Assembly: GCA_041690215.1 (NCBI GenBank) | Contig: JAWLHQ010000008.1 | Span: forward strand, 4,170 to 68,169 | Reading direction: 5' to 3' | Length of the DNA stretch: 64,000 nt | Origin: Rhodothermales bacterium | Lineage (GTDB): Bacteria; Bacteroidota; Rhodothermia; Rhodothermales; DASSAV01 | Shown: piece after piece, positions 1-64,000 of the stretch | Layout of the letters: each line of letters opens with the position of its first letter | How positions within the stretch are numbered: the first letter of the stretch is position 1 | Program-made: the position numbers and the translations under genes | Notes under the pieces: generated by a model | Database searches by the model: none | What the model was told of the DNA's origin: nothing | What the model saw: only the letters and a program-made list of their open reading frames with translations

Positions 1-883
1 TGGGTGGGAGGTACATCATTGCTTTCGAGGATTACGGGTGTGGTCTAGGCCGGATCGAGTTCCCGATCGAGCGGTTCAGTTCGTGTCGGATGTTGTCGTG
101 TAACGGTACGAAATTCACGGATTTAACTCCACGCATAATCATGCGTAGGACCTATCTCGACCACCAGAAATCAAATCCGTTGGAGTAGGGGGCAGGCAGA
201 GGTAAAAGGAATAGTCAAAACACGATACGTATGCCGTTATTGCAACAGAAAAAAACCAAGCAACAAAAAACAATAACGGCTCGATTTATTTATACCGCTA
301 TATCTGTGTGCATAGTGTCAACTATTTTACATGTGTGCATAATACTGAGAACCTTTAAGTTTTTTGACTGTCACATCTTTCTTTCATCATGAAAAGCTTG
401 TAACCTATTCAGCGTCGGTCATGATCTAGGACTCGAATACGCTAGTTTATCCAGCCGAAAACGGATCCTTTCTGTTACACCCCTGTAATTTCACTTCCAA
501 ATGCCTTGCCTGGATGGTTCCATTTCCTGCCTAGTATGGCACCGGAAAACAGCTTGTAGTGCCGCAACATTTCCACGTGAGTTTTGGGCACACCGATCCT
601 ATCGTGTGTACGGCGTAGATACACCTCTACTTGTGCGTAAATATCTATTGAGTGGCCTGCTCCGTACGCTCGATAAACTCGTTGCAAACAGGAAATCCTG
701 TACACTGTATCCAAGCTGTTCGCCTTTCAATTCAAAGGCCCGGGTATTAATTGACGAATCACGTCATACCTGGCCGCATCTACTCACCTGGAGTGGCCTG
801 AACAACGAGGCCTGATCTCCACGCGCAATTCAGAACGGTGCAATCCCGCGCCGTTCTGTACCACCATTACCAGCAACGAAGCT

Positions 884-2569
884 ATGACTACGCTCGTCGT
901 TCCCGGTGTGCGGGTAGAAGCCCGCTTTGACGTGTTACCCCCGCTGCCTGCTCCGGCAGGAATCCTGGGCGTGGTAGGAATCGTGGACCGGCCGCCGTCC
1001 CGCGGCACGATCGGTGTAACCAAGCCCGGCGAGGTCCGGCAGCTGCTCGGACCCGGCACGGAAGTCAGCATGCCGGAGCTTATGCAGGCGCTTGCAAACG
1101 GAATCAGCGAAGCAATCGTTGCTCCGGTGGTCGGCGGAAGCTCGGCGTCCGTGACGCTGGATAACCCTGACGGCGATTCTGCCCTGCGATTACGATGCCG
1201 ATCGAACGGTGCATGGGGCAACGCGCTCCGGGTGGACGTTCGTACGACGGCCAATGCGAGCGGTGAGTTCGTACGCGCCACGATTCGCCTCCTCCTGGGC
1301 GGTCAGGTCGTCGAAGAGTTCCCCGACCTCCAGATTGCAGCCGGTCAGCCGGACGACGTATTCGAGGCAATCAACGCCCGCTCGCGCTACGTGGTCGCTA
1401 TTGATCCAGGCTTCGAGGACGCCGTTCCCGCCAATGGCACGTACGCCTTCTCCGAGGATGCTACGACGGTGAACGTGCCGCGAGAAGGTGCGGCAGCGGA
1501 CCTCTTTCAGCTTTTCGCGGCTCCAGGGGTTGACACGACGGGACTCTCCGTCACCATCGACGTGAACGAGGACGACGAGATCAGTCTTCAGGTCTTTCAG
1601 GGGGGCTTACAGGAGTCGTTCAGCAGGCTGGTGATGAACCCGGACGACGACAATTACCTGCCGTACGTGTTGCTGGCCCAGAGCCGTTTAATCCGCGTCC
1701 GACCACTGGCTTCGCAGGCGAACGCGCTGCCCGCAGCGACCGCCGGGCCTGTAGCCTTCGAGAACGGGACCTCGCCCAACGTACAGGCCTACCGCGACGC
1801 CATCGATCTGCTCAGCGAGGATCCCCGTATCGATCTCGTACTGGCCTCCATCGAACCGGGCCGGGTTGTGGCCGAGGTTCGGCAGATCCACCAGGCGCTC
1901 GTCGCTCACTGCGTGGCCATGGCCGACAACGGTGCGCCTCGCATCGCCTTCGGGTCGATCACGGCGGCCGAACAGGACGATCTGGACCAGATCCGTGATC
2001 ACGCCGCGAGCGTACGCAACCGGCGGTTCGTGCTCGTGGCGCCAGCCGGCGCCGAAGGGGCCGTGGCCGGTGTTATCGGGCGACTCAGGCCTCATTTCTC
2101 AGCCACCTTCAAGGCGGTGCCCCTTCACGGTATCCAACCGGCCTCGTTCCGAGAAAGCCAGCTTAACCGGCTGCTCGGCCCGAGCACGAACCTGCTCGTC
2201 GTCCAGCAGCGGGCTGGGCGCGGTGTCGTCGTGCTGCGCGCCATAGATACCACGGGTGACCAGATCTCCGTCACCCGTGTAGCAGACCAGTGTATTCGCG
2301 AGGCGAAGGCCATTGCAGAAAACTTCATCGGGCTGCTCAACACCGAGGAAGCCCGGATTGCCCTGCGCGAACAGATCGTGGCGACGTTCACGCGCATGGA
2401 GAGGGATAACGCCCTCGTGCCCTCCACGGATGGCAGCGATCCGGCCTTCCACGTCGACGTCTATTCGACCCAGCAGGACTTCGCGCAGGGCATCGTCCGT
2501 ATCGACATCGCCGTACGGCCGGTCCGCGCTATCGACTACATCTATGCCACCATCCGCGTCAAGAACTGA
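884..2569 (+). CDS. Contractile tail sheath protein (CIS/phage sheath family)
   Basis: 561 aa. N-terminal VPGVRVE resembles the sheath PGVYVE motif; C-terminal GIVRIDIAVRPVRAIDYIYATI is typical of sheath C-domains. First gene of a tail/baseplate operon. Confidence 0.9.
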   Translation: MTTLVVPGVRVEARFDVLPPLPAPAGILGVVGIVDRPPSRGTIGVTKPGEVRQLLGPGTEVSMPELMQALANGISEAIVAPVVGGSSASVTLDNPDGDSALRLRCRSNGAWGNALRVDVRTTANASGEFVRATIRLLLGGQVVEEFPDLQIAAGQPDDVFEAINARSRYVVAIDPGFEDAVPANGTYAFSEDATTVNVPREGAAADLFQLFAAPGVDTTGLSVTIDVNEDDEISLQVFQGGLQESFSRLVMNPDDDNYLPYVLLAQSRLIRVRPLASQANALPAATAGPVAFENGTSPNVQAYRDAIDLLSEDPRIDLVLASIEPGRVVAEVRQIHQALVAHCVAMADNGAPRIAFGSITAAEQDDLDQIRDHAASVRNRRFVLVAPAGAEGAVAGVIGRLRPHFSATFKAVPLHGIQPASFRESQLNRLLGPSTNLLVVQQRAGRGVVVLRAIDTTGDQISVTRVADQCIREAKAIAENFIGLLNTEEARIALREQIVATFTRMERDNALVPSTDGSDPAFHVDVYSTQQDFAQGIVRIDIAVRPVRAIDYIYATIRVKN

Positions 2570-2579
2570 CGAGTGAACG

Positions 2580-2963
2580 ATGCCAACGATCTTTGCCGCT
2601 AACGAAAGCAGCGTGCTGCTCAACGGAGAGCCGATAGAAGGGGTCCGGTCTGTCGAGTACCGGTTTCACCAGGACCGGCAGAACATCTACGCGCTCGGCA
2701 GCGCCGAACGTATCGGCATGACTTCGGGCCGCCAATTCGTCGAGGGGCGATTGCGGGTCGCTTCCACGAGTGCCGCACTCAATGCCCTGACGGGAGACGT
2801 TCCATTCCAGATCACAGCCATGCTCAGGCAGGGCGAGACGACCATGACGGTCTCATTCGACGACTGCCACCTGTCCGAGAAGAGCTTCGAGATGGGTGCC
2901 AGCGGCTTTGGGGAGGCACTTTACCACTTCACAGCCACCCGAGTTCGCGAAGAACCCGCCTGA
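2580..2963 (+). CDS. Tail tube protein (short, XkdM/Mu-like rather than typical T4 gp19/Afp1-like)
   Basis: 127 aa, beta-rich, directly after the sheath; IYALGSAERIG...GRLRV and TVSFDDC...F pattern of contractile tube proteins. Confidence 0.7.
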   Translation: MPTIFAANESSVLLNGEPIEGVRSVEYRFHQDRQNIYALGSAERIGMTSGRQFVEGRLRVASTSAALNALTGDVPFQITAMLRQGETTMTVSFDDCHLSEKSFEMGASGFGEALYHFTATRVREEPA

Positions 2964-3007
2964 GATAGTCCGGCTAAATCTCTGCATTTCGAGAGGAAGC
3001 TGTAGTC

Positions 3008-4261
3008 ATGCACGTACAGGTTACCATCGACATTGTAGGAGGCCAAGCGTACGCAGGCGATGCAGCCGTAGCCATCGCTGCGGCGGACGCCGTGTGGCCG
3101 GGCGCGCTGCGTTTCGAGGACGGACTCGTGATCCGGCCCCTCACATTCGGCGAAAGACTGCGCATGGTCCGGCGTGTGGCGACCACCGGGTCCCCCGCCG
3201 ATACGCTGGCGCAGGCAGTGCTCGCCGCCGCTACCGTGGAGGCTGCATTGACAGAGCCGGATGCTACGACACGGACAGTGCAGGAAATCCTGGCGCTCAC
3301 CCTTGCGGGCGCCGATCAGGAAGGACCGCCGTTCGTGGATACGATGCTGGCGCTGGCACGCGGCGCGCACTGGACGCCCGATCAGATCGACCGGGGTGAA
3401 GCGGCGGCGCTTGATCTTATTGCGCAGCGGCTCACGCCCGATCCTGCAGACGACGGCTGGATGCGAATCGCGTTTGAGGCACCTGCCGAGCTATCGACCA
3501 CAGCGCTGCGCAGGCAACTAGCCCTCAACCTGCTAAAGCGTCTGGATGCGTCGGTGCCGCTGGCTGAGCGCGAACCCGCGAAAGAGCAGGAAGCCTTCGG
3601 CCCGCCGCCGGAGCTCTCGCACCTACCAGGTTTCGGCGCTGGCACAGCATTGCCAGAAACCGATTCGTCTGGTCGGACAGAGAGAACCGTTCCGGTCGCC
3701 TCGCCACCGTCACCGCGGCCCTGGGCAGTCGGGGAGGAGAAGGCGCAGGCAGGTCCGGCGGTTCAGAAGACGCAGATTCCAGTAGGTGCACCTGCTGGAC
3801 ATGGCACCGGCACACGCCCCGTGAAGGCCCGCCTGCTGGGTACGCGTCCAGAATCGAAACCTTCACCCGCTCCAGAAGCGGCACCCGCGCGCGTGCTCTC
3901 ACGCAGGCAGACGGCGGATGGGCCCGTTCAGATCGGCGCTACTATTGCAGCCTTGCCGGCCCCGTCAGGTAGTACACCGCCCTCGCCCTTCCATCTTCCG
4001 AAGCAGGCACCGGTCCGACACAGGTTGCCCGCAGGTGACGGCCTTCCGGTCCCCGCACCGGTGGTCCGCGCATGGGAGACCTCCCTACCGGAAGTAATCG
4101 AGGCGCACCATGTGTGGCCACAGCACCGACTCGCATCCCGTGTGCAGATCGCACGTGAGCAACCACAGGAGTCCCTTGCCTTATTCGATCCGCACGATGT
4201 GGCTGATGAACTGGCCCGGCTCCTGCACGAAGAAGCTGACCTGAGAGGCCTGGATCCCTGA
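3008..4261 (+). CDS. Putative tail assembly chaperone-like protein with Pro/Ala-rich linker and helical C-terminus
   Basis: 417 aa after the tube. IRPLTFGERLRM resembles tail chaperones; HWTPDQID resembles the small post-tube proteins of eCIS loci; central low-complexity Pro-rich region; ends DVADELARLLHEEADLRGLDP. Confidence 0.5.
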   Translation: MHVQVTIDIVGGQAYAGDAAVAIAAADAVWPGALRFEDGLVIRPLTFGERLRMVRRVATTGSPADTLAQAVLAAATVEAALTEPDATTRTVQEILALTLAGADQEGPPFVDTMLALARGAHWTPDQIDRGEAAALDLIAQRLTPDPADDGWMRIAFEAPAELSTTALRRQLALNLLKRLDASVPLAEREPAKEQEAFGPPPELSHLPGFGAGTALPETDSSGRTERTVPVASPPSPRPWAVGEEKAQAGPAVQKTQIPVGAPAGHGTGTRPVKARLLGTRPESKPSPAPEAAPARVLSRRQTADGPVQIGATIAALPAPSGSTPPSPFHLPKQAPVRHRLPAGDGLPVPAPVVRAWETSLPEVIEAHHVWPQHRLASRVQIAREQPQESLALFDPHDVADELARLLHEEADLRGLDP

Positions 4262-4926
4262 TGGAACCCGAATCGCGTCCCATACCGCTGCTGGGAGATA
4301 TCCCCCTCGAATACGGCCAGGCCATCGAGCATGCGCTCGATGCGGGCTTCGTGTCTCTTCCGATTGCCGGGCTTGAGGGAGAACTGCAGCAGCGTCTGAG
4401 CAGGCGCAGTCATCGCATTCGAATCTCCGGCTATCTCGTCGGGGAGGATGCGGCGGAAAAACTCAAAACCCTGCAGCAGGCAGCAGCAAAGGGTGAGGCG
4501 CTGACCTTCTCAGCCGATATCACACGCGCGTTAGACCTTCAGCAGGTCGTCATCACGTCCTTCCGGGCAGCAGAATCAGCGGGGCAGCCGAACGTTTTCC
4601 GGTACGACATTGAAATCGCCGAAAGCCCGCCCCTTCCGCCGCCCGCACAGGTAGATCCTTTGGGCGGTCTCGGCGATTTCGGTTTGGGAGACCTCGGCTT
4701 CGACGAGGGGCTACTGGGCGATGTGCAAGATCTGGCAGGAGAAGTCGCTGGTGCTGTCGACGACGCCCTGAATGTGATCGACCAGCTCGGAGCGCTGGCG
4801 AACCTGGACGGCCTCAGTGTCGGCGGCATCCTCGAACCGCTCAGCACGTCCACAGACACCGTCCGCGATATCGGAACCGGACTGGCCTCGGCGGCCGGAA
4901 GTCTGCGGAGCATCTTTTTCGACTGA
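4261..4926 (+). CDS. Putative tube initiator / DNA-circularisation N-terminal-like baseplate protein
   Basis: 221 aa, start overlaps the previous stop. Beta-rich N-domain (IRISGYL...VVITSF...FRYDIEIAE) in the position of Afp7/gp48-like genes; acidic Gly/Leu-rich tail. Confidence 0.5.
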   Translation: MEPESRPIPLLGDIPLEYGQAIEHALDAGFVSLPIAGLEGELQQRLSRRSHRIRISGYLVGEDAAEKLKTLQQAAAKGEALTFSADITRALDLQQVVITSFRAAESAGQPNVFRYDIEIAESPPLPPPAQVDPLGGLGDFGLGDLGFDEGLLGDVQDLAGEVAGAVDDALNVIDQLGALANLDGLSVGGILEPLSTSTDTVRDIGTGLASAAGSLRSIFFD

Positions 4927-4929
4927 GCT

Positions 4930-5946
4930 ATGACCCCTCGCGTAACTCTCACCGTCGGCAGCGTCCGGTACGACACGCACGTGACCGAGGCTGTGGTCTC
5001 GCTCGGCTTCCTGCCGGGCGTGGGGACGGCTCACATCAGTCTGCCGTCCGCCACGCAATTCGACGCTGCTCCCGGAGAAAATGTGGAGATCACGCTGGAC
5101 AGCGGCGAGCGCGAAGCTGTCGTGCTGACAGGTACGATCGGGGCCCTACATCGAGACCTACGTGCCGTCGAGATCGTCGCGGCCGATGCCGGCGCACTGC
5201 TCGGGTCCGCCCGGCCCGCCGCCACGTTCGAGGCCTTGAGCGCCGGCGATGTCATCCGGAAGCTGGCCGGGGAAGCGGGCGTCGAGGTACGGATTTCCGG
5301 CGCAGACGTGGAGCTACCCTATTACGTGGCCCATCAGGGACAGACTGCTGCCGAACACGTTGCGGCCCTCGCGCGTCTGTGCGGATGCCTGGCGCTGGTG
5401 AATGCCGAAGGAGCCGTAGACGTTCACCCGACGCCACAAGGACGGCCCGAGGTCGCCCTGCGCTATGGACGCGAGTTGCTCGATTACCGCGCCGCCAGCA
5501 GACCGGTGGCGCCTTCGTTCGTGCGCCTGGGAAGCGGTCCTGCGGGGAACGCTGGTGCCCCGAATGCGCTCCTTCCGAGCTTCGACCGCCTCCCCGCGAG
5601 CGCTCCTGCTCCGGGAACCGAAACGCGGTGGATCCCCACATCGGTCATCAAGACACCTGGCGGGGCAACTACTGCCTCGAATGCTGAAAGCCGAGTCCAT
5701 GCAGCATCCAGACACCAGGTGCGGGCAGTCTGCTTTCTGCTGCCGCACATCCGGCCTGGCGCCGTCCTGGAGGTTCAGGACCTCCCTGAAGAGTTAGCGA
5801 GCGGGCCCTGGCTCGTCACGCGTGTGCGGCACCACGTCGGATCGCCACGAGGGGCACGCACGATCATCGAAGGATGGACAGCAAAAACCGGCAGCCTCTT
5901 CGATGGGATCTTCGGGGCAGCACTTGCCGGTGGAGGGCTGCTATGA
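4930..5946 (+). CDS. Baseplate hub protein (gpD/gp44/gp27-like)
   Basis: 338 aa between initiator and spike. YVAHQGQTAAEHVAALARLCG and LRPGAVLEVQ...GPWLVTRVRHH match hub (late control D) patterns. Confidence 0.7.
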   Translation: MTPRVTLTVGSVRYDTHVTEAVVSLGFLPGVGTAHISLPSATQFDAAPGENVEITLDSGEREAVVLTGTIGALHRDLRAVEIVAADAGALLGSARPAATFEALSAGDVIRKLAGEAGVEVRISGADVELPYYVAHQGQTAAEHVAALARLCGCLALVNAEGAVDVHPTPQGRPEVALRYGRELLDYRAASRPVAPSFVRLGSGPAGNAGAPNALLPSFDRLPASAPAPGTETRWIPTSVIKTPGGATTASNAESRVHAASRHQVRAVCFLLPHIRPGAVLEVQDLPEELASGPWLVTRVRHHVGSPRGARTIIEGWTAKTGSLFDGIFGAALAGGGLL

Positions 5947-6608
5947 GCACTGCCCTGTACGATAGTGTCTCCCGCATCGCGCGCCATGAGGTGAGATCCC
6001 GCCCTGTGGCAGCGATCGCTCGCGTGACGGAGCTTTTCGAAAAGGCCGGTCCTGATACCGACTACGCCGTCTCGGTCGAACTGCGCGACACCGGGCTCGT
6101 GCTGCCACGTGTGCCCGTGGCGACGGGTGTGAGCGGCATGGCCGCGCTTCCGGCAGTGGAGGACCTCGTCGTGGTCCTGTTCGCTGAAGGCGACTACCAC
6201 GCGCCCGTCGTCGTGGGGCGCCTGCACAGTCCGGGTGTACCCGCGCCCGAGCATCGGAGCGGCGAGATCGTGCTCCAGCTACCTGCCGGCAGCAAGTCGG
6301 ACGATGCCAAGCTGGATCTCAATATCAAGGGGGATACACCCCAGATACGACTTCGCCTCGGCAGCGATATCACGGTACAGCTGGATGGGGAGCAGGTGCT
6401 CATCGAAGCGGGCGACATGAAGGTGGCACTCACGACGGCTGGAGGTGGCAGCGCCGAGGTCGCAGCAGGCGAGGCAACGATCACGATGAAGGCGAGCGGA
6501 GACGTGAGTGTGAAGGCATCGAACAAGCTCGTCCTGGAGGCGAGTCAGATCGAGATCAAGGGCAATGCCACCGTCAAGATCCAGGGCGGAACGGTGGATA
6601 TCAACTGA
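5943..6608 (+). CDS. Baseplate spike protein (gpV/gp5 OB-fold, VgrG C-terminal-like)
   Basis: ATG at 5943 overlaps the hub stop. LPRVPVATG...LPAVEDLVVVLFAEGDYHAPVVVGRL is the gp5 OB motif, followed by a beta-helix (ITMKASGDVSVKASNKLVLEA). Confidence 0.8.
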   Translation: MSTALYDSVSRIARHEVRSRPVAAIARVTELFEKAGPDTDYAVSVELRDTGLVLPRVPVATGVSGMAALPAVEDLVVVLFAEGDYHAPVVVGRLHSPGVPAPEHRSGEIVLQLPAGSKSDDAKLDLNIKGDTPQIRLRLGSDITVQLDGEQVLIEAGDMKVALTTAGGGSAEVAAGEATITMKASGDVSVKASNKLVLEASQIEIKGNATVKIQGGTVDIN

Positions 6609-6633
6609 GAAAACAAGCTTAACTGGAATACCA

Positions 6634-7032
6634 ATGGGACTTCCCGCTGCTACTGCCAACCATACCGTGATCGGCGTCGACACTCACATCGTGATGGTAC
6701 CGACGCCCGGAGGGCCGGTGCCGACCCCGCTGCCGCACCCCTTCAACGGCATCCTGCAGGGGGGGCTGGTGCAGACGGTGAAGATCGCCGGTCAACCTGC
6801 TGCCGTGCAAAACTCCGTCGCGAACAATACGCCGCCCCACCTACCCACTCCTCCGGGCGTCTCATTCCAGAAGCCACCCGCCAATCAGGGTACGGTGCTC
6901 ATGGGCAGCCCGACAGTCCGCATCGGAGGGCAGATGGCTGCGCGCAACGGCGACCCCGTTACAACCTGCAACGATCCGGCGGACATGCCCGTGGGGCAGA
7001 TCATTGCCGCAGGAACAGTCTTTATCGGCTGA
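6634..7032 (+). CDS. PAAR-domain spike tip protein
   Basis: 132 aa from ATG 6634; VKIAGQPAAVQNS and VRIGGQMAARNGDPVTTC are PAAR-like repeats; follows the spike. Confidence 0.85.
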   Translation: MGLPAATANHTVIGVDTHIVMVPTPGGPVPTPLPHPFNGILQGGLVQTVKIAGQPAAVQNSVANNTPPHLPTPPGVSFQKPPANQGTVLMGSPTVRIGGQMAARNGDPVTTCNDPADMPVGQIIAAGTVFIG

Positions 7033-7061
7033 AGCCCATTACGTTTACGACAACCTTCATC

Positions 7062-7562
7062 ATGGCTGACTTTCTCGGCTCCGACCTCAACGTGGTACCG
7101 TTTCTCACGGCGCACGACGCCTCAGAGATGGACCTCGTGCTGCGAGAGCGGCCCCTGCGCCGGCCGTCCCGGACCCCGCACCCATCCATAGACTTCTCGT
7201 TCATCGGCGGGCGCAGCACGGCAGCTACGGACCTCGACGTCGTCTCGGGGCGGGAGAACCTGGCCCAGGCGCTTATACTAAGGCTCCTCACGCCCCGGGG
7301 TTCATTAGCCGCGCTGGGACATCCGGATTACGGCTCACGGCTCCACGAGCTCATCGGCCGGCCCAAGACGAGCGCGCTGCGCGGCCTCTGCCGAGCTTTC
7401 GTCCTGGAAGCCGTCGCCCAGGAACCCCGGGTAGAGAATAAGGCGGTTGAATTCGCCTTCGATCCCGCGCAGGAAACGCCCTCGTCGTTCGTGTTCACTC
7501 TGGCCGTGCAGCCTCGATCAGGAGGCGACGTGCTCAACCTGTCGCTGGAGGTGAGTCTATGA
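7062..7562 (+). CDS. GPW/gp25 family baseplate wedge protein
   Basis: LAQALILRLLTPRG...HPDYGSRLHELIG...EPRV gp25 signature. Confidence 0.85.
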   Translation: MADFLGSDLNVVPFLTAHDASEMDLVLRERPLRRPSRTPHPSIDFSFIGGRSTAATDLDVVSGRENLAQALILRLLTPRGSLAALGHPDYGSRLHELIGRPKTSALRGLCRAFVLEAVAQEPRVENKAVEFAFDPAQETPSSFVFTLAVQPRSGGDVLNLSLEVSL

Positions 7563-9316
7563 GCTACGTGCCGCGCACGTACGATGCGATCCTTCGCGAC
7601 CTGCTCACGACGCTCACGGGCGGCACAGTGCGTGAGACCTTGCTTGCGCCGGCGTCTGACGACGAGCTACTGGTCCCGGTCCGGCTGCAAGAGCGCCCCG
7701 TGCAGCGCATCTCTTTCCTGGAGGGCAAAATCCCGAACCCGTCTGAGCCCGACAACCGGGATAAAGACATCAGTTACCGGTTCACGGACGCCGACTTCGA
7801 GCTTGTCTCCTCGACTGGCGACGAGAACAACAAAGACAGCATCCGTTTCCGCAAGGACGGCCGCCGACCCGCTCCGGGAACGCTTCTCACGGTCAATTAC
7901 TATCCTGTCGAGACGAGCCCCGTGCCCATTACCGACCTCAACGTCGGATCGGTGGCGCGGACCCTGATCGAGACATTCGCGCGCGAGATTGCCGTCAGCT
8001 ACCTGCACCTGGAGCACATCTACAAGTCTGCGTTCCTGGATACCTCGGAGGGAGCTTCGCTCGACAAGGTGGTGGCGCTCGTAGGCGTATCTCGCCAGAG
8101 ACCGGGCCAGCCCATGGCAAAACTGAGGTTCACCCGGCAGGCAGGCGCTACCGGCCAGATCACTATTCCGGCCAACACGGCCGTGACGGATGCCGATGGG
8201 AACCGGTTCCTGCTCCAGCATACGGTCACGATGGACCCCGCCGAGGCATCACGCGACGTGGAAGCACGGGGGGAGTTCGCCAGCACACCGCTGGTCGAAG
8301 CGGGGACTCTGACAAGGCTCGAGACGCTCATCGCCGGCATCGGGAGCGTGACAAACCCGGAACCCGCCTATCGCCTGACGGTGGCCGAGACAGATGAGGC
8401 GCTGCGCCGCCGTGCGCGCGTTGCCCTTCAAGGAAGTGTGCGCGGGACGCTGCCCGCCCTGGAGGATGGCCTCCGCGCTGTCGAGGGCGTCAAAGACGTC
8501 TCTGTCATTGAGGCACCAAACGGAGTCCCCGGAGAGATCAAGATCGACGTCGCCTTCAGTGGTGATCCGGCCGCCGTGCTGCCTGTACTCCAGCGGCGGG
8601 TACGGGAGTTACGCCCGGCCGGGGTCCGTGTCCACTCCATCGGCGAGGCGCCCCGCCGGCGCGTGCGGGTTCAGGTTCACCTCACCCTGGCGGGAAGCGG
8701 CGTACCGGCCGCCGATGTGAACCGTCTTCTTCGCGACGCCGAGAGCCGCCTGAACGACTACCTAGAATCATTACCGCCTGGGGCCGCAGGCAGTGGAACG
8801 CCGGTGCGTCAGGCGAAAATGATGGCAGCCCTCCTGGCAGACGAACGCATTGCCGACGCCTCGATCCAGTTCACGGAAATGGGGCGACCGCTCCCTGGCC
8901 CCCTTACCCTCAACCCCGGCGAGGTGCTGGAAGTCGAAGCGTACGACTTTCCGACTCCTGCGGTCGAAACCGCCCCTGATGTGGTTGCGGGCACCTCGAC
9001 GGTCCACGCCGACATACCCGTCTTCCCGGAGGTCGGCACGTCTCTCACCGAGGCGCAGCAGGCGATCACGCTGGCTTTCGGCAGCTACCTGGCGACTGTG
9101 GGTCCGTCCACGCCGCTCACGGTAGATGCCTTGCGCACCGCGCTCCGCGATGACACCCGGTATGCCATCGCCGCCAGCGACATGATCGTCACGGTCGAGC
9201 GGTTCGACGGCACCTTCCAGCAGCTGAGCCTTGGTGCCGGGCAGTACGTACCTGTCGACGGCGAGACCCTGGCACAGGGTATCCTCTCAATCAACGAGCC
9301 CGAAGTGGCGGGATAG
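7559..9316 (+). CDS. Baseplate J/gp47 family protein
   Basis: 585 aa. GSVARTLIE, ASGASLD-like EGASLDKVVALVGVSR, ETDEALRRRAR...GT, GVPGEIKI, RPAGVRV motifs of baseplate J. Confidence 0.85.
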   Translation: MSYVPRTYDAILRDLLTTLTGGTVRETLLAPASDDELLVPVRLQERPVQRISFLEGKIPNPSEPDNRDKDISYRFTDADFELVSSTGDENNKDSIRFRKDGRRPAPGTLLTVNYYPVETSPVPITDLNVGSVARTLIETFAREIAVSYLHLEHIYKSAFLDTSEGASLDKVVALVGVSRQRPGQPMAKLRFTRQAGATGQITIPANTAVTDADGNRFLLQHTVTMDPAEASRDVEARGEFASTPLVEAGTLTRLETLIAGIGSVTNPEPAYRLTVAETDEALRRRARVALQGSVRGTLPALEDGLRAVEGVKDVSVIEAPNGVPGEIKIDVAFSGDPAAVLPVLQRRVRELRPAGVRVHSIGEAPRRRVRVQVHLTLAGSGVPAADVNRLLRDAESRLNDYLESLPPGAAGSGTPVRQAKMMAALLADERIADASIQFTEMGRPLPGPLTLNPGEVLEVEAYDFPTPAVETAPDVVAGTSTVHADIPVFPEVGTSLTEAQQAITLAFGSYLATVGPSTPLTVDALRTALRDDTRYAIAASDMIVTVERFDGTFQQLSLGAGQYVPVDGETLAQGILSINEPEVAG

Positions 9317-9317
9317 C

Positions 9318-10691
9318 ATGGCGCATCACGAAAATATGATCGAGCGCCTACCGCAGCTTTACCGGGACGGAGAGCGTGTGCGCGGTCTGATGGGGCCGCC
9401 AGCGGTCGGGCTGGAGATTCTCGATGAGGACGGCCGTGCCGTGCAATGTGCCCACTTCTTCGACTCTGCGCTCGAGCTGCGCGAGGCGGAGATGCTCGGC
9501 GCCATACTCGACATTCCGGCTGAACCGTGGCAGAATCTCGCCACGTACCGCGCCTGGGTACATGCGCTGCGAAACGCCCGGCTCGAGCACGGCGCCGTGA
9601 CCGTAGAGGCGATCGTCCGCTTTGTGGCCGACTATGCGCGGGGGTACCAGGATGCGGTGAACCTGGCCATCGTGGGGTCTATACCGGCAGATCCCGGTGG
9701 GTGGCGCCTCATCCCGCCCATCGAGGGCCCGAGCGAGGAGGATGCGCCCATCGACATCTGGACCTGGCGCAACGTGCGGGCGACAAGCCTGCCCGTCTTC
9801 GTAGAAAACCCATCCCGGACGTTCTACCAGCGCGCCCCCGCAGAGAGTCCCATCGAGCCGCTTCAGAGGTTCACGATCACACAGCGGGGTCTGGATGAGA
9901 CCTACGCTGGCTTCCTGCTCCTGGGTATTCCCAGCGCGACCGAGCATGTGCCGACGATCATCAACCTGACTACCGGAGAAGCAATTGTCTATCTGGGGTC
10001 TATCCCGACCGGCGCCCGCCTGTGGATTCGTCCAAGACCCGACGGCACCGCAGCAGCATCACTCGACGGTGTGAACGTGAGCGACCGGTTGTATTCGGTC
10101 GCGGGTGTCGCGCCGGGCGTCGCGTGGGAGGTAAGCCAGGCGCAGCGACCCGCCAGGGCCATGCGTCTGGCACGGGGCGAGAACGATTTCTGGTTCATGC
10201 CGCTGGCGCATTATGGTGCCCCGGGGCTGGACCGCGTTCTACTGGCCCTCTCCGATCTCCTGATGGAGCAGGGACGTTACGACGAATCCGTGTTCGACCG
10301 GGCTCTCTTCTACCAGGATCCGGGGGTACTCCTCACGGTCGGCTGGGTAGAGACGCAGCCTGCCCGCTTCGCGGTGCGCCTTCCGGCCGGCATCCTGCGG
10401 CGCCCCGTCCCGCAGGGAACGCAGGACGCGGTTGAAGCGAGGACCGAGGCCGAAGCTGCGCGCGACCAGCTGCTTGCTGCGCTACAGCAGGGGGTAGACC
10501 GCCTGCGCGCTGCCGGCATTCGGTCCGAAGTCCATTTCGATGCTTTCGCTGAGGAGCAGCCGCAGCAGGATCGGCTCGTTGCGGTGCTGCCGAAGACGTT
10601 CCGCGAAGGTGCCCCCACGGGTGCCGACCGGCTTTCCGAAGCTGGCGGGCTGTTCGATGTTACCGGTTATAACGATTCCACCTACCGATAG
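9318..10691 (+). CDS. Putative baseplate wedge protein (tail protein I / Afp12-like position)
   Basis: ATG at 9318, 1 nt after baseplate J. MIERLPQLYR N-terminus and C-terminal LRAAGIR resemble gpI-like wedge proteins; assignment is mainly positional. Confidence 0.5.
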   Translation: MAHHENMIERLPQLYRDGERVRGLMGPPAVGLEILDEDGRAVQCAHFFDSALELREAEMLGAILDIPAEPWQNLATYRAWVHALRNARLEHGAVTVEAIVRFVADYARGYQDAVNLAIVGSIPADPGGWRLIPPIEGPSEEDAPIDIWTWRNVRATSLPVFVENPSRTFYQRAPAESPIEPLQRFTITQRGLDETYAGFLLLGIPSATEHVPTIINLTTGEAIVYLGSIPTGARLWIRPRPDGTAAASLDGVNVSDRLYSVAGVAPGVAWEVSQAQRPARAMRLARGENDFWFMPLAHYGAPGLDRVLLALSDLLMEQGRYDESVFDRALFYQDPGVLLTVGWVETQPARFAVRLPAGILRRPVPQGTQDAVEARTEAEAARDQLLAALQQGVDRLRAAGIRSEVHFDAFAEEQPQQDRLVAVLPKTFREGAPTGADRLSEAGGLFDVTGYNDSTYR

Positions 10692-10728
10692 GCCGCTGAC
10701 GCCTCTTCGGCTAAACCGCTCACACGCA

Positions 10729-11229
10729 ATGCGAGCATACCTGCAACTGGAACTTACAGATAGAGATGGGCGAGTCCTGGCGACCCGCTGCGCATACAAC
10801 GCCGTGATGCGTCAGGGCGCCGAACTCGTCGCGCGGCTCTTCGCCGGGCAGGGCAGCCCGATCACACACATGGGCGTCGGCACCAGTGCCTCGCCGGAAA
10901 GCGATGCGTACGATACGGCCAGACTCACTACGCAGGGCCTGACGGGAGAGACGAGCGCGCCCATCACACCGGAAGCTTTTATGATTACTCCTGACGTCGA
11001 GCGCCGTGTGATGCGCGTGCGAGTGCGGGCGACGCTCCCTCCGGACGCGGCCGTTACGACGGGCGAGGATGGGGCTGCCATCCGCGAGGCCGGCCTGCTC
11101 TCGCAGAGCGAGGACGGCACCGTGCTCTATAACCGCGTGACCTTCGACCCTATCTCGAAGGGAGATGACCACGAGTTGACTCTTTTCTGGGAGGTCACGT
11201 TTCCTTATGGAGACCTGACCTTCATGTAA
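10729..11229 (+). CDS. Putative tail-fibre attachment / collar protein
   Basis: 166 aa from ATG 10729. N.V...G...A...ITHMGVGT...IREAGL...LYNRVTFDPISK pattern resembles fibre N-terminal baseplate-docking domains. Confidence 0.5.
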   Translation: MRAYLQLELTDRDGRVLATRCAYNAVMRQGAELVARLFAGQGSPITHMGVGTSASPESDAYDTARLTTQGLTGETSAPITPEAFMITPDVERRVMRVRVRATLPPDAAVTTGEDGAAIREAGLLSQSEDGTVLYNRVTFDPISKGDDHELTLFWEVTFPYGDLTFM

Positions 11230-11268
11230 TACGCCCCGACTGAACCGACTTGTCCCTACGACCGGGGA

Positions 11269-12261
11269 ATGCCTGACGTGGCAGCCCCACCACCTGTGCC
11301 AGCCATGAAGTCCAGCTTCCAGTTCCAACTCACCGGCTATACGCCTGCCAACCGCGATGCCACCATCAAGCTCATCAACACGACTACCGGAGCCGTCGTG
11401 GAGCGCAAGCCGTTCCTCGACGGCTCCCTCTTCGTGCGCGACCTCGATCCCGGACCGTACGAGCTTGAGGTGCGACACCCGAACGTCCTTCAGCCCATCG
11501 ACCGACGGGTCATCCGCTTGTTTCCCCAGCCGTTTCCGACGCGCGTCAACATACCCGTACCAGCGGACCTGTTCCGGGACACTCCCATCCGGGACATTCC
11601 GGATGCGAACCTGACGCCCGTGCAGCAGACGGCCGCAGCGGTGGCCCAGCAGGTGGCGCCACTCGGCGCGAAGAGCGCAGGCGAGGTCATCCGCGCAGGC
11701 GACTGGAACCAGCTCGTCACCGCAGTAGCCGATCTGGCGAACGCCGTGATGCAACTGACGAACCTCGTTGCCCCACGCGGCCACGATCACCCGGAGATCG
11801 CTGAGAAGATCGACGAAGTGCAGGGCAATCTCCGGCGCTTTGCAGATGCTTTCGGGAAGAGTCTGCTGGAGTTGCGCCGCGAGATCGAATCTCAGAAAGT
11901 GCGCCGCCAGGTCACCGACGTGCTGGATAGCGCCGGCGTGCCTCAGGACGATGTCCGACGGGTCCGCATCATCGATCAGATCGCAGATATAGAGGCGTCC
12001 GTGTTCGCCGCACCAGACGTGTTCACACGCAAGCTGGCCACACTCGGCACGTCCATCAACGAGGTCGTCAATTCGGTCGCCGAGGAGCAGGACGATACCA
12101 TCGCATTCCTCGGCAAGGAAGAAGTGCAAGTGCTTACCGGTACGGCTCTGCAGTACGCTACTTCAGGCAGGCAGAGCGAGGCGGAGGGCGAGCTTAGCGT
12201 CTACCGCCGCGCTGCCTCAAAGTCCGGCGGCAAAACCCTACAGTTTGTGCTGAACCGTTAG
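11269..12261 (+). CDS. Fibre-like protein A (beta-sandwich N-domain + helical region with HxH motif)
   Basis: 330 aa. Carboxypeptidase-regulatory-like N-terminus, then GEVIRAGDWNQLV...GHDHPE and a coiled-coil region. Confidence 0.55.
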   Translation: MPDVAAPPPVPAMKSSFQFQLTGYTPANRDATIKLINTTTGAVVERKPFLDGSLFVRDLDPGPYELEVRHPNVLQPIDRRVIRLFPQPFPTRVNIPVPADLFRDTPIRDIPDANLTPVQQTAAAVAQQVAPLGAKSAGEVIRAGDWNQLVTAVADLANAVMQLTNLVAPRGHDHPEIAEKIDEVQGNLRRFADAFGKSLLELRREIESQKVRRQVTDVLDSAGVPQDDVRRVRIIDQIADIEASVFAAPDVFTRKLATLGTSINEVVNSVAEEQDDTIAFLGKEEVQVLTGTALQYATSGRQSEAEGELSVYRRAASKSGGKTLQFVLNR

Positions 12262-12461
12262 GTTCTATGGTGCCCGGCGATCTCTTGTATCAATTGAGCA
12301 TCATACCAGACAATTAAAGCACTACCTGAAGTCAATGCTCAGCACCTGGCAGCCTGAACTTGTTATTGGCATGAGTCTTCAAGTTCTGGATGATATTAGC
12401 TGGCTTGCTCCTTTTAACCTCCGCGTCAACAGTCGTTGGCAATAGAAGCAGAGGATTACTT

Positions 12462-13940
12462 ATGCCCACTGCACTTGAGCTTGAGCGTCTCGACGCCATT
12501 GTAAACCGCCTGCTTCCGCTCTCCAATGTTCAGCGCGGCGAGTTAATCCACGCCGCGGCGTGGAACACCGTCGTGGAGGCCCTCATCGAAGTCGCCCGAG
12601 CGGTACTTGCCGAGACACGGCCTGACACTGTGCCGAAGCATGAGCACCAGGATCAGGTGACGCTGAGCTGGCTCGACCCGCACCTGCGTACCCTCATCCA
12701 GCGCGGTCCGCTCTCGGACCCGATCACCGAGGGTCGCCTGCGCGAAACGGAGCGCCGTAACAAGCGATTCGACATGCACTTCGAAGAGGTGCAGACGGAT
12801 CTGCGCAATCTGCGCCAGCGCCTTGATGAGGTCATCACCCGCGACCTCACGCGAGAAGCCACCATCACCCGTTTCGATCGGCGCCTCGCCGACCTTCCCT
12901 CGACGCGTGAAGAGGTACTCAATCTGCGTGGTACGCTGGACACGCTCCGCGTGGATATCCAGACCGTCAAGACGCTCAGTGACAACCTCAATGTAGACGG
13001 CGAGCCGGTCGATATGACGGCCATTGTCCGGCGGCTGGAAACCGTAGAAGCATTGCGGGAAAGCCTCAGGACCGCGGATGGGCAGTTGCTTGATGCATCT
13101 CAGTTCGAAATCAAGCTGAAGGAGTTGTCCAACGAGTTTGTCGGGCATGACGAGCTAGACGAAATCCTCTCCAGCCGCCAGATCGAGATTCCGCCCGGGC
13201 TGCTCGACGAACTGCGCACGCAGATAACCGATGCGGTCAACGAGTTTCAACAGGCGCGGCTGGAAGATGCGCTCACTGCGTTTCAGAAATCCGTTCAGGC
13301 CGATATCAACCAGCGCCTCTCCGGCATCGACGCACTCGTGGCCGGTGCCGTGGCCAACCTGGAAGGTACCCTGCGTAATACCCTGCTCGAGACGCTCCGT
13401 ACCGAGGTCGACAAGCAGATCGAAGCAGGTATGGGCGCCGTGCAAAACAAGCTATCTCCCCGCATCAGCGCCCTTGAAGAGCGTCTGGCCGGGCTGGACA
13501 TCGACCAGTTGCTGAAAGTGGTCGATCGGCTAGGCGCGTTCGAAGCGAGCCTGGAGACGATTCAAAAACAAATGGGGACCCTGGAGAGCAGTCTCGGCAG
13601 GTTCGAAGAGCAATTTTCGGGGATCGAAAAGACCGTCGGGAGCTTCAGCGGACGCATGGGTACGCTTGAGGAGGTCGTCAGCACCTTTGGATCACGCATG
13701 TCAGGGCTGGAAGAGATGGTCAAGTCGTTCGATGACCGGTTGGCAAAACTGGAGGAGCGCCTCAAAATGATGGACGGACGGCTAAAGAACATGCAGGAGA
13801 TGGACCAGAGCTTCGGCAGGCGGCTCTCCGTTCTAGAATCCACGACCTCCGGATTCGACACCCGGGTGAAGGGGCTGGAGAAGAATTTCGGCGGCATCTC
13901 AGGCCGGATCGAAACACTCGAACGCAAAACCATTCGCTGA
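12462..13940 (+). CDS. Fibre-like long coiled-coil protein B with 14-residue C-terminal repeats
   Basis: 492 aa from ATG 12462 (GAGGA RBS at 12451). GELIHAAAWN...KHEH motif, continuous heptads and nine 14-aa repeats at the C-terminus. Confidence 0.6.
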   Translation: MPTALELERLDAIVNRLLPLSNVQRGELIHAAAWNTVVEALIEVARAVLAETRPDTVPKHEHQDQVTLSWLDPHLRTLIQRGPLSDPITEGRLRETERRNKRFDMHFEEVQTDLRNLRQRLDEVITRDLTREATITRFDRRLADLPSTREEVLNLRGTLDTLRVDIQTVKTLSDNLNVDGEPVDMTAIVRRLETVEALRESLRTADGQLLDASQFEIKLKELSNEFVGHDELDEILSSRQIEIPPGLLDELRTQITDAVNEFQQARLEDALTAFQKSVQADINQRLSGIDALVAGAVANLEGTLRNTLLETLRTEVDKQIEAGMGAVQNKLSPRISALEERLAGLDIDQLLKVVDRLGAFEASLETIQKQMGTLESSLGRFEEQFSGIEKTVGSFSGRMGTLEEVVSTFGSRMSGLEEMVKSFDDRLAKLEERLKMMDGRLKNMQEMDQSFGRRLSVLESTTSGFDTRVKGLEKNFGGISGRIETLERKTIR

Positions 13941-14005
13941 CGGAAGCAGTAGCGAACTGCGACATGACGGCTGTCTGCATACGGTAACGTACACCTTCTT
14001 TCAAA

Positions 14006-14896
14006 ATGATCGCCGAGTTTGAACAACGGCTGGCCGACGTACTGGGCTCGGAGCTTCCCGCTCCGTTCACTGGCCGGGTGCAGGTGGAGCCCGGCTCCGG
14101 CGGTGGTTCGGGGCCGCACATCCTGTTGGGCGTGGAGCGGACTGACGTGCTGCCTTCGGCCATAGGCGATCCTCCAGAGATGGTCGTGCCCGGTGATCCG
14201 CAGCCGCGCCGCATCGTGCGCGCCCGTTGCACAGTCCGCCTGCGCGTGGTGCCCACCGAACAGGGGGGACGGGCTCAGGAACGAAGTGGGCTGGATGCTG
14301 CTCTATTTGCGCTCGACGCGCCGGCCTTCCGCAATGGACACGCCCTCGCGGGGGAAGCCGCCGATCCAGGATTTCTGATTCGAGCGACGCGCATTCTTTC
14401 TGCCACACTGCCGATTGAAGGCGACGACTCCATCCGGACCGGTCTCGTCATGGAAGCTGAAGGGTGGTTCTGGCCAGTCGGCACGCCGGGTGCATCCGGG
14501 CCGCAGATCCAGGAGATCCGCATACGCGGAGCGGTGATGCCCCTCTCGCTGGACATCCCTGGCCCACTCATAGCCGGCGGGGAGCCCGTCGCTCTCTCTT
14601 TGAGCGTGCGATCGAGCCGACTGGCGCTGAGCGGAGATGGAGAGACCAGCCCGCCGCCCGGCATCCGGCTGGCTCTCCGGCTCGTCACACTTGGCGGCGC
14701 ACCCGGCGCCGGCACACTACAGGGCAGCACTGGCGGCGTGCTTAGGGTGGACATCGCGAACGAGGCGGTGGCCTTTACCTACGAACCTCCCGCCGAGCCT
14801 ACCCGCGAGTACCTCGTCGTCGCCTACGAAGATGGGGAGGGTGGGGTAGGGCAGGAGGTAGCCCGCTTTCTTCTCACGGTGGAGGCTGTGCCATGA
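14006..14896 (+). CDS. Hypothetical CIS protein, possibly tail terminator/cap (Pvc16/DUF4255-like N-domain + Ig-like C-domain)
   Basis: 296 aa in the operon; N-terminal alpha/beta domain ending EAEGWFWP followed by a beta-sandwich. Function is positional inference. Confidence 0.4.
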   Translation: MIAEFEQRLADVLGSELPAPFTGRVQVEPGSGGGSGPHILLGVERTDVLPSAIGDPPEMVVPGDPQPRRIVRARCTVRLRVVPTEQGGRAQERSGLDAALFALDAPAFRNGHALAGEAADPGFLIRATRILSATLPIEGDDSIRTGLVMEAEGWFWPVGTPGASGPQIQEIRIRGAVMPLSLDIPGPLIAGGEPVALSLSVRSSRLALSGDGETSPPPGIRLALRLVTLGGAPGAGTLQGSTGGVLRVDIANEAVAFTYEPPAEPTREYLVVAYEDGEGGVGQEVARFLLTVEAVP

Positions 14897-16506
14897 TCGT
14901 GATGAAGAACATGGAAATCGCACGGGTCGGCCTCGCTCAGACCGGCTACATCGTTGCCGAAACCGAGATCGGTACGTTTATCACTATGGACGGCGGAGAG
15001 GCCGTTCCTGCAGAAGGGCTGATACGTTCCGTACGGTGGGAGGGCGTCTCCGGTGCCACCCGTGTGGTGCTCGATGGACCGTCAGGAGGAAGCACATGGA
15101 ATCCGCCGAAAGGAGCGGCTCGGATCATGCCGTACCCCACCATTGAGGAGTTGAAGGGGTTGGCGTTCAAAGACGACGGGCACCACAAACATATTTCGAA
15201 CCCCGGAAAGAAACCGCTGCGCAGGCTGATCCTGAAGGGGCTCAAGAAAGCCGGTAAGGACGAGCCCGTGTATACATCGCGCTGGGATCTGGAGAACAAG
15301 CCCACCCTTAACGGCAAAAAGTTACGGCTCCTCGTTTCTATCCGAGGGAGCGCGTCGGAGGAGTGGATCCCGACCTTTGCCGTACCCGAGGTGCCCCGGC
15401 GGGGCGTGATGCCGGCAATGCTGCTCGGCGCCACGTTCGACAAGAGTGTGCTTACGCTACCCTACGCGGTATCCGGCCAGATCCGCCTCTCGCTCGTCGA
15501 GAACAGCGTCATCGAGGACTTTACGACTGTCAATATGCAGGTGACGGAGATCGACGGAAAGGCGGAATATGCACCACGCGATTTGGAGCTGATCGGCCCG
15601 GCCGGCCAGGTGCTCTGGGGCATGCCGGGGCCACTATTACTCTCCTCGCCCCACGTGGACGTCGATGTCCGGGTCCACCTCGAGACAGCGCTCCAGCAGG
15701 CCCTCCAGGAGGGACGCCCGCTCGAAGCGGCACTCACGCTAAAAGGAGCAGAGAAAAGCACGGTCCGCTTCCAGTTCAATGCGCCATCCGGGGCCGTGCT
15801 GCGAGAGCATCCAGACGTTATCCGGGTCACGCTGGCCGGAACGCCTACACCGCTCGATCTGGGGAAGCCCCTCGCGCAAGTAGCCCCGACGAGTGCCACT
15901 GCCGACATCTTCGTCCGCTACGACGGGTTGCGCTTGCTCGATCCGCTCGTGGATGCGATGCCTCCCGACGGATCGCCGGTAGCCGGGAAGGTCGTCGCCG
16001 TGACGCCGGTAGTGAGGAGACTACCTCCTACCGCGCTGGATCACCAAGACGTGGCGCGAGTGGGCTTGATCGGCCGGGCTCCCGAGCCGTGTGAGCTGGA
16101 ACTACAACTGATTCATCAGCACGGCACCGTGCCTGGCGATCCGATGGGGCCTCCGGGCATCCTCGCTATCCAACCGTCAAGCGAGGTAGGCGTCGCCTGG
16201 GCCGAACTCCCGCCGCGCAGCGTGCTAGTGGGCCCTGCAGCCATCAGCGTACGGGCGCGACGAGGACGCTTCTACTGGGCTTCCGCGGAGCAACCGCTCG
16301 TACGCATCGCAGTTCGCGATCCGGATCCCCAGCCGCAACCGCTCTTCCTGAATGACGGTGTGCTCATCCGGGTCGGCAAAGAGGGGGCAAAGCTCTCCGG
16401 ATACAATCTGCCTGTGGCCGCCTTCGCAGATGCTGCACCAGTATTGCGGAGCGACCTGTTTCTGACGGTCGACGTGACCGGTCTGACCCTGAGGTATGCG
16501 CGATGA
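14893..16506 (+). CDS. Hypothetical beta-rich protein of the CIS operon
   Basis: 537 aa, start/stop overlaps on both sides (ATGA); no motif recognised. Confidence 0.6.
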   Translation: MIVMKNMEIARVGLAQTGYIVAETEIGTFITMDGGEAVPAEGLIRSVRWEGVSGATRVVLDGPSGGSTWNPPKGAARIMPYPTIEELKGLAFKDDGHHKHISNPGKKPLRRLILKGLKKAGKDEPVYTSRWDLENKPTLNGKKLRLLVSIRGSASEEWIPTFAVPEVPRRGVMPAMLLGATFDKSVLTLPYAVSGQIRLSLVENSVIEDFTTVNMQVTEIDGKAEYAPRDLELIGPAGQVLWGMPGPLLLSSPHVDVDVRVHLETALQQALQEGRPLEAALTLKGAEKSTVRFQFNAPSGAVLREHPDVIRVTLAGTPTPLDLGKPLAQVAPTSATADIFVRYDGLRLLDPLVDAMPPDGSPVAGKVVAVTPVVRRLPPTALDHQDVARVGLIGRAPEPCELELQLIHQHGTVPGDPMGPPGILAIQPSSEVGVAWAELPPRSVLVGPAAISVRARRGRFYWASAEQPLVRIAVRDPDPQPQPLFLNDGVLIRVGKEGAKLSGYNLPVAAFADAAPVLRSDLFLTVDVTGLTLRYAR

Positions 16507-19500
16507 GTCTGATCGAGAACCTGCAAAACCTGGATCTGACTCCCATCCTGAATGCACGGGCCGGCATTTCCGGCACCATCGGAGGGGAGGAGGTGCAGCG
16601 TGTCGTCTCCGGCGGCGCAGCAGCGACGTCCCTCGGTGATGTCGGCCGCGTCATCGAAGCAGTTCGCAACGTCGGAGATGATCCGGAGGCTTTGCTCCAG
16701 CCACTCATTAGTGCACTCACGGATGCCGTTGACCTCACTGCGCTCGACGACCTGGACATCTCCGCATACGTGAAAGCAGTGCGGGAGGGGGTGACGTTAA
16801 TCACGGATCTGAAGGCACTCCTTGAGGGGGACCTCTCCCGACTCGGCCGGATCAGCGGCATTGCGCTCGGTGACATCTTCGATGCGATCAGCCGGACCGC
16901 GAATGAGTACGCGCATGTCTCCCTCGAAAGCCTGGAGCCGCTAAAAGAGCTCATCGCCCGCATCGACTCCGGACCCCCGGCGGATCCGGAAGCCCTCGTC
17001 GCGCTTGCACTGGACGTGCTGCTGCCCTTCCCTCAGGATAGCCTGCGGGACCTGCGCCGCGGCCTGGATGGCCTGCTCGCCCGAGTGAGTGCTATCTCGC
17101 TGCCGGACGACCTCACAGCGGAGCTGAACGCTGCCCTCGAAACTGTCATCGCGGCATCCGCTTCCGGCGATGATGCAGCGTTGCGAGCCGCCTTGCAGTC
17201 GGTCGAGCAGGCGAGAACGCACGTGCTCGAAACGCTGCGGTCGGCGCTTGCCGATGCGCGGAGCGGATTCGAGGGGTTGCAGCTGGAACAGCTGCTCGAG
17301 CCGCTCGGGCAGGCAGCAGCAACTCTCCGGGCGGGTGAGCAAGACGCCGTGGCATTCCTGGAAATGATCCGCCAGTATATCGAGGTATTCCGGGTACGCA
17401 TCGAAAACACGACTGCGGAGGAGCTGAGCGACTTCCTGAACGGCCTCATGCCGGTTCTGGATGGCATCGAGGTAGCGGCACACGAGAATCTGATCGCGCC
17501 CATCGACCAGAAGGTGGAAGAACTAAAGGCGTGGGCCCGGTCGCTCCTCAGTCACCTTCAGCTTCGAACGTTCCGCAGCGCCATCCGTACGTTCTTCCAG
17601 GATGCCGCTCAGAGCATCCGGGACGCCGATCTCGATCGCTTCGCGAAAGAGCTCGAAGCCTTACTGAACGATGCCGAGGAGACCATTGCCTCGGCTGACC
17701 TGAACGGCCTGCTCTCAGATGCGTTGGAAGACGTGGCCACGGTCATTACAGAGGCAGCAAACGCCCTCTCGGCTGCGCTGACAGAAATCGCCGGTGCCGT
17801 GGACGGGCTGACCGAGCAAGCGGAAGCCGTCCTGCAGCCAGTCGTGGATGCAGTAGGTGAGTTTCGTGCCGCGATCGACCAGGCCGTCGGAGCGGCACAG
17901 CAACTCGATCTCGACGCGGCGACGCAGCAAGTCATCGATGCTATCGGGGACCTCCAGGCGACGGCGGAAAAACTCTTGACCGAGGTCGAGTTGCCTGAGG
18001 GACTCAAGCCAATCATAGACCAGCTGACGGCGGAACTCGAGGGGATAGACCTGGAGGGTTTGATCGTCGCTCCGGTCCGGGACGCCCTGGAACAGCTCAA
18101 GCTACCTCCTGAGCTGGAATCGGAAATCCGCAGCATCCTCGAGCGGGTGCAGGAGGTACTGCAAAACCTCATCCCGACACAGCTCATCGCATCCATCCAG
18201 GCGGAGATCGAAGAAGCCATCGGGGTGCTGACCTCCTTCGATCCGTCGATGCTGACCGCCGAGTTGGACCGGTTTGTGCTGGAGGCAGCGGACGCGATCG
18301 CGGCACTCGACCCCATCCCCGTCCTGAACGAAATCCGGCAGCCGTTCCAGGCGGTGCTCGACGGGGTGGACGCCATACACCCTGAGCGGCTGCTCGAGCC
18401 CGTGCTTAGCGCGTACGATGAACTCATCGGCAGCCTCGATGCACCCATCAGCACGGAAGAGACGGTGACGAAGATTCTGTCCGGCCTCGACGAAAAGGGC
18501 GAGGAACTCGGGCAGGCTATGACCGGACCCATCCAGAATCTCGCTTCATCCTTCGGCGGCGACGATGCGGTAACCGTGCGCGACCCCGACGCCCCGCCGG
18601 TCCTGCCGGAGCTTCCCGGCGGCGTACGGCCCGGCGACCTCATCCGCCTTTTCGGCTACCTGCCAGGCAAGCTGCGGGAGGCGCTGCAGTCCGTCGAGGC
18701 CGGCCCGGCCGGTGACGTGTTCGGGCAGGTCGAGGCGCTCACCAGTGGTCTCGCGCGAGACATCGGCGCACTGGAAGCGGCACTCTGGCACATCGAGGAC
18801 CGTATCGCTGGCGCATTCGATGGAGCGCTGGCCTCGCTGGCCGTGCCGCAGCTCCGCGCCCAGTTCGCGCTGTCTGCGCGCGCTGACCTGGGGCAGGCAG
18901 AGCTCTCGGCAGGCCTGGACGTGCTGGCCACCGTGAGCCCGGATGCCCTGCGCGCGGAATTGGAAGCGACGCTCGGGGAGATCCGTGACGACGTGCGTGC
19001 GGGCATCCGGGCGTTCACTGAACTGGCCGCCGGGCCACTCAGCGGGGCCTCCCGGATCCTCTCTTCCAGCCGGGTCGCGCAGTTCGGCGACCTGGACGCG
19101 CTTCTGGACGCACTCGACCCCGAACCGATCGCGGAAGCTCTGGATGCTCTCGTCCTCACCCTGTACAACCGCCTGAACGAATTGCTTCCCGCCGTGCAGG
19201 AGGTATTCCGCGACCTGATGCTCCGCGTGCAGCGCCTCATCCGTGAACTCAACCCCATGTCGCACGCACAAAAATTCTTGGGCGTGATCGACGTCGTCCG
19301 GGAAGAGTTGGAAGTACTCAATCCTCATACACTCGTGGCCGACGTGGCGGAGGTCCACGCCGCACTGAGGGAGAGCATCGTGGCCTACGATCCCGCCAGC
19401 TTTGCGGATGAGATCAGTGGGATCATTCAGGCCGTGGCAAATCAGCTGCGTACGCTGACGCCGAGCGCCGTCCTGGAAACCCTCAACCTGGACAGCCTTA

Positions 19501-27271: not shown

Positions 27272-28540
27272 ATGAAACGTACGATTCCGATCTTGGTGCT
27301 CCTGGGCGGTTGCGCATTCACGCAATCGCAGCAGGAGTACACACTTCATACCTTCACTAAAAAGGTGTTGTCGGAGCAGTTCCTTGCCGAAGGCTCCAAC
27401 TTTGGCGACTTCAACCGCGACGGCGTCATAGACATTGTCGCAGGACCCTACTGGTATGAAGGACCGGATTTCACGCAGAAGCACGAGTACTATCCAGTCA
27501 GGGAGTTCGACCCGGAACATTACTCGGATAACTTCTTCGCGCATGCCTATGATTTCAACGAGGATGGATGGAACGACATCCTCATCGTAGGATTTCCGGG
27601 CGAGGATGCCAGCTGGTATGAAAACCCCGGGGAGGAGGGAGGCCACTGGCAGCGACACAAGGTTTTCGACATCGTCAATAACGAATCGCCCGCCTGGGCA
27701 GACCTGACAGGCGATGGCCGGCCGGAGTTGGTCTTCATCTATGACGGATACTACGGCTATGCCGGACCTGACCCGAACGACGCGACCCAACCCTGGGTGT
27801 TTCACCCCATTTCATCAAAGGGTCCGTGGGAGCGGTTCACGCATGGGCTCGGTATTGGCGACGTGAACGGCGACGGGCGAAACGATATCCTGGAGAAGGA
27901 CGGCTGGTGGGAGCAACCGGAGTCGCTCGATGGCGACCCGGTCTGGACCCATCACCCCGCCAATTTCGGAGAGGGCGGTTCTCAGATGTACGCCTACGAC
28001 GTGGATGGTGACGGCGACAACGACGTCATTACCAGCCTGAAAGCACACGGCTACGGCCTAGCCTGGTACGAACAGGTACAGGAGGACGAGTTCGTCCAGC
28101 ACATCATCATGACGGACCGGCCCGAGAACAACCGGTACGGTCTCAGCTTCTCCCAACTCCACGCCATAGACCTCGTTGATATGGACGGCGACGGCGTAAA
28201 GGACATCGTAACAGGCAAGCGCCACTGGGCGCATGGTTCCAGTGGTGACTCCGATGCCGATACGCCTTCCGTGATCTACTGGTTTAGAACCGTCCGCAGC
28301 GGCGATGGGCAGACCGTCGATTTCGTTCCATACCTGATCGACGGTGAATCCGGGGTTGGAGTGCAACTCATCGTGGGCGACTTGAACGGGGATGAGTTGC
28401 CTGATCTGGTATCCAGCAATAAACAGGGAACCATCATCCTGCTACACGAACGGCAGACTGTCAGCCGGGAAGCCTGGGAAGCAGCCCAGCCAAAGCCGCG
28501 CACCGCTTCCAGTCAGGTAGCCAATGAAACGACTGAATAG
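27272..28540 (+). CDS. FG-GAP/VCBS repeat beta-propeller, probable lipoprotein
   Basis: Signal peptide with LGGC lipobox; seven DxDxDGxxD-type repeats (DFNRDGVID, DFNEDGWND, DLTGDGRPE, DVNGDGRND, DVDGDGDND, DMDGDGVKD, DLNGDELPD). Confidence 0.88.
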   Translation: MKRTIPILVLLGGCAFTQSQQEYTLHTFTKKVLSEQFLAEGSNFGDFNRDGVIDIVAGPYWYEGPDFTQKHEYYPVREFDPEHYSDNFFAHAYDFNEDGWNDILIVGFPGEDASWYENPGEEGGHWQRHKVFDIVNNESPAWADLTGDGRPELVFIYDGYYGYAGPDPNDATQPWVFHPISSKGPWERFTHGLGIGDVNGDGRNDILEKDGWWEQPESLDGDPVWTHHPANFGEGGSQMYAYDVDGDGDNDVITSLKAHGYGLAWYEQVQEDEFVQHIIMTDRPENNRYGLSFSQLHAIDLVDMDGDGVKDIVTGKRHWAHGSSGDSDADTPSVIYWFRTVRSGDGQTVDFVPYLIDGESGVGVQLIVGDLNGDELPDLVSSNKQGTIILLHERQTVSREAWEAAQPKPRTASSQVANETTE

Positions 28541-28769
28541 CTGTGCACACACCATGCGCCGAATGCACTGAAGGAAGGCTGTGTCTCTACCTTTTGGTGA
28601 GGTGCTAACGTGGTCGGGAGAGACTGAAACTCAATTTGCAGGAGGCTGGATAGCTGACGGGCAGGCGCTGAAGTTGCTTCAGCATCGTGTTTACGCATCC
28701 ACTCAGAGTTCAGGCTTTCCGGAAATATGAACGGTACCACGGCCCAGTACTTGCCTAAATGCGAGCCTA

Positions 28770-29903
28770 TCAAACGTATGTCTTCAGCCACTCGTAGCTG
28801 CGTTGCTGCGCAATCGGAGGCATGCTGTGCCCCTGCCGATGATTCAGCAGGCCTACGCGGTGCGGCTTCCCGTAGAGATCGTAGACAGGCAGCGCAGCCT
28901 CGATGAAGGGAAGGCTGTGCTCCCCATCTGCTGAATTGCCACCGACAAGCAAAAAAGGACGGGGGGCGATCAGGCCAAGAAGCTCGTGATGTTCTCGTCC
29001 GAAGGCCCGCATCCCTTCACCCAGGTACCAGGGGGCATCCCAGTTGGAGTGGCCCGTGCCGATACCGCCCTCGCTGCTGACGACCGCACGCACGCGGGAG
29101 TCGAAGGCGGCCAGGTAGAGCACCTCCTTTCCGCCGAGCGAGTGGCCGATGATGCCGATGCGGTTCGGGTCGACGTCACCAAGACTTTCGAGCACGTCCA
29201 GCCCACGCTGCGCATCAAAGAGCATCTTGGCCATGCCCGTCGAGCCGGGATAGCGCTGCATGAAGCGCTCGGTCTGCTCCTCATAGGAGCGCTCACCCCG
29301 GTCATGCCACAGGAAGCACATGGGGCAAAACGCCACAAAGCCCTGACGAGCGAGGTCCAAGGCGAATGCCTTCTCCGGGGCGCCTTCTACGCCGGCCGGT
29401 TGGCGGATCGTCTCGTTGACCGTCGAGTGCAGTGCAAGCACAGCAGGACGCCGGTCCCGAACCTCCGCAGGTCGCAGGAGGTAGCCCTGTACCGTGATGC
29501 CCGGCTCGCCCTCATAGGCCACGAGCTGCCTGATTACGCCGTCGGGCCGGTCCTCTTCCAGAACCTCTAGGCGCGGCGGATTCGAGTTGGGCGGCAGGGG
29601 ACCCAGATAGTCGAGCCAGACTGCACGGAGTTCCTCTCTGTGTCTTTCCCATGCAGAGCGAGACGTGATCGGCTGGCCGGAAGAGTCAGTCAGAAGAGGA
29701 TGCAAGGGAGGTGTGCCTTCGGGAAGCGCACCGCCCCTCTGCTCGAGCTCGCCGAGCCAGGGGACGTCCCGTATCGAATCATTCCGCTGCGAGGGGGAGC
29801 CGCACGCCCGGAAACCCGTGCTGGCGACGAGCGCCAGGACTGACGATTGCAGGAAGGCTCGGCGGGGCATCGTCTCACCCGGAACGCGGGGTCGCATCTC
29901 CAT
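28770..29903 (-). CDS. Tat-exported alpha/beta hydrolase (dienelactone hydrolase / esterase family)
   Basis: GHSLGG nucleophile elbow, PRPFLLVGG..D, C-terminal GHS; RRAFL twin-arginine signal. Start is 29903 or 29870 rather than 30005. Confidence 0.85.
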   Translation of the reverse strand: MEMRPRVPGETMPRRAFLQSSVLALVASTGFRACGSPSQRNDSIRDVPWLGELEQRGGALPEGTPPLHPLLTDSSGQPITSRSAWERHREELRAVWLDYLGPLPPNSNPPRLEVLEEDRPDGVIRQLVAYEGEPGITVQGYLLRPAEVRDRRPAVLALHSTVNETIRQPAGVEGAPEKAFALDLARQGFVAFCPMCFLWHDRGERSYEEQTERFMQRYPGSTGMAKMLFDAQRGLDVLESLGDVDPNRIGIIGHSLGGKEVLYLAAFDSRVRAVVSSEGGIGTGHSNWDAPWYLGEGMRAFGREHHELLGLIAPRPFLLVGGNSADGEHSLPFIEAALPVYDLYGKPHRVGLLNHRQGHSMPPIAQQRSYEWLKTYV

Positions 29904-30020
29904 GGCGAATTCGTTCGTTGTCCTTGCCAGATCAGACAGGCGTTCCAGCCAGAATGGCAAGCAGAAGTTGTGTAGGGCGGAGAACTTCCCTGAACATACC
30001 GCCACTAAGAAGGCCGATCA

Positions 30021-30247
30021 ATGGAAACGCATAGACAACGTGCTGAATCGCGAAGGTTCGCAACTATCATATCGAACAGATCGCTCCGGCTCCTGGCTAG
30101 CAAAGCGCCCCAACCACCCAAGCCGAAGAAGCTCAGCGTGGAACTGGACCCGGACTTTTACAATGCTGCCGTAGCCCGCGCCAAAGCCGACGGCATCACG
30201 CTGCCGACCTAACTGGGCATTTATTGCGCATCTACCTGGAGCCGTGA
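30021..30247 (+). pseudogene. Frameshifted ribbon-helix-helix (RHH) protein
   Basis: KLSVELDPDFYNAAVARAKADGITLP stops at 30210-30212, but the shifted frame continues LTGHLLRIYLEP* (stop 30245-30247), completing a copy of the downstream RHH gene. Start uncertain. Confidence 0.55.
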
Positions 30248-30341
30248 CTGATCCTTAACGGCTTTAGCTGCAACACAGATAATAGTGCAGCAGGGGGGAA
30301 GAGGGATAATTTCAACACAGCTAAGCAAACCTCCTAGGTCC

Positions 30342-30464
30342 ATGAAGTTGAATGTACAGCTGGATCCGGACGTTTACGATGCCGTGGCAATTAAGACAAG
30401 GCAGGATGATATCACGATCCCGAAGCTCATTCGGCTTTTATTCCGTTTGCATCTCGGGTTTTAG
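30342..30464 (+). CDS. 40-aa ribbon-helix-helix DNA-binding protein
   Basis: Translated by hand: MKLNVQLDPDVYDAVAIKTRQDDITIPKLIRLLFRLHLGF*; alternating beta-strand then two helices; below the ORF-track cutoff. Confidence 0.65.
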   Translation: MKLNVQLDPDVYDAVAIKTRQDDITIPKLIRLLFRLHLGF

Positions 30465-30599
30465 ACTCGCCTTCCGATTACGGCCTTAATATGAGGTAAG
30501 TCCAGTCGATATGAGGAGATAGGTGAGGGGCTAGACTAGAAGCTTCTTCACTGCTTTTGAAGTATTACATCATCTCTTATCGTCTCGCACGCTCTCGAC

Positions 30600-30911
30600 A
30601 TGATCCATGCCTTCGCTATCCTGGCATTCGCCGCCGGTGGAATCTGTGGTCTAATCTTCTTTCTGTTCCTCTTTGCCGGCGATTCAGAAAGTCTCGCAAT
30701 GCTCTCCTTAACCTTTGTATCCCTGCTCTCTGGGGCCATCCTTTGGGGCTTTGCTGAGATAAAAGATGATGTGCGGCAGCTTAGGTTGGCCCTCGCACCA
30801 TCAACTCTAGACAAGATGCGGTCAGCTAAGGAAGAGATCGAGTGCCAGCGATGCCATATGAACAACCCTAAGGGAAGCACACACTGCATCAGGTGCGAGA
30901 GGCCCATCTAA
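30600..30911 (+). CDS. Small membrane protein with C-terminal zinc ribbon
   Basis: Two TM segments, then CQRC...CIRC. Confidence 0.7.
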   Translation: MIHAFAILAFAAGGICGLIFFLFLFAGDSESLAMLSLTFVSLLSGAILWGFAEIKDDVRQLRLALAPSTLDKMRSAKEEIECQRCHMNNPKGSTHCIRCERPI

Positions 30912-31312
30912 TGGCTTTCCAAACACCCCAGGCCCAATTCATCCAACGTATCGCCCGGCGGGGCGCGGCACTCGCGCTCTACCCGCACGTCAACGGCGGC
31001 CCCATCCAGGTTATAGCCGCCGTTGACGTGCGGCCCATTGAGCGGAACGGCCGCCTCGAGGCCATCATGCTCTACGAGCCCTTTGCCGCGTACACGGGCG
31101 GCGTTCACCGCCTGCCTTTTGACGAGGCGCGCATCGTCCACATCAAATCCATCGAATTCATCCAGGGCAGCCGCACGACCGCTGTCCTCGAACAGCCCGA
31201 CCCGATCGATTACCCAGAGGTATGGGCCACACTTGATGCGTGGTACGTGCACCTGGAGGATCCGGAGAACCGCCGCCGGCACGAGCAAGCGATCCGGCAG
31301 GAGTACGGTTAG
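30911..31312 (+). CDS. Hypothetical protein
   Basis: 133 aa from ATG 30911, coupled to the previous stop; GC-rich coding-like composition; no motif recognised. Confidence 0.55.
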   Translation: MAFQTPQAQFIQRIARRGAALALYPHVNGGPIQVIAAVDVRPIERNGRLEAIMLYEPFAAYTGGVHRLPFDEARIVHIKSIEFIQGSRTTAVLEQPDPIDYPEVWATLDAWYVHLEDPENRRRHEQAIRQEYG

Positions 31313-31571
31313 ATTGATGCAGATCGGGGACAGGTTCGCCTGATCTATCTGCACGCCTTCTATTCCGCATAAGTAATGTTATTGGGAATTATTGCTGGTC
31401 GGATAACATCTCGGATTTGCCGCTCCCCGGCGTGCCGGGGACGCGAGCGTGCGCCGTCTCACGGCACAACGCGCCTGACTGCAAACCTGATCATAGCCGG
31501 CGCATCGTAACCGAATCGATTTTTCTCTCTAACCCGCGGCCCGGCGCCATACCGCGCCTGACCTGGTACAC

Positions 31572-31982
31572 TCACATCCATTCCTCCAGGATGCCATTGG
31601 CCATCTGGCGTTCTGACTGTTGCTTCGCCAGATGCTTCCGGACCATGGCCTGGATATCCTCGCGGGTGAACGGCTTGGCCAGGAAATCATCGAACCCCTC
31701 GGCCAGCAGCGCTTCCCGCTTGCCCGGTTCGCTGGACGCCGTGCATGCGATGATCGGCGTTTTCGCATACCGGGGATCGGCCCGAATCGCGTGCAGCAGG
31801 TCTATGCCCGTGATGCCCGGCCCAAGCTGGATATCAAGAAAGATCAGGTCGTAGGTTGTGCTTAACAAAAGAGGGATCGCCTCCTCGGCGGTAGCTGCAG
31901 CATCGGTGCTGATGAGGCCCTGCATGAAACGGCGGGCTATGAAAGAGATTTCGGGTCTGTCCTCGACTAGTAGACAACGCAC
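31572..31982 (-). CDS. Single-domain response regulator (CheY-like receiver)
   Basis: LLVED, DLIFLDIQL (phospho-Asp), PIIACTA, FLAKPF all intact. Confidence 0.9.
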   Translation of the reverse strand: MRCLLVEDRPEISFIARRFMQGLISTDAAATAEEAIPLLLSTTYDLIFLDIQLGPGITGIDLLHAIRADPRYAKTPIIACTASSEPGKREALLAEGFDDFLAKPFTREDIQAMVRKHLAKQQSERQMANGILEEWM

Positions 31983-32866
31983 TCTTTTGTCCTAATTAAG
32001 AACGCAGGGTAGCCCCAACACGTCCGTTATCTGGTTAATGGAACGCGGGCTCGATCATGCAGGGGGAGGATGCCAACAGACATGCCGAACCGTACAACAC
32101 ATCGGGGATATCGGCAAACCCGGCAAGGACTTAATACCTGACTCCTGTGTTCACATCAGATTCATCAACCTCTATCTGACCCCAGGCCCGGCTCCTCGCT
32201 TAACCCGCCGCAGGCCCGGCCTTTCTCTCACCCTCTTGTGCGCCGGCCCCTGACCCGGTCCTCCGCAGGCCAGCGCATACCGACCTGTATCTCCTGTCTC
32301 GCTTAGGCCGGCCCCCTACTCGGCCTACCGCAGGCCCGCCACGCTCGGTGATCCTTCTGCCATCCGGCCACGATCGGAGCCGCCAGCTCCCTCCCGGCAA
32401 TGACCGCCCGTCCAGCAGCCGGCGAGAACCGGAAAAGACACTCCGCTCGATCCTCCCCTTTCTGTTTGGTCTCTTCGGGGCTCTGTCGATTGAATGCACC
32501 GGGGGGCAAAAACAAGGTCTTTCCAATGCTCCGGCAAGGGCGCTCCACGTCCGTATTGTAAAAAGCCCTTCCCGCCAACCCGACGCCGCTTTTCACAATC
32601 CGGCAGACCCTTGCCTTCGCCGCGCGACCCGCCCGCAAATGGGATAACTAGCACCCCGGTGCATGTTTTTGAACAATGAGCATGTATGTACGCCACAAAG
32701 GCTGTCAAAACAGGTGGCCAACCATAGTCTGTCAACTTCCCCAGCCGCACCGGCGTAATAGCAGGTGATCATCTCACGGGTTGTATACTCAGACCACAGA
32801 TGGATCGCACACCGCAGTCCAGGCAACGAGCATTAGCGTGGTAATGCCTGTCTGTGCACCCTGAGC

Positions 32867-33349
32867 CTAATGCGAGGCCGGTGGTGTCCGGTGGTCCCAC
32901 GACGTGTCCGGCAGTACGACCATATCCTTCCAGAATAAAGATAAACTCCGGAAGAGTTTCCGCGCGTCCTCGCCCGAATAATTGGGTCTCAACACCACTG
33001 CATTTACGCCCTCGCTGTACCATGCCTCCACGTCCTCCAGTGCAAAATCCGGCCGGAGCAGCATCACCAGCGGGAGCGTCTTGAATGTATCCGAATGCTT
33101 GAGAGCCATCATAAGCTGCCTGAGTCGCTCACGTCCCTCATCGTTGTGATGGTCCAGGTCGAAAATGATAAGCCCGGGTCGATCCCGAAGCTTCTCTGTG
33201 AGGAGGCTGCTGTTGATGAACGCCAGCGCATCCCCGCCCCTGGCCGACCTTATGCCGTGCTCTGGCCAGCCGACCTCCACGAGAAGTTGTCTGTCCTCTG
33301 CTTCGGCTTCTTCATCTTCGGCGATTATCAGCACCCAATCATTCTTCAT
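32867..33349 (-). CDS. Atypical single-domain receiver (Rcp1-like)
   Basis: IIAEDE, PGLIIFDLD, LKHSDTFKTLPLVML, WYSEGVNAVVLRP and a terminal FW motif; conserved T/S and K are replaced. Confidence 0.75.
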   Translation of the reverse strand: MKNDWVLIIAEDEEAEAEDRQLLVEVGWPEHGIRSARGGDALAFINSSLLTEKLRDRPGLIIFDLDHHNDEGRERLRQLMMALKHSDTFKTLPLVMLLRPDFALEDVEAWYSEGVNAVVLRPNYSGEDARKLFRSLSLFWKDMVVLPDTSWDHRTPPASH

Positions 33350-33592
33350 TGAGCCGCCCGGTTAATGCTGTCGTGATGTGCACATGCACCGCAGCTTCAT
33401 TCTACGAATCTGCTGAGTGGGCAACATAGATCCGTATGCGCTGAACCAGTAACAATATCGAATAGTGCGATGCGCTCTACCTCTCTCCCGATACATGTGA
33501 GATAATCCAGGCTATACTGGCAGCCCCGCCTTCCACATGTATTCCGCTCCAGGCTGGCCTCGTCGATCCACGTAAGAATAGCGTGGTACAAG

Positions 33593-34444
33593 ATGCTGAC
33601 AATCATGATAGCGAAGCACGTCCTATGCAGTATTGCCGTCACAGCGTGCATCATGCTGTTCACGCTGCTACCGTTCCTTCCAGGGCGGTACGACAGCCTT
33701 GCGGTGCCGCTGTCGGTAATGGCTCAACTCATCGGGATAGCCGGGCTGTTGCTCGTGCCCGTCGGGGTCCTCTGGTTAGATGCTGGACACCGGCGATCAC
33801 ATGCAGGGAAGCATTATGCGCTGGGCATAGCGACACTGATCGTATCGTCGGTGGTCTGGTTCGTCGCATCGGTGGCTGCGGCCGCGTTTGGCGGGCTATC
33901 TTTTGGCCTCATAGCTCTTGTCCTGGGTAGCTACGCACTGGTAAGGGTGAGACCGAAACTGAAAGCGCTGGAGGAAGCAGGGCCGGAACTAGCAAAGCGG
34001 GTAGCGCTCTATCTCATCGTCGTGCCCATTGCCGTATTCGCGCTTCAGCGGGCCACCGTCGCTCGGTTAGTCGAGTTCAGCAGGAGCCGTGCCATCCAGA
34101 ACAGCGAGCGACTGATTGCCGACATCGAGGCCTACCGCGTTGTTCACGGCCGTTATCCATCCTCACTGCAGTCGGTAAACACAGACTATTCGCCCGGGCT
34201 GATCGGCATCAGAAGGTATTGCTACGAACCGCACGGCGACGCTTACAATCTGTTCTTCGAGCAGTTCGCGATCCCTCTCGATGCAAGAGAGTTCGTCGTG
34301 TATAACCCCCGCGACCAACAGGTTGTGACGAGTCACGATATGGACCTGCTCCTGTATTCGGGGCAGCAATTGGAAAGGAGGCGGGGCTACTACGCCGTTC
34401 ACGAGGCGATGTATCCGCACTGGAAATATTTCTGGTTCGATTGA
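33593..34444 (+). CDS. Hypothetical membrane protein (N-terminal TM helices + soluble C-domain)
   Basis: 283 aa with ~5 hydrophobic segments, then a soluble domain ending HWKYFWFD. Confidence 0.7.
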   Translation: MLTIMIAKHVLCSIAVTACIMLFTLLPFLPGRYDSLAVPLSVMAQLIGIAGLLLVPVGVLWLDAGHRRSHAGKHYALGIATLIVSSVVWFVASVAAAAFGGLSFGLIALVLGSYALVRVRPKLKALEEAGPELAKRVALYLIVVPIAVFALQRATVARLVEFSRSRAIQNSERLIADIEAYRVVHGRYPSSLQSVNTDYSPGLIGIRRYCYEPHGDAYNLFFEQFAIPLDAREFVVYNPRDQQVVTSHDMDLLLYSGQQLERRRGYYAVHEAMYPHWKYFWFD

Positions 34445-34545
34445 AAAGCCGACACCGCCCCACTCCAGTACCTCCGTTCCGGCTCCGCCTACACTCCGTG
34501 ACTTGCGTTATGCGAATCGGGTCTATGCATGTAGAAGGCGTGGAC

Positions 34546-34770
34546 TTACTCTTCCTCTTCTTCCTCCTGCCACAGTGATTTCCGCTGCGGCTCGGAGCGG
34601 GCCTGCTCCCAGTAATGCACTTCCGCAGTTCGATCGACCACCCCATTGGGCGTGCGAGACACGAATCTCCCCTTTCCAGTGTACTCCATGAGTGCGACCG
34701 TTCGTTCTGTCCACACGAAGACCGTCATTGGTCGCTCGGGAAGTTTCTCATCGATTCTGTATCGGGCCAT
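34546..34770 (-). CDS. Small hypothetical protein
   Basis: 74 aa with a GAGGA RBS upstream; beta-rich with a poly-Glu tail. Confidence 0.5.
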   Translation of the reverse strand: MARYRIDEKLPERPMTVFVWTERTVALMEYTGKGRFVSRTPNGVVDRTAEVHYWEQARSEPQRKSLWQEEEEEE

Positions 34771-35097
34771 TCTTTATCCTCATCTACAGCTCTTCTCGTT
34801 ACATGACCGTAGCATATACGCTGCTGATTGCTCTCTGTGCCGCTTCGTAGGTACCGCCTGCATCACCGGCATCTCCCCGGTATGGAACCTGTGCAATAAC
34901 ACAATGGGGCAGGTGCAATTATTTCACATACTTATACCGGAAGCACAGTCGCCCTACCTCGAAATGAGCCCAATAAAGGCAATCTTGTAACGGAACGGTT
35001 ATGCGGGCCTGTATTTTGCTCACGGTGGAAGCGTATGGCACGCTCGCTGCACTCATAGTGAGGTGTTGAATTTCCCGCAGCGTAGACCGGAGGAGGT

Positions 35098-35544
35098 ATG
35101 ATGACCAGGTGGGGAACGAATATGTGGTTTTCCGTTGCACTGATTGTACTTTGCTTTGCATCCGCGCTCGGACGCGGCAACAACTCGCCTGCTGAAGGCA
35201 ACAGAGATGGGTCAGCAACACCGGAGTCCGTCTACGTCGAGGACGTGATCGGTGCCCTTGAGCGTACGACGCAGGAGATGGCCACCCTCTCGCATCTAGC
35301 CGGGCTGAATGCGGAGCACGTCCGGACGGTGGACGTGGATGAACTCGTGAACGATAACGACGAGGCCTCTCAAATCCTGGAAGAGATGATGATGACGCGA
35401 GAAAACACCATTCTCTCTTTACGTGAGGCCATCGGTTCACGCGTGGAAATGCTTCAAGCTTTACGAGCGCAAGCCCTTGAGCTGAGTCAAGTGATTGCCG
35501 TGGATGTTCTGGAAGATGGCTCTGTAATCGTCTTCTGTAAGTAA
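35098..35544 (+). CDS. Exported hypothetical protein
   Basis: GGAGGAGG RBS; N-terminal signal peptide (WFSVALIVLCFASALG); acidic helical body. Confidence 0.7.
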   Translation: MMTRWGTNMWFSVALIVLCFASALGRGNNSPAEGNRDGSATPESVYVEDVIGALERTTQEMATLSHLAGLNAEHVRTVDVDELVNDNDEASQILEEMMMTRENTILSLREAIGSRVEMLQALRAQALELSQVIAVDVLEDGSVIVFCK

Positions 35545-35873
35545 GTATAATCCTTGAATCTTCTGAGAGCCGGCTGTTCAAGGAAATGGCATCCGACCGG
35601 AGGATTGCTTTTCGCACGTCTCTACGTACACTTCCTCCAATGCTGTGGCATTGACGTGACCTGATTACCTAACGCATACACGCCTCCATTTTATGACGGA
35701 ATGAGATGCCGTGGGTGCGGACGCGAAGATTAGAATAGGTGGATCCATTCCCTGGCAGTGTTGTGCAACAGTGAAGGAGTAAACCTGAAATCGAAAGGCG
35801 TGCGGACCAATAACTGAACAAAAGATATCCAGCACCATCACGTAGACACCAGGCCGCACGTCCCTCGTGAGCG

Positions 35874-36098
35874 ATGAGCTGGTATGCATCGGAGTCGAAT
35901 ATGACAGAACGTGAGGTTCGTCACGAGATTCGCAACCGGCTTGCTATCATCCGGCTTGCCGAAACCATTCTCAAAAGCGAGTCGAGAACGGACGAACAGG
36001 AGAAGCGAGCCCGCAAGATGTTACTGGATGCCCGGGCTGACCTCGAACAGATGCGCCCACTCCTTAGCGATGAAGATCGGGCATACCTGGACGCATGA
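35874..36098 (+). CDS. Stand-alone HisKA/DHp-like protein
   Basis: 74 aa (alternative ATG 35901). VRHEIRNRLAIIRLAETIL resembles a histidine-kinase H-box followed by a second helix; no ATPase domain. Confidence 0.55.
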   Translation: MSWYASESNMTEREVRHEIRNRLAIIRLAETILKSESRTDEQEKRARKMLLDARADLEQMRPLLSDEDRAYLDA

Positions 36099-36431
36099 GC
36101 CGAACCCGATCTTGGAATCGTTGCGCGACACAATTCCCACGATGCGGCCTACCGGATAGCGCACTTATTCCCCTACGCATGAGCCGGCAAGGAAAGAGGG
36201 GCTTTGATGCACAGCGATTGCCCCAACGGCACAAAACTTGATGACGAAAGCAAGCAGTCTGATAGCCAACACATCACCGTTGCGCCACCAGACGTCGTAG
36301 CACGGTAGCTCTGGCCCTAGCCAAGACCCGACCTCATGCGCCTGGCTCGTCAGCACCATAGCGTCGGGAATCTGGCCTGGTACATAGAGCCAGTATTAGG
36401 CGATAGTGTAGAAACCAAGGAAGTGCGTACA

Positions 36432-36947
36432 TTGCAGTTATCGAGCATCCTTCTTACATGCATGTTTCTCCTGTTCTCAGCAGGAGCCGGATGTGGGGAC
36501 ACGAGCCGTTTCGAGGCAAATAAAATCGCCCCCTTTGCTGACAACCCTTCTGCCTCATTAAAACCGGTCGAGACCCGGTCTCCGCAGGTTGAGTCCTGGC
36601 AATTCACGGGCTGCTCGGACATGCGGGAAACGAACCATACGCTCATTTTTAGCGGCAATGCCCTATCTGCACTAACCGAAGGCGATACACTGTTTGTCTT
36701 CACACAGGATGGCCTGTGTGCAGGGAAAAGCGATGCGTTCTCCGGAAAGAACTTTGCCATTGCCGCCTGGGGCGACGATTCGGCTACCGAGCAGCGGGAC
36801 GGGCTCACATCGAACGAAAACTTCCAGCTCGTTCTCAAGTCGACTCGCTTCCCTGAACCAGTAATTATGACGGCGATTGACGCAGAAGGCCCTTTATCGT
36901 ATCAACCCGACGGCATTACGGTCATCAAGGCTATGAGGCCCGAATAG
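36432..36947 (+). CDS. Putative lipoprotein, paralogue of 50885..51361
   Basis: AGAGC lipobox-like; GDTLFVFTQDGLCAGKS...FAIAAWGDDSAT...DG module. Start uncertain (ORF open from 36336). Confidence 0.6.
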   Translation: MQLSSILLTCMFLLFSAGAGCGDTSRFEANKIAPFADNPSASLKPVETRSPQVESWQFTGCSDMRETNHTLIFSGNALSALTEGDTLFVFTQDGLCAGKSDAFSGKNFAIAAWGDDSATEQRDGLTSNENFQLVLKSTRFPEPVIMTAIDAEGPLSYQPDGITVIKAMRPE

Positions 36948-37001
36948 CAACTTGAGATCGACGCAATGCTGTACCGGATGCTACCCGCCGCTACGTAAGA
37001 G

Positions 37002-38708
37002 TTACCGCGGCGACTGTGCAGGCCGAGGCCAGCGGATTTCGACACCCTGATTCTGAATGAAACGCTGAAAATCCGCTAGTTTCTCCGCCGTGTTCCGAAT
37101 ACCGCGGGGCGATTCCTTCGTCCGCAAAGCAAACACCGCCAGCAGACCTGCCGCTTCTCCGATATTCCACTCTACCGGATGTAGGCGATAGCACCCGTTC
37201 GTGATGTGCGTTACGCCGAGGTTCTTACAGGCTGGCAATAGGTTCTCCAGGCGTTCCGGAATGAGCGCACCCAGAGGAATCTCGAACGGAAGTGAGCTGA
37301 TATCGATGTAATTGTCGCCTCCCGTTGAGGGGTGAAGGTCGATTCGGTAACTGCCAATACCCACCGAATCGGGGAAAGATGCCGCTGTAACCTCCTCCCG
37401 GCTGAGACCAGTCTCTGCCATACGAGCTTCGAGCCCGACGTGCTGTTCCAGCACGGTAAACTCCGCCCGTATCCGCCGCGACTCGCGGATGTAGGGACGC
37501 TTGGCAAGGCCATGCTCCGTACCTACGAGATCACCGCGAAGACGGAGACCGGGCCAACCGGCCCCTCCATCCGGGCGAGGTGCCTCTGTCTGCATCCAGT
37601 ACAGGAGCGAGTAGCTCAACTGCATTGCCCGATTCAGGTGATACTGCTTTTCCTCCTCACTCACGCCGATCAGAGGCCCTAGCAGGTAATCGTTTTGTGG
37701 CCAGTTGACGAGCGAGATACCGCCGGGAAACGCGCCGGTCTCGAAGTTTGCCGGATCAATGAGACGACGGTACTGCCACCATCCTCCATCCGATGCCCCA
37801 TTGCGCGGGTCCAGCGGTAGTGTACGCGGCTCCAGCGTTATCGGATTGGAGTATGTCAGGCTGAGCAGCGGTCCCGGCCATGCCGGCTGCATCTCCGGGA
37901 CGTAGCTACGCCAGAACTCGTACTCCGCAGGCTTTTCTATCGTGTGGTCCTCCCCGTCCCGGTAATCCATCGCAAAGCACCACGTAATCGCCTGCATGTT
38001 CAGGGGCTGCGCCTCAGGTGCGGCATGTGGCTCACCCGTTTCGGCTTGCGATTCGGCACCGGTAATGAACTCCGCACCCGCAAGCGGAAGGAGGTCCCCC
38101 AGCTCTGTCGCATCGAGAACGTATGGGGCCGTGAGATCGACTTCGTCGCCCGTCCGCACATCACGCACGCGGACACCCTCCACACGGTCGTTCGATGTGG
38201 ACACCGCAACCGGAATGTACTCGTGTAATATGGTGAGGCGTCCATTTCCGATAAACGGCGCCAGCATCCCATGCAGCACGGCAAGAGCCGCACGTGGCTC
38301 ATGGCAGATACGAGAAACGCCGCAATTGCCCGGATTCAAGTTCGCCTGGCTGTACATGCTCGCGGCGAGCGGATAGAAGCGACGGTAATAGTCGCGCACA
38401 CCGCGACGAAAAGCCATGTATGATTGCGGTGCGCCGAACTGCTCGATCCATGGATGCTCGTCGGGAGGTACGGCCTGTTGAGTGAGTTGTCCGCCAATCC
38501 AGTCGGTTTCCTCTACCAGCACCACCCGCATTCCATTGCGTACCGCTGCCAGCGCCGCAGCCGTCCCCCCTACTCCGCCACCTATGATCGCAATATCGAA
38601 ATGAGCGGGTCCCCGCAGCGGCATACCGAACGCACTGCCAAAAAAGCATAATCCGGCAGTTGCGGCCCCGCCACCGAGATAGTGTAGAAAGCGCCTTCGA
38701 GTGATCAT
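37002..38708 (-). CDS. Tat-exported FAD-dependent oxidoreductase
   Basis: TRRRFL Tat motif; DIAIIGGGVGGTAAALAA Rossmann motif; VEETDWIGGQLT; C-terminal LPACKNLGVTHITNGCYRLHP. Confidence 0.9.
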   Translation of the reverse strand: MITRRRFLHYLGGGAATAGLCFFGSAFGMPLRGPAHFDIAIIGGGVGGTAAALAAVRNGMRVVLVEETDWIGGQLTQQAVPPDEHPWIEQFGAPQSYMAFRRGVRDYYRRFYPLAASMYSQANLNPGNCGVSRICHEPRAALAVLHGMLAPFIGNGRLTILHEYIPVAVSTSNDRVEGVRVRDVRTGDEVDLTAPYVLDATELGDLLPLAGAEFITGAESQAETGEPHAAPEAQPLNMQAITWCFAMDYRDGEDHTIEKPAEYEFWRSYVPEMQPAWPGPLLSLTYSNPITLEPRTLPLDPRNGASDGGWWQYRRLIDPANFETGAFPGGISLVNWPQNDYLLGPLIGVSEEEKQYHLNRAMQLSYSLLYWMQTEAPRPDGGAGWPGLRLRGDLVGTEHGLAKRPYIRESRRIRAEFTVLEQHVGLEARMAETGLSREEVTAASFPDSVGIGSYRIDLHPSTGGDNYIDISSLPFEIPLGALIPERLENLLPACKNLGVTHITNGCYRLHPVEWNIGEAAGLLAVFALRTKESPRGIRNTAEKLADFQRFIQNQGVEIRWPRPAQSPR

Positions 38709-39273
38709 GAATACTGACCAGGGTAGCTGCGTACGAGCCACTTCCGTTTAACATGAGCTTGAACGGCAAGACCTCACCCGCACCAAAGCTATCCACCCCT
38801 GCGTGGTCCGCTTCAAGATACGATGAAGGAACCGTTTGCAAGCACATCGACCCGGTAAGAAGCGAAAAACCCTAAGACTTGAGAAGCAATATACTAGATA
38901 TGTATTTGCAATAACGGAAATATCGTTGCCTGACAAATCGGAGAGACCGTTCACGACATGAGCGGTCGTAGACCATGCACGTAGCTCTCTGTGAGCCCGG
39001 TTGAGGTCCTCCCGAATTGCTCAGTGGCCACAGGTGAGTCCAGGTTCGGAGGCCTCGTATGGGGCATGGATACACATAAGAACCACTAGCTCAAGAGGTG
39101 TATGACTGCTACCCGGCCTTGAGGGAGTTATCCGACTGTTGGCTCCGCGCCTCTTCCTTTCCGAGCACATGAGCCAAAACTGTGTGAGATGAATAACTGA
39201 GACGCGTATATCTCGTCGATGCACCGACCGTATCGTAAGCAGACCCATCGCGTTGACGCTACCCCTCTCACCC

Positions 39274-39507
39274 ATGAATATTCGCACCTTTTCCCTCCCG
39301 GAACTTATTCGCCTCACTCATCAATGGGGGATCATTTCCGATTACCTCATGACGCCAAAGAAGATTACGCTCTACCGAAGCGGCGATGATGTGCTGTTCG
39401 AGGGAGATCCCGTCGAGGCGCGATTTTTCCTTATGGGTATCGTAGCGGAACATACCCGAGCGGCCGACCACAACGCTCTACCGGACTTTCATCGAACCAG
39501 GTCTTGA
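39274..39507 (+). CDS. Small hypothetical protein
   Basis: 77 aa from ATG 39274 with plausible globular composition; no motif. Confidence 0.4.
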   Translation: MNIRTFSLPELIRLTHQWGIISDYLMTPKKITLYRSGDDVLFEGDPVEARFFLMGIVAEHTRAADHNALPDFHRTRS

Positions 39508-39544
39508 ATCTGCGGCCACTCCGATGGGCCAACGCCATCTCAAA

Positions 39545-39754
39545 TCAACCGCAGTCACGCTCGAATCGAGCGGTGCTAAGAGGAGAAACGGCGTGACCGC
39601 GTCGTAACAACTCCTCCCGGATCTCGCGTACAGCATCCGCAACCTGAAGCCGCATGTACTCGGAAGCAGGAGCGGATCGTGTGCTGAGTTGCGCGTAAAT
39701 ACGCTCGTACTCGCGGAGAGTCTTAAGTAGTGAGACGTCGGAGCGTTTGGTCAT
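39545..39754 (-). CDS. Small helical protein, paralogue of 51554..51769
   Basis: 69 aa; aligns without gaps to the 51554..51769 product. Confidence 0.55.
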   Translation of the reverse strand: MTKRSDVSLLKTLREYERIYAQLSTRSAPASEYMRLQVADAVREIREELLRRGHAVSPLSTARFERDCG

Positions 39755-40086
39755 GCCTACTGAGAGCCAGATGCACAGATGGCGGACCAGTTTGGGCGAT
39801 ATGCTGAGGATAACGTGTGATTGTAGCGGTAACTACTACTGGCGGATATAGGTATGTGGTAAAATTGCCTTGGCTCGGATGCGCCACCGGAGCATGTGAA
39901 AGCGCGCCACGTGCACTCTGCGATTACATTTTATGATGCCTTTTGCTAACTCCGATTTCTCATTATATTCAAGGCACCGGTACTCTAACGCCCCTCTGCT
40001 GCCGGGCCAGTCGTCCCTCTTATCATTGTGCCGGATGTATAGCGTGCTGGAGGATAGACTTTCCCACGCATTACTGTATCACGTTC

Positions 40087-40308
40087 ATGAGGACCAAGGA
40101 CGTAGAGGTTCAACTTGTCAACCACCTATGTGCATATGAAATCGCCTCGCGTGTACTGGGCAACCCGACGGCAAGTCGTCAGCAGAAGGACCGGGCCAGT
40201 GCAATCTTGCAGCGGGCGGAAGCAGGCGTAGTGCGGATTAGCCAGGAAGTAATCTCTGAATCGGCTGGTAGATCCGGCAATGGTCTAAACGATACAGCGG
40301 CAAGATGA
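40087..40308 (+). CDS. Possible small helical protein
   Basis: 73 aa from ATG 40087 (MRTKDVEVQLVNHL...); amphipathic helices only. Confidence 0.3.
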   Translation: MRTKDVEVQLVNHLCAYEIASRVLGNPTASRQQKDRASAILQRAEAGVVRISQEVISESAGRSGNGLNDTAAR

Positions 40309-40721
40309 ATGCCTGGGGTATTGATACGCACGTCATCTCGGTTGAAGGCAGAAATGGGTAATGCATTTAACACGTGTGAAATCACGCGCCGCTTTTTCGA
40401 TTACTGCCCCAACCCATGTGCTGTGCTGAACCAATCGCAGAATCATCACGCGACCACCACATTCCTGGCAGGTAAAGTCGGCCTGTGTGCACTAAAGCAC
40501 CGGGAAACAAGACCGATACTGGAGGAGAATAGATAGTTCACCTTACATTACCTCCGCATCGAGCATGGTCCCTTTCGCTATCCTCTGCGTCGTATGCATT
40601 TCGGCTGCCGTCTATCGCATCCGCAAACGCTCATATCCAGTCATATGTGACGAATCAGCCCGGGAACTAACGGGCCCCCCGCGTGCCTGATCGGATCTCC
40701 AATTGCCGGCTTCGACAGTAA

Positions 40722-41684
40722 TTACCAACCGATGCGCTTCTTCCTCGGACTGGGATTGAGTTCTGCTTGCAGGGTCAGATGTTGACCGGGGTCGATATGG
40801 ACGTGAGATGTCCACCGCTCATACCCATCTTGCTCTACGGTAACCGTGTAGGTACCGGATGCAAGGTCCCGCAGATCTACAGGAGTCTTCCCCACTGTTC
40901 GCCCGGAGAGTCGCACCTGAGCACCTGCCGGCGTTGACCCTACAATGATCCGGCCAGTAAGGGTTACTGGCTCCTCGACTTGGGTGCTCCGGCTATTTTC
41001 CTCACGCTCCTGTACCGGTTGTTGCACTGGCACTGGTACAAAAGCCTCTATTTCCACGTCCGGTTTGCGTGGTTGATGCTGGGCTCTCTGGCTCCTACCG
41101 ACCGGAGAAAGAACAAACGAGATGGTTTGCGGCCCGTCATCAGCGAGCAGCACGATTACTTGCTCCTTTGAAGCAGCCTTCGTAGCCACCCGCACGATAT
41201 AAGCTCCCGGATCCAGGTAATGAGAAAGAAGGGGCGTTGTACCGACCGGCATTCCGTCAATATCCACGGCAGCGCCCTCCGGAGAACTCAGCACGGTGAG
41301 CGGTATCTTGGCGCCTATTACTGATGCCTTATTAAGGCCGCTCTCCTTTTTAAAATTCACCTCGCTGCTTTCCACAGATGGTGTGCGGGCCGCAAGGAGC
41401 ATTACTTCGCTTTGCAGTCGCTCAACTTCAGCCTGAAGGATCGCCTGCTGCTTACTCAGATGTGTCCAGATCAACCCGACACCGGTTGCAACGACAAGGA
41501 CGAGCAATCCCGCCCCAATTCCAATCCGACTTGTGCCGACACGCGATCCTCCAGCGTGTAAAGATGGGTAGAATGGACTGATCAGGGGTAATCCAGGTGG
41601 TTCGCGTGAACTTGCCACGACCGCATCCGACCGGGAGCCCTCCGTCTCATGCCTTTCGAGAGCACGCTGAGGCACCTGCGACAT
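40722..41684 (-). CDS. PEGA domain-containing membrane-anchored protein
   Basis: TM helix plus two PEGA domains (SSPEGAAVDIDG.PVGTTP; STPAGAQVRLSG..VGKTPV...ASGTYTVTVEQDGY). Confidence 0.85.
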   Translation of the reverse strand: MSQVPQRALERHETEGSRSDAVVASSREPPGLPLISPFYPSLHAGGSRVGTSRIGIGAGLLVLVVATGVGLIWTHLSKQQAILQAEVERLQSEVMLLAARTPSVESSEVNFKKESGLNKASVIGAKIPLTVLSSPEGAAVDIDGMPVGTTPLLSHYLDPGAYIVRVATKAASKEQVIVLLADDGPQTISFVLSPVGRSQRAQHQPRKPDVEIEAFVPVPVQQPVQEREENSRSTQVEEPVTLTGRIIVGSTPAGAQVRLSGRTVGKTPVDLRDLASGTYTVTVEQDGYERWTSHVHIDPGQHLTLQAELNPSPRKKRIGW

Positions 41685-42340
41685 GTCCGTCTCCTTACCG
41701 CTGTGAAACTGTCATCCTCTGAGCTAATCCTGTAGCACTATTGTCCTTTAGCCATATGGTGCAGCAGCTAAGAGGCAAGCGCTCCGTAGTGCTATGAGAC
41801 CGATGTATACCAGATCATAACGTATGCAAAGTTGCCCGAGCTTGCATTCCTCCCAGAGGATGATTGCGCGATCGTAACGATGTAGCCTACACCAGCACAT
41901 ACGAACACGATTCTTTCGGTAGCCACTTCTCTGCACGGCCATGAAGAAAGATGGTAGAGACCAGCTCATCCAAAAGCATAGATGTCATGTCCCCAAACTA
42001 TAGGGCCGGGGCGGCAGTTACCCCCTAACTTAGCCAGACCGCTTTTGAATGTGTTGTGGTGTACGTAATGGGGCGGATTCCCCTTTTATAGAACATGCGG
42101 ACAGGAATTGCTGAAAATTCGAACCTACTGTGTATTCAGCGGGCACATGTTGCATGTGAGACCTGCTACAACTGCGATTAGCTTAGAATTTGTTACATTG
42201 ATTAACCTATTTCCGTTACAGGACTGTGTTAATATTCGCAGTTGTATCCCAAAGCCTGATCCGGCGAACGGGCACCATGAAACATTCCGCGCCCCCTCCC
42301 ACCTTGGCATCAGGAATAAACATCCTGCAGTGATCTCCTG

Positions 42341-44113
42341 ATGGAATTTGACTGGCAAGCCTGGTTTACCGCCGGTGTAGCGATTATTGTTGTCATTGCC
42401 CTGATCAGGGAGGTTGCCCGTCCGGACCTGATCCTGCTGGGTGGTCTTGCTCTGCTACTTCTGACTGGCATATTGACACCCGAACAAGCATTCGCCGGAT
42501 TTGCCAATCCAGCCATGCTCACCGTGGCTGCACTCTTCGTTGTTGCGAATGGCGTAGAGCGGACGGGCGCACTACGATTTCTAGATTACGCCCTGACTTC
42601 CGGCTCAGCAGGAGTGCCCCGGATCATCACGAGAATGATGTCATCCACGGCGCTTTTATCGGCATTCCTGAACAACACAGCTGTGGTTGCGATGTTGACG
42701 CCTCGCATCCAGAGTTGGGGTAAAAAGAATGGCGTCCCCCCCTCAAAACTCCTCATCCCACTCTCTTATGCAGCCATCCTCGGTGGGATGACGACCCTTA
42801 TCGGAACCTCGACGAATATCATCGTTTCCGGCCTATTGGAGGCGGGAGGCCATCACGGCCTGGGCATGTTCGACCTGACATGGATAGGCATCCCCGCCGT
42901 GATACTCGTCATGATCTACTTTATCATTCTCGGACACCGCCTTCTTCCTGACCATAGTCATGAGGAACAGCAGTTCAAAGATGGGCTAGAAAACTGCCTC
43001 TTCGAAGTGCGTGTCGCCTCTGGCTCTCCTTTCATCGGCCGCTCTATCGCCGACTCTGGATTACGTGCACTTGGTGATGCCTACCTGGCTCACATCCGGC
43101 GGCACGGTGAACTCATTCCGGTTACACCCCGAGAAATATTGCGACGGGGTGACGTGCTCGTCTTTGTCGGAAGTGCAGCATCCCTGGATCGCCTGCTTCA
43201 GATGCCGGGCCTGGAACGCACCATCGCTGCCGTGGCCGACAATGATCGTATGACGCTGCCGCTCTACGAGGCCGTCGTTGCACCGACATCGAAGCTAGTG
43301 GGCCGGACCCTTCGGGAAGCATCCTTTCGCGAGAACTATCAGGGAGTGGTGCTCGGCATTCAGCGAAAAGATGAACAAATTACGGAATCGCTCGGGCGCA
43401 TCCCGATCAAAGCCGGTGACCTCTTGCTGGTAGAAGCCTGGAACGGGTTCGATAAACGTTGGAATGAAAACCGGGAAGAGTTTTACCTGGTGGCCCCCCG
43501 TAGGCCACAACAAGAAAAGGTGCTTACCGCAAAGGCACCTGTGGCCCTGGCCATACTCTTGGCTATGATCGTGGCATTTTCTACAGGTATCGTACCTCTC
43601 GTAACCAGCGCTCTGGCTGCTGCGCTGGCCATGATCGTGACACGATGCCTCCGGGGACGAGAGGCGCGAGAGGCAATCGACGTGCCACTACTCGTAGTTA
43701 TCGCATCGGCATTTGGCGTGGCTGCTGCACTCGAAAAAACGGGCGTTGCGGCCGCAATTGCTTATTCGATATCCAGCCACGCTGATGCTTTCGGACCACT
43801 CGGCGTACTGGCAGCCATCTATATCACGACGAATCTCTTAACAGAGTTCTTGACCAATAATGCGGCCGCCATCCTCATGGTACCAATCGCCCTGGCTGCC
43901 GCAGCGGATATCGGGGTGGATGCAACGCCTTTTGCCGTTGCTGTAGCCGTAGCCGCGTCTTCCTGTTTCATGATACCTATCGGGTATCAGACCAACCTCA
44001 TGGTTATGGCTGCTGGCGGCTACCGCTTCTCGGACTATATTCGAGTAGGCTTTCCGGTTAGCCTGCTGGTTTTCATTACGGCCATGACAATGATCTATCT
44101 TGTATGGTTCTGA
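42341..44113 (+). CDS. SLC13/DASS family permease with TrkA-C domains (putative sulfate transporter)
   Basis: SAFLNNTAVV, GGMTTLIGTSTN, two RCK_C domains, TNNAAA, PIGYQTN motifs; adjacent to cysD/cysN. Confidence 0.92.
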   Translation: MEFDWQAWFTAGVAIIVVIALIREVARPDLILLGGLALLLLTGILTPEQAFAGFANPAMLTVAALFVVANGVERTGALRFLDYALTSGSAGVPRIITRMMSSTALLSAFLNNTAVVAMLTPRIQSWGKKNGVPPSKLLIPLSYAAILGGMTTLIGTSTNIIVSGLLEAGGHHGLGMFDLTWIGIPAVILVMIYFIILGHRLLPDHSHEEQQFKDGLENCLFEVRVASGSPFIGRSIADSGLRALGDAYLAHIRRHGELIPVTPREILRRGDVLVFVGSAASLDRLLQMPGLERTIAAVADNDRMTLPLYEAVVAPTSKLVGRTLREASFRENYQGVVLGIQRKDEQITESLGRIPIKAGDLLLVEAWNGFDKRWNENREEFYLVAPRRPQQEKVLTAKAPVALAILLAMIVAFSTGIVPLVTSALAAALAMIVTRCLRGREAREAIDVPLLVVIASAFGVAAALEKTGVAAAIAYSISSHADAFGPLGVLAAIYITTNLLTEFLTNNAAAILMVPIALAAAADIGVDATPFAVAVAVAASSCFMIPIGYQTNLMVMAAGGYRFSDYIRVGFPVSLLVFITAMTMIYLVWF

Positions 44114-44174
44114 GATCCTAAGATTTAACCTGCCCGAATACGCTAGCACAACGTCACCTGTACCGGTGTTGACC

Positions 44175-45107
44175 ATGACTACAATACTCCAAGAGAACCC
44201 TGTGAAGCCCGACCTGAGCGCCCACTTGAAGTGGCTGGAGAGGGAGGCGATCTACGTCATGCGCGAGGTTGCCGCCCAGTTCGAAAAACCCGTTTTGCTG
44301 TTTTCGGGTGGAAAAGACTCTATCTGCCTCGTGCGCCTCGCGCAGAAGGCCTTCTGGCCAGGCAAGATTCCGTTCCCGCTCCTGCATATCGATACCGGCC
44401 ACAACTTCCCGGAGACACTGGAATTCCGCGATCAACTGGTAGAACGGCTGGGCGCGAGGCTCATCGTTCGAACGGTGCAGGAATCCATTGATAAGGGTCG
44501 CGTAGTAGAGGAGACCGGGCCAGAGGCCAGCCGCAACGCACTCCAGATCGTCACGCTCCTCGACGCAATCAAGGAGCTTGGCTGCGATGCTGCCATCGGC
44601 GGAGCGAGGCGTGATGAGGAAAAGGCGCGGGCGAAGGAGCGCTTCTTCTCGCACCGGGACCGGTTCGGCCAGTGGGATCCTAAGAACCAGCGGCCTGAAC
44701 TTTGGAACCTCTACAACGGCCGAAAGAATGTCGGCGAGCACTTCCGCATCTTCCCTCTGAGCAACTGGACGGAAATGGACGTCTGGCAGTACATCCATCA
44801 GGAGCGTATTGATATTCCCAGCATCTATTTCTCGCACGAGCGTGAAGTGTTCAGACGCAACGGCGTCCTACTCGCCAAATCGGATTACGTAACGCTTCTT
44901 GATGGCGAATACTATGAAAAGCGTATCGTTCGCTTCCGTACTGTTGGTGATATGACGTGCACGGGCGCTGTGGAATCGACAGCCTCTACGCTTGAGGACA
45001 TCATTGCCGAAGTGGCGGCCGCGCGCGTGACAGAGCGAGGCGGCCGCGCGGACGACAAGCGCTCAGAAGCCGCCATGGAAGATCGCAAGCGACGTGGCTA
45101 TTTCTGA
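44175..45107 (+). CDS. cysD: Sulfate adenylyltransferase subunit 2
   Basis: LEREAIYVMREV, LLFSGGKDS, GGARRDEEKARAKER, VRFRTVGDMTCT; ATG 44175 preferred. Confidence 0.96.
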   Translation: MTTILQENPVKPDLSAHLKWLEREAIYVMREVAAQFEKPVLLFSGGKDSICLVRLAQKAFWPGKIPFPLLHIDTGHNFPETLEFRDQLVERLGARLIVRTVQESIDKGRVVEETGPEASRNALQIVTLLDAIKELGCDAAIGGARRDEEKARAKERFFSHRDRFGQWDPKNQRPELWNLYNGRKNVGEHFRIFPLSNWTEMDVWQYIHQERIDIPSIYFSHEREVFRRNGVLLAKSDYVTLLDGEYYEKRIVRFRTVGDMTCTGAVESTASTLEDIIAEVAAARVTERGGRADDKRSEAAMEDRKRRGYF

Positions 45108-45228
45108 TCGCCTCTCTGTCGATGATCACGCATTCCGTCATTCCGCCCCCAGATGACGGTTGCCCAGCACCAGAGGGGTACCTCTCTGGATGGTCCCTAT
45201 ACTGCCAAGTTTCCTCTTTACTTCCATT

Positions 45229-47127
45229 ATGGACTTACTTCGATTTTCAACAGCCGGAAGCGTGGATGATGGCAAGAGCACGCTAATCGGCCGGCTCCTC
45301 TACGACGCGAAGTCGATCTTTGAGGACCAGCTCGATGCCATTCAGCGCTCCAGCGAACTCCACGGCAACGGCCATATCAACCTTGCTCTCCTGACGGATG
45401 GTCTTCGAGCCGAACGGGAACAGGGGATCACGATCGATGTCGCCTACCGTTACTTCGCCACCCCAAAGCGTAAGTTCATCATCGCCGACACGCCCGGCCA
45501 CGAGCAATACACGCGAAACATGGTGACCGGCGCCTCTACGGCAGAGCTCGCCATCGTTCTCGTCGACGCGCGAAAAGGCGTACTGACACAGTCGCGACGG
45601 CACGGCTTCATCGCCTCCCTCCTACAGATTCCCCATATGGTCGTAGCCGTCAATAAGATGGACCTCGTCGACTACTCGGAGGAGGTGTACCAGGCAATCG
45701 TAGATGAATACGAGGCGTTCGCGCAAAAACTCGAGATCAAGAACATCACCTTCATACCGATTTCCGCCCTCGAAGGAGACAACGTCGTCGAGAAAAGCAC
45801 CAGAATGCCCTGGTATAACGGCCCGACACTTCTTCATTTCCTCGAGACCGTGAAGGTCGGCGCCGAGCGAAACGTGGTCGACTTCCGCTTCCCGGTGCAG
45901 TACGTCGTCCGGCCAAATCAGGACTTCCGTGGCTTTGCTGGGCAGGTTGCCTCCGGCAGCATCACGCCGGGTGAGGAGGTACTGGTGCTCCCATCCGGAA
46001 TGACGACGCGGGTTAAGTCCATCGTCACCTTCGAGAAGGAGGAACAGGAAGCTCAAACGGAGGAGAATGTCATCATCACGCTTGAAGATGAGATTGAACT
46101 GAGCCGGGGAGGAATGATCGTTCGAAGCCGAAACCGGCCCACGATAACGACGACTATCGATGTCGATCTGTGCTGGATGAGCGAAGAGCCTATGCATCCG
46201 GATAAGCTCTACGTACTCCAGCATACGACGCGGCAGGTTTCCGCGTATGTATCCAAGATCATTTACCGGCTCGACGTCAACACCCTCCACCGTGAACCAT
46301 CAGAACGGTTCGAACTCAACGACATCGGGCGTGTCGAAGTCAAAGCCACGCAACCCATCTTCGTCGACCCCTATAAGATCAACCGCCGCACGGGAGCCTT
46401 CATCCTCATCGACCCTGACACCAACACCACCGTTGCGGCCGGAATGATCCGCGGCGTAGCTCAGGACGTCGAACCGGTAGGCGGTACGCAGGTGGAGAGC
46501 CGTACGAAGTCTCCCGACGTCGTATGGGAAGGGTTCAACCTCGCTCGTGAGGAGCGTGAGCGTCGCAACGGACACAACGCCGCGATTCTGTGGTTCACTG
46601 GCCTTTCGGGCTCAGGCAAGACCACGATTGCTCGTGCCCTGGAAAAACGCCTGTTTGATCGGAACTGCCAGACCATGCTCCTGGATGGGGACCACCTCCG
46701 CCATGGGCTATGCAGTGACCTGGGCTTCTCGCCCTCCGACCGGGCAGAAAACATCCGGCGTGTCGGCGAGGTTTCCCGCCTTTTCTTTGAACACGGCAAC
46801 ATCACGCTCTGCACCTTTATCTCTCCCTACCGCAGCGACCGTGATTTCGTCCGTTCGCTCATGCCTGAAGGCAGGTTCTTCGAGATTTTCGTCGATTGCG
46901 ACCTCGAGGTTTGCAAGGAGCGCGATCCGAAAGGGCTCTACCAGAAGGTGAAGGCAGGGCAGATCGAGAACTTCACGGGTATCTCTGCCCCTTACGAACC
47001 TCCGACCAATCCTGACCTCATCTTGCCGTCTGACAAGCAAACAGTGGCCGAAAGCGTCGAGATGCTCATAAAGCTCCTTGAGGAACGCGGCATCTTGCCT
47101 GCTTCCGGTGCGGATGGAACTCGATAG
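45229..47127 (+). CDS. cysNC: Bifunctional sulfate adenylyltransferase subunit 1 / APS kinase (CysN/CysC)
   Basis: TAGSVDDGKSTLIGRLL, REQGITIDVAYRYF, DTPGHEQYTRNM; C-terminal WFTGLSGSGKTT and LDGDHLR APS kinase domain. Confidence 0.96.
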   Translation: MDLLRFSTAGSVDDGKSTLIGRLLYDAKSIFEDQLDAIQRSSELHGNGHINLALLTDGLRAEREQGITIDVAYRYFATPKRKFIIADTPGHEQYTRNMVTGASTAELAIVLVDARKGVLTQSRRHGFIASLLQIPHMVVAVNKMDLVDYSEEVYQAIVDEYEAFAQKLEIKNITFIPISALEGDNVVEKSTRMPWYNGPTLLHFLETVKVGAERNVVDFRFPVQYVVRPNQDFRGFAGQVASGSITPGEEVLVLPSGMTTRVKSIVTFEKEEQEAQTEENVIITLEDEIELSRGGMIVRSRNRPTITTTIDVDLCWMSEEPMHPDKLYVLQHTTRQVSAYVSKIIYRLDVNTLHREPSERFELNDIGRVEVKATQPIFVDPYKINRRTGAFILIDPDTNTTVAAGMIRGVAQDVEPVGGTQVESRTKSPDVVWEGFNLAREERERRNGHNAAILWFTGLSGSGKTTIARALEKRLFDRNCQTMLLDGDHLRHGLCSDLGFSPSDRAENIRRVGEVSRLFFEHGNITLCTFISPYRSDRDFVRSLMPEGRFFEIFVDCDLEVCKERDPKGLYQKVKAGQIENFTGISAPYEPPTNPDLILPSDKQTVAESVEMLIKLLEERGILPASGADGTR

Positions 47128-47307
47128 CCCGGCGGTATTCCGGCAATCGTAAACAGCATTCGGGTCGGTCTGATGAAGCGGAAAACTCCGTCTATCGGAC
47201 CGACCCGTTTACTTTATCCTGCCGCTCCCCCGCTTCGCGCTCTTCAATGATTAGAGGTCGCCTGTAAAGAGTGGGGCAATCCACGCAGACGTAGCCAGCG
47301 TAGCAAA

Positions 47308-48051
47308 TCAGGTAGCAACGGCAGACGTGTTTGCCGCCACCCAGCGAGCAGCAAACTGGAGCAAATCGTTTTTGCTGTGTAAGCTCAGTTTCTCCTTGAT
47401 ATGGCGCCGGTGCATATCTACAGTCTTGGTCTTTACGTGCAGACTCTCTGCAATCCGGCTGCTACTCCAACCCTGCCCCAGAAGAACAAATACCTCCTTT
47501 TCTCGAGGAGTGAGCAAATCAACAAAGAACCCCCCCTCCCCTTTCCCGCTGATGGCGAGTACCTGGGATGTAATGGCACGACTGAGAAAGACATTCCCTC
47601 GGAGCACGGCTCGAATGGCCTCGATGACCCGTTCGGCGGATTCCGATTTCATTACGTAAGCCGAGGCTCCCGCCCGCACGACACGTTCGGCATACACCAT
47701 CTCATCGTGCATGGAGTAGACCACCACACGGGGTGGTGATGCAAGCTTCTGCAGATCGCGAATAAGGTCAAGACCATACGTATCTCCGAGCGAGAGATCG
47801 ACAACGGCCACCTCGGGAGATACCTCGGTCGCAAGCCGGATCGCTTCGGCTGCAGAAGTGGCTTTGCCACACACCTGGAGATCAGGAGCATCACCTACGA
47901 GTTCTGCAAGTGCATCGAGAATAACAGGGTGGTCGTCCACCAGGAGCACCCTTGCGTTGAAGGTGAAGGCGCCTGGATCGGAGAACCTCCGAACATCCGA
48001 GATGCTGGGTCGGTGCGCCTCACGGCGCGGCAAGACACTCGACATTACCAT
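47308..48051 (-). CDS. NarL/LuxR family response regulator
   Basis: VLLVDDH, VAVVDLSL receiver; LTPREKEVFVLLGQG...IAESL...TVDMHRRHIKEKL HTH. Confidence 0.93.
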   Translation of the reverse strand: MVMSSVLPRREAHRPSISDVRRFSDPGAFTFNARVLLVDDHPVILDALAELVGDAPDLQVCGKATSAAEAIRLATEVSPEVAVVDLSLGDTYGLDLIRDLQKLASPPRVVVYSMHDEMVYAERVVRAGASAYVMKSESAERVIEAIRAVLRGNVFLSRAITSQVLAISGKGEGGFFVDLLTPREKEVFVLLGQGWSSSRIAESLHVKTKTVDMHRRHIKEKLSLHSKNDLLQFAARWVAANTSAVAT

Positions 48052-49258
48052 CGATTCCCTCTCTGAAACTTGCGGGCTTCTACCATGGAAACCGAGCTGC
48101 CAGGGTTGCTTTCCACCTCCGCACTGTCTTCGTGAGGATTGACTAATCCGTTTCGTACGATGTATTACGATGACACATGTGCATCGCTACCGCTCACTGG
48201 CTTACCTGCCTGAGTACAGCGCATTTGTTTAATACCAGCCTGCCACCATTTGACGTTTCCATGCTCTTGCCCACGCGAATGAAAGAAAAGAGATAACCTC
48301 ACCTCTGGCAGCCGCCTGTCTATATTCAATATGTAGCATAGTAAAGGCAATAACACACTTGTAATGAACTCGTCCCCTTGAGTCCGCATCGTACGCGGCA
48401 CTGCCCGCTTCTGCCCTACAAAGCAGAGGTTGAAACAGGGGAACGACTCCACTGCGTACAAGCCATTTCAGGCCCAACTTTGCAATAACGGATCTAAGTC
48501 AGGATAAAGGTCCGAGATGCACTTTGAGACACCCTGATGTCTCCCGGATCGCTGTCCCCCTTCGCATTGCCCGAAGTGTCGCTTGTGAACACCTGTTTGC
48601 GCACTAGGACATAGGTTGGTGGGACTCGCTACCCCCCTGTAATCCGGAACGAACAAGATCATCCGAGGTCCAGCTGACTCAGATTACCTGCTCTCAAGCA
48701 GATCACGGCACGACAGTCTTTGCCCCTGGCTGACTGCGACCCTGGGCAGTCATGCAATCACTCACGCAGTTCGGATAGCCTGGATTGGCTTCGAGATTGC
48801 CTGGTCTCCAAGATTAGGGCACGTCATCAAGGAGGTGACGCCTCATTAGAACTCTCCAGACAACTTATGAGGATAAGTTTATAAAATTCAGATGCCTACA
48901 CAGCCCCTTCTCTCCCCGGCAATGACCTCAGATTTGTACCACCCCGGAAACTTGAATGCTGAAGGAGGCGCTCAGGATGATTCAAAAGTAAATTGATAGT
49001 CTGGATTTTTTCCCAAACTCGTGTTATAACTTGCACAGCATACTACTCATGGGCACAGCCCTGCCCTGGACCAGAACACCACATGAATGCGCCTTAAGCG
49101 ACGATGCAGAACGCCTGATGTACTGAAGTACTATCCTATGCACTGCTTAATCTGTCTGCCAAGGAAAACCAGAGAGTCCTATTGTTGGCCAGGTATGATG
49201 ATGTTTCCTACAACAATATGGATGGACTAACAGCCTACTAACCATTCGAGAGGTACAT

Positions 49259-49636
49259 ATGAATGAGACTCAGCAGAACCCGGAAACGCAGCAGGAGTCG
49301 TCCGTGGCCGGCAAATCTACTGTAACCCGGCGAGCCATTCTGAAAGCAGGGTGGGTAGCACCCGTCGTTCTGGCCGTTCCGCTCATGGGTACAGGAAAAG
49401 CGGGACATATTCCTCCTCATGGAAGCAGCTATACCCCTGGCAGCAAGGACTACGGAAGCAAAGGTTGGGGTAGCAATGGCTGGGGTAGCAAAGATTACGG
49501 AAATGGCAGTAAGGATTACGGGACAGGTAGCAAAGACTACGGAAGAGGCAGCAAGGATTACGGCAGGGGCGGCAAGAATTACGGGAACTGGGGCAAGGGC
49601 AGCAAGTGGTGGACTAGCTGGATAAAGTGGGATTGA
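49259..49636 (+). CDS. Putative RiPP precursor / secreted repeat peptide with twin-arginine leader and GSKDYG repeats
   Basis: GAGG RBS; leader TRRAILKAGWVAPVVLAVPL; core with five GSKDYG and one GGKNYG; followed by RRE and kinase genes. Confidence 0.75.
   Translation: MNETQQNPETQQESSVAGKSTVTRRAILKAGWVAPVVLAVPLMGTGKAGHIPPHGSSYTPGSKDYGSKGWGSNGWGSKDYGNGSKDYGTGSKDYGRGSKDYGRGGKNYGNWGKGSKWWTSWIKWD
49439..49588 (+). repeat. Coding 21-bp tandem repeat (GSKDYGx)
   Basis: Five adjacent 21-nt units at 49484-49588 plus an 18-nt copy at 49439-49456; variation is mostly synonymous. Confidence 0.9.
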
Positions 49637-49678
49637 TTAGGCCTTTAAAACCTGCATTGAGTTCATAATCACAACGTA

Positions 49679-49699
49679 AAGCTGAGTCTTTTTCAGCTT
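49679..49699 (+). terminator. Small hairpin between precursor and RRE gene
   Basis: AAGCTGA-GTCTTTT-TCAGCTT; weak U tract, so may only stabilise mRNA. Confidence 0.3.
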
Positions 49700-49701
49700 G
49701 T

Positions 49702-50010
49702 ATGTTAATGGAGTTTCTGAAGGCGAGACCCTCCCGAGCAGCTGGCGTAGTTAGCATGGACGTGCTTGAGGAGAAGGTCCTTTTCCATCCGGCGAGGCAA
49801 GAGGCCATTTCACTGAATGTCTCTTCTGCGGCAATATGGGATTTGTGTGACGGAACGCGTACCGTGGCTGAGATCGGACACGAACTGTCGGAATGGGCCG
49901 GAGCGCCGGAATCGGATGTACTCGCGGATGTAGAGCGAATCGTGAAGCAATTCTCAGAACTCTCGCTCTTGCATATCGATACCGCGAACCAGATTGGAGA
50001 GGACGCGTGA
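49702..50010 (+). CDS. PqqD family RiPP recognition element (RRE)
   Basis: EKVLFHPARQEAISLNVSSAAIWDLCDGTRTVAEIGHEL...DVERIVKQF...LL PqqD signature. Confidence 0.9.
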   Translation: MLMEFLKARPSRAAGVVSMDVLEEKVLFHPARQEAISLNVSSAAIWDLCDGTRTVAEIGHELSEWAGAPESDVLADVERIVKQFSELSLLHIDTANQIGEDA

Positions 50011-50867
50011 GATCAGTATCGAAGGTCGCGCGCGGTCGTGTTTGTCTGCGCTTCCTGGACTACGATGTAACAGTAGTCTCGTCCATCGAAAGTGTTCTTC
50101 AGCGCGTAGCATTCGGTTTTCGTCGGATGCTACGCGCTGATATACCAGACTCGTCTTTTGAGCTCGAGATAAGAGAAGAACACGGTCGGTATGAATTGCT
50201 GAGAAACGGAGAGCTACTTGCATCCTACTCTGATCTCTTCGAGGCCAAAACCGTCCTACGCCACGAGATCAACCGCGCATTCATTTACGCATACCCGGAA
50301 TTCTTGTGGATGCACGCCGGAGCAGTTGCCGGCAAGGACCGCGCAGCGCTCTTCGTCGGAATCTCTGGCCGGGGCAAGAGTACACTCATCACGACCCTAT
50401 GCCAGCAGGGCTTTCGCTATCTCTCCGACGACATTATTCCGCTTGATCCCGCGACAGGCAAGGCGATCCCCTACCCTATGACACCGATCGTCCGGGAGAA
50501 TATCGGGCAGGAGTTGCCTCCAGAACGTGTCGAGGAGATACCCAGGACTTTGGTTGAGTTGCCGGAGAGCACCTATTGCCGAGAACCGGTCAGTGTCGGG
50601 TCAGTGATCCTTCCCGCCTACTCGACAAAATGCCAGGCACGAATACTTCCGTTCTCACCCGGCACAACTACGCTGGACCTCGTCAAGCAATGCATCAATG
50701 CACGCGTGCATGGAGCCTCAGCCGTTACATTCATGGCCGAGTTAACCGCTTCAGTGCCCGTACTGCCCATCGAATACTCGGATGCCCAAAGCGCTGCTAA
50801 TCTGGTAAGCCGTGTGCTCAACGAATCGAGTCCTGCTACATACTCGAGCATCGGACCGGCTGCGTAA
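50007..50867 (+). CDS. HPr-kinase-related P-loop kinase
   Basis: GTG start overlapping the RRE stop; WMHAGAV...LFVGISGRGKSTL...FRYLSDD motif. Confidence 0.85.
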   Translation: MRSVSKVARGRVCLRFLDYDVTVVSSIESVLQRVAFGFRRMLRADIPDSSFELEIREEHGRYELLRNGELLASYSDLFEAKTVLRHEINRAFIYAYPEFLWMHAGAVAGKDRAALFVGISGRGKSTLITTLCQQGFRYLSDDIIPLDPATGKAIPYPMTPIVRENIGQELPPERVEEIPRTLVELPESTYCREPVSVGSVILPAYSTKCQARILPFSPGTTTLDLVKQCINARVHGASAVTFMAELTASVPVLPIEYSDAQSAANLVSRVLNESSPATYSSIGPAA

Positions 50868-50884
50868 CGGAAGCAATCCACCCC

Positions 50885-51361
50885 TCACTCACGGCCCAGA
50901 TCCCTGATAATCGTAATCCCGTCAGGAACATAGGTTGAAGGTCCACTGACCTGAGACACGAAAATGCGTGCTGGCCGGCTGAATCTGGTTGAGACCAGCA
51001 CCAGCACGATTTCCTCGTCAGCACGAAGACCATCTATCGCCTCTGTCATACTATCATCGCCCCATACGGCCAGGGCGAAGTTTTCGCCTGCAAAGGGGTC
51101 ACTCTTCCCTGCGCAAATACCATCCGGAGAGAAGGTGTACAGGACATCACCGGCGCGAAAAACCTCTAATGCATCATCGACCACGAACAGGGAATGATTG
51201 CTCTCTCCTCCGGATGTGCACGCTCCCACATTCCAGTCCTCCTTAAACTCAGTTCGAGGCATGGGCCCATCATCTCCTACTGAGCTCTCGGAAGATTCTA
51301 CATGATCACATCCGGTCAGGATGAGCAAGAACAATGACAGCAGGAGGAAGCGGTCGTACAC
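50885..51361 (-). CDS. Lipoprotein, paralogue of 36432..36947
   Basis: LTGC lipobox; GDVLYTFSPDGICAGKS...FALAVWGDDSMT...DG module. Confidence 0.7.
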   Translation of the reverse strand: MYDRFLLLSLFLLILTGCDHVESSESSVGDDGPMPRTEFKEDWNVGACTSGGESNHSLFVVDDALEVFRAGDVLYTFSPDGICAGKSDPFAGENFALAVWGDDSMTEAIDGLRADEEIVLVLVSTRFSRPARIFVSQVSGPSTYVPDGITIIRDLGRE

Positions 51362-51553
51362 GGGTGATTGGTAGCTTCTGTCGATACGACACAGCCGCTA
51401 GTAGGGGTGGCTCTAGGGTGCGCCAATATAAGACCGGATCCAATATCAACAAGAACGCCTCCTTGATATGCGCTTGTGCCCCGTCTTTCCACCAGCAAGA
51501 GCTCAAGGCTCGATACGACTGACAAGCATGCGCACATGCTGCGCATATGGGCG

Positions 51554-51769
51554 TTAGTTGCTCACCGGCAAGATACGCATTGCACGAAATGCTAACTCTG
51601 CCTCTATGGTATGCAGAGCCTCTTCGATCTGCATACGTAGCCCACTTGTCACGTAGGACGAGTATGCCCGAATAGCCTCTAGGATGTCGATATAGTCGTT
51701 TTTGGTCTGTATGAGTGCAGATTCGGTGACATAGCCGATCTCGAAGGGAACGAAGGGATTAGGACGCAT
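51554..51769 (-). CDS. Small helical protein, paralogue of 39545..39754
   Basis: 71 aa from ATG 51769 (MRPNPFVPFEIGY...); ungapped alignment with the 39545..39754 product. Confidence 0.5.
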   Translation of the reverse strand: MRPNPFVPFEIGYVTESALIQTKNDYIDILEAIRAYSSYVTSGLRMQIEEALHTIEAELAFRAMRILPVSN

Positions 51770-51971
51770 GGCCGGTCGCTCAGAAACACGACTAACAGGT
51801 GGGGTACTTACCTGCACATCAGCTTTGCAAGGAACGGGCCAAGTGATTGTAATACAATAAACTTGCGCAATCGCACATGTCACGTTGACGTGCGTTGCCT
51901 CTACCCATGAGTAGCGACTCTCACCAAACGATTGGTGCATTAGCTGGTGACCAACCTGAAGCCCCAGTCCA

Positions 51972-52208
51972 TTAATGTGCCTCGGGATTGCGGATCTCAG
52001 ACCGAGTCAAGCGTGCCGAGTATCGCGTGAGTTGCGCTGGCGTCCCTTGTGCAACCTCCTTGTCGATACGACGCGTTTTCGTTTCATTCGATGTGGCTCT
52101 GGCACTCCGGGCAGCAGTCTGGTGGCGTACGTAGTTCAGCCAGATTGCGAGAATTGAAAACGCGACGAGGAGAACGACAAAAGCGATTCCGAGAGCGTCC
52201 AGCAGCAT
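51972..52208 (-). CDS. Small single-TM protein
   Basis: 78 aa; N-terminal TM helix followed by a basic tail. Confidence 0.4.
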   Translation of the reverse strand: MLLDALGIAFVVLLVAFSILAIWLNYVRHQTAARSARATSNETKTRRIDKEVAQGTPAQLTRYSARLTRSEIRNPEAH

Positions 52209-52578
52209 GGCGGTTCCGATCTCGTGAGGTGCGGCTTCTTCCTACCTGCTGGCCGGATACGCCATTCCGGACAAGGCAGTCAACACCACAAAGTACGCAC
52301 TGCGTATCTAGATACTAGCAGATCCGCTGTAACAGGGTTGTTATGCAGCTAGATGGACCATGTGTTTTGAAGCTTGACACAGCGTTGCCAGGTCGTATCC
52401 GTTATCGCCTGCATACTCGGCCACCGCAAACTCCAGAGTCACGTCAGATCGCGTGGCAATAAGGATGTGCGCTCAGTGCTGCACCGGTTGATGCTAGCTT
52501 ACTCTGGAGGACGAAGCGATACGGCAGTCAGAATGGTCTCACGGCTCAATACGCGCTGCGAAGCTACCGACCGGAGAC

Positions 52579-54432
52579 TCAGAATACTTCCTCGTGCATC
52601 TGCTGCCTCCAAGACGTTGCATAACGACCGTTCTGCCGCAAAAGCTCTTCGTGGGTACCCGACTCAACCACCCTCCCTTCGTCCATGACGTGAATGATGT
52701 CGGCGCGCATAGCGGTTGTGAGGCGGTGCGTAACGATGATTGCCGTCCGCCCGTGCACCAGGCTGTGGAACCGCTCCAGCCATTGGTGCTCGGCCCAGGA
52801 ATCCATTGCGCTCGTCGGCTCATCGAGAATCACAATGGGAGCCTGTCTGAAGAAAGCTCGTGCTAGTGCGACGCGCTGCCACTCTCCACCGCTGAGCTCC
52901 GTTCCGTCCCAGAACCACTTACCCAACTGAGCGTCGTACCCGTACTTCAGTCGCTCGATCACACCGTGGGCGCCAGCCTTCTTCGCTGCCCTCCTGACCA
53001 GTTCTCTTGAAGATGGCGACTGCAGGTTTCCTATCTCTATGTTACGAGCAGCCGTCTCGTGATAGTGGACCGGATCTTGAAACAGGACTGTAATCATGCG
53101 TCGCAACTCATCGACAGGAAAGCGGCGCATGTCCATATCGTCCAGCTCGACTCGTCCTTCCTCTGGATCATAGAATCGGCACAACAGCTTGATCAGCGTG
53201 CTTTTTCCGGCACCATTGGATCCAACGATAGCAACCGTCTGACCGGCAGGAATCGTCAGGTTGAACCGTTGAAGGGCGGCCCGATCCGCGCCCGGATAAC
53301 GGAATGTCACATCCCTGAATCGTATACCCTTCTTGAGCACAGCAGGGACAGGCACAGGCTGAGGTGGATCTTCGATTTTCGAGGGCAGCTCAAGAAACTC
53401 GAAGAGATTACCAAGAAACAGGCTATTGCTGTAGATACGCCCGAGATTGTTCATGAGCGTCCGCATCAAACCCTGCCCCTGGTTGAAAGCCTGGTAAAAG
53501 AGCGCCACGTCACCCAGCGTAGCAGTTCCTTGCATGATTCTGCCGACCATCCACCCCAGAATACTGATCGTCACGGCCAGCGCGAAGATGCTCGCACCCA
53601 GGCTAACGAAGCTCTGATCCCTCACGAGCTTCAAATGCTCGCCCCGGAGTCGTTTGCGAAGCGCCTGATATGCTTCGCTGTACAGCGGTCCAAGCTGGAA
53701 CAGCCGCATTTCCGCCGCCACCGAACTGGCAGAAATGATCCAATCAAAGTAGTCGGCTCTACGCTGGTCGAGCGTCGTCTGCTCCCACCACGTATGGTAG
53801 CAATTATGAAAGTAAAGGACCACGAACACGGCCGGGCCGAGGCTCAGCATCAGAACAAGCGGAACCCAGACCCCATACCGGATCAGCACCCCTGCAATAG
53901 CGAGCAACGTGACCATGTTCTGAACGACCCCGCCGACATTCTCGACAAGTTCCAAAGGACGGGTATCAGCGCTCTCACGGGCCCGGTGCAGACGGTCGTA
54001 ATTTTCCGAGGCCTCGAAGAACGCCAGATCTACCATGTAAGACTTCTTGTGGACGAGGGCACTGACGTGGTCCCGCACCAGCGCAGCCTGCGCCGTACGG
54101 ACCCACGTACTCGCATTCTGCAGCAACTCCTTCAGGAGCAATACGCCTACCATAAGTAGCGCCGGAACCAGGATGATGCGGAGCGTCTCTGGGCTCATGC
54201 CAACACCGATGATCGACGTCAGACTATCCACCAGCATCTTTGTCAGATACACCGTTGCCGCGGGAAGCAAGCCCTCTAAGACGAGCAGACTAGCCCATAG
54301 AAGCGTCAGGGCTCCCGACGCAGCAAACACCAAGCGAAGCGCTCCTGCCAGATGGCTCAAGCGTTGCCAGACAGAGCCTCCATTGAGACGGTCACGAACC
54401 AGTGTAATCACGACTGACACTCCGCAAAACAC
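52579..54432 (-). CDS. ABC transporter permease/ATP-binding protein (peptide exporter type)
   Basis: TM domain plus GSNGAGKST, LSGGEWQRVALAR, LDEPTSAMD. Confidence 0.93.
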   Translation of the reverse strand: MFCGVSVVITLVRDRLNGGSVWQRLSHLAGALRLVFAASGALTLLWASLLVLEGLLPAATVYLTKMLVDSLTSIIGVGMSPETLRIILVPALLMVGVLLLKELLQNASTWVRTAQAALVRDHVSALVHKKSYMVDLAFFEASENYDRLHRARESADTRPLELVENVGGVVQNMVTLLAIAGVLIRYGVWVPLVLMLSLGPAVFVVLYFHNCYHTWWEQTTLDQRRADYFDWIISASSVAAEMRLFQLGPLYSEAYQALRKRLRGEHLKLVRDQSFVSLGASIFALAVTISILGWMVGRIMQGTATLGDVALFYQAFNQGQGLMRTLMNNLGRIYSNSLFLGNLFEFLELPSKIEDPPQPVPVPAVLKKGIRFRDVTFRYPGADRAALQRFNLTIPAGQTVAIVGSNGAGKSTLIKLLCRFYDPEEGRVELDDMDMRRFPVDELRRMITVLFQDPVHYHETAARNIEIGNLQSPSSRELVRRAAKKAGAHGVIERLKYGYDAQLGKWFWDGTELSGGEWQRVALARAFFRQAPIVILDEPTSAMDSWAEHQWLERFHSLVHGRTAIIVTHRLTTAMRADIIHVMDEGRVVESGTHEELLRQNGRYATSWRQQMHEEVF

Positions 54433-54462
54433 TTGTGCAGTAAGGCGCGTGGGCCAGGCTGC

Positions 54463-55464
54463 TTACAGGGCCTCCACATCCTTGATGATTTCTGCAGCCA
54501 CGTCAGGAAGGCGGTCCAGTCCATTCGAATAATGAACTCGGCGCACCGAGACTTGTCGCACGAGTTTGGCGAAGAAAGCCAACCGGGTGGACTGCAAACC
54601 GAAAGCCTCCACGAAATACGGAACAAAGGAATGTCGTATCAATTCCTTCATTGCTTCGAGAGGCGACAGGACCTCGATACAAACAAAATCCTCCAACCGG
54701 TCTCTCCGTTCAGGAATGTAGATGCAGGCTAGTGGCTGCGGCGAGGAGCAGAAAGCACCGAAACTGCTCTCCGCGACAGGAACCCAGAGCTTTTCCAGAT
54801 ACGGAAGAACACGGCTCAGGGAATCGACAGGGCCGAGGAAGTGAGCAGCCTGTCCGGGCCACATCCGTAGCCTGGGATAGCCTGGCATGGCCATCACCTC
54901 CCCCCGCGACATGGTAAGCGGTAAGACATCGTCTGTAAGCAAAGGATGCCCTTTGCGCATTAGCGACGTTGCGAGTGAAGTCTTACCGCCCATGTTTGAA
55001 GCAAGGAATCCAATTGCACGACCGGAAATGCTCACCGCGGCAGCATGCAGCGTCGGAGTGCCACGTCGTTCCAGCCAGAAGGACAGCACTGCTCCCAGAA
55101 GGTATTGCTCTACACCTTCCCTACACGCTGCATCGAAAATCTGACACGCGATTCGATCCTGCCACACGTGAAAGTCTGCAATTCCCGTGAGCCGAATGAG
55201 ATCATAATTCGGCCCCCGATATAAATACGCCAGACTCTGCCCTGAATAATTCAGATCGCGGCTGGCGAAGACAAGAGTGAGTTCTTTTGCCAGGTCTCGA
55301 GGATGTGCATCCACAAATGCCGTGACAACCACATCCGGGGCACCCGCGTCGATAGGCTCGAGACATGTGAACTCAAACTCGCTGGCGATGACTAAACCGT
55401 ACAGGGAATACACAACTCTTGCGCTCTTCGGAACAGGGAAGGTATCTGCCTGGCTATGCACCAT
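54463..55464 (-). CDS. HPr-kinase-like lasso peptide kinase (PadeK-like)
   Basis: LHAAAVSISGRAIGFLASNMGGKTSLA...LLTDD...PGYPRLRMW; inside the lasso cluster. Confidence 0.8.
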   Translation of the reverse strand: MVHSQADTFPVPKSARVVYSLYGLVIASEFEFTCLEPIDAGAPDVVVTAFVDAHPRDLAKELTLVFASRDLNYSGQSLAYLYRGPNYDLIRLTGIADFHVWQDRIACQIFDAACREGVEQYLLGAVLSFWLERRGTPTLHAAAVSISGRAIGFLASNMGGKTSLATSLMRKGHPLLTDDVLPLTMSRGEVMAMPGYPRLRMWPGQAAHFLGPVDSLSRVLPYLEKLWVPVAESSFGAFCSSPQPLACIYIPERRDRLEDFVCIEVLSPLEAMKELIRHSFVPYFVEAFGLQSTRLAFFAKLVRQVSVRRVHYSNGLDRLPDVAAEIIKDVEAL

Positions 55465-56641
55465 ATCCTTTTACGAGGAGTCTCTGAGCGAGAAGCTCGT
55501 TTACGAATGCCCGGACATCGTCCTTCAACTGCGATGCATCCACGTCGTATGCCTTGTAGAGGGATGACTCCGCACCGGCAATCGAGCCACTTTCAGCAAC
55601 GGCTTCCCAGATATCGGCAGCAGTCCCCTCCAGCGTGTAACAGGTCTCGGTCTGCAGGTCTCCAATAACGACCTGCCCTTTGAGCCGCCCAAATATTACG
55701 TGCGGAGCCACCTGTAGCGGACCTTTCCCCTCCCGCTGCACCTGCACGACTGGTCGGTTATCCTTGTTCTCAATACGGTTCTTCAGGCACAGCGCTGGAG
55801 CAGCCAGGCGCCAGCCAAGCTCCACTTTCTCCGTAACAGGGTTGATCACCGCGATGTCAGGCTCGCTCCAGGGAAAGCAGAGATGATCCGGCTGACCACT
55901 CCAGTAAAAATCACGCCCCGATACTCCTGCCCACCGCGCCTTCCAGGCAGAATAGTCTTCCTGATGTAGTGCTGGCGCGTGATCGCAAAGATCCCGGGCA
56001 CTCACACAGGCCAGCACGCGCGGCTCGCTGGACTCGATTGCCTTGCGTAGATCCGGGTGTGAGTACAGATGTGCGAAGATGACCTCAGCACCCTCATTCT
56101 GCCGTAGATAATGGTAGAAACGTGTTCCGGAAAGTGCACAATCGTCGATCACCACGCGAGGAACACTTTCTATAGAAGTCATTGACAACTGATCCGGCCT
56201 CAGGCCAAGCGCATAAGCCACCATTCCCAGCACAATAAGTCCTCCACGGGGGATAGCGCAGAACTGGTAGTCATGCAAAGTTGCTTCGCCAAATCGCTCC
56301 ACCAGCCGCTCGGCGAGAAGCTCCGCATCCCGTTCCGCCTGCTCATAACCGACATAACGCAGGTGGGGCAACACGTACTTCAGTTCAGTAGCAAGCGCCT
56401 CGATACGTCCCTCAGCCTCGTTGTCAAAAAAGCCAATAATGCCCAGTTCTGGGGGCAATCCTGGTCGGACGACGAGCACGGAGTCCGGCAATGCGTTCCA
56501 GGCCGGGCTCGAAGCCAGCCCCTCAGCCAGACTCATTAGTACGCGTTCCCTATCCTCCGGCGTGCCTTCAGGATACGGGATCTCCTCCGGCAATGGTAAC
56601 ACATATACCCGAGGTCGAAGCCGCATCCTCATGTCATTCAT
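55454..56641 (-). CDS. Phosphoribosyltransferase-like domain fused to C-terminal PqqD/RRE
   Basis: AIPRGGL and VVIDDCALSGTRF (type I PRTase PRPP loop); C-terminal VVIGDLQTETCYTLEGTAADIWEAV...DDVRAFVNELLAQRLL RRE. ATG 56641 preferred because a terminator hairpin lies upstream (ORF open from GTG 56755). Confidence 0.8.
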   Translation of the reverse strand: MNDMRMRLRPRVYVLPLPEEIPYPEGTPEDRERVLMSLAEGLASSPAWNALPDSVLVVRPGLPPELGIIGFFDNEAEGRIEALATELKYVLPHLRYVGYEQAERDAELLAERLVERFGEATLHDYQFCAIPRGGLIVLGMVAYALGLRPDQLSMTSIESVPRVVIDDCALSGTRFYHYLRQNEGAEVIFAHLYSHPDLRKAIESSEPRVLACVSARDLCDHAPALHQEDYSAWKARWAGVSGRDFYWSGQPDHLCFPWSEPDIAVINPVTEKVELGWRLAAPALCLKNRIENKDNRPVVQVQREGKGPLQVAPHVIFGRLKGQVVIGDLQTETCYTLEGTAADIWEAVAESGSIAGAESSLYKAYDVDASQLKDDVRAFVNELLAQRLLVKGYGA

Positions 56642-56646
56642 CTCGT

Positions 56647-56698
56647 GAAACAAAACCGAGGGATGGCCAGGACCATACAACTGCCTTGGCCACCCCTC
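56647..56698 (-). terminator. Intrinsic terminator/attenuator downstream of the lasso precursor
   Basis: 12-bp arms GAGGGATGGCCA (56658-69) / TGGCCACCCCTC (56687-98), one mismatch that is G-U on the minus transcript, followed on the minus strand by GGTTTTGTTTC. Confidence 0.6.
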
Positions 56699-56759
56699 AG
56701 TACGAAGGCCTCCATGCCCTACAGATTGCGTGGTACAGCCTACCTCGTCATCCACCTGG

Positions 56760-56906
56760 TCAGGACTTCTTCTTGTCGTGGCCAGGCGGGTTGACGCTGC
56801 CCAACTTAAGGTCCGTGCCAGGTCTCGTGAGGCCTACTCCAGTGATGTCACTGACGCTGCCCCACTGCTGCAGCATGGGTCGTGCGTAGAGCTTTTTCTC
56901 CGTCAT
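56760..56906 (-). CDS. Lasso peptide precursor (48 aa)
   Basis: Hand translation MTEKKLYARPMLQQWGSVSDITG-VGLTRPGTDLKLGSVNPPGHDKKKS*; exact YxxPxLxxxGxxxxxT leader; Asp at core position 9; AGGAG RBS; next to the cyclase. Confidence 0.9.
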   Translation of the reverse strand: MTEKKLYARPMLQQWGSVSDITGVGLTRPGTDLKLGSVNPPGHDKKKS

Positions 56907-56940
56907 GACCGATCTCCTAGGTGGGTGGTGAGAGATGAAA

Positions 56941-56961
56941 GTGTATCACATGTCAATACAC
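56941..56961. promoter_or_regulatory. Palindromic operator candidate upstream of the lasso precursor
   Basis: GTGTAT-CACATGTCA-ATACAC; also contains TTGACA on the minus strand (56951-56956). Confidence 0.4.
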
Positions 56962-57062
56962 CATGATAAAATTAGCATCCTGAGTCGCATTCGGGCGACT
57001 AACAAACCCTTCGACCGCCCCCAATTCTGGCTTCTCTTCAATGCGTCTTTTGCTCTGTTACC

Positions 57063-58973
57063 CTACGATCCCCAGTACTGCCGGAGCCACATTTCCAGTG
57101 TAAGCGCCCACCAAAAGAACGGATGTTCCGTTTCCCCCCGGCATATTGCCTCGAAATGATCGCGTAGCACCTCCTCTCGCACAAAGCCTCTCCGGCTGGC
57201 CTCCATGTTCGTCGTCAAGTCGAGTACGGTATCTTTCTCCTTCTTCGTAATCGCCCATTCGTAGAGTGGATATGGAATGATTTTCGTCACAGCCTGCCGC
57301 ACCTCCTCAGGCATGATGCCTCGCATCGCCTGCCGAGCCAGACGCTTATCCTCGCCCGTCCGATTCAACACACGCTGCGGAACAGCTACGGCAAAGGAGA
57401 CGATACGACGGTCACTCCATGGATCGGCAAATCCGATCCCGTAGCGCGCCTGGGTCCGCTCCGACCATACTACTCCGCGCATGTGCATAGAGACGAAAAC
57501 CGCTTGATATCGCTGCTGACGGGCGAATGTCCGCAGGTCTACCGGGTGCTCGTTCCTCCGCATGGATTCGATAAGTCCGCTACGCTTAACGAACTCGGGA
57601 TGGACCCACGTAGGAATGGGCGACGGGAAAGACCGTAGTCTTCGGTGAACCTGCCGAATCCAGCCTGCCCTCGTCCTACCCCGGATCCAGGCGTGATAGG
57701 TTTTCGCCAGCTGTCTGCGAACCTCACGCCGAAACGGCTCGCCTCGCCACTGGCTCACAAGTCGCAATTCGTCCCGGAGCGTTGCCCACTCTCCGGCCAC
57801 TGCAAGTCCTACATAATCATAGTTCGCCATGCCCATCGTAAGGTCTCCTCGATCTCCAGAGAGCATGAGCCCGATCCCCCGGGATCGGGCATCAGCGAGC
57901 GACTCCTCAACGAGCGCCTGATACGTCCCGATGTAAGGCTCGTCCGAATCGGGGCCGTATGCGGGGTAGTCTTTCAGCGGCCATGCTGCGTCGACCGAGA
58001 TGTCGTGCTGCGGAAACCGGTAGTGCTGCACGATGCCGTTACTGATGTGCCGCTCGTCACATTCGGGGAAGGATTCGAATGCAAAGGAATAGGCATGTAT
58101 CTCCGGAAAACGATTTTCCGGCTGACTACCCTTCCACCACCCTGCCATGGATGCGAGGCTGCCCGAATCCATCCCTCCACTCAGGAAGATGCCTACCGGC
58201 CTGGTACTTCGCAGCCGACACCGAACGGCTTCCTTGAACAGCTCCAGGAAGTGCTCTACATATTCCTCCTCATCTTGGTACCGAATCTCATGCTCCAGAT
58301 CGATGTCCCAGTACCGCCAAGTCCTCACCCCGTCTGCGTCGACTCGCAGAGCGTGACCGGGAGGTAACTGGTTGACACCCTCATAGAATGTCCAGGTAAG
58401 TTCATCGAAATGCCCTGCGAGATAGGCGGCAACGTACGGTTCGAAAATCCTACGCGGCACCTTTGGCGCTGCCAGGATCTGCTTCACCTCGGTAGCGAAG
58501 AGAAAGCGGTCGGACTCTTGCCGGTAGTAGATTGCCCGCATAGCCATCGGGTCCCGCGCGGCAAAAAGACAGTGTTCCTGCACATCCCAGAGCGCAAAGG
58601 CAAAGTCGCCGATGATATGCGCCGCACACTCAGTCCCCCAGTGCTGATACGCCGCCAGAATCAGTTCGGCATCAGACGGTGCATCGTCCTTGAGCAGCCC
58701 CTTCGCTGAAAGTGCGTGGATCAGCTCATCACGGTTATCCACGCGCGCATCGGCAGTGAGCACCAGCCCCCCATCTCGGCTCACGAGAGGCTGACACTCT
58801 CCTATGGATTCCGGCACAAGGTTGTACGCGAGGTGCCCCATGCCGACTTGGCCAGATGTCCAGACCTGCATGCCATCATGCCCGCGGTGCGCAGCTGCTT
58901 CTGCCATCCGGCGAATCACGGCCGGATCTACAGGCCGCCCGTCACGATGGAATACACCGCAGATACCGCTCAT
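57063..58973 (-). CDS. Lasso peptide isopeptide-bond-forming cyclase (asparagine synthetase-like)
   Basis: AsnB-like fold with FLSGGMDSGS ATP-PPase loop; starts MSGICG, lacking the catalytic Cys1 of true AsnB; adjacent to a lasso precursor. Confidence 0.88.
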   Translation of the reverse strand: MSGICGVFHRDGRPVDPAVIRRMAEAAAHRGHDGMQVWTSGQVGMGHLAYNLVPESIGECQPLVSRDGGLVLTADARVDNRDELIHALSAKGLLKDDAPSDAELILAAYQHWGTECAAHIIGDFAFALWDVQEHCLFAARDPMAMRAIYYRQESDRFLFATEVKQILAAPKVPRRIFEPYVAAYLAGHFDELTWTFYEGVNQLPPGHALRVDADGVRTWRYWDIDLEHEIRYQDEEEYVEHFLELFKEAVRCRLRSTRPVGIFLSGGMDSGSLASMAGWWKGSQPENRFPEIHAYSFAFESFPECDERHISNGIVQHYRFPQHDISVDAAWPLKDYPAYGPDSDEPYIGTYQALVEESLADARSRGIGLMLSGDRGDLTMGMANYDYVGLAVAGEWATLRDELRLVSQWRGEPFRREVRRQLAKTYHAWIRGRTRAGWIRQVHRRLRSFPSPIPTWVHPEFVKRSGLIESMRRNEHPVDLRTFARQQRYQAVFVSMHMRGVVWSERTQARYGIGFADPWSDRRIVSFAVAVPQRVLNRTGEDKRLARQAMRGIMPEEVRQAVTKIIPYPLYEWAITKKEKDTVLDLTTNMEASRRGFVREEVLRDHFEAICRGETEHPFFWWALTLEMWLRQYWGS

Positions 58974-59545
58974 GACGACATCACTTCTCGATGCGTCCAG
59001 GGCTCGAAGCTTTTTGCCTCATAGCGTCCACATAGCAAAGCGAGGCGTTTGACATCGAGGAGCAGCTTCGCGTGATCATGGTGAAAGGCAGTGAGTCCGT
59101 GCTCCTCAGTCTGCTTGACAGCAAAACGTCTCACCTGGTCCCACAACTGAACCGAATCGTCTCGCCCTCCTAGATATCGGTAGATGGACTCAATCAGAGC
59201 CTGCGTCTGCCTGACAGTTTCCATGCATTCATCGAATTCGAGCGCTCCCTCCCGCAACTGTTTTAATAGATCACAGGCATACGCACCACAAACCCGCGGT
59301 CTATCAGGAAAGATGGAGCATTTATATTGCTTTTCATCGAAACGTGGACAGGGCAGTGAAAACGCGTCGTACTCGTAGCCTTTCTGCACGACAGGGAGCT
59401 GCATGCTCAACGCGAATTCGACTTCGTCAGGATCAAGTCCCGCATGGCTGTGAAGTACGCCATGACAGCAGAGTCCGCAGGAAAGGCATAATTCCATTGC
59501 TTTCGTAGCCAGCTCTTCTGCAGGGCTTGTGATTGTGTTCTCCAT
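58970..59545 (-). CDS. YkgJ family cysteine-cluster protein (CxxCxxCC)
   Basis: CLSCGLCCHG...CPRF...CSIFPDRPRVCGAYAC; stop overlaps the cyclase start; ATG 59545 preferred (ORF open from 59590). Confidence 0.85.
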   Translation of the reverse strand: MENTITSPAEELATKAMELCLSCGLCCHGVLHSHAGLDPDEVEFALSMQLPVVQKGYEYDAFSLPCPRFDEKQYKCSIFPDRPRVCGAYACDLLKQLREGALEFDECMETVRQTQALIESIYRYLGGRDDSVQLWDQVRRFAVKQTEEHGLTAFHHDHAKLLLDVKRLALLCGRYEAKSFEPWTHREVMSS

Positions 59546-59710
59546 GGTGAACCTGTACGTAAAAGGTTGCGAGTACTCCCATGTCGGCATCTCCGGAAGA
59601 TATTGGAGAACCGGAGAATGAGAAGGTGCTCATGCCCGGCAGTTAGATGCGTCCTGAGCCTGGATGGACTTACATCGCTGATCTATGATGCCAACCGCCA
59701 AAACTACATA

Positions 59711-60889
59711 CTAGTCCTCCGGCACCCACGCGATGCTACGTTGTGCTCTTCTGGCAAGCGCGTACATAAAGTAACGAGTTTTCGTCAACACAGAATCCTG
59801 CACCGCCAGATGAAATCGGAAGCGCTCGTCAGGAGTCATGCGCTCTTCATGAGTCCTGACGAGCCACGTCATGAGTTGCCTTTCAAGCTCCTCGACCTTC
59901 GCATCGCGCATGGACCATCTCACAATGCCTGGAGGCAGGGGCGCATCCAGCAGCTTATGCGCCATATAGATACCAAGCCTGAGGATGCGCGTAGCACGCG
60001 TCCGCCGCGCCCGGTCAATCACCACATCCCAGTCTAGCCCCGGACTCGAACGAATGAGTTCCGCAACGTCGCAGTAGTGCTTCAGTACCTCCCACCGGTT
60101 CTTTACGCCATGAAAACACAGAATAAGAAGCATGTCTTCGGGAGAAAACGTGCGCAGGTTCATCCCGCCGACAGCCACAGTTACGGCACGGTCCATGAGG
60201 TCCTCAAACCTGAGATTATACCGGTATCCCGGCGGCATGATGCCTACGTGCAGGTCAAGAGCTACTAAACCGCGGGCGAAGGTGGACTGTCGCGAAAGCG
60301 CGCGATACAAGAATCTACTTACTCCCTCCAATTCTCCCGCACGTCCGACGAGTTGAAATCCCTCCCTCAACAATACTGCCTCGGTCTCCCTGTATTTGTT
60401 CGCAGGAATAAGTACATCAATATCACCACACGAACGAAGACCGAGACTCCTATAAGCCATCTGCGCGAGGACGGGACCCTTGAACGCAATGCCTGGAATT
60501 CCGTGGGAGTCTAAAGCGTTCAGAATCCGTGCTTGCTCTCCGGAGAGGGAAAGGTTCCGAACGGCCACATCTCTGCCTACTTGTCCAAGCTGAGGCGGCA
60601 GATCAACCTGGCTCCCGTTGAAACGGACCAGCGCAAGCGTCTTCGCAACCAGCGGAAGTACCCCATGAAATGAGGCCAGGCGCAATAAGCGCGGCCAATC
60701 CGTAACTTCTCGGACTAGTTCTCGAATGGTTTCAGCTCGGCCCTCACGCAGATCCGTCGTCGCAGAGGCCATGAGCAAATCCATATAGACTGACTGTCCT
60801 TTCATCGGAAAGTCGGTAAGATCTGCGCGAGCAGTTCGGAAGTAACTGATAGTTTCTCCGTGTAGTAGTACAGGGGGAGCGTTATCCAT
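59711..60889 (-). CDS. Nucleotidyltransferase family protein (NTP_transf_5 type)
   Basis: AFKGPVLAQMAY...RSCGDIDVLI, LDLHVGI, LILCFHGVK, RWEVLKHYCDVAELI. Confidence 0.9.
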   Translation of the reverse strand: MDNAPPVLLHGETISYFRTARADLTDFPMKGQSVYMDLLMASATTDLREGRAETIRELVREVTDWPRLLRLASFHGVLPLVAKTLALVRFNGSQVDLPPQLGQVGRDVAVRNLSLSGEQARILNALDSHGIPGIAFKGPVLAQMAYRSLGLRSCGDIDVLIPANKYRETEAVLLREGFQLVGRAGELEGVSRFLYRALSRQSTFARGLVALDLHVGIMPPGYRYNLRFEDLMDRAVTVAVGGMNLRTFSPEDMLLILCFHGVKNRWEVLKHYCDVAELIRSSPGLDWDVVIDRARRTRATRILRLGIYMAHKLLDAPLPPGIVRWSMRDAKVEELERQLMTWLVRTHEERMTPDERFRFHLAVQDSVLTKTRYFMYALARRAQRSIAWVPED

Positions 60890-61322
60890 ACAAGCTGTCT
60901 GAGCCCGGATGTGATGCGAGATACCCGGAGCAACTAGCGTTACTATTTTGAGCCTTTGTTGTAAGCATATCCGTATTGCGCGTCCTGCGCACTTATGGGA
61001 TGAAATGGCAACGATCCTCTCGATATATCGATGCCTATATCTGCTGACGAAGAATTATGAGAATGCAAACATGCTGACTATTAGATCCTAAGAGGAATAG
61101 GACAGCAGTATGGTATATAACCGGACACCAGGTCATAGCAAAGCGGCCCCCCGATAGCGCTCAATCAATGAAACTCACCTGATAACAACCACACCACCTC
61201 TGCTCGAGAATAGTCACTTCAGTTTATCTGTGGTCGTCTGCACTGGTGCAGTTCCTGAGCCCTTTGCGGGTGATGGCTAGCTACACACATGAATATCGGA
61301 GGGAATGCCAGTTAACTAAGCC

Positions 61323-62396
61323 CTATGGCAAGCTAATTTTGGCAACCAGTGGTCTGTGATCAGATGCTGTACTGCGGAGAATTCTCGCGTCCAGGATGCG
61401 CCAGTGTGGACTCACAAGCATATGATCTATCCGGACCAGTGGTACGACACTATGGTACGTTCCTCCCCAGCCGCTCCCAGCAACCTCAAAAACGTCCTGG
61501 TGACCGCGGCGCAGATGCCAGTACACCCACTGGTGTGGTGTGCTGTTGAAGTCGCCACATATGATATAGGGCAATTCTTCCTGTGATAGGATTTCTCGAA
61601 TCTGAGATGCCTCATCCGCGCGTATCAGAAAGTCTTTCCCATAGCTCAACATGTTGGCGAATAGCGTGCTCAGCCGTCCAATTTCGCCAGTAAGTGCGCT
61701 TGAATGACCATCCGGATTAAAAGAGCGTAGGTGCACGTTGTATATGGCCACCGCTTGTCCCTCCCAGCGCAGAACGGCTCGGGTAAGCACCTGACGTCGC
61801 TCGCCGCTAGAATCGATCGACCAGGATCTCAGTCCGGGCTCCACCCAGTCAAGCTTACTGAAAACCGGTAGTCGTGTCCCATCCTCCGTAGGATCTGACA
61901 TCCACCTGGCCGGCTCCCATCCTGCCTCTGCTACGAGCCGAGCCTGAGGTGACATGATCATGATCGGCGGATCCGCCGAATATCCCGTATACGTCTCCTG
62001 AAGACCAATAATGTCCGGGTGTGCTTCTTGGAAAGCCTTCAACAATGAAGCCTCACCGCGGCGTCCTTCCCTGAGCTTGACATTATTCGTGAGTACCCGC
62101 AGTACAGGCCTATCGCCGGCACTGGAGCGGAGTAATCGTTCTGTTGGAAAAAATCGGACCACTACCAGAACCACAGCAAGTAGATGTGCTAGCAGCAGCG
62201 CAGGATGCCGCCTGAAAGCAAGAACTACCGCACTAGCCACCACCACGAACATGCTCAAGACCGGCAACCCGACGGCTAAAACCTGCAGCCACCATCCATG
62301 CTTGGGGTGAACGTAGCGAGCAGCATATGCCGCGGTAAAAAGTAGGAGTAAACCGATGTCCACGGCGAGAAGCAAACCGCTCACGTAGCGACGCAT
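61323..62396 (-). CDS. Endonuclease/exonuclease/phosphatase family protein with N-terminal TM helices
   Basis: VLTNNV, DIIGLQE, YNVHL, ICGDFNSTP, RIDHMLVS, SDHRPL. Confidence 0.9.
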   Translation of the reverse strand: MRRYVSGLLLAVDIGLLLLFTAAYAARYVHPKHGWWLQVLAVGLPVLSMFVVVASAVVLAFRRHPALLLAHLLAVVLVVVRFFPTERLLRSSAGDRPVLRVLTNNVKLREGRRGEASLLKAFQEAHPDIIGLQETYTGYSADPPIMIMSPQARLVAEAGWEPARWMSDPTEDGTRLPVFSKLDWVEPGLRSWSIDSSGERRQVLTRAVLRWEGQAVAIYNVHLRSFNPDGHSSALTGEIGRLSTLFANMLSYGKDFLIRADEASQIREILSQEELPYIICGDFNSTPHQWVYWHLRRGHQDVFEVAGSGWGGTYHSVVPLVRIDHMLVSPHWRILDARILRSTASDHRPLVAKISLP

Positions 62397-62405
62397 ACTA
62401 TATGC

Positions 62406-64000
62406 CTACACGAGCGCAAGTGGATCATCGACATCGGCAGCGTTGGCCTCACGCATCTGAGCATGCCAGGATACTGCATACCGGCCGTTCAGCGCCAGTA
62501 GCTCCTGGTGTGTCCCCGATTCAACGATACGACCACGCTCCATAACGTGAATCACGTCCGCCTTCATAGCCGTCGTGAAGCGATGCGTAATGACGATCGC
62601 CGTACGCCCCCTCACGAGATCCTTGAAGCCCTGCATCCATTCTACCTCCGTCCACGAGTCCATGGCGCTCGTAGGCTCGTCGAGCACCACGATGGGCGCA
62701 CGTCGCAAGTACGCACGCGCGAGTGCTATACGTTGCCACTGCCCCCCACTCAGGTCCATACCCTCCGGAAAGAGGCGGCCAAGAATGGTATCGTATTGCT
62801 GTGGCAGGCTTTTGATAAACCCGTCTGCATTGGCTCTGCTAGCGGCTTCTACGACCGCATCCTCGCCAGCCGACCTGCTACCCAGCGCGATATTTTCATA
62901 GGCTGTCGCCTGGTAGCGAACAGGTGTCTGCAGCATGTACGAGACCTTGCTCAGCAAGTCTCGCTTAGAGAAGCTGCGTACATCGATTCCATCAATGAGC
63001 ACGCGTCCCTGGTCCGGATCGTAGAATCGGCACAGGAGCTTCGTCAGCGTGCTCTTTCCGGCACCGTTGGACCCTACGATGGCCACGATTTTGCCTGCCG
63101 GGATCTCGAGATTGAAGTTCTCGAGAGCAGGCCGCTTACCCTCCGGGTACGTAAAGGTCACATTCTCGAATCGGATGCCGCGCGAGAGTCTGGATGGCAC
63201 AGGCAAGGGCTGCTCAGGCTCATCCAACGCCGGTACGATTGCCAGAAAGGCATAAAGATGCTCCAGGAAGAGCGTGTTTGCGTAGATCTGCCCCATGCTA
63301 CCGAGTAAGGACCGCATCAAGGATTGCCCCTGGTTGATAGCCTGGTAAAACGAGGCGATGTCGCCCAAGGTCGCCAATCCTTGAAACGCGCGCCACGCCA
63401 TCCAACCGAGTACCGCCGCGGTAGCCACGAGCCCGTGAAGCGCAGCGATGATTGAAGCGACGGATTGTTTCTTCGTTAACTCCAGGCTCTCCGTGCGCAG
63501 TCGCCTCCGCGTCTTTCGGTACTCCTGCATGAAGTACTGACCAAGGTCATAGAGCCGCATCTCAGCCGCAAATCGTGGCTCGATGAACAGAACATCGAGG
63601 TAATGGGCCCAGCGACGATCCTTTGTCGTCCGTTTCCACCATGCGTGATAGCGACGATTATGGCGGACGACGACATAAAGCGCCGGCAGGGTGCCTAGAC
63701 CGAGCAGTAGTGGAAGCCAGAGGCTATACGACGCGAGAATGGCTGCCATGGAAAGGAAAGCAATGCCGTTCTGCACGAGCGTCCCGAGGTTTTGCTGAAG
63801 TGCCAGCGTCCGGGTACTTGCCTGGCTACTTGCTTCCTGAAGCTTATCGAAAAACTCGGGGGACTCATAAAAGCCGTAATCGACCTCGATCGACTTCCGG
63901 TGAATGAGCGCCTTCACCTCGTCCTGTACGAGTTCGGCTTGAGCCGCCTGGATCCAGGTCTGCAGGCTCTGCAAGACATACTGCGCCAGGATCAGTAACG
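62406..64000 (-). CDS. ABC transporter permease/ATP-binding protein (5' end outside window)
   Basis: GSNGAGKST, LSGGQWQRIALAR, LDEPTSAMD; frame stays open to the window edge. Confidence 0.92.
   Translation of the reverse strand, partial: LLILAQYVLQSLQTWIQAAQAELVQDEVKALIHRKSIEVDYGFYESPEFFDKLQEASSQASTRTLALQQNLGTLVQNGIAFLSMAAILASYSLWLPLLLGLGTLPALYVVVRHNRRYHAWWKRTTKDRRWAHYLDVLFIEPRFAAEMRLYDLGQYFMQEYRKTRRRLRTESLELTKKQSVASIIAALHGLVATAAVLGWMAWRAFQGLATLGDIASFYQAINQGQSLMRSLLGSMGQIYANTLFLEHLYAFLAIVPALDEPEQPLPVPSRLSRGIRFENVTFTYPEGKRPALENFNLEIPAGKIVAIVGSNGAGKSTLTKLLCRFYDPDQGRVLIDGIDVRSFSKRDLLSKVSYMLQTPVRYQATAYENIALGSRSAGEDAVVEAASRANADGFIKSLPQQYDTILGRLFPEGMDLSGGQWQRIALARAYLRRAPIVVLDEPTSAMDSWTEVEWMQGFKDLVRGRTAIVITHRFTTAMKADVIHVMERGRIVESGTHQELLALNGRYAVSWHAQMREANAADVDDPLALV

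Follow-up and report, generated by a model that had tools for sequence, protein, structure and literature searches.

The nearest described relatives of the locus analysed here are the Linear Polyphosphorylated Peptides (LPPs; lppA-K-B-S-D-N), which their authors regard as restricted to Bacillota (Popov et al. 2026, Nat Commun 17:6633; PMC13381572). The LPP systems involve: leader-dependent phosphorylation of a linear precursor by LppK together with LppB; building of a phosphate chain by the kinase on one Ser, as in paeninodin-type lasso peptides; and export via an MsbA-like pump (PMC13381572). Thr and Tyr are not accepted by LppK. The leaders of LPPs and lasso peptides carry an experimentally defined RRE-binding motif, [Y/W]xxPx[L/V/I/F/A], whose aromatic residue lies at -16 in LppA and at -15 in PbaA (PMC13381572). 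A first-pass annotation had proposed the present locus as a candidate new class; the LPPs, described in 2026, are a precedent for RRE-guided HprK kinases acting on linear precursors (PMC13381572).

Gene content of the locus

Positions 49259-50867 (forward strand) of the window, the whole 64,000-nucleotide stretch of DNA analysed, hold a set of three genes, which encode a 125-aa protein, a PqqD-type RRE and an HprK-like P-loop kinase:

49259..49636, + strand: putative precursor (substrate) gene; ORF of 125 aa with polar n-region, Tat-like leader, GSKDYG repeat core and Trp-rich tail
49325..49345, + strand: twin-arginine motif T23-R-R-A-I-L-K29; RR invariant in all aligned homologues
49352..49369, + strand: W32-V-A-P35-V-V37, predicted RRE-binding site; WxxPx[V/I] motif within the hydrophobic region
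49439..49585, + strand: repeat core G61-G109; five GSKDYG, GWGS units, one GGKNYG
49604..49633, + strand: Trp-rich C-terminal tail KWWTSWIKWD; W..WIKW[DN] invariant in four homologues
49674..49705, + strand: hairpin between the precursor and RRE genes, overlapping the RRE start codon; fold z = -1.54, not significant
49702..50010, + strand: discrete PqqD-type RRE, 102 aa; Pfam PqqD, E 1.9e-14
50007..50867, + strand: HprK-like P-loop kinase, 286 aa from GTG 50007; TIGR04352, E 5.4e-22
50358-50384, + strand: P-loop GISGRGKST of the kinase gene
50424-50432, + strand: SDD motif of the kinase gene

The ORF call reproduces the 125-aa protein as first annotated: its leader reads TRRAILKAGWVAPVVLAVPL, its core holds GSKDYG in five exact copies along with GWGS units and a single GGKNYG, and KWWTSWIKWD forms the tail. 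The same annotation placed a PqqD/RRE gene before an overlapping HprK-like gene; both genes stand, with a correction to the kinase start. The long ATG ORF (49893) overlaps the PqqD gene by 118 nt. Alignment of kinase homologues begins at GTG 50007, most likely the start codon on this comparison, and the true overlap would therefore be 4 nt (GTGA coupling). The intergenic hairpin is a weak candidate attenuator: it was not flagged by a terminator scan, and Rfam, promoter and terminator scans of 48000-52600 returned nothing credible.

The kinase scores 78.2 bits against TIGR04352, below the curated cut-off of 200, and also matches TIGR00679. Residues H103, G121-T126, S140-D142, R163 and H235 are invariant across eight kinase homologues, and an AF2 model (pLDDT 86) matches the folds of ATP-dependent PEP carboxykinase and HprK/P (1JB1, 1KKL, 3TQF). 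For the RRE model (AF2, pLDDT 77), a fold search returns as best structural matches the leader-bound lasso RREs TbiB1 (5V1U/5V1V) and FusB1 (6JX3), with TM 0.67-0.82. PDB sequence searches with either protein gave nothing useful, and a scan with the kinase gave only a spurious Clostridia match.

Two kinase-bearing lasso clusters lie next door, one of which adjoins the unit at 54463-60889 and has its own RRE and kinase. The lasso precursors in the window have leaders with YxxPxL, not WxxP, and the Asn-synthase homologues come with these YxxPxL precursors of their own. The RRE of the unit has no significant similarity to the lasso-cluster RRE, and the kinase (HprK1) is 38% identical to the kinase of a Rokubacteria cassette, as compared to 26% over a partial alignment with the neighbouring lasso kinase. 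Judged by these sequence comparisons, the unit's kinase and RRE are a lineage apart from the lasso enzymes next door. An N-terminal domain shared by the L055 RRE fusion and the RRE fusion of the window's lasso cluster was considered and rejected, as the two have none in common. Gene types corresponding to LppD and LppN both occur within 13 kb, inside the lasso clusters: there are two MsbA-like ABC exporter genes, and a PF14907 nucleotidyltransferase gene lies 9 kb from the unit. Pfam detects no peptidase domain among the ORFs scanned between 47308 and 63974, nor in the loci L001, L039 and L075.

The core of the 125-aa protein is a tandem repeat (Tandem Repeats Finder: period 21, 4.7 copies; period 42, 1.9 copies with 89% matches). 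Among the five GSKDYG units every variable site is a third-position synonymous one, with zero non-synonymous changes. The synonymous divergence from which selection on the peptide had been argued is real in this respect; part of the pattern reflects duplication of a two-unit block, visible in the period of 42. The coding status of the ORF is borne out by three homologues, P0001-P0003, which differ in repeat number but retain both the leader and the WIKW[DN] tail; analogous Trp-rich ends occur in other members (P0076, P0172, L075, L076). No Pfam or NCBIfam model matches the precursor, in agreement with the first-pass remark that no described family with this core was known. A scan of genome contigs with the precursor alignment drew repeat patterns only, and a phylum-wide scan with the full precursor returned only low-complexity noise; the GSKDYG core is therefore of very narrow distribution. 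The unmodified core is basic (pI 9.6), so the 'polyanionic' peptide of the first pass would need heavy phosphorylation. The adhesive or mineral-binding role suggested with it is speculation.

The leader and its family

The precursor leader, TRRAILKAGWVAPVVLAVPLMGTGKA, has an N-terminal segment that resembles a Tat signal, comprising: TRRAILK; a short Pro/Gly-containing hydrophobic stretch, AGWVAPVVLAVPLMG, with a mean Kyte-Doolittle hydropathy of 1.8; and the small residues G46-K-A48. TRRAILK matches the Tat consensus S/T-R-R-x-F-L-K, and 137 of 165 wider-family members have S or T as the residue before RR. Consistent with the Tat idea of the first-pass annotation, the same genome carries tatC (TIGR00945, 178.6 bits, above the cut-off); export itself we infer.

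Embedded in the leader is a second element, a WxxPxV motif (WVAPVV) of the type to which lasso-type RREs bind. Of 168 family members, 165 carry a WxxPx[V/I]-type motif, the aromatic residue being W in 152 and Y in 13 and the last position V or I in 159, and family-wide the aromatic residue is most often 17 residues N-terminal to the AxA site. Downstream of the hydrophobic region, 125 of 165 members have a strict AxA, about 17 of these being the internal AAPA of Salinibacter-type leaders, and the arrangement of RR motif, hydrophobic region and AxA is conserved family-wide. The commonest residue after this site is Q, and at the second residue Y is as frequent as S. The window leader has no classical AxA, reading GTGKA/G with only G46-K-A48, so the cleavage predicted there, after A48, is a guess.

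In a set of 1.84 billion representatives, a profile of the leader matches 144 proteins at E <= 1e-3; every one is 48-314 aa long and none is a large Tat enzyme. These amount to at least 144 clusters at 50% identity, from Rhodothermales including Salinibacter, from Rokubacteria and from many metagenomic lineages. The leader is conserved as [S/T]RRALxxAGWxxPV[I/V]LAV...AxA. The cores are hypervariable, with HxD repeats, DYG repeats, Cys pairs or IDW repeats, and have no Ser, Thr or Tyr position in common.

The search proposed at first pass, for RRxxLKxGWxAP-type leaders beside PqqD and HprK, finds them across several phyla, and this recurring linkage supports the reading of precursor, RRE and kinase as one functional unit. 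A PqqD gene and an HprK/ScmC-like gene occur together in 10 of the 11 neighbourhoods examined; the eleventh (L060) has PqqD genes and no recognisable HprK, and a 553-aa protein considered there as an RRE-kinase fusion was rejected for want of similarity to the kinase. The order precursor-PqqD-kinase is repeated in L001, in G467 and in G448, which is of the same genus and has a wholly different core (IDWSK repeats). The trio returns in other Rhodothermales too, among them Salinibacter ruber, in which a PqqD-kinase fusion lies beside a leader-bearing peptide, and the linkage is also found on Rokubacteria and metagenome contigs (L055, L056/57, L058, L061 and L062, and two more). Relatives of the kinase give weak matches to Pfam ScmC (PF27840).

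Co-occurrence points the same way. A strong leader match is present in 11 of the 151 genomes of the order, all of them among the 16 that have this kinase clade, and in 0 of the 135 genomes without it (Fisher p = 3e-13; 2e-7 by genus), although these counts are phylogenetically non-independent, representing about 7 genera in 3 families. The association extends to genomes in which the peptides are encoded apart from the PqqD-kinase pair.

Proposed modification, export and alternatives

Taken in aggregate, these data favour, with moderate confidence, a leader-guided peptide-modification module that combines RRE docking, Ser phosphorylation, Tat export and signal peptidase I; its chemistry, acceptor site and export route we infer. 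In the cytoplasm, the discrete PqqD-type RRE would bind W32-V37 as an added beta-strand and hand the downstream core to the HprK-like kinase, which would move phosphate from ATP to a serine. Next, the modified protein would be exported via the general Tat system, and its leader would be cut off by the housekeeping signal peptidase I. Removal of the leader by this enzyme, as proposed, would account for the module's lack of a dedicated protease or transporter. The mature product would be a disordered peptide of ~77 aa in which Gly, Ser, Lys, Asp, Tyr and Trp are abundant and whose Trp-rich tail may anchor it at a membrane or cell surface.

The precedents of LppK and PadeK make an oligophosphate on a single Ser more likely than one phosphate per repeat Ser. 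The phosphorylation of every repeat Ser (or Tyr) envisaged at first pass lacks support: no Ser/Tyr repeat is common to the other family cores (HxD, Cys pairs, IDW), which makes the repeat an unlikely candidate for the conserved acceptor, and Tyr is rejected by LppK. A mass series of n x 80 Da would be no proof of modification at every repeat, since LPPs and paeninodin carry their phosphate chain on one Ser. One candidate acceptor is S56, an invariant residue of HGSSY close to where leader and core meet.

The acceptor residue, and even the chemistry, could differ from those of LppK, and the neighbouring MsbA-like ABC exporters could replace Tat in export. The alternative built on these points retains RRE binding as proposed. 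Phosphorylation would then be a first step to nucleotidylation or glycosylation by the PF14907 nucleotidyltransferase, or Tyr, Thr or His would be modified, or an MsbA-like ABC exporter would act with another protease and the Tat look would be incidental. A PF14907 gene comes directly after that of the kinase in the majority of cassettes (L055, L056, L061, L062, G467), and the HxD-type cassettes also carry a radical SAM enzyme and a methyltransferase. A pump is part of LPP clusters, two such genes lie near the unit, and Y equals S in frequency just after the AxA site. Against this, the minimal loci L001, G448 and Salinibacter lack both nucleotidyltransferase and ABC exporter genes beside the PqqD-kinase pair, the ABC genes of the window sit inside the two lasso clusters, and homologous loci contain no dedicated protease or exporter. 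Family-wide conservation of the RR, hydrophobic and AxA elements is also hard to square with an incidental Tat look. We consider this alternative rather unlikely.

The 125-aa protein could instead be an ordinary Tat-secreted low-complexity protein, with the PqqD protein and kinase serving other substrates such as the neighbouring lasso precursors. The proximity of two kinase-bearing lasso clusters would fit such a division of labour, as would one family of the order in which leader-bearing Cys2 peptides adjoin no PqqD gene. It is made improbable by several observations: the lasso cluster is equipped with its own RRE and kinase; the lasso leaders have YxxPxL; leader and kinase clade co-occur completely in the genome sample; the leader profile matches only small proteins; and the trio is kept without lasso genes nearby in G448 (contig C364), Salinibacter and L055-L062. 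A single supercluster with the lasso genes was rejected for the same reason, the unit being separate from them in G448 and elsewhere.

Tat signal peptides are known to be bound by certain chaperones, and the RRE-binding motif lies inside the hydrophobic region of the signal peptide, so RRE binding and Tat engagement should exclude each other; the PqqD protein might thus be mainly a proofreading chaperone (cf. TorD, DmsD) that holds the protein from export, with the kinase-like protein being regulatory or using ATP for release and no covalent modification taking place. This is very improbable, because the kinase catalytic motifs are conserved, a disordered repeat peptide offers no cofactor or folding step to proofread, and all characterised pairs of RRE and HprK modify their peptide (PMC13381572).

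Returning to the phosphorylation-and-Tat module, its wider form is an evenly balanced proposition: the locus would belong to an undescribed but widespread class, made up of exported peptides and small proteins, in which a genuine Tat signal peptide doubles as the RiPP leader. Its embedded WxxPx[V/I] motif would recruit an RRE and HprK-like pair, sometimes encoded elsewhere and serving several dispersed precursors. The general Tat system and signal peptidase I would replace a dedicated protease and pump, and RRE binding would delay export until modification is complete. A search of the literature on Tat or twin-arginine combined with RiPP, RRE or HprK found no description of this leader family. 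If the proposal holds, the logic of RRE plus HprK for linear phosphopeptides reaches well beyond Bacillota, a second and simpler solution to leader removal and export borrows the Tat pathway and signal peptidase I, and a signal peptide that doubles as RRE docking site joins RiPP biosynthesis to the proofreading of protein export. The hypervariability of the cores, which range from Gly/Ser/Lys/Asp/Tyr repeats and His-x-Asp repeats to Cys pairs, suggests unexplored roles outside the cytoplasm, such as metal binding or surface association.

Comparison with known systems

Bufferins are MNIO-modified RiPPs whose precursors have Sec signal peptides. As in the module proposed here, a general-secretion signal peptide forms the N-terminal extension, modification precedes export and signal peptidase cuts the leader. 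In contrast to that module, they use Sec and not Tat, MNIO/DUF2063 and not RRE plus kinase, and contain Cys-derived heterocycles in place of phosphorylation.

The NCBIfam HPr-rel-A system (kinase A, TIGR04352; PqqD family chaperone, TIGR04353) and SynChlorMet (ScmC/ScmD) are likewise uncharacterised pairs of HprK-like and PqqD-like proteins, for which no substrate is known to have been defined. TIGR04352 is the best NCBIfam match of the kinase. The scores nevertheless set the unit apart: TIGR04352 gives 78 bits where its curated cut-off is 200, ScmD gives 23.7 where it is 100, and TIGR04353 gives no match.

Phosphorylated lasso peptides (paeninodin, PadeK/ThcoK; pseudomycoidin, PsmK/PsmN) resemble the unit in having HprK-like kinases that act leader-dependently on a precursor, and an RRE of the B1-type fold. 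The homologous units, unlike lasso clusters, have no macrolactam synthetase (C) or B2 protease. The precursor here is also distinct: it is 125 aa long, lacks both a Thr at -2 and a ring-forming Asp/Glu pattern, and ends in Asp or Asn, not Ser.

The LPPs share most with the locus, namely: a precursor of 35-200 aa that is linear and not cyclised, its N-terminal leader conserved and its C-terminal part hypervariable; an RRE of the PqqD type, encoded with it as a discrete protein (LppB there); the RRE motif [Y/W]xxPx[hydrophobic], 15-17 residues ahead of the cleavage site; an HprK-like kinase (LppK there); a frequent PF14907 nucleotidyltransferase; a kinase-bearing lasso cluster alongside, whose leader has the other aromatic residue (Y as against W); and leader removal by signal-peptidase-type chemistry, which is presumed here. 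Unlike an LPP cluster, the unit has no SipW-like archaeal-type signal peptidase gene (LppS) and no dedicated pump, and Tat export with signal peptidase I most likely takes the place of that machinery. The leader is of the Tat type, [S/T]RRALxxAGWxxPV...AxA, whereas the LPP consensus is YxxPxVLxHQxIxFETxxS, whose HQxIxFET segment it lacks. The hosts are Rhodothermales, Rokubacteria and others, and phosphorylation is proposed here by analogy. The aromatic residues are reversed, the linear peptide having W and the lasso leaders Y, and the pairing of WxxP and YxxP leaders side by side in this genome gives a second natural instance of the principle of Y/W discrimination reported for LPP and paeninodin, with roles exchanged. 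The docking motif within its putative export signal places the trio in a large relative of the LPPs that is apparently undescribed.

Organisation of the precursor, RRE and kinase genes

The genes and flanking regions of the unit, from 5' to 3', are as follows.

44100-47127, +: sulfate adenylyltransferase genes (CysD-like plus a CysN/CysC fusion) just upstream, probably ordinary sulfur assimilation
47308-48051, -: LuxR-type response regulator, diverging from the next stretch; its homologue in G448, a genome of the same genus, adjoins a lasso-cluster ABC gene
48052-49258: 1.2 kb 5' of the precursor lacking a convincing ORF, GC 0.51-0.52 vs 0.55-0.58 nearby, with no Rfam match and no clear sigma-70 promoter
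49259-49636, +: precursor ORF, 125 aa
49702-50010: PqqD-family RRE (Pfam E 1.9e-14)
from GTG 50007: HprK-like kinase (HprK1)
50885-51361, -: 158-aa lipoprotein-like ORF
51554-51940, -: 128-aa ORF
52579-63974, -: first of two tandem kinase-bearing lasso-type clusters

The polar N-terminus of the precursor is followed by T23-RRAILK and the hydrophobic stretch AGWVAPVVLAVPLMG. The core contains five exact GSKDYG units together with GGKNYG and GWGS units, and ends in the tail KWWTSWIKWD; the leader, repeats and Trp-rich tail described in the first-pass annotation agree with the ORF list and the raw sequence. The core is predicted to be basic (pI 9.6), with 11 Ser, 7 Tyr, 7 Trp and 10 Lys. Nucleotide differences among the GSKDYG units, previously taken to imply selection on the peptide, are indeed confined to synonymous third positions. 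Tandem Repeats Finder reports two periods (21 at 4.7 copies; 42 at 1.9 copies, 89% matches), so part of this pattern reflects duplication of a two-unit block.

Among 5.8 billion proteins, the precursor has only three close homologues, in which the leader and W..WIKW[DN] tail are retained while GSKD[YW]G units differ in number. No relatives of the core were found in ~400 genomes of the phylum, and no Pfam or NCBIfam model covers the precursor or its family members. Trp-rich C-terminal ends recur on otherwise unrelated cores (window 49604-49633, L075, L076 7713-8027, P0076, P0172, P0075 and P0131), with examples including KWWTSWIKWD, NVKWSWVTKSWFS, KKKPWWWRLLFWI, RWSWWGW and HHYDRLWW. These may be membrane- or surface-anchoring elements, or sorting elements.

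The kinase ORF matches TIGR04352 (E 5.4e-22; 78 bits, under the curated cut-off of 200) and, more weakly, HprK-related kinase B and HPr(Ser) kinase itself. Its homologues align from GTG 50007. The reported overlap with the RRE gene therefore exists, but is the 4-nt GTGA rather than the 118 nt that the longest ATG ORF would imply. The predicted RRE structure (pLDDT 77) resembles TbiB1 and FusB1 (TM 0.67-0.82), lasso B1 proteins whose solved structures include their leaders, and that of the kinase (pLDDT 86) resembles ATP-dependent PEP carboxykinase and HprK/P. Across eight homologues, H103, G121-T126 of the P-loop, S140-D141-D142, R163 and H235 are kept, residues that we take to include the catalytic His, Walker A motif and Asp pair of HprK/P.

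A Tat-signal-like leader family

An alignment of six precursors retrieved 32 proteins, and a 43-column leader profile (E <= 1e-3, 1.84 billion representatives) retrieved 144, every one of 48-314 aa. As no large Tat-dependent enzyme is among these matches, the profile is not simply picking up generic Tat signals. Leader statistics cover 168 members, 165 of them motif-bearing.

Leader and core features of the family
RR + 6-7 residues + [W/Y]xxPx[V/I/L/A/F]: 165/168
Aromatic residue of the motif: W 152/165, Y 13/165
V or I at the last motif position: 159/165
S or T preceding RR: 137/165
Strict AxA downstream of the motif: 125/165 (~17 of these are internal AAPA in Salinibacter-type leaders)
Aromatic residue relative to AxA: -17 in 50 (mode), -16 in 21
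Residue directly past AxA: Q in 53
Second residue past AxA: Y in 34, S in 31
Cores with at least 3 HxD repeats: 71
Cores of [D/E/N/S/G][Y/W]G-repeat type, window included: 14
Cores with at least 2 Cys: 20
Other or short cores: 60

The cores of the 165 members are hypervariable. In the window, the motif spans W32-V37, 17 residues N-terminal of A48. The leader carries every formal element of a Tat signal: [S/T]RRxhh (h, hydrophobic), a short Gly/Pro-containing hydrophobic region and an AxA site, with a basic c-region residue in 48 of 125 leaders. This leader type is distinct, Tat-signal-like in look and apparently undescribed. Given this leader, a tatC gene in the host genome and the finding of no protease or pump at minimal loci, the peptide would be modified in the cytoplasm, exported by Tat, as the first-pass annotation had proposed, and cleaved by signal peptidase I. 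The case for the export step is weaker for the window itself, since it offers no more than G46-K-A48 as a site and the lasso clusters alongside carry two MsbA-like ABC genes.

Linkage of leader, RRE and kinase

One of the three close precursor homologues lies on L001, a 3.9-kb metagenome contig, where the order precursor, PqqD, kinase recurs and the kinase is 75% identical. The best kinase relatives within the order are in two Salinibacter ruber genomes (~3.6 Mb), where the gene after a PqqD-kinase fusion encodes 129 aa, with leader SRRDMLKKSAYAAPAIMTVGSVPAFA and a repetitive, Tyr-rich end. The nearest kinase homologue from outside the order (38% identity) is in a Rokubacteria genome; it follows an RRE fusion and a protein of 148 aa that has the strikingly window-like leader LTRRALIQAGWTLPVVLAVKLPTDAFAQ and a core of His-x-Asp repeats.

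The suggested search for such leaders beside PqqD and HprK genes elsewhere bore out the linkage. Eleven neighbourhoods were examined (window, L001, Salinibacter, L055, the P0008 contig, L056/57, the P0034 contig, L058, L060, L061 and L062), and in 10 of them a PqqD gene is accompanied by an HprK/ScmC-like gene; the exception, L060, has PqqD genes and no recognisable kinase. Many also encode a PF14907 nucleotidyltransferase, and HxD-type cassettes additionally carry a radical SAM enzyme and a ~500-aa methyltransferase. The HxD order (L055, L056/57, L058, P0034 contig) is radical SAM, methyltransferase, precursor, PqqD or ~390-aa fusion, ScmC/HprK-like gene and nucleotidyltransferase. A few genes downstream of the cassette, the P0034 neighbourhood encodes a CusF-like protein and a two-component system; with the His/Asp repeats, this hints at periplasmic metal binding.

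Within the genus, G448 has the three-gene order of the window, with a kinase only 33% and an RRE 45% identical. Its precursor (L075 6972-7592, -) has IDWSKIDW repeats with a Trp-rich end, vs GSKDYG in the window: leader and gene order persist while the core is replaced outright, which suggests a cassette that evolves fast or is exchanged. In G467, another genome of the order, precursor, PqqD and kinase are followed by a nucleotidyltransferase. The two ORFs downstream of the unit are conserved beside it in L001 (59% identity for the lipoprotein-like ORF; 70% over the C-terminal 70 aa of the other). Since G448 and G467 show little or no conservation of them, this probably reflects shared ancestry rather than module membership.

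Genomes of the f10 family of the order encode several leader-bearing Cys2 peptides each, none adjoining a PqqD gene; the cognate PqqD-kinase pair sits at a separate locus with no precursor alongside. At L078-L085 in several of these genomes, the paralogous peptides, some in tandem, have a ~45-aa helical core between two Cys (e.g. ...NTASAMSTVNCDALLERRNMHRKNGDRNSYNDIQAKLDANGCPC), and none is linked to the one cognate pair in its genome (L087, L089). This suggests that one enzyme pair serves several dispersed substrates.

Of 151 genomes surveyed in the order, 16 carry the kinase clade (E <= 1e-30) and 11 a strong leader match, all within those 16; none of the 135 genomes lacking the clade has one (Fisher p 3e-13 by genome and 2e-7 by genus, the counts not being phylogenetically independent). 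Four of the five kinase-clade genomes with no strong match belong to the genus Salinibacter, and in two of these, G252 and G356, a Y-type leader overlooked by the profile adjoins the fusion. The finding is real and beyond chance.

Lasso neighbours and relation to linear polyphosphorylated peptides

The first lasso cluster consists of an ABC transporter, HprK2, a phosphoribosyltransferase-like/PqqD fusion and the precursor MTEKKLYARPMLQQWGSVSDITGVGLTRPGTDLKLGSVNPPGHDKKKS (56760-56906), as well as an Asn-synthase homologue, a CxxCxxCC protein, a second ABC transporter and two further enzymes, a PF14907 nucleotidyltransferase and an EEP-family phosphatase. In the second (G000:C8 past the window; L054 262-3983), HprK3 is accompanied by a second Asn-synthase homologue, a GT4 glycosyltransferase and an ORF of 56 aa with a YEAPEL leader. 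We saw no B2 transglutaminase-type leader peptidase in the two clusters and no sulfotransferase in the island.

HprK1 is 38% identical to cassette kinases of other phyla vs 26% to the neighbouring lasso kinase (partial alignment), and the RREs of unit and lasso cluster share no detectable similarity. In G448, the lasso-cluster homologues and the Tat-leader unit lie on different contigs, with no lasso genes within several kb of the unit. Taken together, these observations argue that adjacency to lasso genes is unnecessary for function; the nucleotidyltransferase is possibly shared.

Linear Polyphosphorylated Peptides (LPP), described in Bacillota, derive from precursors of 35-200 aa with a conserved leader. 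Besides a discrete RRE (LppB) and an HprK-like kinase (LppK), their cluster encodes a nucleotidyltransferase, an MsbA-like pump and a SipW-like signal peptidase (LppS), and it often adjoins a paeninodin-type lasso cluster (Popov et al. 2026, PMC13381572). LppK places up to 4 phosphates on one Ser, S3, and the S3T and S3Y variants are unphosphorylated (PMC13381572).

The first-pass annotation proposed phosphorylation of each Ser or Tyr and likened the product to adhesive or mineral-binding proteins; both ideas are speculative. Here, we infer both the modified residue and even the chemistry. Family cores have no acceptor position common to all; candidates in the window are the Ser residues of the repeats and an invariant one close to the junction, S56 (HGSSY). 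Going by the LppK precedent, a +80 Da ladder could come from one site.

The RREs of both LPP and lasso systems bind [Y/W]xxPx[L/V/I/F/A], with the choice of Y or W keeping the pathways separate and the aromatic residue at -16 in LppA and -15 in PbaA (PMC13381572). The invariant WxxPx[V/I] of the Tat-leader family is the same RRE motif, at -17 from AxA. The Y/W split recurs here with roles reversed: W is in the linear leader, whereas both lasso precursors of the island carry YxxPxL (YARPML at 56760-56906; YEAPEL just past the window). The proposed Tat and signal peptidase I route would be a simpler counterpart of LppS and the pump LppD. The Tat-leader unit is best filed with RRE-plus-HprK linear-peptide systems, a group whose sole characterised example is LPP.

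Follow-up and report, generated by a model that had tools for sequence, protein, structure and literature searches.

A lasso peptide locus of a Rhodothermales bacterium raises the question of what a phosphoribosyltransferase (PRTase)-like domain fused to a RiPP recognition element (RRE) could do between a precursor gene and a peptide kinase gene. The fusion gene (positions 55454..56641, minus strand) lies in the 64,000-nt stretch of DNA analyzed here (the window) and encodes a protein of 395 aa starting from the ATG at 56641, as judged from the ORF listing, the homologs, and the AlphaFold2 (AF2) model. Other possible starts of the same frame are found at 56632, 56626, and a GTG at 56755 (433 aa, the longest frame), and the N-termini of the fusion relatives vary in length. 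Examination of the reading frame, Pfam domains, and AF2/Foldseek results confirmed a preliminary description of this DNA, in which two PRTase motifs, CAIPRGGL (residues 128-135, numbered from ATG 56641) and VVIDDCALSGTRF (residues 163-175), had been reported in one ORF with a C-terminal PqqD-like RRE. The gene is also positioned as claimed there, between the precursor (56760-56906) and the HprK-like kinase (54463-55464). Hundreds of homologs with the same architecture rule out a frameshift or a misassembly as the source of the fusion.

The domain boundaries were drawn from the AF2 model (pLDDT 91.5, pTM 0.87) and from comparison of the relatives; all coordinates refer to the minus strand. By the secondary structure of the model, residues 1-95 (56357..56641) form an N-terminal alpha/beta subdomain, which is optional in the family: short members (~320-346 aa) lack it, and some relatives align only from residue ~79-97. 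Foldseek, hhalign, and conservation delimit the following type I PRTase-like core (residues ~96-215, 55997..56356), which contains, after its first core strand, the PPi-binding loop P131-R132-G133-G134 (56240-56251) and, further on, the two acidic residues D166-D167 (56141-56146), the latter continued by S171-G172-T173-R174. Residues 216-300 (55742..55996) make up an aromatic-rich region that is, by alignment conservation, specific to the fusion family and has the pattern YWxGxPDHxCFxW(N/S)EPD ... WNP ... CLKNR. The C-terminal PqqD-type RRE (residues 305-392, 55466..55729) is detected by PF05402, by the TbiB1 profile, and by Foldseek.

On profile and model evidence, this C-terminal RRE belongs to the lasso B1 type, and a matching YxxPxL leader is present in the precursor. 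In particular, PF05402 (PqqD) scores 45 bits over residues 325-389, compared with a cut-off of 23.4, and the TbiB1 profile matches with E 1.5e-12. Foldseek comparison of the AF2 model with the lasso RRE TbiB1 (E 1.2e-5, TM 0.87) revealed a common winged-helix fold with a three-stranded sheet. The NCBIfam lasso_PqqD cut-offs are missed (30.8 bits vs 80 for NF033536, 30.4 vs 70 for NF033530). The leader motif is represented by YARPML at positions -17 to -12 of the precursor, which is encoded 118 nt upstream of the fusion gene.

Foldseek, named in the preliminary description as a check for both domains, leads from the RRE to TbiB1 and from the middle domain to xanthine-guanine PRTase (XGPRT). Judging by the predicted structure, the middle domain is a type I PRTase fold closest to E. 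coli XGPRT: the E. coli and Yersinia enzymes are matched with E 3e-5 and TM 0.54-0.61 normalized to the target, and the matches to XGPRT, HGXPRT, APRT, and OPRT range from E 3e-5 to 1e-3 (probability 1.0, target-normalized TM 0.4-0.6). In the hhalign alignment with Gpt, PRGG falls opposite SRGG (IPRGGL/VSRGGL) and VVIDD opposite VIDD; the stretch RVVIDDCALSGTR is set opposite FIVIDDLVDTGGT of Gpt, with a hydrophobic strand, two acidic residues, and a small-residue 5'-phosphate loop. The best-conserved positions across the family are those of the PRPP site, namely PRGG, the DD pair, and G172/R174 of the S/T-G-x-R motif. Among 258 sequences, G133, G134, D166, D167, and G172 are conserved in 100%, P131, R132, and E260 in 99%, and R174 in 97%, and W258 is invariant. 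The aromatic-rich region, to which W258 and E260 belong, occupies the place of the acceptor-binding hood of PRTases, resembles no known PRTase hood, and may bind the acceptor.

A simple PRTase reading is opposed by the loss of loop II, by the sub-cut-off Pfam scores, and by the existence of PRTase folds, such as PurR and PyrR, that bind PRPP without being catalytic. The strand and flexible loop II of XGPRT, the latter shielding the transition state in purine PRTases, are absent from the fusion, in which Gpt residues ~52-68 face a gap of 17 residues and only 16 residues separate helix 133-145 from strand 162-169 of the model. The fusion protein of the window has no match to PF00156 and scores 15.8 bits with PF24390 (PRTase-CE; cut-off 27); among 31 relatives, PF00156 was found in 17 at E <= 0.1 (best 5.6e-7) and PF24390 in 20. 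Phosphoribosyl transfer is further disfavored by the hhalign probability against Gpt of only 10%, and by the three positions following the DD pair, which, as read from the sequence, misfit the strict PROSITE PRPP pattern. Only structure comparison and motif alignment led to solved PRTases, which a sequence profile run against the PDB failed to reach (best E 0.32).

The family is widespread. A word-index search, in which 8000 candidates were scored, yielded at least 479 homologs (E <= 0.001), and a query with the N-domain by itself matched at least 444 representative clusters (50% identity) among 1.84 billion representatives. Almost all of the N-domain matches are 320-430 aa long, and the domain is nearly confined to the RRE fusion; shorter PqqD-less matches (273-308 aa) may be either fragments or true RRE-less forms. 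The fusion architecture occurs in 125 species genomes from more than 10 phyla, with carriers spanning Cyanobacteria, Gemmatimonadota, Halomonas, Chloroflexota, and Acidobacteriota. Genome mining for such fusions beside lasso precursors, as suggested earlier, was productive: it gave hundreds of homologs, and 49 adjacent precursors were compared.

Analysis of gene neighborhoods demonstrated that the genomic context of the fusion, one of lasso tailoring, is conserved in many phyla. In the window, all genes of this context are on the minus strand. The precursor A1 (56760..56906; MTEKKLYARPML...KKKS) is recognized by weak NF033528/NF033521 matches and by related precursors, and the HprK-like peptide kinase K1 (54463..55464) has the Walker A sequence ASNMGGKT, the His of LHAAAV, and TDD; its ATG and the fusion stop overlap by 11 nt. 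The asparagine-synthase-like lasso cyclase C1 (57063..58973) contains PF00733 and GATase domains and scores 459 bits with NF033535. Cyclase, precursor, and HprK-like kinase together correspond to the make-up of a kinase-type (paeninodin-like) cluster. The window also encodes an NTP_transf_5 'N' protein of the PsmN/BsfN type (59711..60889; PF14907, E 2.5e-60), the ABC exporter D1 (52579..54432; PF00005), and the ABC exporter D2 (62406..64000), which is truncated at the end of the window and is part of a second lasso unit, B1-C2-A2-K3-D2, that runs on past it. Among 34 loci with flanks of at least 7 kb in both directions (well-flanked loci), an HprK-like kinase is present in 33, a lasso cyclase in 32, an ABC exporter in 18, and the N protein in 16. 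In 42 of 71 loci, the kinase gene directly follows the fusion gene on the same strand, and the Altericista locus contains a bare pair of kinase and fusion genes surrounded by housekeeping genes. Beyond the kinase, cyclase, ABC exporter, B2, and N proteins, all-against-all clustering of neighboring ORFs gave no additional conserved partner (for example, a phosphatase or a glycosyltransferase); the lack of a conserved 5'-phosphatase partner in this clustering counts against the transfer reading. Conservation in related loci does not extend to the EEP and CxxCxxCC genes of the window.

The A1 leader MTEKKLYARPMLQQWGSVSDITG contains Y(-17)xxPxL, G(-8), and T(-2), and the core VGLTRPGTDLKLGSVNPPGHDKKKS, whose ring is predicted to span V1-D9, contains a conserved Gly13-Ser14. 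An internal Gly-Ser occurs in 42 of the 49 adjacent precursor tails, compared with 16.8 expected from shuffled tails, with the precursors being related by descent. A C-terminal Ser is found in only two of the 49, and the window peptide itself ends in Ser. Several residues had initially been listed as acceptor candidates, and this list needs revision, since the internal Gly-Ser is the conserved feature of the core and Arg5 and His20 are not conserved family-wide; Ser is retained, as Ser14 in this peptide. The Gly-Ser conservation could be attributable to the kinase alone.

These observations suggest that the fusion and the HprK-like kinase form a two-gene tailoring module, with the fusion as its leader-binding half, which would act on the linear lasso precursor before leader removal and whose activities would include a putative PRPP-dependent phosphoribosylation. 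Taken as a whole, we give this statement even chances. Its parts differ in strength: a leader-guided module acting with the kinase is probable, and the putative PRPP-dependent transfer of a phosphoribosyl group to the peptide, suggested by motifs and the modeled fold, is plausible at somewhat less than even chances. In the proposed sequence of events, the RRE would hold the leader to let the kinase phosphorylate the conserved core Gly-Ser, at Ser14 in this peptide, and the PRTase-like domain would use PRPP to place a 5-phosphoribosyl group on the peptide. Phospho-Ser14 would most likely receive this group on its phosphate, in analogy to PsmN, which adds a hexose to phospho-Ser in pseudomycoidin; the alternative site would be the Ser hydroxyl. 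The aromatic region with W258 and E260 would hold the peptide in place of a nucleobase-binding hood, and B1, B2, and the cyclase would then mature the product. Both activities have precedents, as the RRE protein BsfB1 speeds up the lasso kinase BsfK (PMC10368454), and PsmN adds a group to phospho-Ser (PMC9266682). More tentatively, and with odds that we place below those of the transfer itself, the family may represent the first leader-guided PRPP-dependent peptide phosphoribosyltransferase, which together with the kinase would furnish the conserved Ser of the tail with a phospho-(5-phosphoribosyl) adduct; in this genome, the single fusion might serve both the A1 and A2 units.

PRTase folds with conserved PRPP sites are not necessarily catalytic, as PurR and PyrR bind PRPP without catalysis. 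The fusion could similarly be a non-catalytic adaptor, in which the RRE recruits the precursor for the kinase and the PRTase fold serves as a docking module or a sensor of PRPP or of a nucleotide such as (p)ppGpp, tying tailoring to nucleotide status with no transfer. The tight pairing with the kinase agrees with this explanation, as do the acceleration of a lasso kinase by an RRE alone (BsfB1), the missing catalytic loop II, the far divergence of the domain from working PRTases, and the presence among the structural matches of 5vog, a PRTase-like protein with bound ppGpp. However, PRGG, DD, and G172 are retained at 99-100% over more than 10 phyla, which would be unexpected for a domain serving only as a scaffold, and the same retention is seen for W258 and E260, which do not belong to the PRPP site. 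Moreover, kinase-type lasso clusters manage with a plain 100-aa B1, so that the 300-aa extra domain would have no evident need. We consider the adaptor explanation rather unlikely. A different reaction on the peptide or a cofactor, either pyrophosphoryl or nucleotidyl chemistry on phospho-Ser of the PRPP-synthase kind or supply of a donor for the NTP_transf_5 enzyme, would fit the known polyphosphorylated and phospho-glycosylated lasso tails (PMC9266682), the co-occurrence of the N protein in 16 of the 34 well-flanked loci, and a hood region unlike those of known PRTases. It appears very improbable, given that the top structural matches are purine and pyrimidine PRTases rather than PRPP synthase, the Arg-Gly-Gly of the PPi loop is typical of PRPP users, and the N protein is missing from half of the loci.

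The remaining explanation concerns the RRE itself, which could be the B1 of the pathway and deliver the leader to the peptidase B2 as well as to the cyclase, instead of or besides serving the tailoring enzymes. The preliminary description had noted that it is the only RRE of the unit and may double as B1. The observation holds inside the unit contained in the window, which lacks B1 and B2; a discrete B1 is likewise missing within 10 kb in 14 of the 34 well-flanked loci. With an HMM of discrete B1 proteins from related clusters, the fused RRE scores 62 bits, which is near BsfB1 (75) and far over the other PqqD protein of the window (22). The proposal as a whole is weakened, because a separate lasso-type PqqD B1 (94 aa; NF033536, 63 bits) is encoded 4.2 kb past the window end in the second lasso unit, 11.6 kb upstream of the fusion on the same strand, and because most related clusters have their own B1 and B2: a separate B1 is present in 20 of the 34 well-flanked loci, adjoined by B2 in 18 of those, and the typical gene order is B1-B2-C-A-fusion-K. 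The fusion of the window has no adjacent B2 peptidase to partner, as B2 (PF13471) has no match in the window and the only B2 of the genome lies ~61 kb beyond its end. The pathway-B1 explanation, which also leaves the conserved PRPP site unexplained, is in our estimate improbable. The lack of B2 in the window and the conservation of Cys168, His195, and an Asp had also raised the idea that the N-domain is a stand-in leader peptidase. This candidate was ruled out by the PRTase fold, by B2 proteins above the cut-off in this genome and in each of the 28 related ones checked, and by the B2 genes of 18 of the 34 well-flanked clusters.

In agreement with the earlier remark that no RiPP-tailoring PRTase has been characterized, a literature search combining PRTase, PRPP, or phosphoribosyl with lasso, RiPP, or PqqD found no description of the fusion or of a PRPP-dependent RiPP modification, and the main texts of two RRE censuses do not mention it. 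The RRE-enzyme fusion is real and, apparently, so far uncharacterized. RRE-fused enzymes are the usual pointer to new RiPP chemistry, and here the suggested donor, PRPP, and the type I PRTase fold are ones for which no link to peptide natural products was found. The family is large (444 clusters, 125 species genomes), and therefore one assay would annotate hundreds of clusters. If the proposed chemistry is true, a strongly anionic sugar-phosphate handle would join the lasso modifications, and peptide engineering would gain a new enzyme class; should the domain instead be a PRPP sensor, it would represent a rare metabolite-gated tailoring of a ribosomal peptide.

Comparison with known systems places the fusion between several of them. 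Like XGPRT (Gpt; 1A95, 4JLS, 6KQC), it has a Rossmann-like core, an (S/P)RGG PPi loop followed by a helix, a hydrophobic strand leading to a DD pair, and a small-residue phosphate loop. Unlike XGPRT, it lacks the strand and loop II, has a Trp-rich region in place of the nucleobase hood, shows marginal sequence similarity, and is fused to a peptide-binding domain. Type I PRTases usually act on nitrogen nucleophiles, a further point against the transfer reading; PRPP-dependent O-phosphoribosylation occurs in aminoglycoside biosynthesis (BtrL/NeoM), where BtrL demonstrates ribosylation of an oxygen nucleophile. BtrL/NeoM and PurR/PyrR have neither an RRE fusion nor a peptide substrate. ADP-ribosyltransferases use NAD+. 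MicD of the triceptide minviopeptin (PMC12912966) is reported to attach a group of the ribose-phosphate type to a ribosomal peptide during its biosynthesis; it is described as an ADP-ribosyltransferase, acts on another RiPP class, and is not a PRPP-dependent PRTase fold.

The discrete lasso B1 proteins (TbiB1, 5V1U/5V1V; TfuB1, 6JX3; BsfB1 of Bradymonas sediminis) have the PqqD winged-helix fold in common with the last 90 residues of the fusion, as well as a cognate leader containing YxxPxL; for TbiB1, the TM of 0.87 is accompanied by 25% identity. BsfB1 has two roles, stimulation of the kinase BsfK and assistance to B2 (PMC10368454). These proteins are ~90-120 aa long and contain no enzyme domain, whereas the fusion has ~300 extra N-terminal residues and usually occurs beside a separate B1. 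BsfB1 was ruled out as a member of the fusion family, as the published gene of the bsf cluster encodes a 102-aa plain RRE. The paeninodin (pade), pseudomycoidin (psm), and bsf clusters resemble the fusion clusters in the HprK-like kinase, NTP_transf_5 protein, ABC exporter, split B1/B2 logic, and tailoring of the linear precursor, and differ from them by the absence of a PRTase-like domain. The phosphorylation sites are also different: the C-terminal Ser in paeninodin and pseudomycoidin and Ser3 in the bsf peptide, as opposed to the internal Gly-Ser in the tails of the fusion family, the candidate site of the proposed module.

The gene for the fusion of a phosphoribosyltransferase (PRTase)-like core with a C-terminal RRE ends at 55454 on the minus strand and encodes 395 aa from an ATG at 56641, or 433 aa in the longest frame, from a GTG at 56755; since the N-termini vary among relatives, both starts remain candidates. 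Its placement between precursor and kinase in the preliminary description was confirmed: the gene of the 48-aa lasso precursor A1 (56760-56906, minus strand) lies 118 nt upstream, and the start of the HprK-like kinase gene K1 (54463-55464, minus strand) overlaps the stop codon of the fusion by 11 nt. The same strand carries the lasso cyclase C1 (57063-58973), a CxxCxxCC (YkgJ-type) protein (58970-59590), an NTP_transf_5 protein (59711-60889), a membrane-anchored EEP (endonuclease/exonuclease/phosphatase-family) phosphoesterase (61323-62396), and ABC exporters at 52579-54432 and from 62406 onward (D2, cut by the window end). The EEP phosphoesterase, which could remove a group attached by a phosphodiester bond during export, and the CxxCxxCC protein are not conserved in related loci.

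The C-terminal part of the fusion protein matches PqqD (PF05402) with 45 bits (cut-off 23.4), and the PDB matches of the family profile are TbiB1 (E 1.5e-12), the PqqD-family lasso chaperone 9x90, and TfuB1. The AlphaFold2 model is confident (pLDDT 91.5, pTM 0.87; alignment of 31 relatives), and Foldseek comparison of this predicted structure agrees with both proposed domains: the C-terminus matches the lasso RRE TbiB1 (E 1.2e-5, TM 0.87), and the centre matches E. coli and Yersinia XGPRT and other type I PRTases (E 3e-5 to 1e-3, target-normalised TM 0.4-0.6). The sequence-level PRTase signal of the window protein is weak (PF24390, 15.8 bits, cut-off 27; no match to PF00156); in 31 relatives, PF00156 was detected in 17 (best E 5.6e-7) and PF24390 in 20. 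The PRTase motifs described previously were located: CAIPRGGL spans residues 128-135 and VVIDDCALSGTRF spans residues 163-175. An hhalign alignment with E. coli Gpt, of 10% probability and informative at the motif level only, pairs IPRGGL with VSRGGL of the PPi loop and VVIDD with the VIDD in the PRPP motif, and opens a 17-residue gap opposite a Gpt strand and the flexible catalytic loop (loop II). The missing loop II may leave room for a peptide acceptor, or else may mark a domain without catalysis.

A word-index search in which 8000 candidates were scored yielded at least 479 homologues; wherever a source name is given, the annotation reads hypothetical or PqqD-family protein. Compared alone with 1.84 billion representatives, the N-domain matched 444 proteins (E <= 0.001), nearly all of 320-430 aa, and is therefore essentially confined to this fusion. 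When each species was represented by a single genome, the fusion turned up in 125 genomes of Cyanobacteria, Gemmatimonadota, Halomonadaceae, Chloroflexota, Acidobacteriota, Actinomycetota, Spirochaetota, Rhodothermales, and others. Among 34 loci flanked by 7 kb or more in both directions, it is accompanied by a kinase in 33, a cyclase in 32, a discrete B1 (lasso RRE) in 20, a B2 (leader peptidase) in 18, an ABC exporter in 18, and the NTP_transf_5 (N) protein in 16; the usual gene order is B1-B2-C-A-fusion-K, and a B2 above the cut-off was present somewhere in 28 of 28 related genomes checked. Clustering of all neighbouring ORFs revealed no further conserved partner, and in Altericista sp. CCNU0014 (chromosome, locus L046, 9019-11080) the kinase and fusion are a pair on their own, surrounded by housekeeping genes, where the nearest 10 kb hold no cyclase and the B2 of the genome is 60 kb off; thus the minimal conserved unit is the fusion plus the kinase. 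The fusion occurs with two kinase/cyclase lineages, the K1/C1 type (51 loci) and the cyanobacterial K3/C2 type (6 loci with both). At one Gemmatimonadota locus (L020) it stands alone, beside apparent polysaccharide genes by reading of translations.

Just beyond the end of the window, which covers C8:4170-68169 of the genome, the same strand carries a second lasso unit, which is of the cyanobacterial type. Its B1-C2-A2-K3 span (C8:68431-72675, minus strand; locus L090 2432-6676) encodes a discrete 94-aa lasso B1 (C8:72391-72675, NF033536 63 bits), cyclase C2 (NF033535 723 bits), precursor A2 (MKRTYEAPELTSFGTVAAITA / ALGGDPSPDQSEYPQIPANHGSFDVCDNQTQPDVC, the core being ALGGDPSPDQSEYPQIPANHGSFDVCDNQTQPDVC), and kinase K3; exporter D2 is common to the window and this unit. 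Unlike cyanobacterial units of the same type, it lacks its own PRTase-RRE gene, and one fusion protein may serve both A1 and A2. The two units would rely in trans on the sole B2 of the genome (158 aa, NF033537 58.7 bits), an orphan about 61 kb past the window end, at about 129.3 kb of C8 (locus L001 1456-1932, minus strand). By reading of the sequence, the orphan B2 is flanked on one side by a secreted protein with a Por/T9SS-like C-terminal sorting signal, and on the other by genes whose translations resemble methylmalonyl-CoA mutase small subunit and MeaB.

The A1 leader follows the canonical spacing Y(-17)xxPxL...G(-8)...T(-2), so that the core is VGLTRPGTDLKLGSVNPPGHDKKKS with ring V1-D9. 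In the tails of 49 identifiable precursors adjoining family members, Gly-Ser was found in 42 (16.8 expected from shuffled tails) and Gly-Ser, Gly-Thr or Gly-Cys in 46, whereas only 2 of the 49 end in Ser. As a target signal this enrichment is suggestive, the precursors being related by descent and the comparison no strict test. Of the acceptors proposed previously, Ser is favoured and Arg5 and His20 are not conserved across the family; therefore Ser14 is the best candidate site for the module, and the C-terminal Ser of A1 is a possible additional, paeninodin-like site. Near-identical relatives of the A1 core (VGLTxPGxD...GSVNPPGH) occur in Trueperaceae and Halomonadaceae, and G+C content falls at around 30 kb of the window (about 0.64 in 1-30000, about 0.55 in 30000-64000), with the peptide clusters in the lower-GC part; together these may reflect horizontal spread.

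Another, non-lasso peptide unit occupies 49259-50867 on the plus strand. It encodes a protein of 125 aa that combines a Tat-like signal (TRRAILKAG) with a tail built of GSKDYG/GSKGWG repeats, whose Gly-Ser is reminiscent of that in lasso cores. Encoded with it are a PqqD protein of 102 aa (49702-50010) and the third kinase of the HprK-like type (49893-50867, TIGR04352 78 bits). No signal-peptidase-like gene was seen with this unit, which may be a linear phosphorylated peptide/protein system like the LPP family (PMC13381572). The plus-strand region 42341-47127, a few kilobases from the peptide units, encodes an anion transporter of the CitMHS/SLC13 type together with two proteins that would produce PAPS: one has a PAPS_reduct domain (PF01507) and reads as CysD-like, and the other is a GTPase/APS-kinase fusion that reads as CysN/CysC-like.

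In an alignment of 258 family members, P131, R132, G133, G134, D166, D167, G172, L192, W258, and E260 are 99-100% conserved, and R174 is conserved at 97%. P131, R132, G133, G134, D166, D167, and G172 are the type I PRTase contacts to pyrophosphate, to the ribose hydroxyls with Mg2+, and to the 5'-phosphate; W258 and E260 fall within a family-specific Trp-rich stretch (residues 216-300) in the place of the PRTase acceptor-binding hood. This pattern argues for a retained ligand site but falls short of proving catalysis, since in PurR and PyrR the PRPP site is kept and has no catalytic use. We consider it unlikely that the fusion is a non-catalytic adaptor, possibly sensing PRPP or a nucleotide, and very improbable that the PRTase fold serves some other chemistry. 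The fused RRE scores 62 bits against the HMM of lasso B1 proteins; BsfB1 of the bsf cluster reaches 75, and the window's other PqqD protein 22. This close likeness speaks for the earlier suggestion that the fusion doubles as B1; the separate 94-aa B1 speaks against it and means that the fused RRE is not, as had been stated, the only lasso-type RRE at the locus. A B1-like role is conceivable; a role purely as B1 is improbable.

The domain identities, the retained PRPP site, and the pairing with kinase and lasso genes are established, and the fusion probably belongs to a module that is guided by the leader and operates together with the kinase. The substrate of lasso kinases is the linear precursor, and one of these kinases, BsfK, is strongly accelerated by the RRE BsfB1 (PMC10368454); PsmN, an NTP_transf_5 enzyme, puts hexose on the phospho-Ser of pseudomycoidin (PMC9266682). 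By our proposed scheme, the RRE of the fusion would dock the leader, K1 would phosphorylate Ser14, and the PRTase-like domain would transfer 5-phosphoribose from PRPP to the Ser14 phosphate or hydroxyl. Actual phosphoribosyl transfer by this domain is a realistic possibility, held at somewhat under even chances.

Our literature search, which covered papers other than subscription-only ones, found none tying a PRTase or PRPP to a ribosomal peptide; such a fusion is absent from the main text of both RRE censuses, and a 2026 review of interlocked peptides contains no PRTase or PRPP term. The closest known counterparts are the discrete lasso B1 proteins for the RRE and XGPRT-type PRTases for the core, and the closest pathway logic is that of the paeninodin, pseudomycoidin, and bsf clusters. 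Among ribosomal peptides, the ADP-ribosylated triceptide minviopeptin (PMC12912966) bears the ribose-phosphate modification that comes nearest. The fusion is a further kind of RRE-dependent tailoring enzyme, itself a known group, and has realistic, though less than even, odds of representing a new class of peptide modification.

Follow-up and report, generated by a model that had tools for sequence, protein, structure and literature searches.

The locus raises two questions: whether the short reading frame at positions 56760-56906 of the 64-kb stretch of DNA that was analysed (the window, 64,000 nucleotides) encodes a lasso peptide and, if so, between which residues the ring of that peptide would be closed. 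The frame, the genes around it, its relatives in other genomes and the remainder of its own genome were analysed.

The precursor gene

The frame, here called gene A (56760..56906, minus strand), consists of 48 codons and a TGA stop and translates to MTEKKLYARPMLQQWGSVSDITGVGLTRPGTDLKLGSVNPPGHDKKKS. A Shine-Dalgarno sequence, AGGAGA (56913..56918, minus strand), lies 6 nt 5′ of the ATG and is conserved in L088, a locus that encodes the nearest relative of the peptide; a consensus scan found no sigma-70-like promoter upstream of gene A on the minus strand. Residues 1-23 (56838..56906) form the leader, in which Y7, P10, L12, G16 and T22 fit the pattern YxxPxLxxxGxxxxxT exactly, as had been proposed from the sequence alone. 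Subfamily column statistics, discussed below, and the codon coordinates give a predicted core of residues 24-48, VGLTRPGTDLKLGSVNPPGHDKKKS (56763..56837). Numbered back from this core, the leader residues are Y7 (−17), P10 (−14), L12 (−12), G16 (−8), T22 (−2) and G23 (−1). The codons of Val24 (56835-56837), Thr27 (56826-56828), the predicted ring acceptor Asp32 (56811-56813) and Ser37, core Ser14 (56796-56798), all on the minus strand, are those of most interest for maturation.

A family HMM was trained on 68 precursors, all from other genomes and none from the window. When 103,700 six-frame segments of the genome were searched with it, gene A ranked first (E 5.6e-12), and the second and third matches were further precursors, both beside cyclases. 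Gene A narrowly fails the curated precursor models of NCBI, with 18.5 bits for NF033521 (cut-off 19) and 19.6 bits for NF033528 (cut-off 33). The exact peptide was not found in a collection of 5.8 billion proteins in which its neighbour P0002 is present, and a search of this collection with the 48-residue peptide returned one relative only. Its absence from the protein collection and its score below the NF033521 cut-off account plausibly for the missing annotation, and the case illustrates that a true precursor can sit just below curated HMM cut-offs and escape gene callers. The translated frame, the ribosome-binding site, the family HMM, a syntenic homologue of 89% identity and the flanking cyclase and RRE genes all agree with the proposal of an unannotated precursor at this site. 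Judged on this sequence evidence, gene A is a genuine lasso-peptide precursor.

The gene cluster

Gene A is flanked by the genes for a lasso cyclase and a PqqD/RRE-containing protein. The cyclase (C, 57063..58973, minus strand, 636 aa) is an asparagine-synthetase-like protein matching PF00733, PF13537 and NF033535, the last with 459 bits (E 2.6e-137), below the cut-off of 525.

The gene on the other side (55454..56641, minus strand) encodes a protein of about 395 residues in which a phosphoribosyltransferase (PRTase)-fold domain is followed by a C-terminal PqqD/RRE domain. An AlphaFold2 model was obtained for a 433-aa version starting at a GTG codon (pLDDT 85, residues 1-44 disordered), and PF05402 was matched at residues 363-427. 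Foldseek superposed the C-terminal domain on the leader-bound B1 proteins TbiB1 (5v1v and 5v1u) and TfuB1 (6jx3) with TMt values of 0.82-0.88, the highest being that for 5v1v (0.88). The central domain superposed on type I phosphoribosyltransferases (XGPRT, TMt ~0.6), and the PRPP-loop motif VVxDDxxxxG is invariant in an alignment of the family. The match of the C-terminal domain to leader-bound B1 proteins implies that an RRE function is present, fused to an enzyme-like domain. On the strength of the model, the RRE of the fusion protein supplies the B1 function, with predicted binding of the leader.

The GTG start at 56755 was rejected. The 44 residues that it would add are disordered in the model, the extended frame overlaps a hairpin, and the L088 protein starts at an aligned Met. 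The disorder and the aligned Met indicate that the fusion protein probably starts at one of the ATG codons at 56641, 56632 or 56626.

The hairpin (56656-56700), followed by UUUUGUUU (56648-56655), occupies 56648..56700 on the minus strand between gene A and the fusion gene. Its stem of 18 pairs (15 + 3, with single-base bulges) lies inside a 146-nt fold of −53.1 kcal/mol and is kept in L088 through wobble pairs and compensating changes. A simple terminator scan did not call it as a terminator. It is likely to be an attenuator that raises the ratio of precursor to enzyme.

The fusion gene is followed by that of an HprK-like peptide kinase (K, 54463..55464, minus strand), which has weak matches to HprK-related NCBIfam models and visible Walker-like GGKTS and TDD motifs, and then by that of an ABC exporter (D, 52579..54432, minus strand; PF00005 and MsbA-like matches). 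Upstream of the cyclase is the gene for a YkgJ/CxxCxxCC accessory protein (58970..59590, minus strand; PF03692), whose stop overlaps the cyclase start and which is translationally coupled to the cyclase. It is preceded by the gene for an NTP_transf_5 nucleotidyltransferase (59711..60889, minus strand; PF14907, E 2.5e-60), a member of the Pfam family of the PsmN/BsfN/LppN-type enzymes. An endonuclease/exonuclease/phosphatase (EEP) family protein (61323..62396, minus strand; PF03372) is of uncertain membership in the cluster.

Related clusters in other genomes

Four metagenome contigs with an identical gene order encode the nearest relative of the gene A peptide, P0125 (89% identity), and the ribosome-binding site and the hairpin after gene A are conserved in them as well. 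At the DNA level gene A is 91% identical to its counterpart in L088, compared with 80% across the 2.3-kb locus. The segment VGLTRPGTD has no amino-acid change in P0125, and substitutions are confined to the leader, loop and tail.

Because the peptide search had yielded only one relative, precursors were sought by a six-frame motif search around the loci of the fusion protein. Used as bait, the fusion protein gave more than 220 homologues (33-53% identical) and 80 genomic loci, in Cyanobacteria, Gemmatimonadota, Acidobacteriota, Pseudomonadota (Halomonas and relatives), Spirochaetota, Chloroflexota, Salinibacteraceae and others. In most of these loci the cyclase gene, small ORF, fusion gene and kinase gene follow one another in this order, a kinase homologue standing directly after the fusion gene, and a leader-bearing small ORF was recovered in 61. 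The PF14907 nucleotidyltransferase is present in many of the 80 loci. No counterpart of the YkgJ or EEP genes was found in them by tblastn (E < 1e-5), and these two genes are either cluster-specific additions or merely neighbours.

Gene A belongs to a tight subfamily of 30 precursors with the core [V/T/A]-G-x-T-x-P-G-x-D...G-S, all of which adjoin a PRTase-RRE fusion and an HprK-like kinase. Its peptide combines a short loop, D-LKL-GS, as in the peptides of Gemmatimonadota type, with the GSVNPPGH tail seen in the Halomonas/Trueperaceae type, and terminates in KKKS. A literature search found no experimental work on any member of these PRTase-RRE/HprK lasso clusters, and nothing relevant was found for lasso peptides together with phosphoribosyltransferase (with or without PqqD) or with Halomonas. 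As this subfamily is widespread and uncharacterised, gene A is, by sequence, a new member of an unstudied branch of kinase-associated lasso peptides and not a one-off oddity. Of 40 relatives in the same order, 39 lack the fusion gene, among them the only other genome of the genus. This distribution points to an accessory element that was probably acquired.

The ring

The register of the core was judged from the columns of the subfamily (n = 30), numbered from the conserved Thr as −2. Position −1 holds nine different residues (L 7, Q 6, K 5, A 4, R 3, G 2, and N, H and E). Position +1 is confined to V (16), T (11) and A (3). Gly at +2, T/S at +4 and Asp at +9 occur in 30 of 30, and Gly at +7 in 29. 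The invariant Asp32 is therefore core position 9, or position 8 if the core begins at Gly25, so that an acidic residue stands within positions 7-9 in both registers, as the class II type of lasso precursor requires.

With Val24 as residue 1, the Tyr, Pro, Leu and Thr of the gene A leader fall at −17, −14, −12 and −2, the positions at which these residues are reported to be required for B1 binding and B2 cleavage (PMC10368454). The cleavage site of BsfA, from Bradymonas sediminis, has the same spacing from YxxPxL and was confirmed in vitro, with Ile in place of Thr at −2 (PMC10368454). The spectrum of residues at position 23 is that of the −1 residue in 18 relatives of Gly1 type (L 6, Q 5, R 3 and others), whereas the V/T/A position is constrained, as befits a first core residue. 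Three relatives without Gly at +2 nevertheless keep Asp at +9 from the Thr at −2 (TKGMTHLTD in L041, TLSTQVPGD in L077 and SLSTVTPGD in L080), and in a register one residue later they would start with Lys1 or Leu1, or form a seven-residue ring. Nine-residue rings have been established experimentally for paeninodin (Ala1-Asp9) and pseudomycoidin (Ala1-Glu9), products of homologous kinase-type clusters (PMC6993621). The leader spacing, the variability of the columns and these two precedents together make Val1-Asp9 the best-supported ring of the gene A peptide and, on present sequence evidence, a quite likely one; the earlier proposal of this ring, with paeninodin as its analogue, has thus stood up.

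The chief competitor, not considered in the sequence-only reading, is cleavage between Val24 and Gly25, which would give an eight-residue Gly1-Asp8 ring, GLTRPGTD, with Thr22 at −3 and Thr27 as Thr3. Gly25 is present in 30 of 30 members, always with Asp seven residues later, and the 18 relatives that lie beside the same PRTase-RRE/kinase set have the arrangement T-x-G...D8. BsfA, moreover, has the ring sequence GTSGNEVD with phospho-Ser3, and a Thr two residues after the Gly would align with this known kinase site. Against this, the leader residues would be displaced to −18, −15, −13 and −3, away from the −17/−14/−12/−2 rule. The new −1 residue (V/T/A) would be constrained and the new −2 residue hypervariable, the reverse of what is seen in the Gly1-type relatives, and L041, L077 and L080 lack the Gly and still place Asp at +9 from the Thr. 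Paeninodin, whose core also carries Gly at +2, closes from Ala1. An eight-residue ring from Gly25 is therefore considered unlikely, and Val1-Asp9 is retained as the preferred register.

The sequence-only reading had described Val as a rare first residue. This appears to hold for characterised peptides: no characterised lasso peptide with Val1 was found, nor any open-access paper bringing together Val1, lasso and macrolactam, the candidate papers mentioning Val10 and higher only. It does not hold for the subfamily, in which Val is the commonest residue at the first core position (16 of 30), and by this count the gene A peptide is not unique. Cyanobacterial relatives carry Y, I, V, F, A or Q at this position. 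Together with the V/T/A of the subfamily, this range suggests that the cyclases of the PRTase-RRE clade generally tolerate N-termini other than Gly, as they appear to do from their substrates' sequences. In two loci from Calothrix and Rivularia (L009 and L019), Gln lies two residues after the conserved Thr (T-Q-QGGPPIRVD and T-Q-QGGGNNTD); their rings would begin with Gln1 in the Thr(−2) register or with Gly1 if the leader were cut one residue later.

If the ring were confirmed, it would be, within the literature found, the first lasso macrolactam to be characterised with a ring closed at an N-terminal Val. It would also open to experiment a subfamily that is large, spans phyla, is unstudied and has several oddities: an RRE fused to a phosphoribosyltransferase-fold domain, an internal conserved modification site and a leader peptidase that is often encoded elsewhere.

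The tail and its possible modification

A basic tail had also been singled out from the sequence. The KKKS end is present, but neither the basic tail nor the C-terminal Ser is a feature of the family: the gene A peptide is the sole member of the 30 with a terminal Ser, and the last residues of P0125 are KKKG. An internal G-S/T is instead found in all 30. In the gene A peptide this is Ser37 (core Ser14), within the motif GS(V/I)NPPG common to the members from Halomonas, Trueperaceae and Spirochaetota.

In paeninodin and pseudomycoidin the C-terminal Ser is the phospho-acceptor. Internal sites are also known: BsfK phosphorylates Ser3 of its leader-bearing precursor (PMC10368454), and LppK likewise acts on a Ser3 (PMC13381572). 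From the conservation of the columns, the internal Gly-Ser (Ser37) is a likelier site of decoration than the C-terminal Ser. In pseudomycoidin the phosphate is further decorated with hexoses by a PF14907 enzyme (PMC6993621). By analogy with these internal-Ser kinases and with the hexose transfer, we infer that the kinase acts on Ser37 or Thr27, and extension of the phosphate by the PRTase-fold domain and/or the nucleotidyltransferase would be possible.

A point against the nine-residue lasso is that the tail of the gene A peptide has few bulky residues to hold such a ring, and pseudomycoidin without its decorations is reported not to be threaded (PMC6993621). A bolder reading, which we regard as doubtful, is that members of the subfamily, many of which have tails poor in bulky residues, form nine-residue rings from a β-branched Val1 or Thr1 that are locked by a bulky adduct on the invariant tail Ser, built by the kinase and extended by the PRTase-fold domain or nucleotidyltransferase, threading being dependent on this modification. 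If true, the adduct would amount to phosphoribosylation, a peptide modification not known to have been described for RiPPs.

The leader peptidase and a proposed maturation route

No B2 leader peptidase was found in the 64-kb window. The only B2 of the genome lies 68 kb away (contig C8, 129316-129789, minus strand; 9314-9790 of locus L007) and is the single match to PF13471 (57.5 bits) and NF033537 (58.7 bits, above the cut-off of 33) in the whole genome. It is full length, with Cys (YCMKRS) and His (GHAW) motifs visible, and stands alone, near dnaA, with a T9SS-tailed protein encoded on one side and B12-binding/MeaB/methylmalonyl-CoA mutase genes on the other. Such separation is common. In 23 of 42 long loci no B2 is encoded within 7 kb of the cluster (it is in the other 19), and each of the 24 genomes with this type of cluster that were tested contained a B2. 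The genome has three sets of cyclase, kinase and precursor and one B2, as would fit a shared enzyme, and the single B2 therefore probably serves all three lasso clusters. Replacement of B2 by the PRTase-fold domain was considered and rejected, as every fusion-bearing genome tested also has a B2.

A route to the mature peptide can be proposed. Gene A would be translated from its own strong ribosome-binding site, while the conserved hairpin and the U-run after it would limit read-through into the enzyme genes. The leader would be bound through Y7-x-x-P10-x-L12 by the C-terminal PqqD/RRE domain of the fusion protein and, with the leader still attached, the HprK-like kinase would phosphorylate a conserved hydroxyl, most likely that of Ser37 or else that of Thr27. 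Extension of the phosphate group by the PRTase-fold domain and the PF14907 nucleotidyltransferase may follow. The remote B2 cysteine protease would cut after Gly23, leaving Thr22 at −2, and the cyclase would activate the side chain of Asp32 and join it to the α-amine of Val24, giving the Val1-Asp9 macrolactam with a 16-residue tail for export by the ABC transporter. It is reasonably likely, judging from the sequence data, that gene A encodes a functional precursor from a paeninodin-related, kinase-associated subfamily whose maturation follows this Val1-Asp9 route. Counting against it are the location of B2 outside the cluster, the scores of the cyclase and the precursor below the curated NCBI cut-offs, the absence of Val1 from the characterised lasso peptides found, and the invariant Gly25 seven residues before Asp32.

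The cluster could instead be cryptic, gene A being intact but its peptide left unprocessed or cut by host proteases only. The window lacks a B2, the only one being 68 kb distant and next to dnaA and methylmalonyl-CoA mutase genes; the absence of the cluster from 39 of 40 same-order relatives suggests an accessory acquisition; and the related bsf and psm clusters are silent in their native hosts. This seems improbable, however, because the orphan B2 is a full-length protein that exceeds the curated cut-off and has both catalytic-type motifs (Cys and His), because a detached B2 is common in this subfamily (23 of 42 long loci, with a B2 in 24 of 24 genomes), because three sets served by one B2 fit a shared enzyme, and because no ORF of the cluster is disrupted and L088 conserves the precursor.

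Two other readings fare worse. The sequence-only reading had offered as its alternative to Val1 a cleavage directly after Thr22, making Gly23 residue 1 of a ten-residue ring. Gly is the usual first residue, and the RODEO splitting pattern allows up to ten residues between the Thr and the Asp/Glu, both of which favour this start. The hypervariability of residue 23 (L, Q, K, A, R, G, N, H or E) nevertheless indicates that the Gly found there is incidental, described rings have seven to nine residues only, and the Thr would be at −1. This start is accordingly the least likely of the three registers, a very improbable one, and the real rival of Val1-Asp9 is the Gly25-Asp32 ring. Finally, the reading of gene A as an untranslated chance frame, to which its shortness, its absence from the protein collection and its scores below the curated cut-offs might point, has a negligible probability and is effectively refuted by the sequence evidence of the family HMM (E 5.6e-12), a ribosome-binding site that matches the consensus, the canonical site between cyclase and RRE protein and syntenic homologues in about 60 loci.

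Comparison with known systems

The closest characterised relatives are paeninodin (PadeA, Paenibacillus dendritiformis) and pseudomycoidin (PsmA, Bacillus pseudomycoides); the facts on paeninodin used here were drawn from PMC6993621 and PMC8498205. Their leaders have the same YxxPxL...T-x form as that of gene A, and their nine-residue rings begin with a residue other than Gly followed by Gly2 (Ala1-Gly2...Asp9/Glu9), as is predicted for gene A, although with Val in place of Ala as residue 1. The gene order C-A-K...D with an HprK-like kinase is also shared, and the psm cluster contains a PF14907-type nucleotidyltransferase as well (PMC6993621). The present cluster differs in that a PRTase-fold domain is joined to its RRE, where the B1 proteins of those systems are discrete, its B2 is encoded outside the cluster, and the YkgJ and EEP genes are extra. 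The C-terminal phospho-Ser of the Pade and Psm peptides is conserved in 1 of 30 members here, and the conserved hydroxyls are internal (Thr4 and Ser14 of the core).

The bsf cluster (PMC10368454) is a Gram-negative kinase-associated lasso cluster with K and N genes, like the present one. Its kinase modifies an internal Ser/Thr while the precursor still bears its leader, as is proposed here, and YxxPxL lies at −17 to −12 in both. BsfA differs from gene A in having Ile at −2 and a Gly1-Asp8 ring, and its cluster in having a discrete B1 and an internal B2. No mature Bsf lasso peptide was obtained (PMC10368454).

Among the PRTase-RRE/HprK lasso clusters, to which it belongs and with which it shares the order C-A-fusion-K, the window cluster has an unusually distant B2. 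The NCBIfam names available for these clusters are limited to NF033535 ('lass_lactam_cya') and, for some precursors, NF033528 ('lasso_cyano'). [quoted passage not shown] They have no cyclase and use a signal-peptidase-like protease. The comparison fits a second unit in the window and not gene A.

That unit is on the plus strand (49259-50867) and converges on the lasso operon. It comprises a repeat-rich ORF of 125 residues, a PqqD-like RRE (49702-50010) and a second HprK-like gene (49893-50867). This set of genes resembles those of the LPPs found beside paeninodin-type clusters (PMC13381572); a signal-peptidase-like protease was not seen in it.

Other RiPP loci in the same genome

A second lasso cluster (L092) begins at 62406-64000 of the window and continues to contig C8, 66575-72680. 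It encodes a discrete PqqD protein (94 aa), a cyclase (687 aa; NF033535, 723 bits), an HprK-like kinase and an ABC transporter. Since the 3′ part of this transporter gene is the ORF at window 62406-63974, that ORF belongs to the second cluster and not to that of gene A. The precursor, MKRTYEAPELTSFGTVAAITAALGGDPSPDQSEYPQIPANHGSFDVCDNQTQPDVC, passes NF033528 and is predicted to form an Ala1-Asp9 ring. No B2 was found in this cluster.

A third set of cyclase, HprK-like kinase and ABC transporter lies on contig C18 (13865-19205; 3865-9205 of locus L093), again with no B2 in the cluster. In the Thr(−2) register its precursor, beginning MTHNKLSYTAPSIQAYGTVADLTGTICVDIGLSDTKNLGW, lacks an Asp or Glu at core positions 7-9; counted from its second Thr, the ring would be Cys1-Asp8.

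The fourth match of the family HMM (E 0.001) is a leader-like mini-ORF, MKRPYVKPEVRCYGTVKHITGSFSD followed by a stop codon, on the plus strand of contig C8 (117530-117607). It ends four residues after the predicted cleavage site and the frame continues past the stop. It could be the remnant of a precursor that has degenerated.

A few kb from the RiPP units, the plus strand of the window (42341-47127) encodes a sulfate/citrate-type transporter, a CysD-like protein of the PAPS-reductase family and a CysN/CysC fusion, that is, a sulfate adenylyltransferase joined to an APS kinase.
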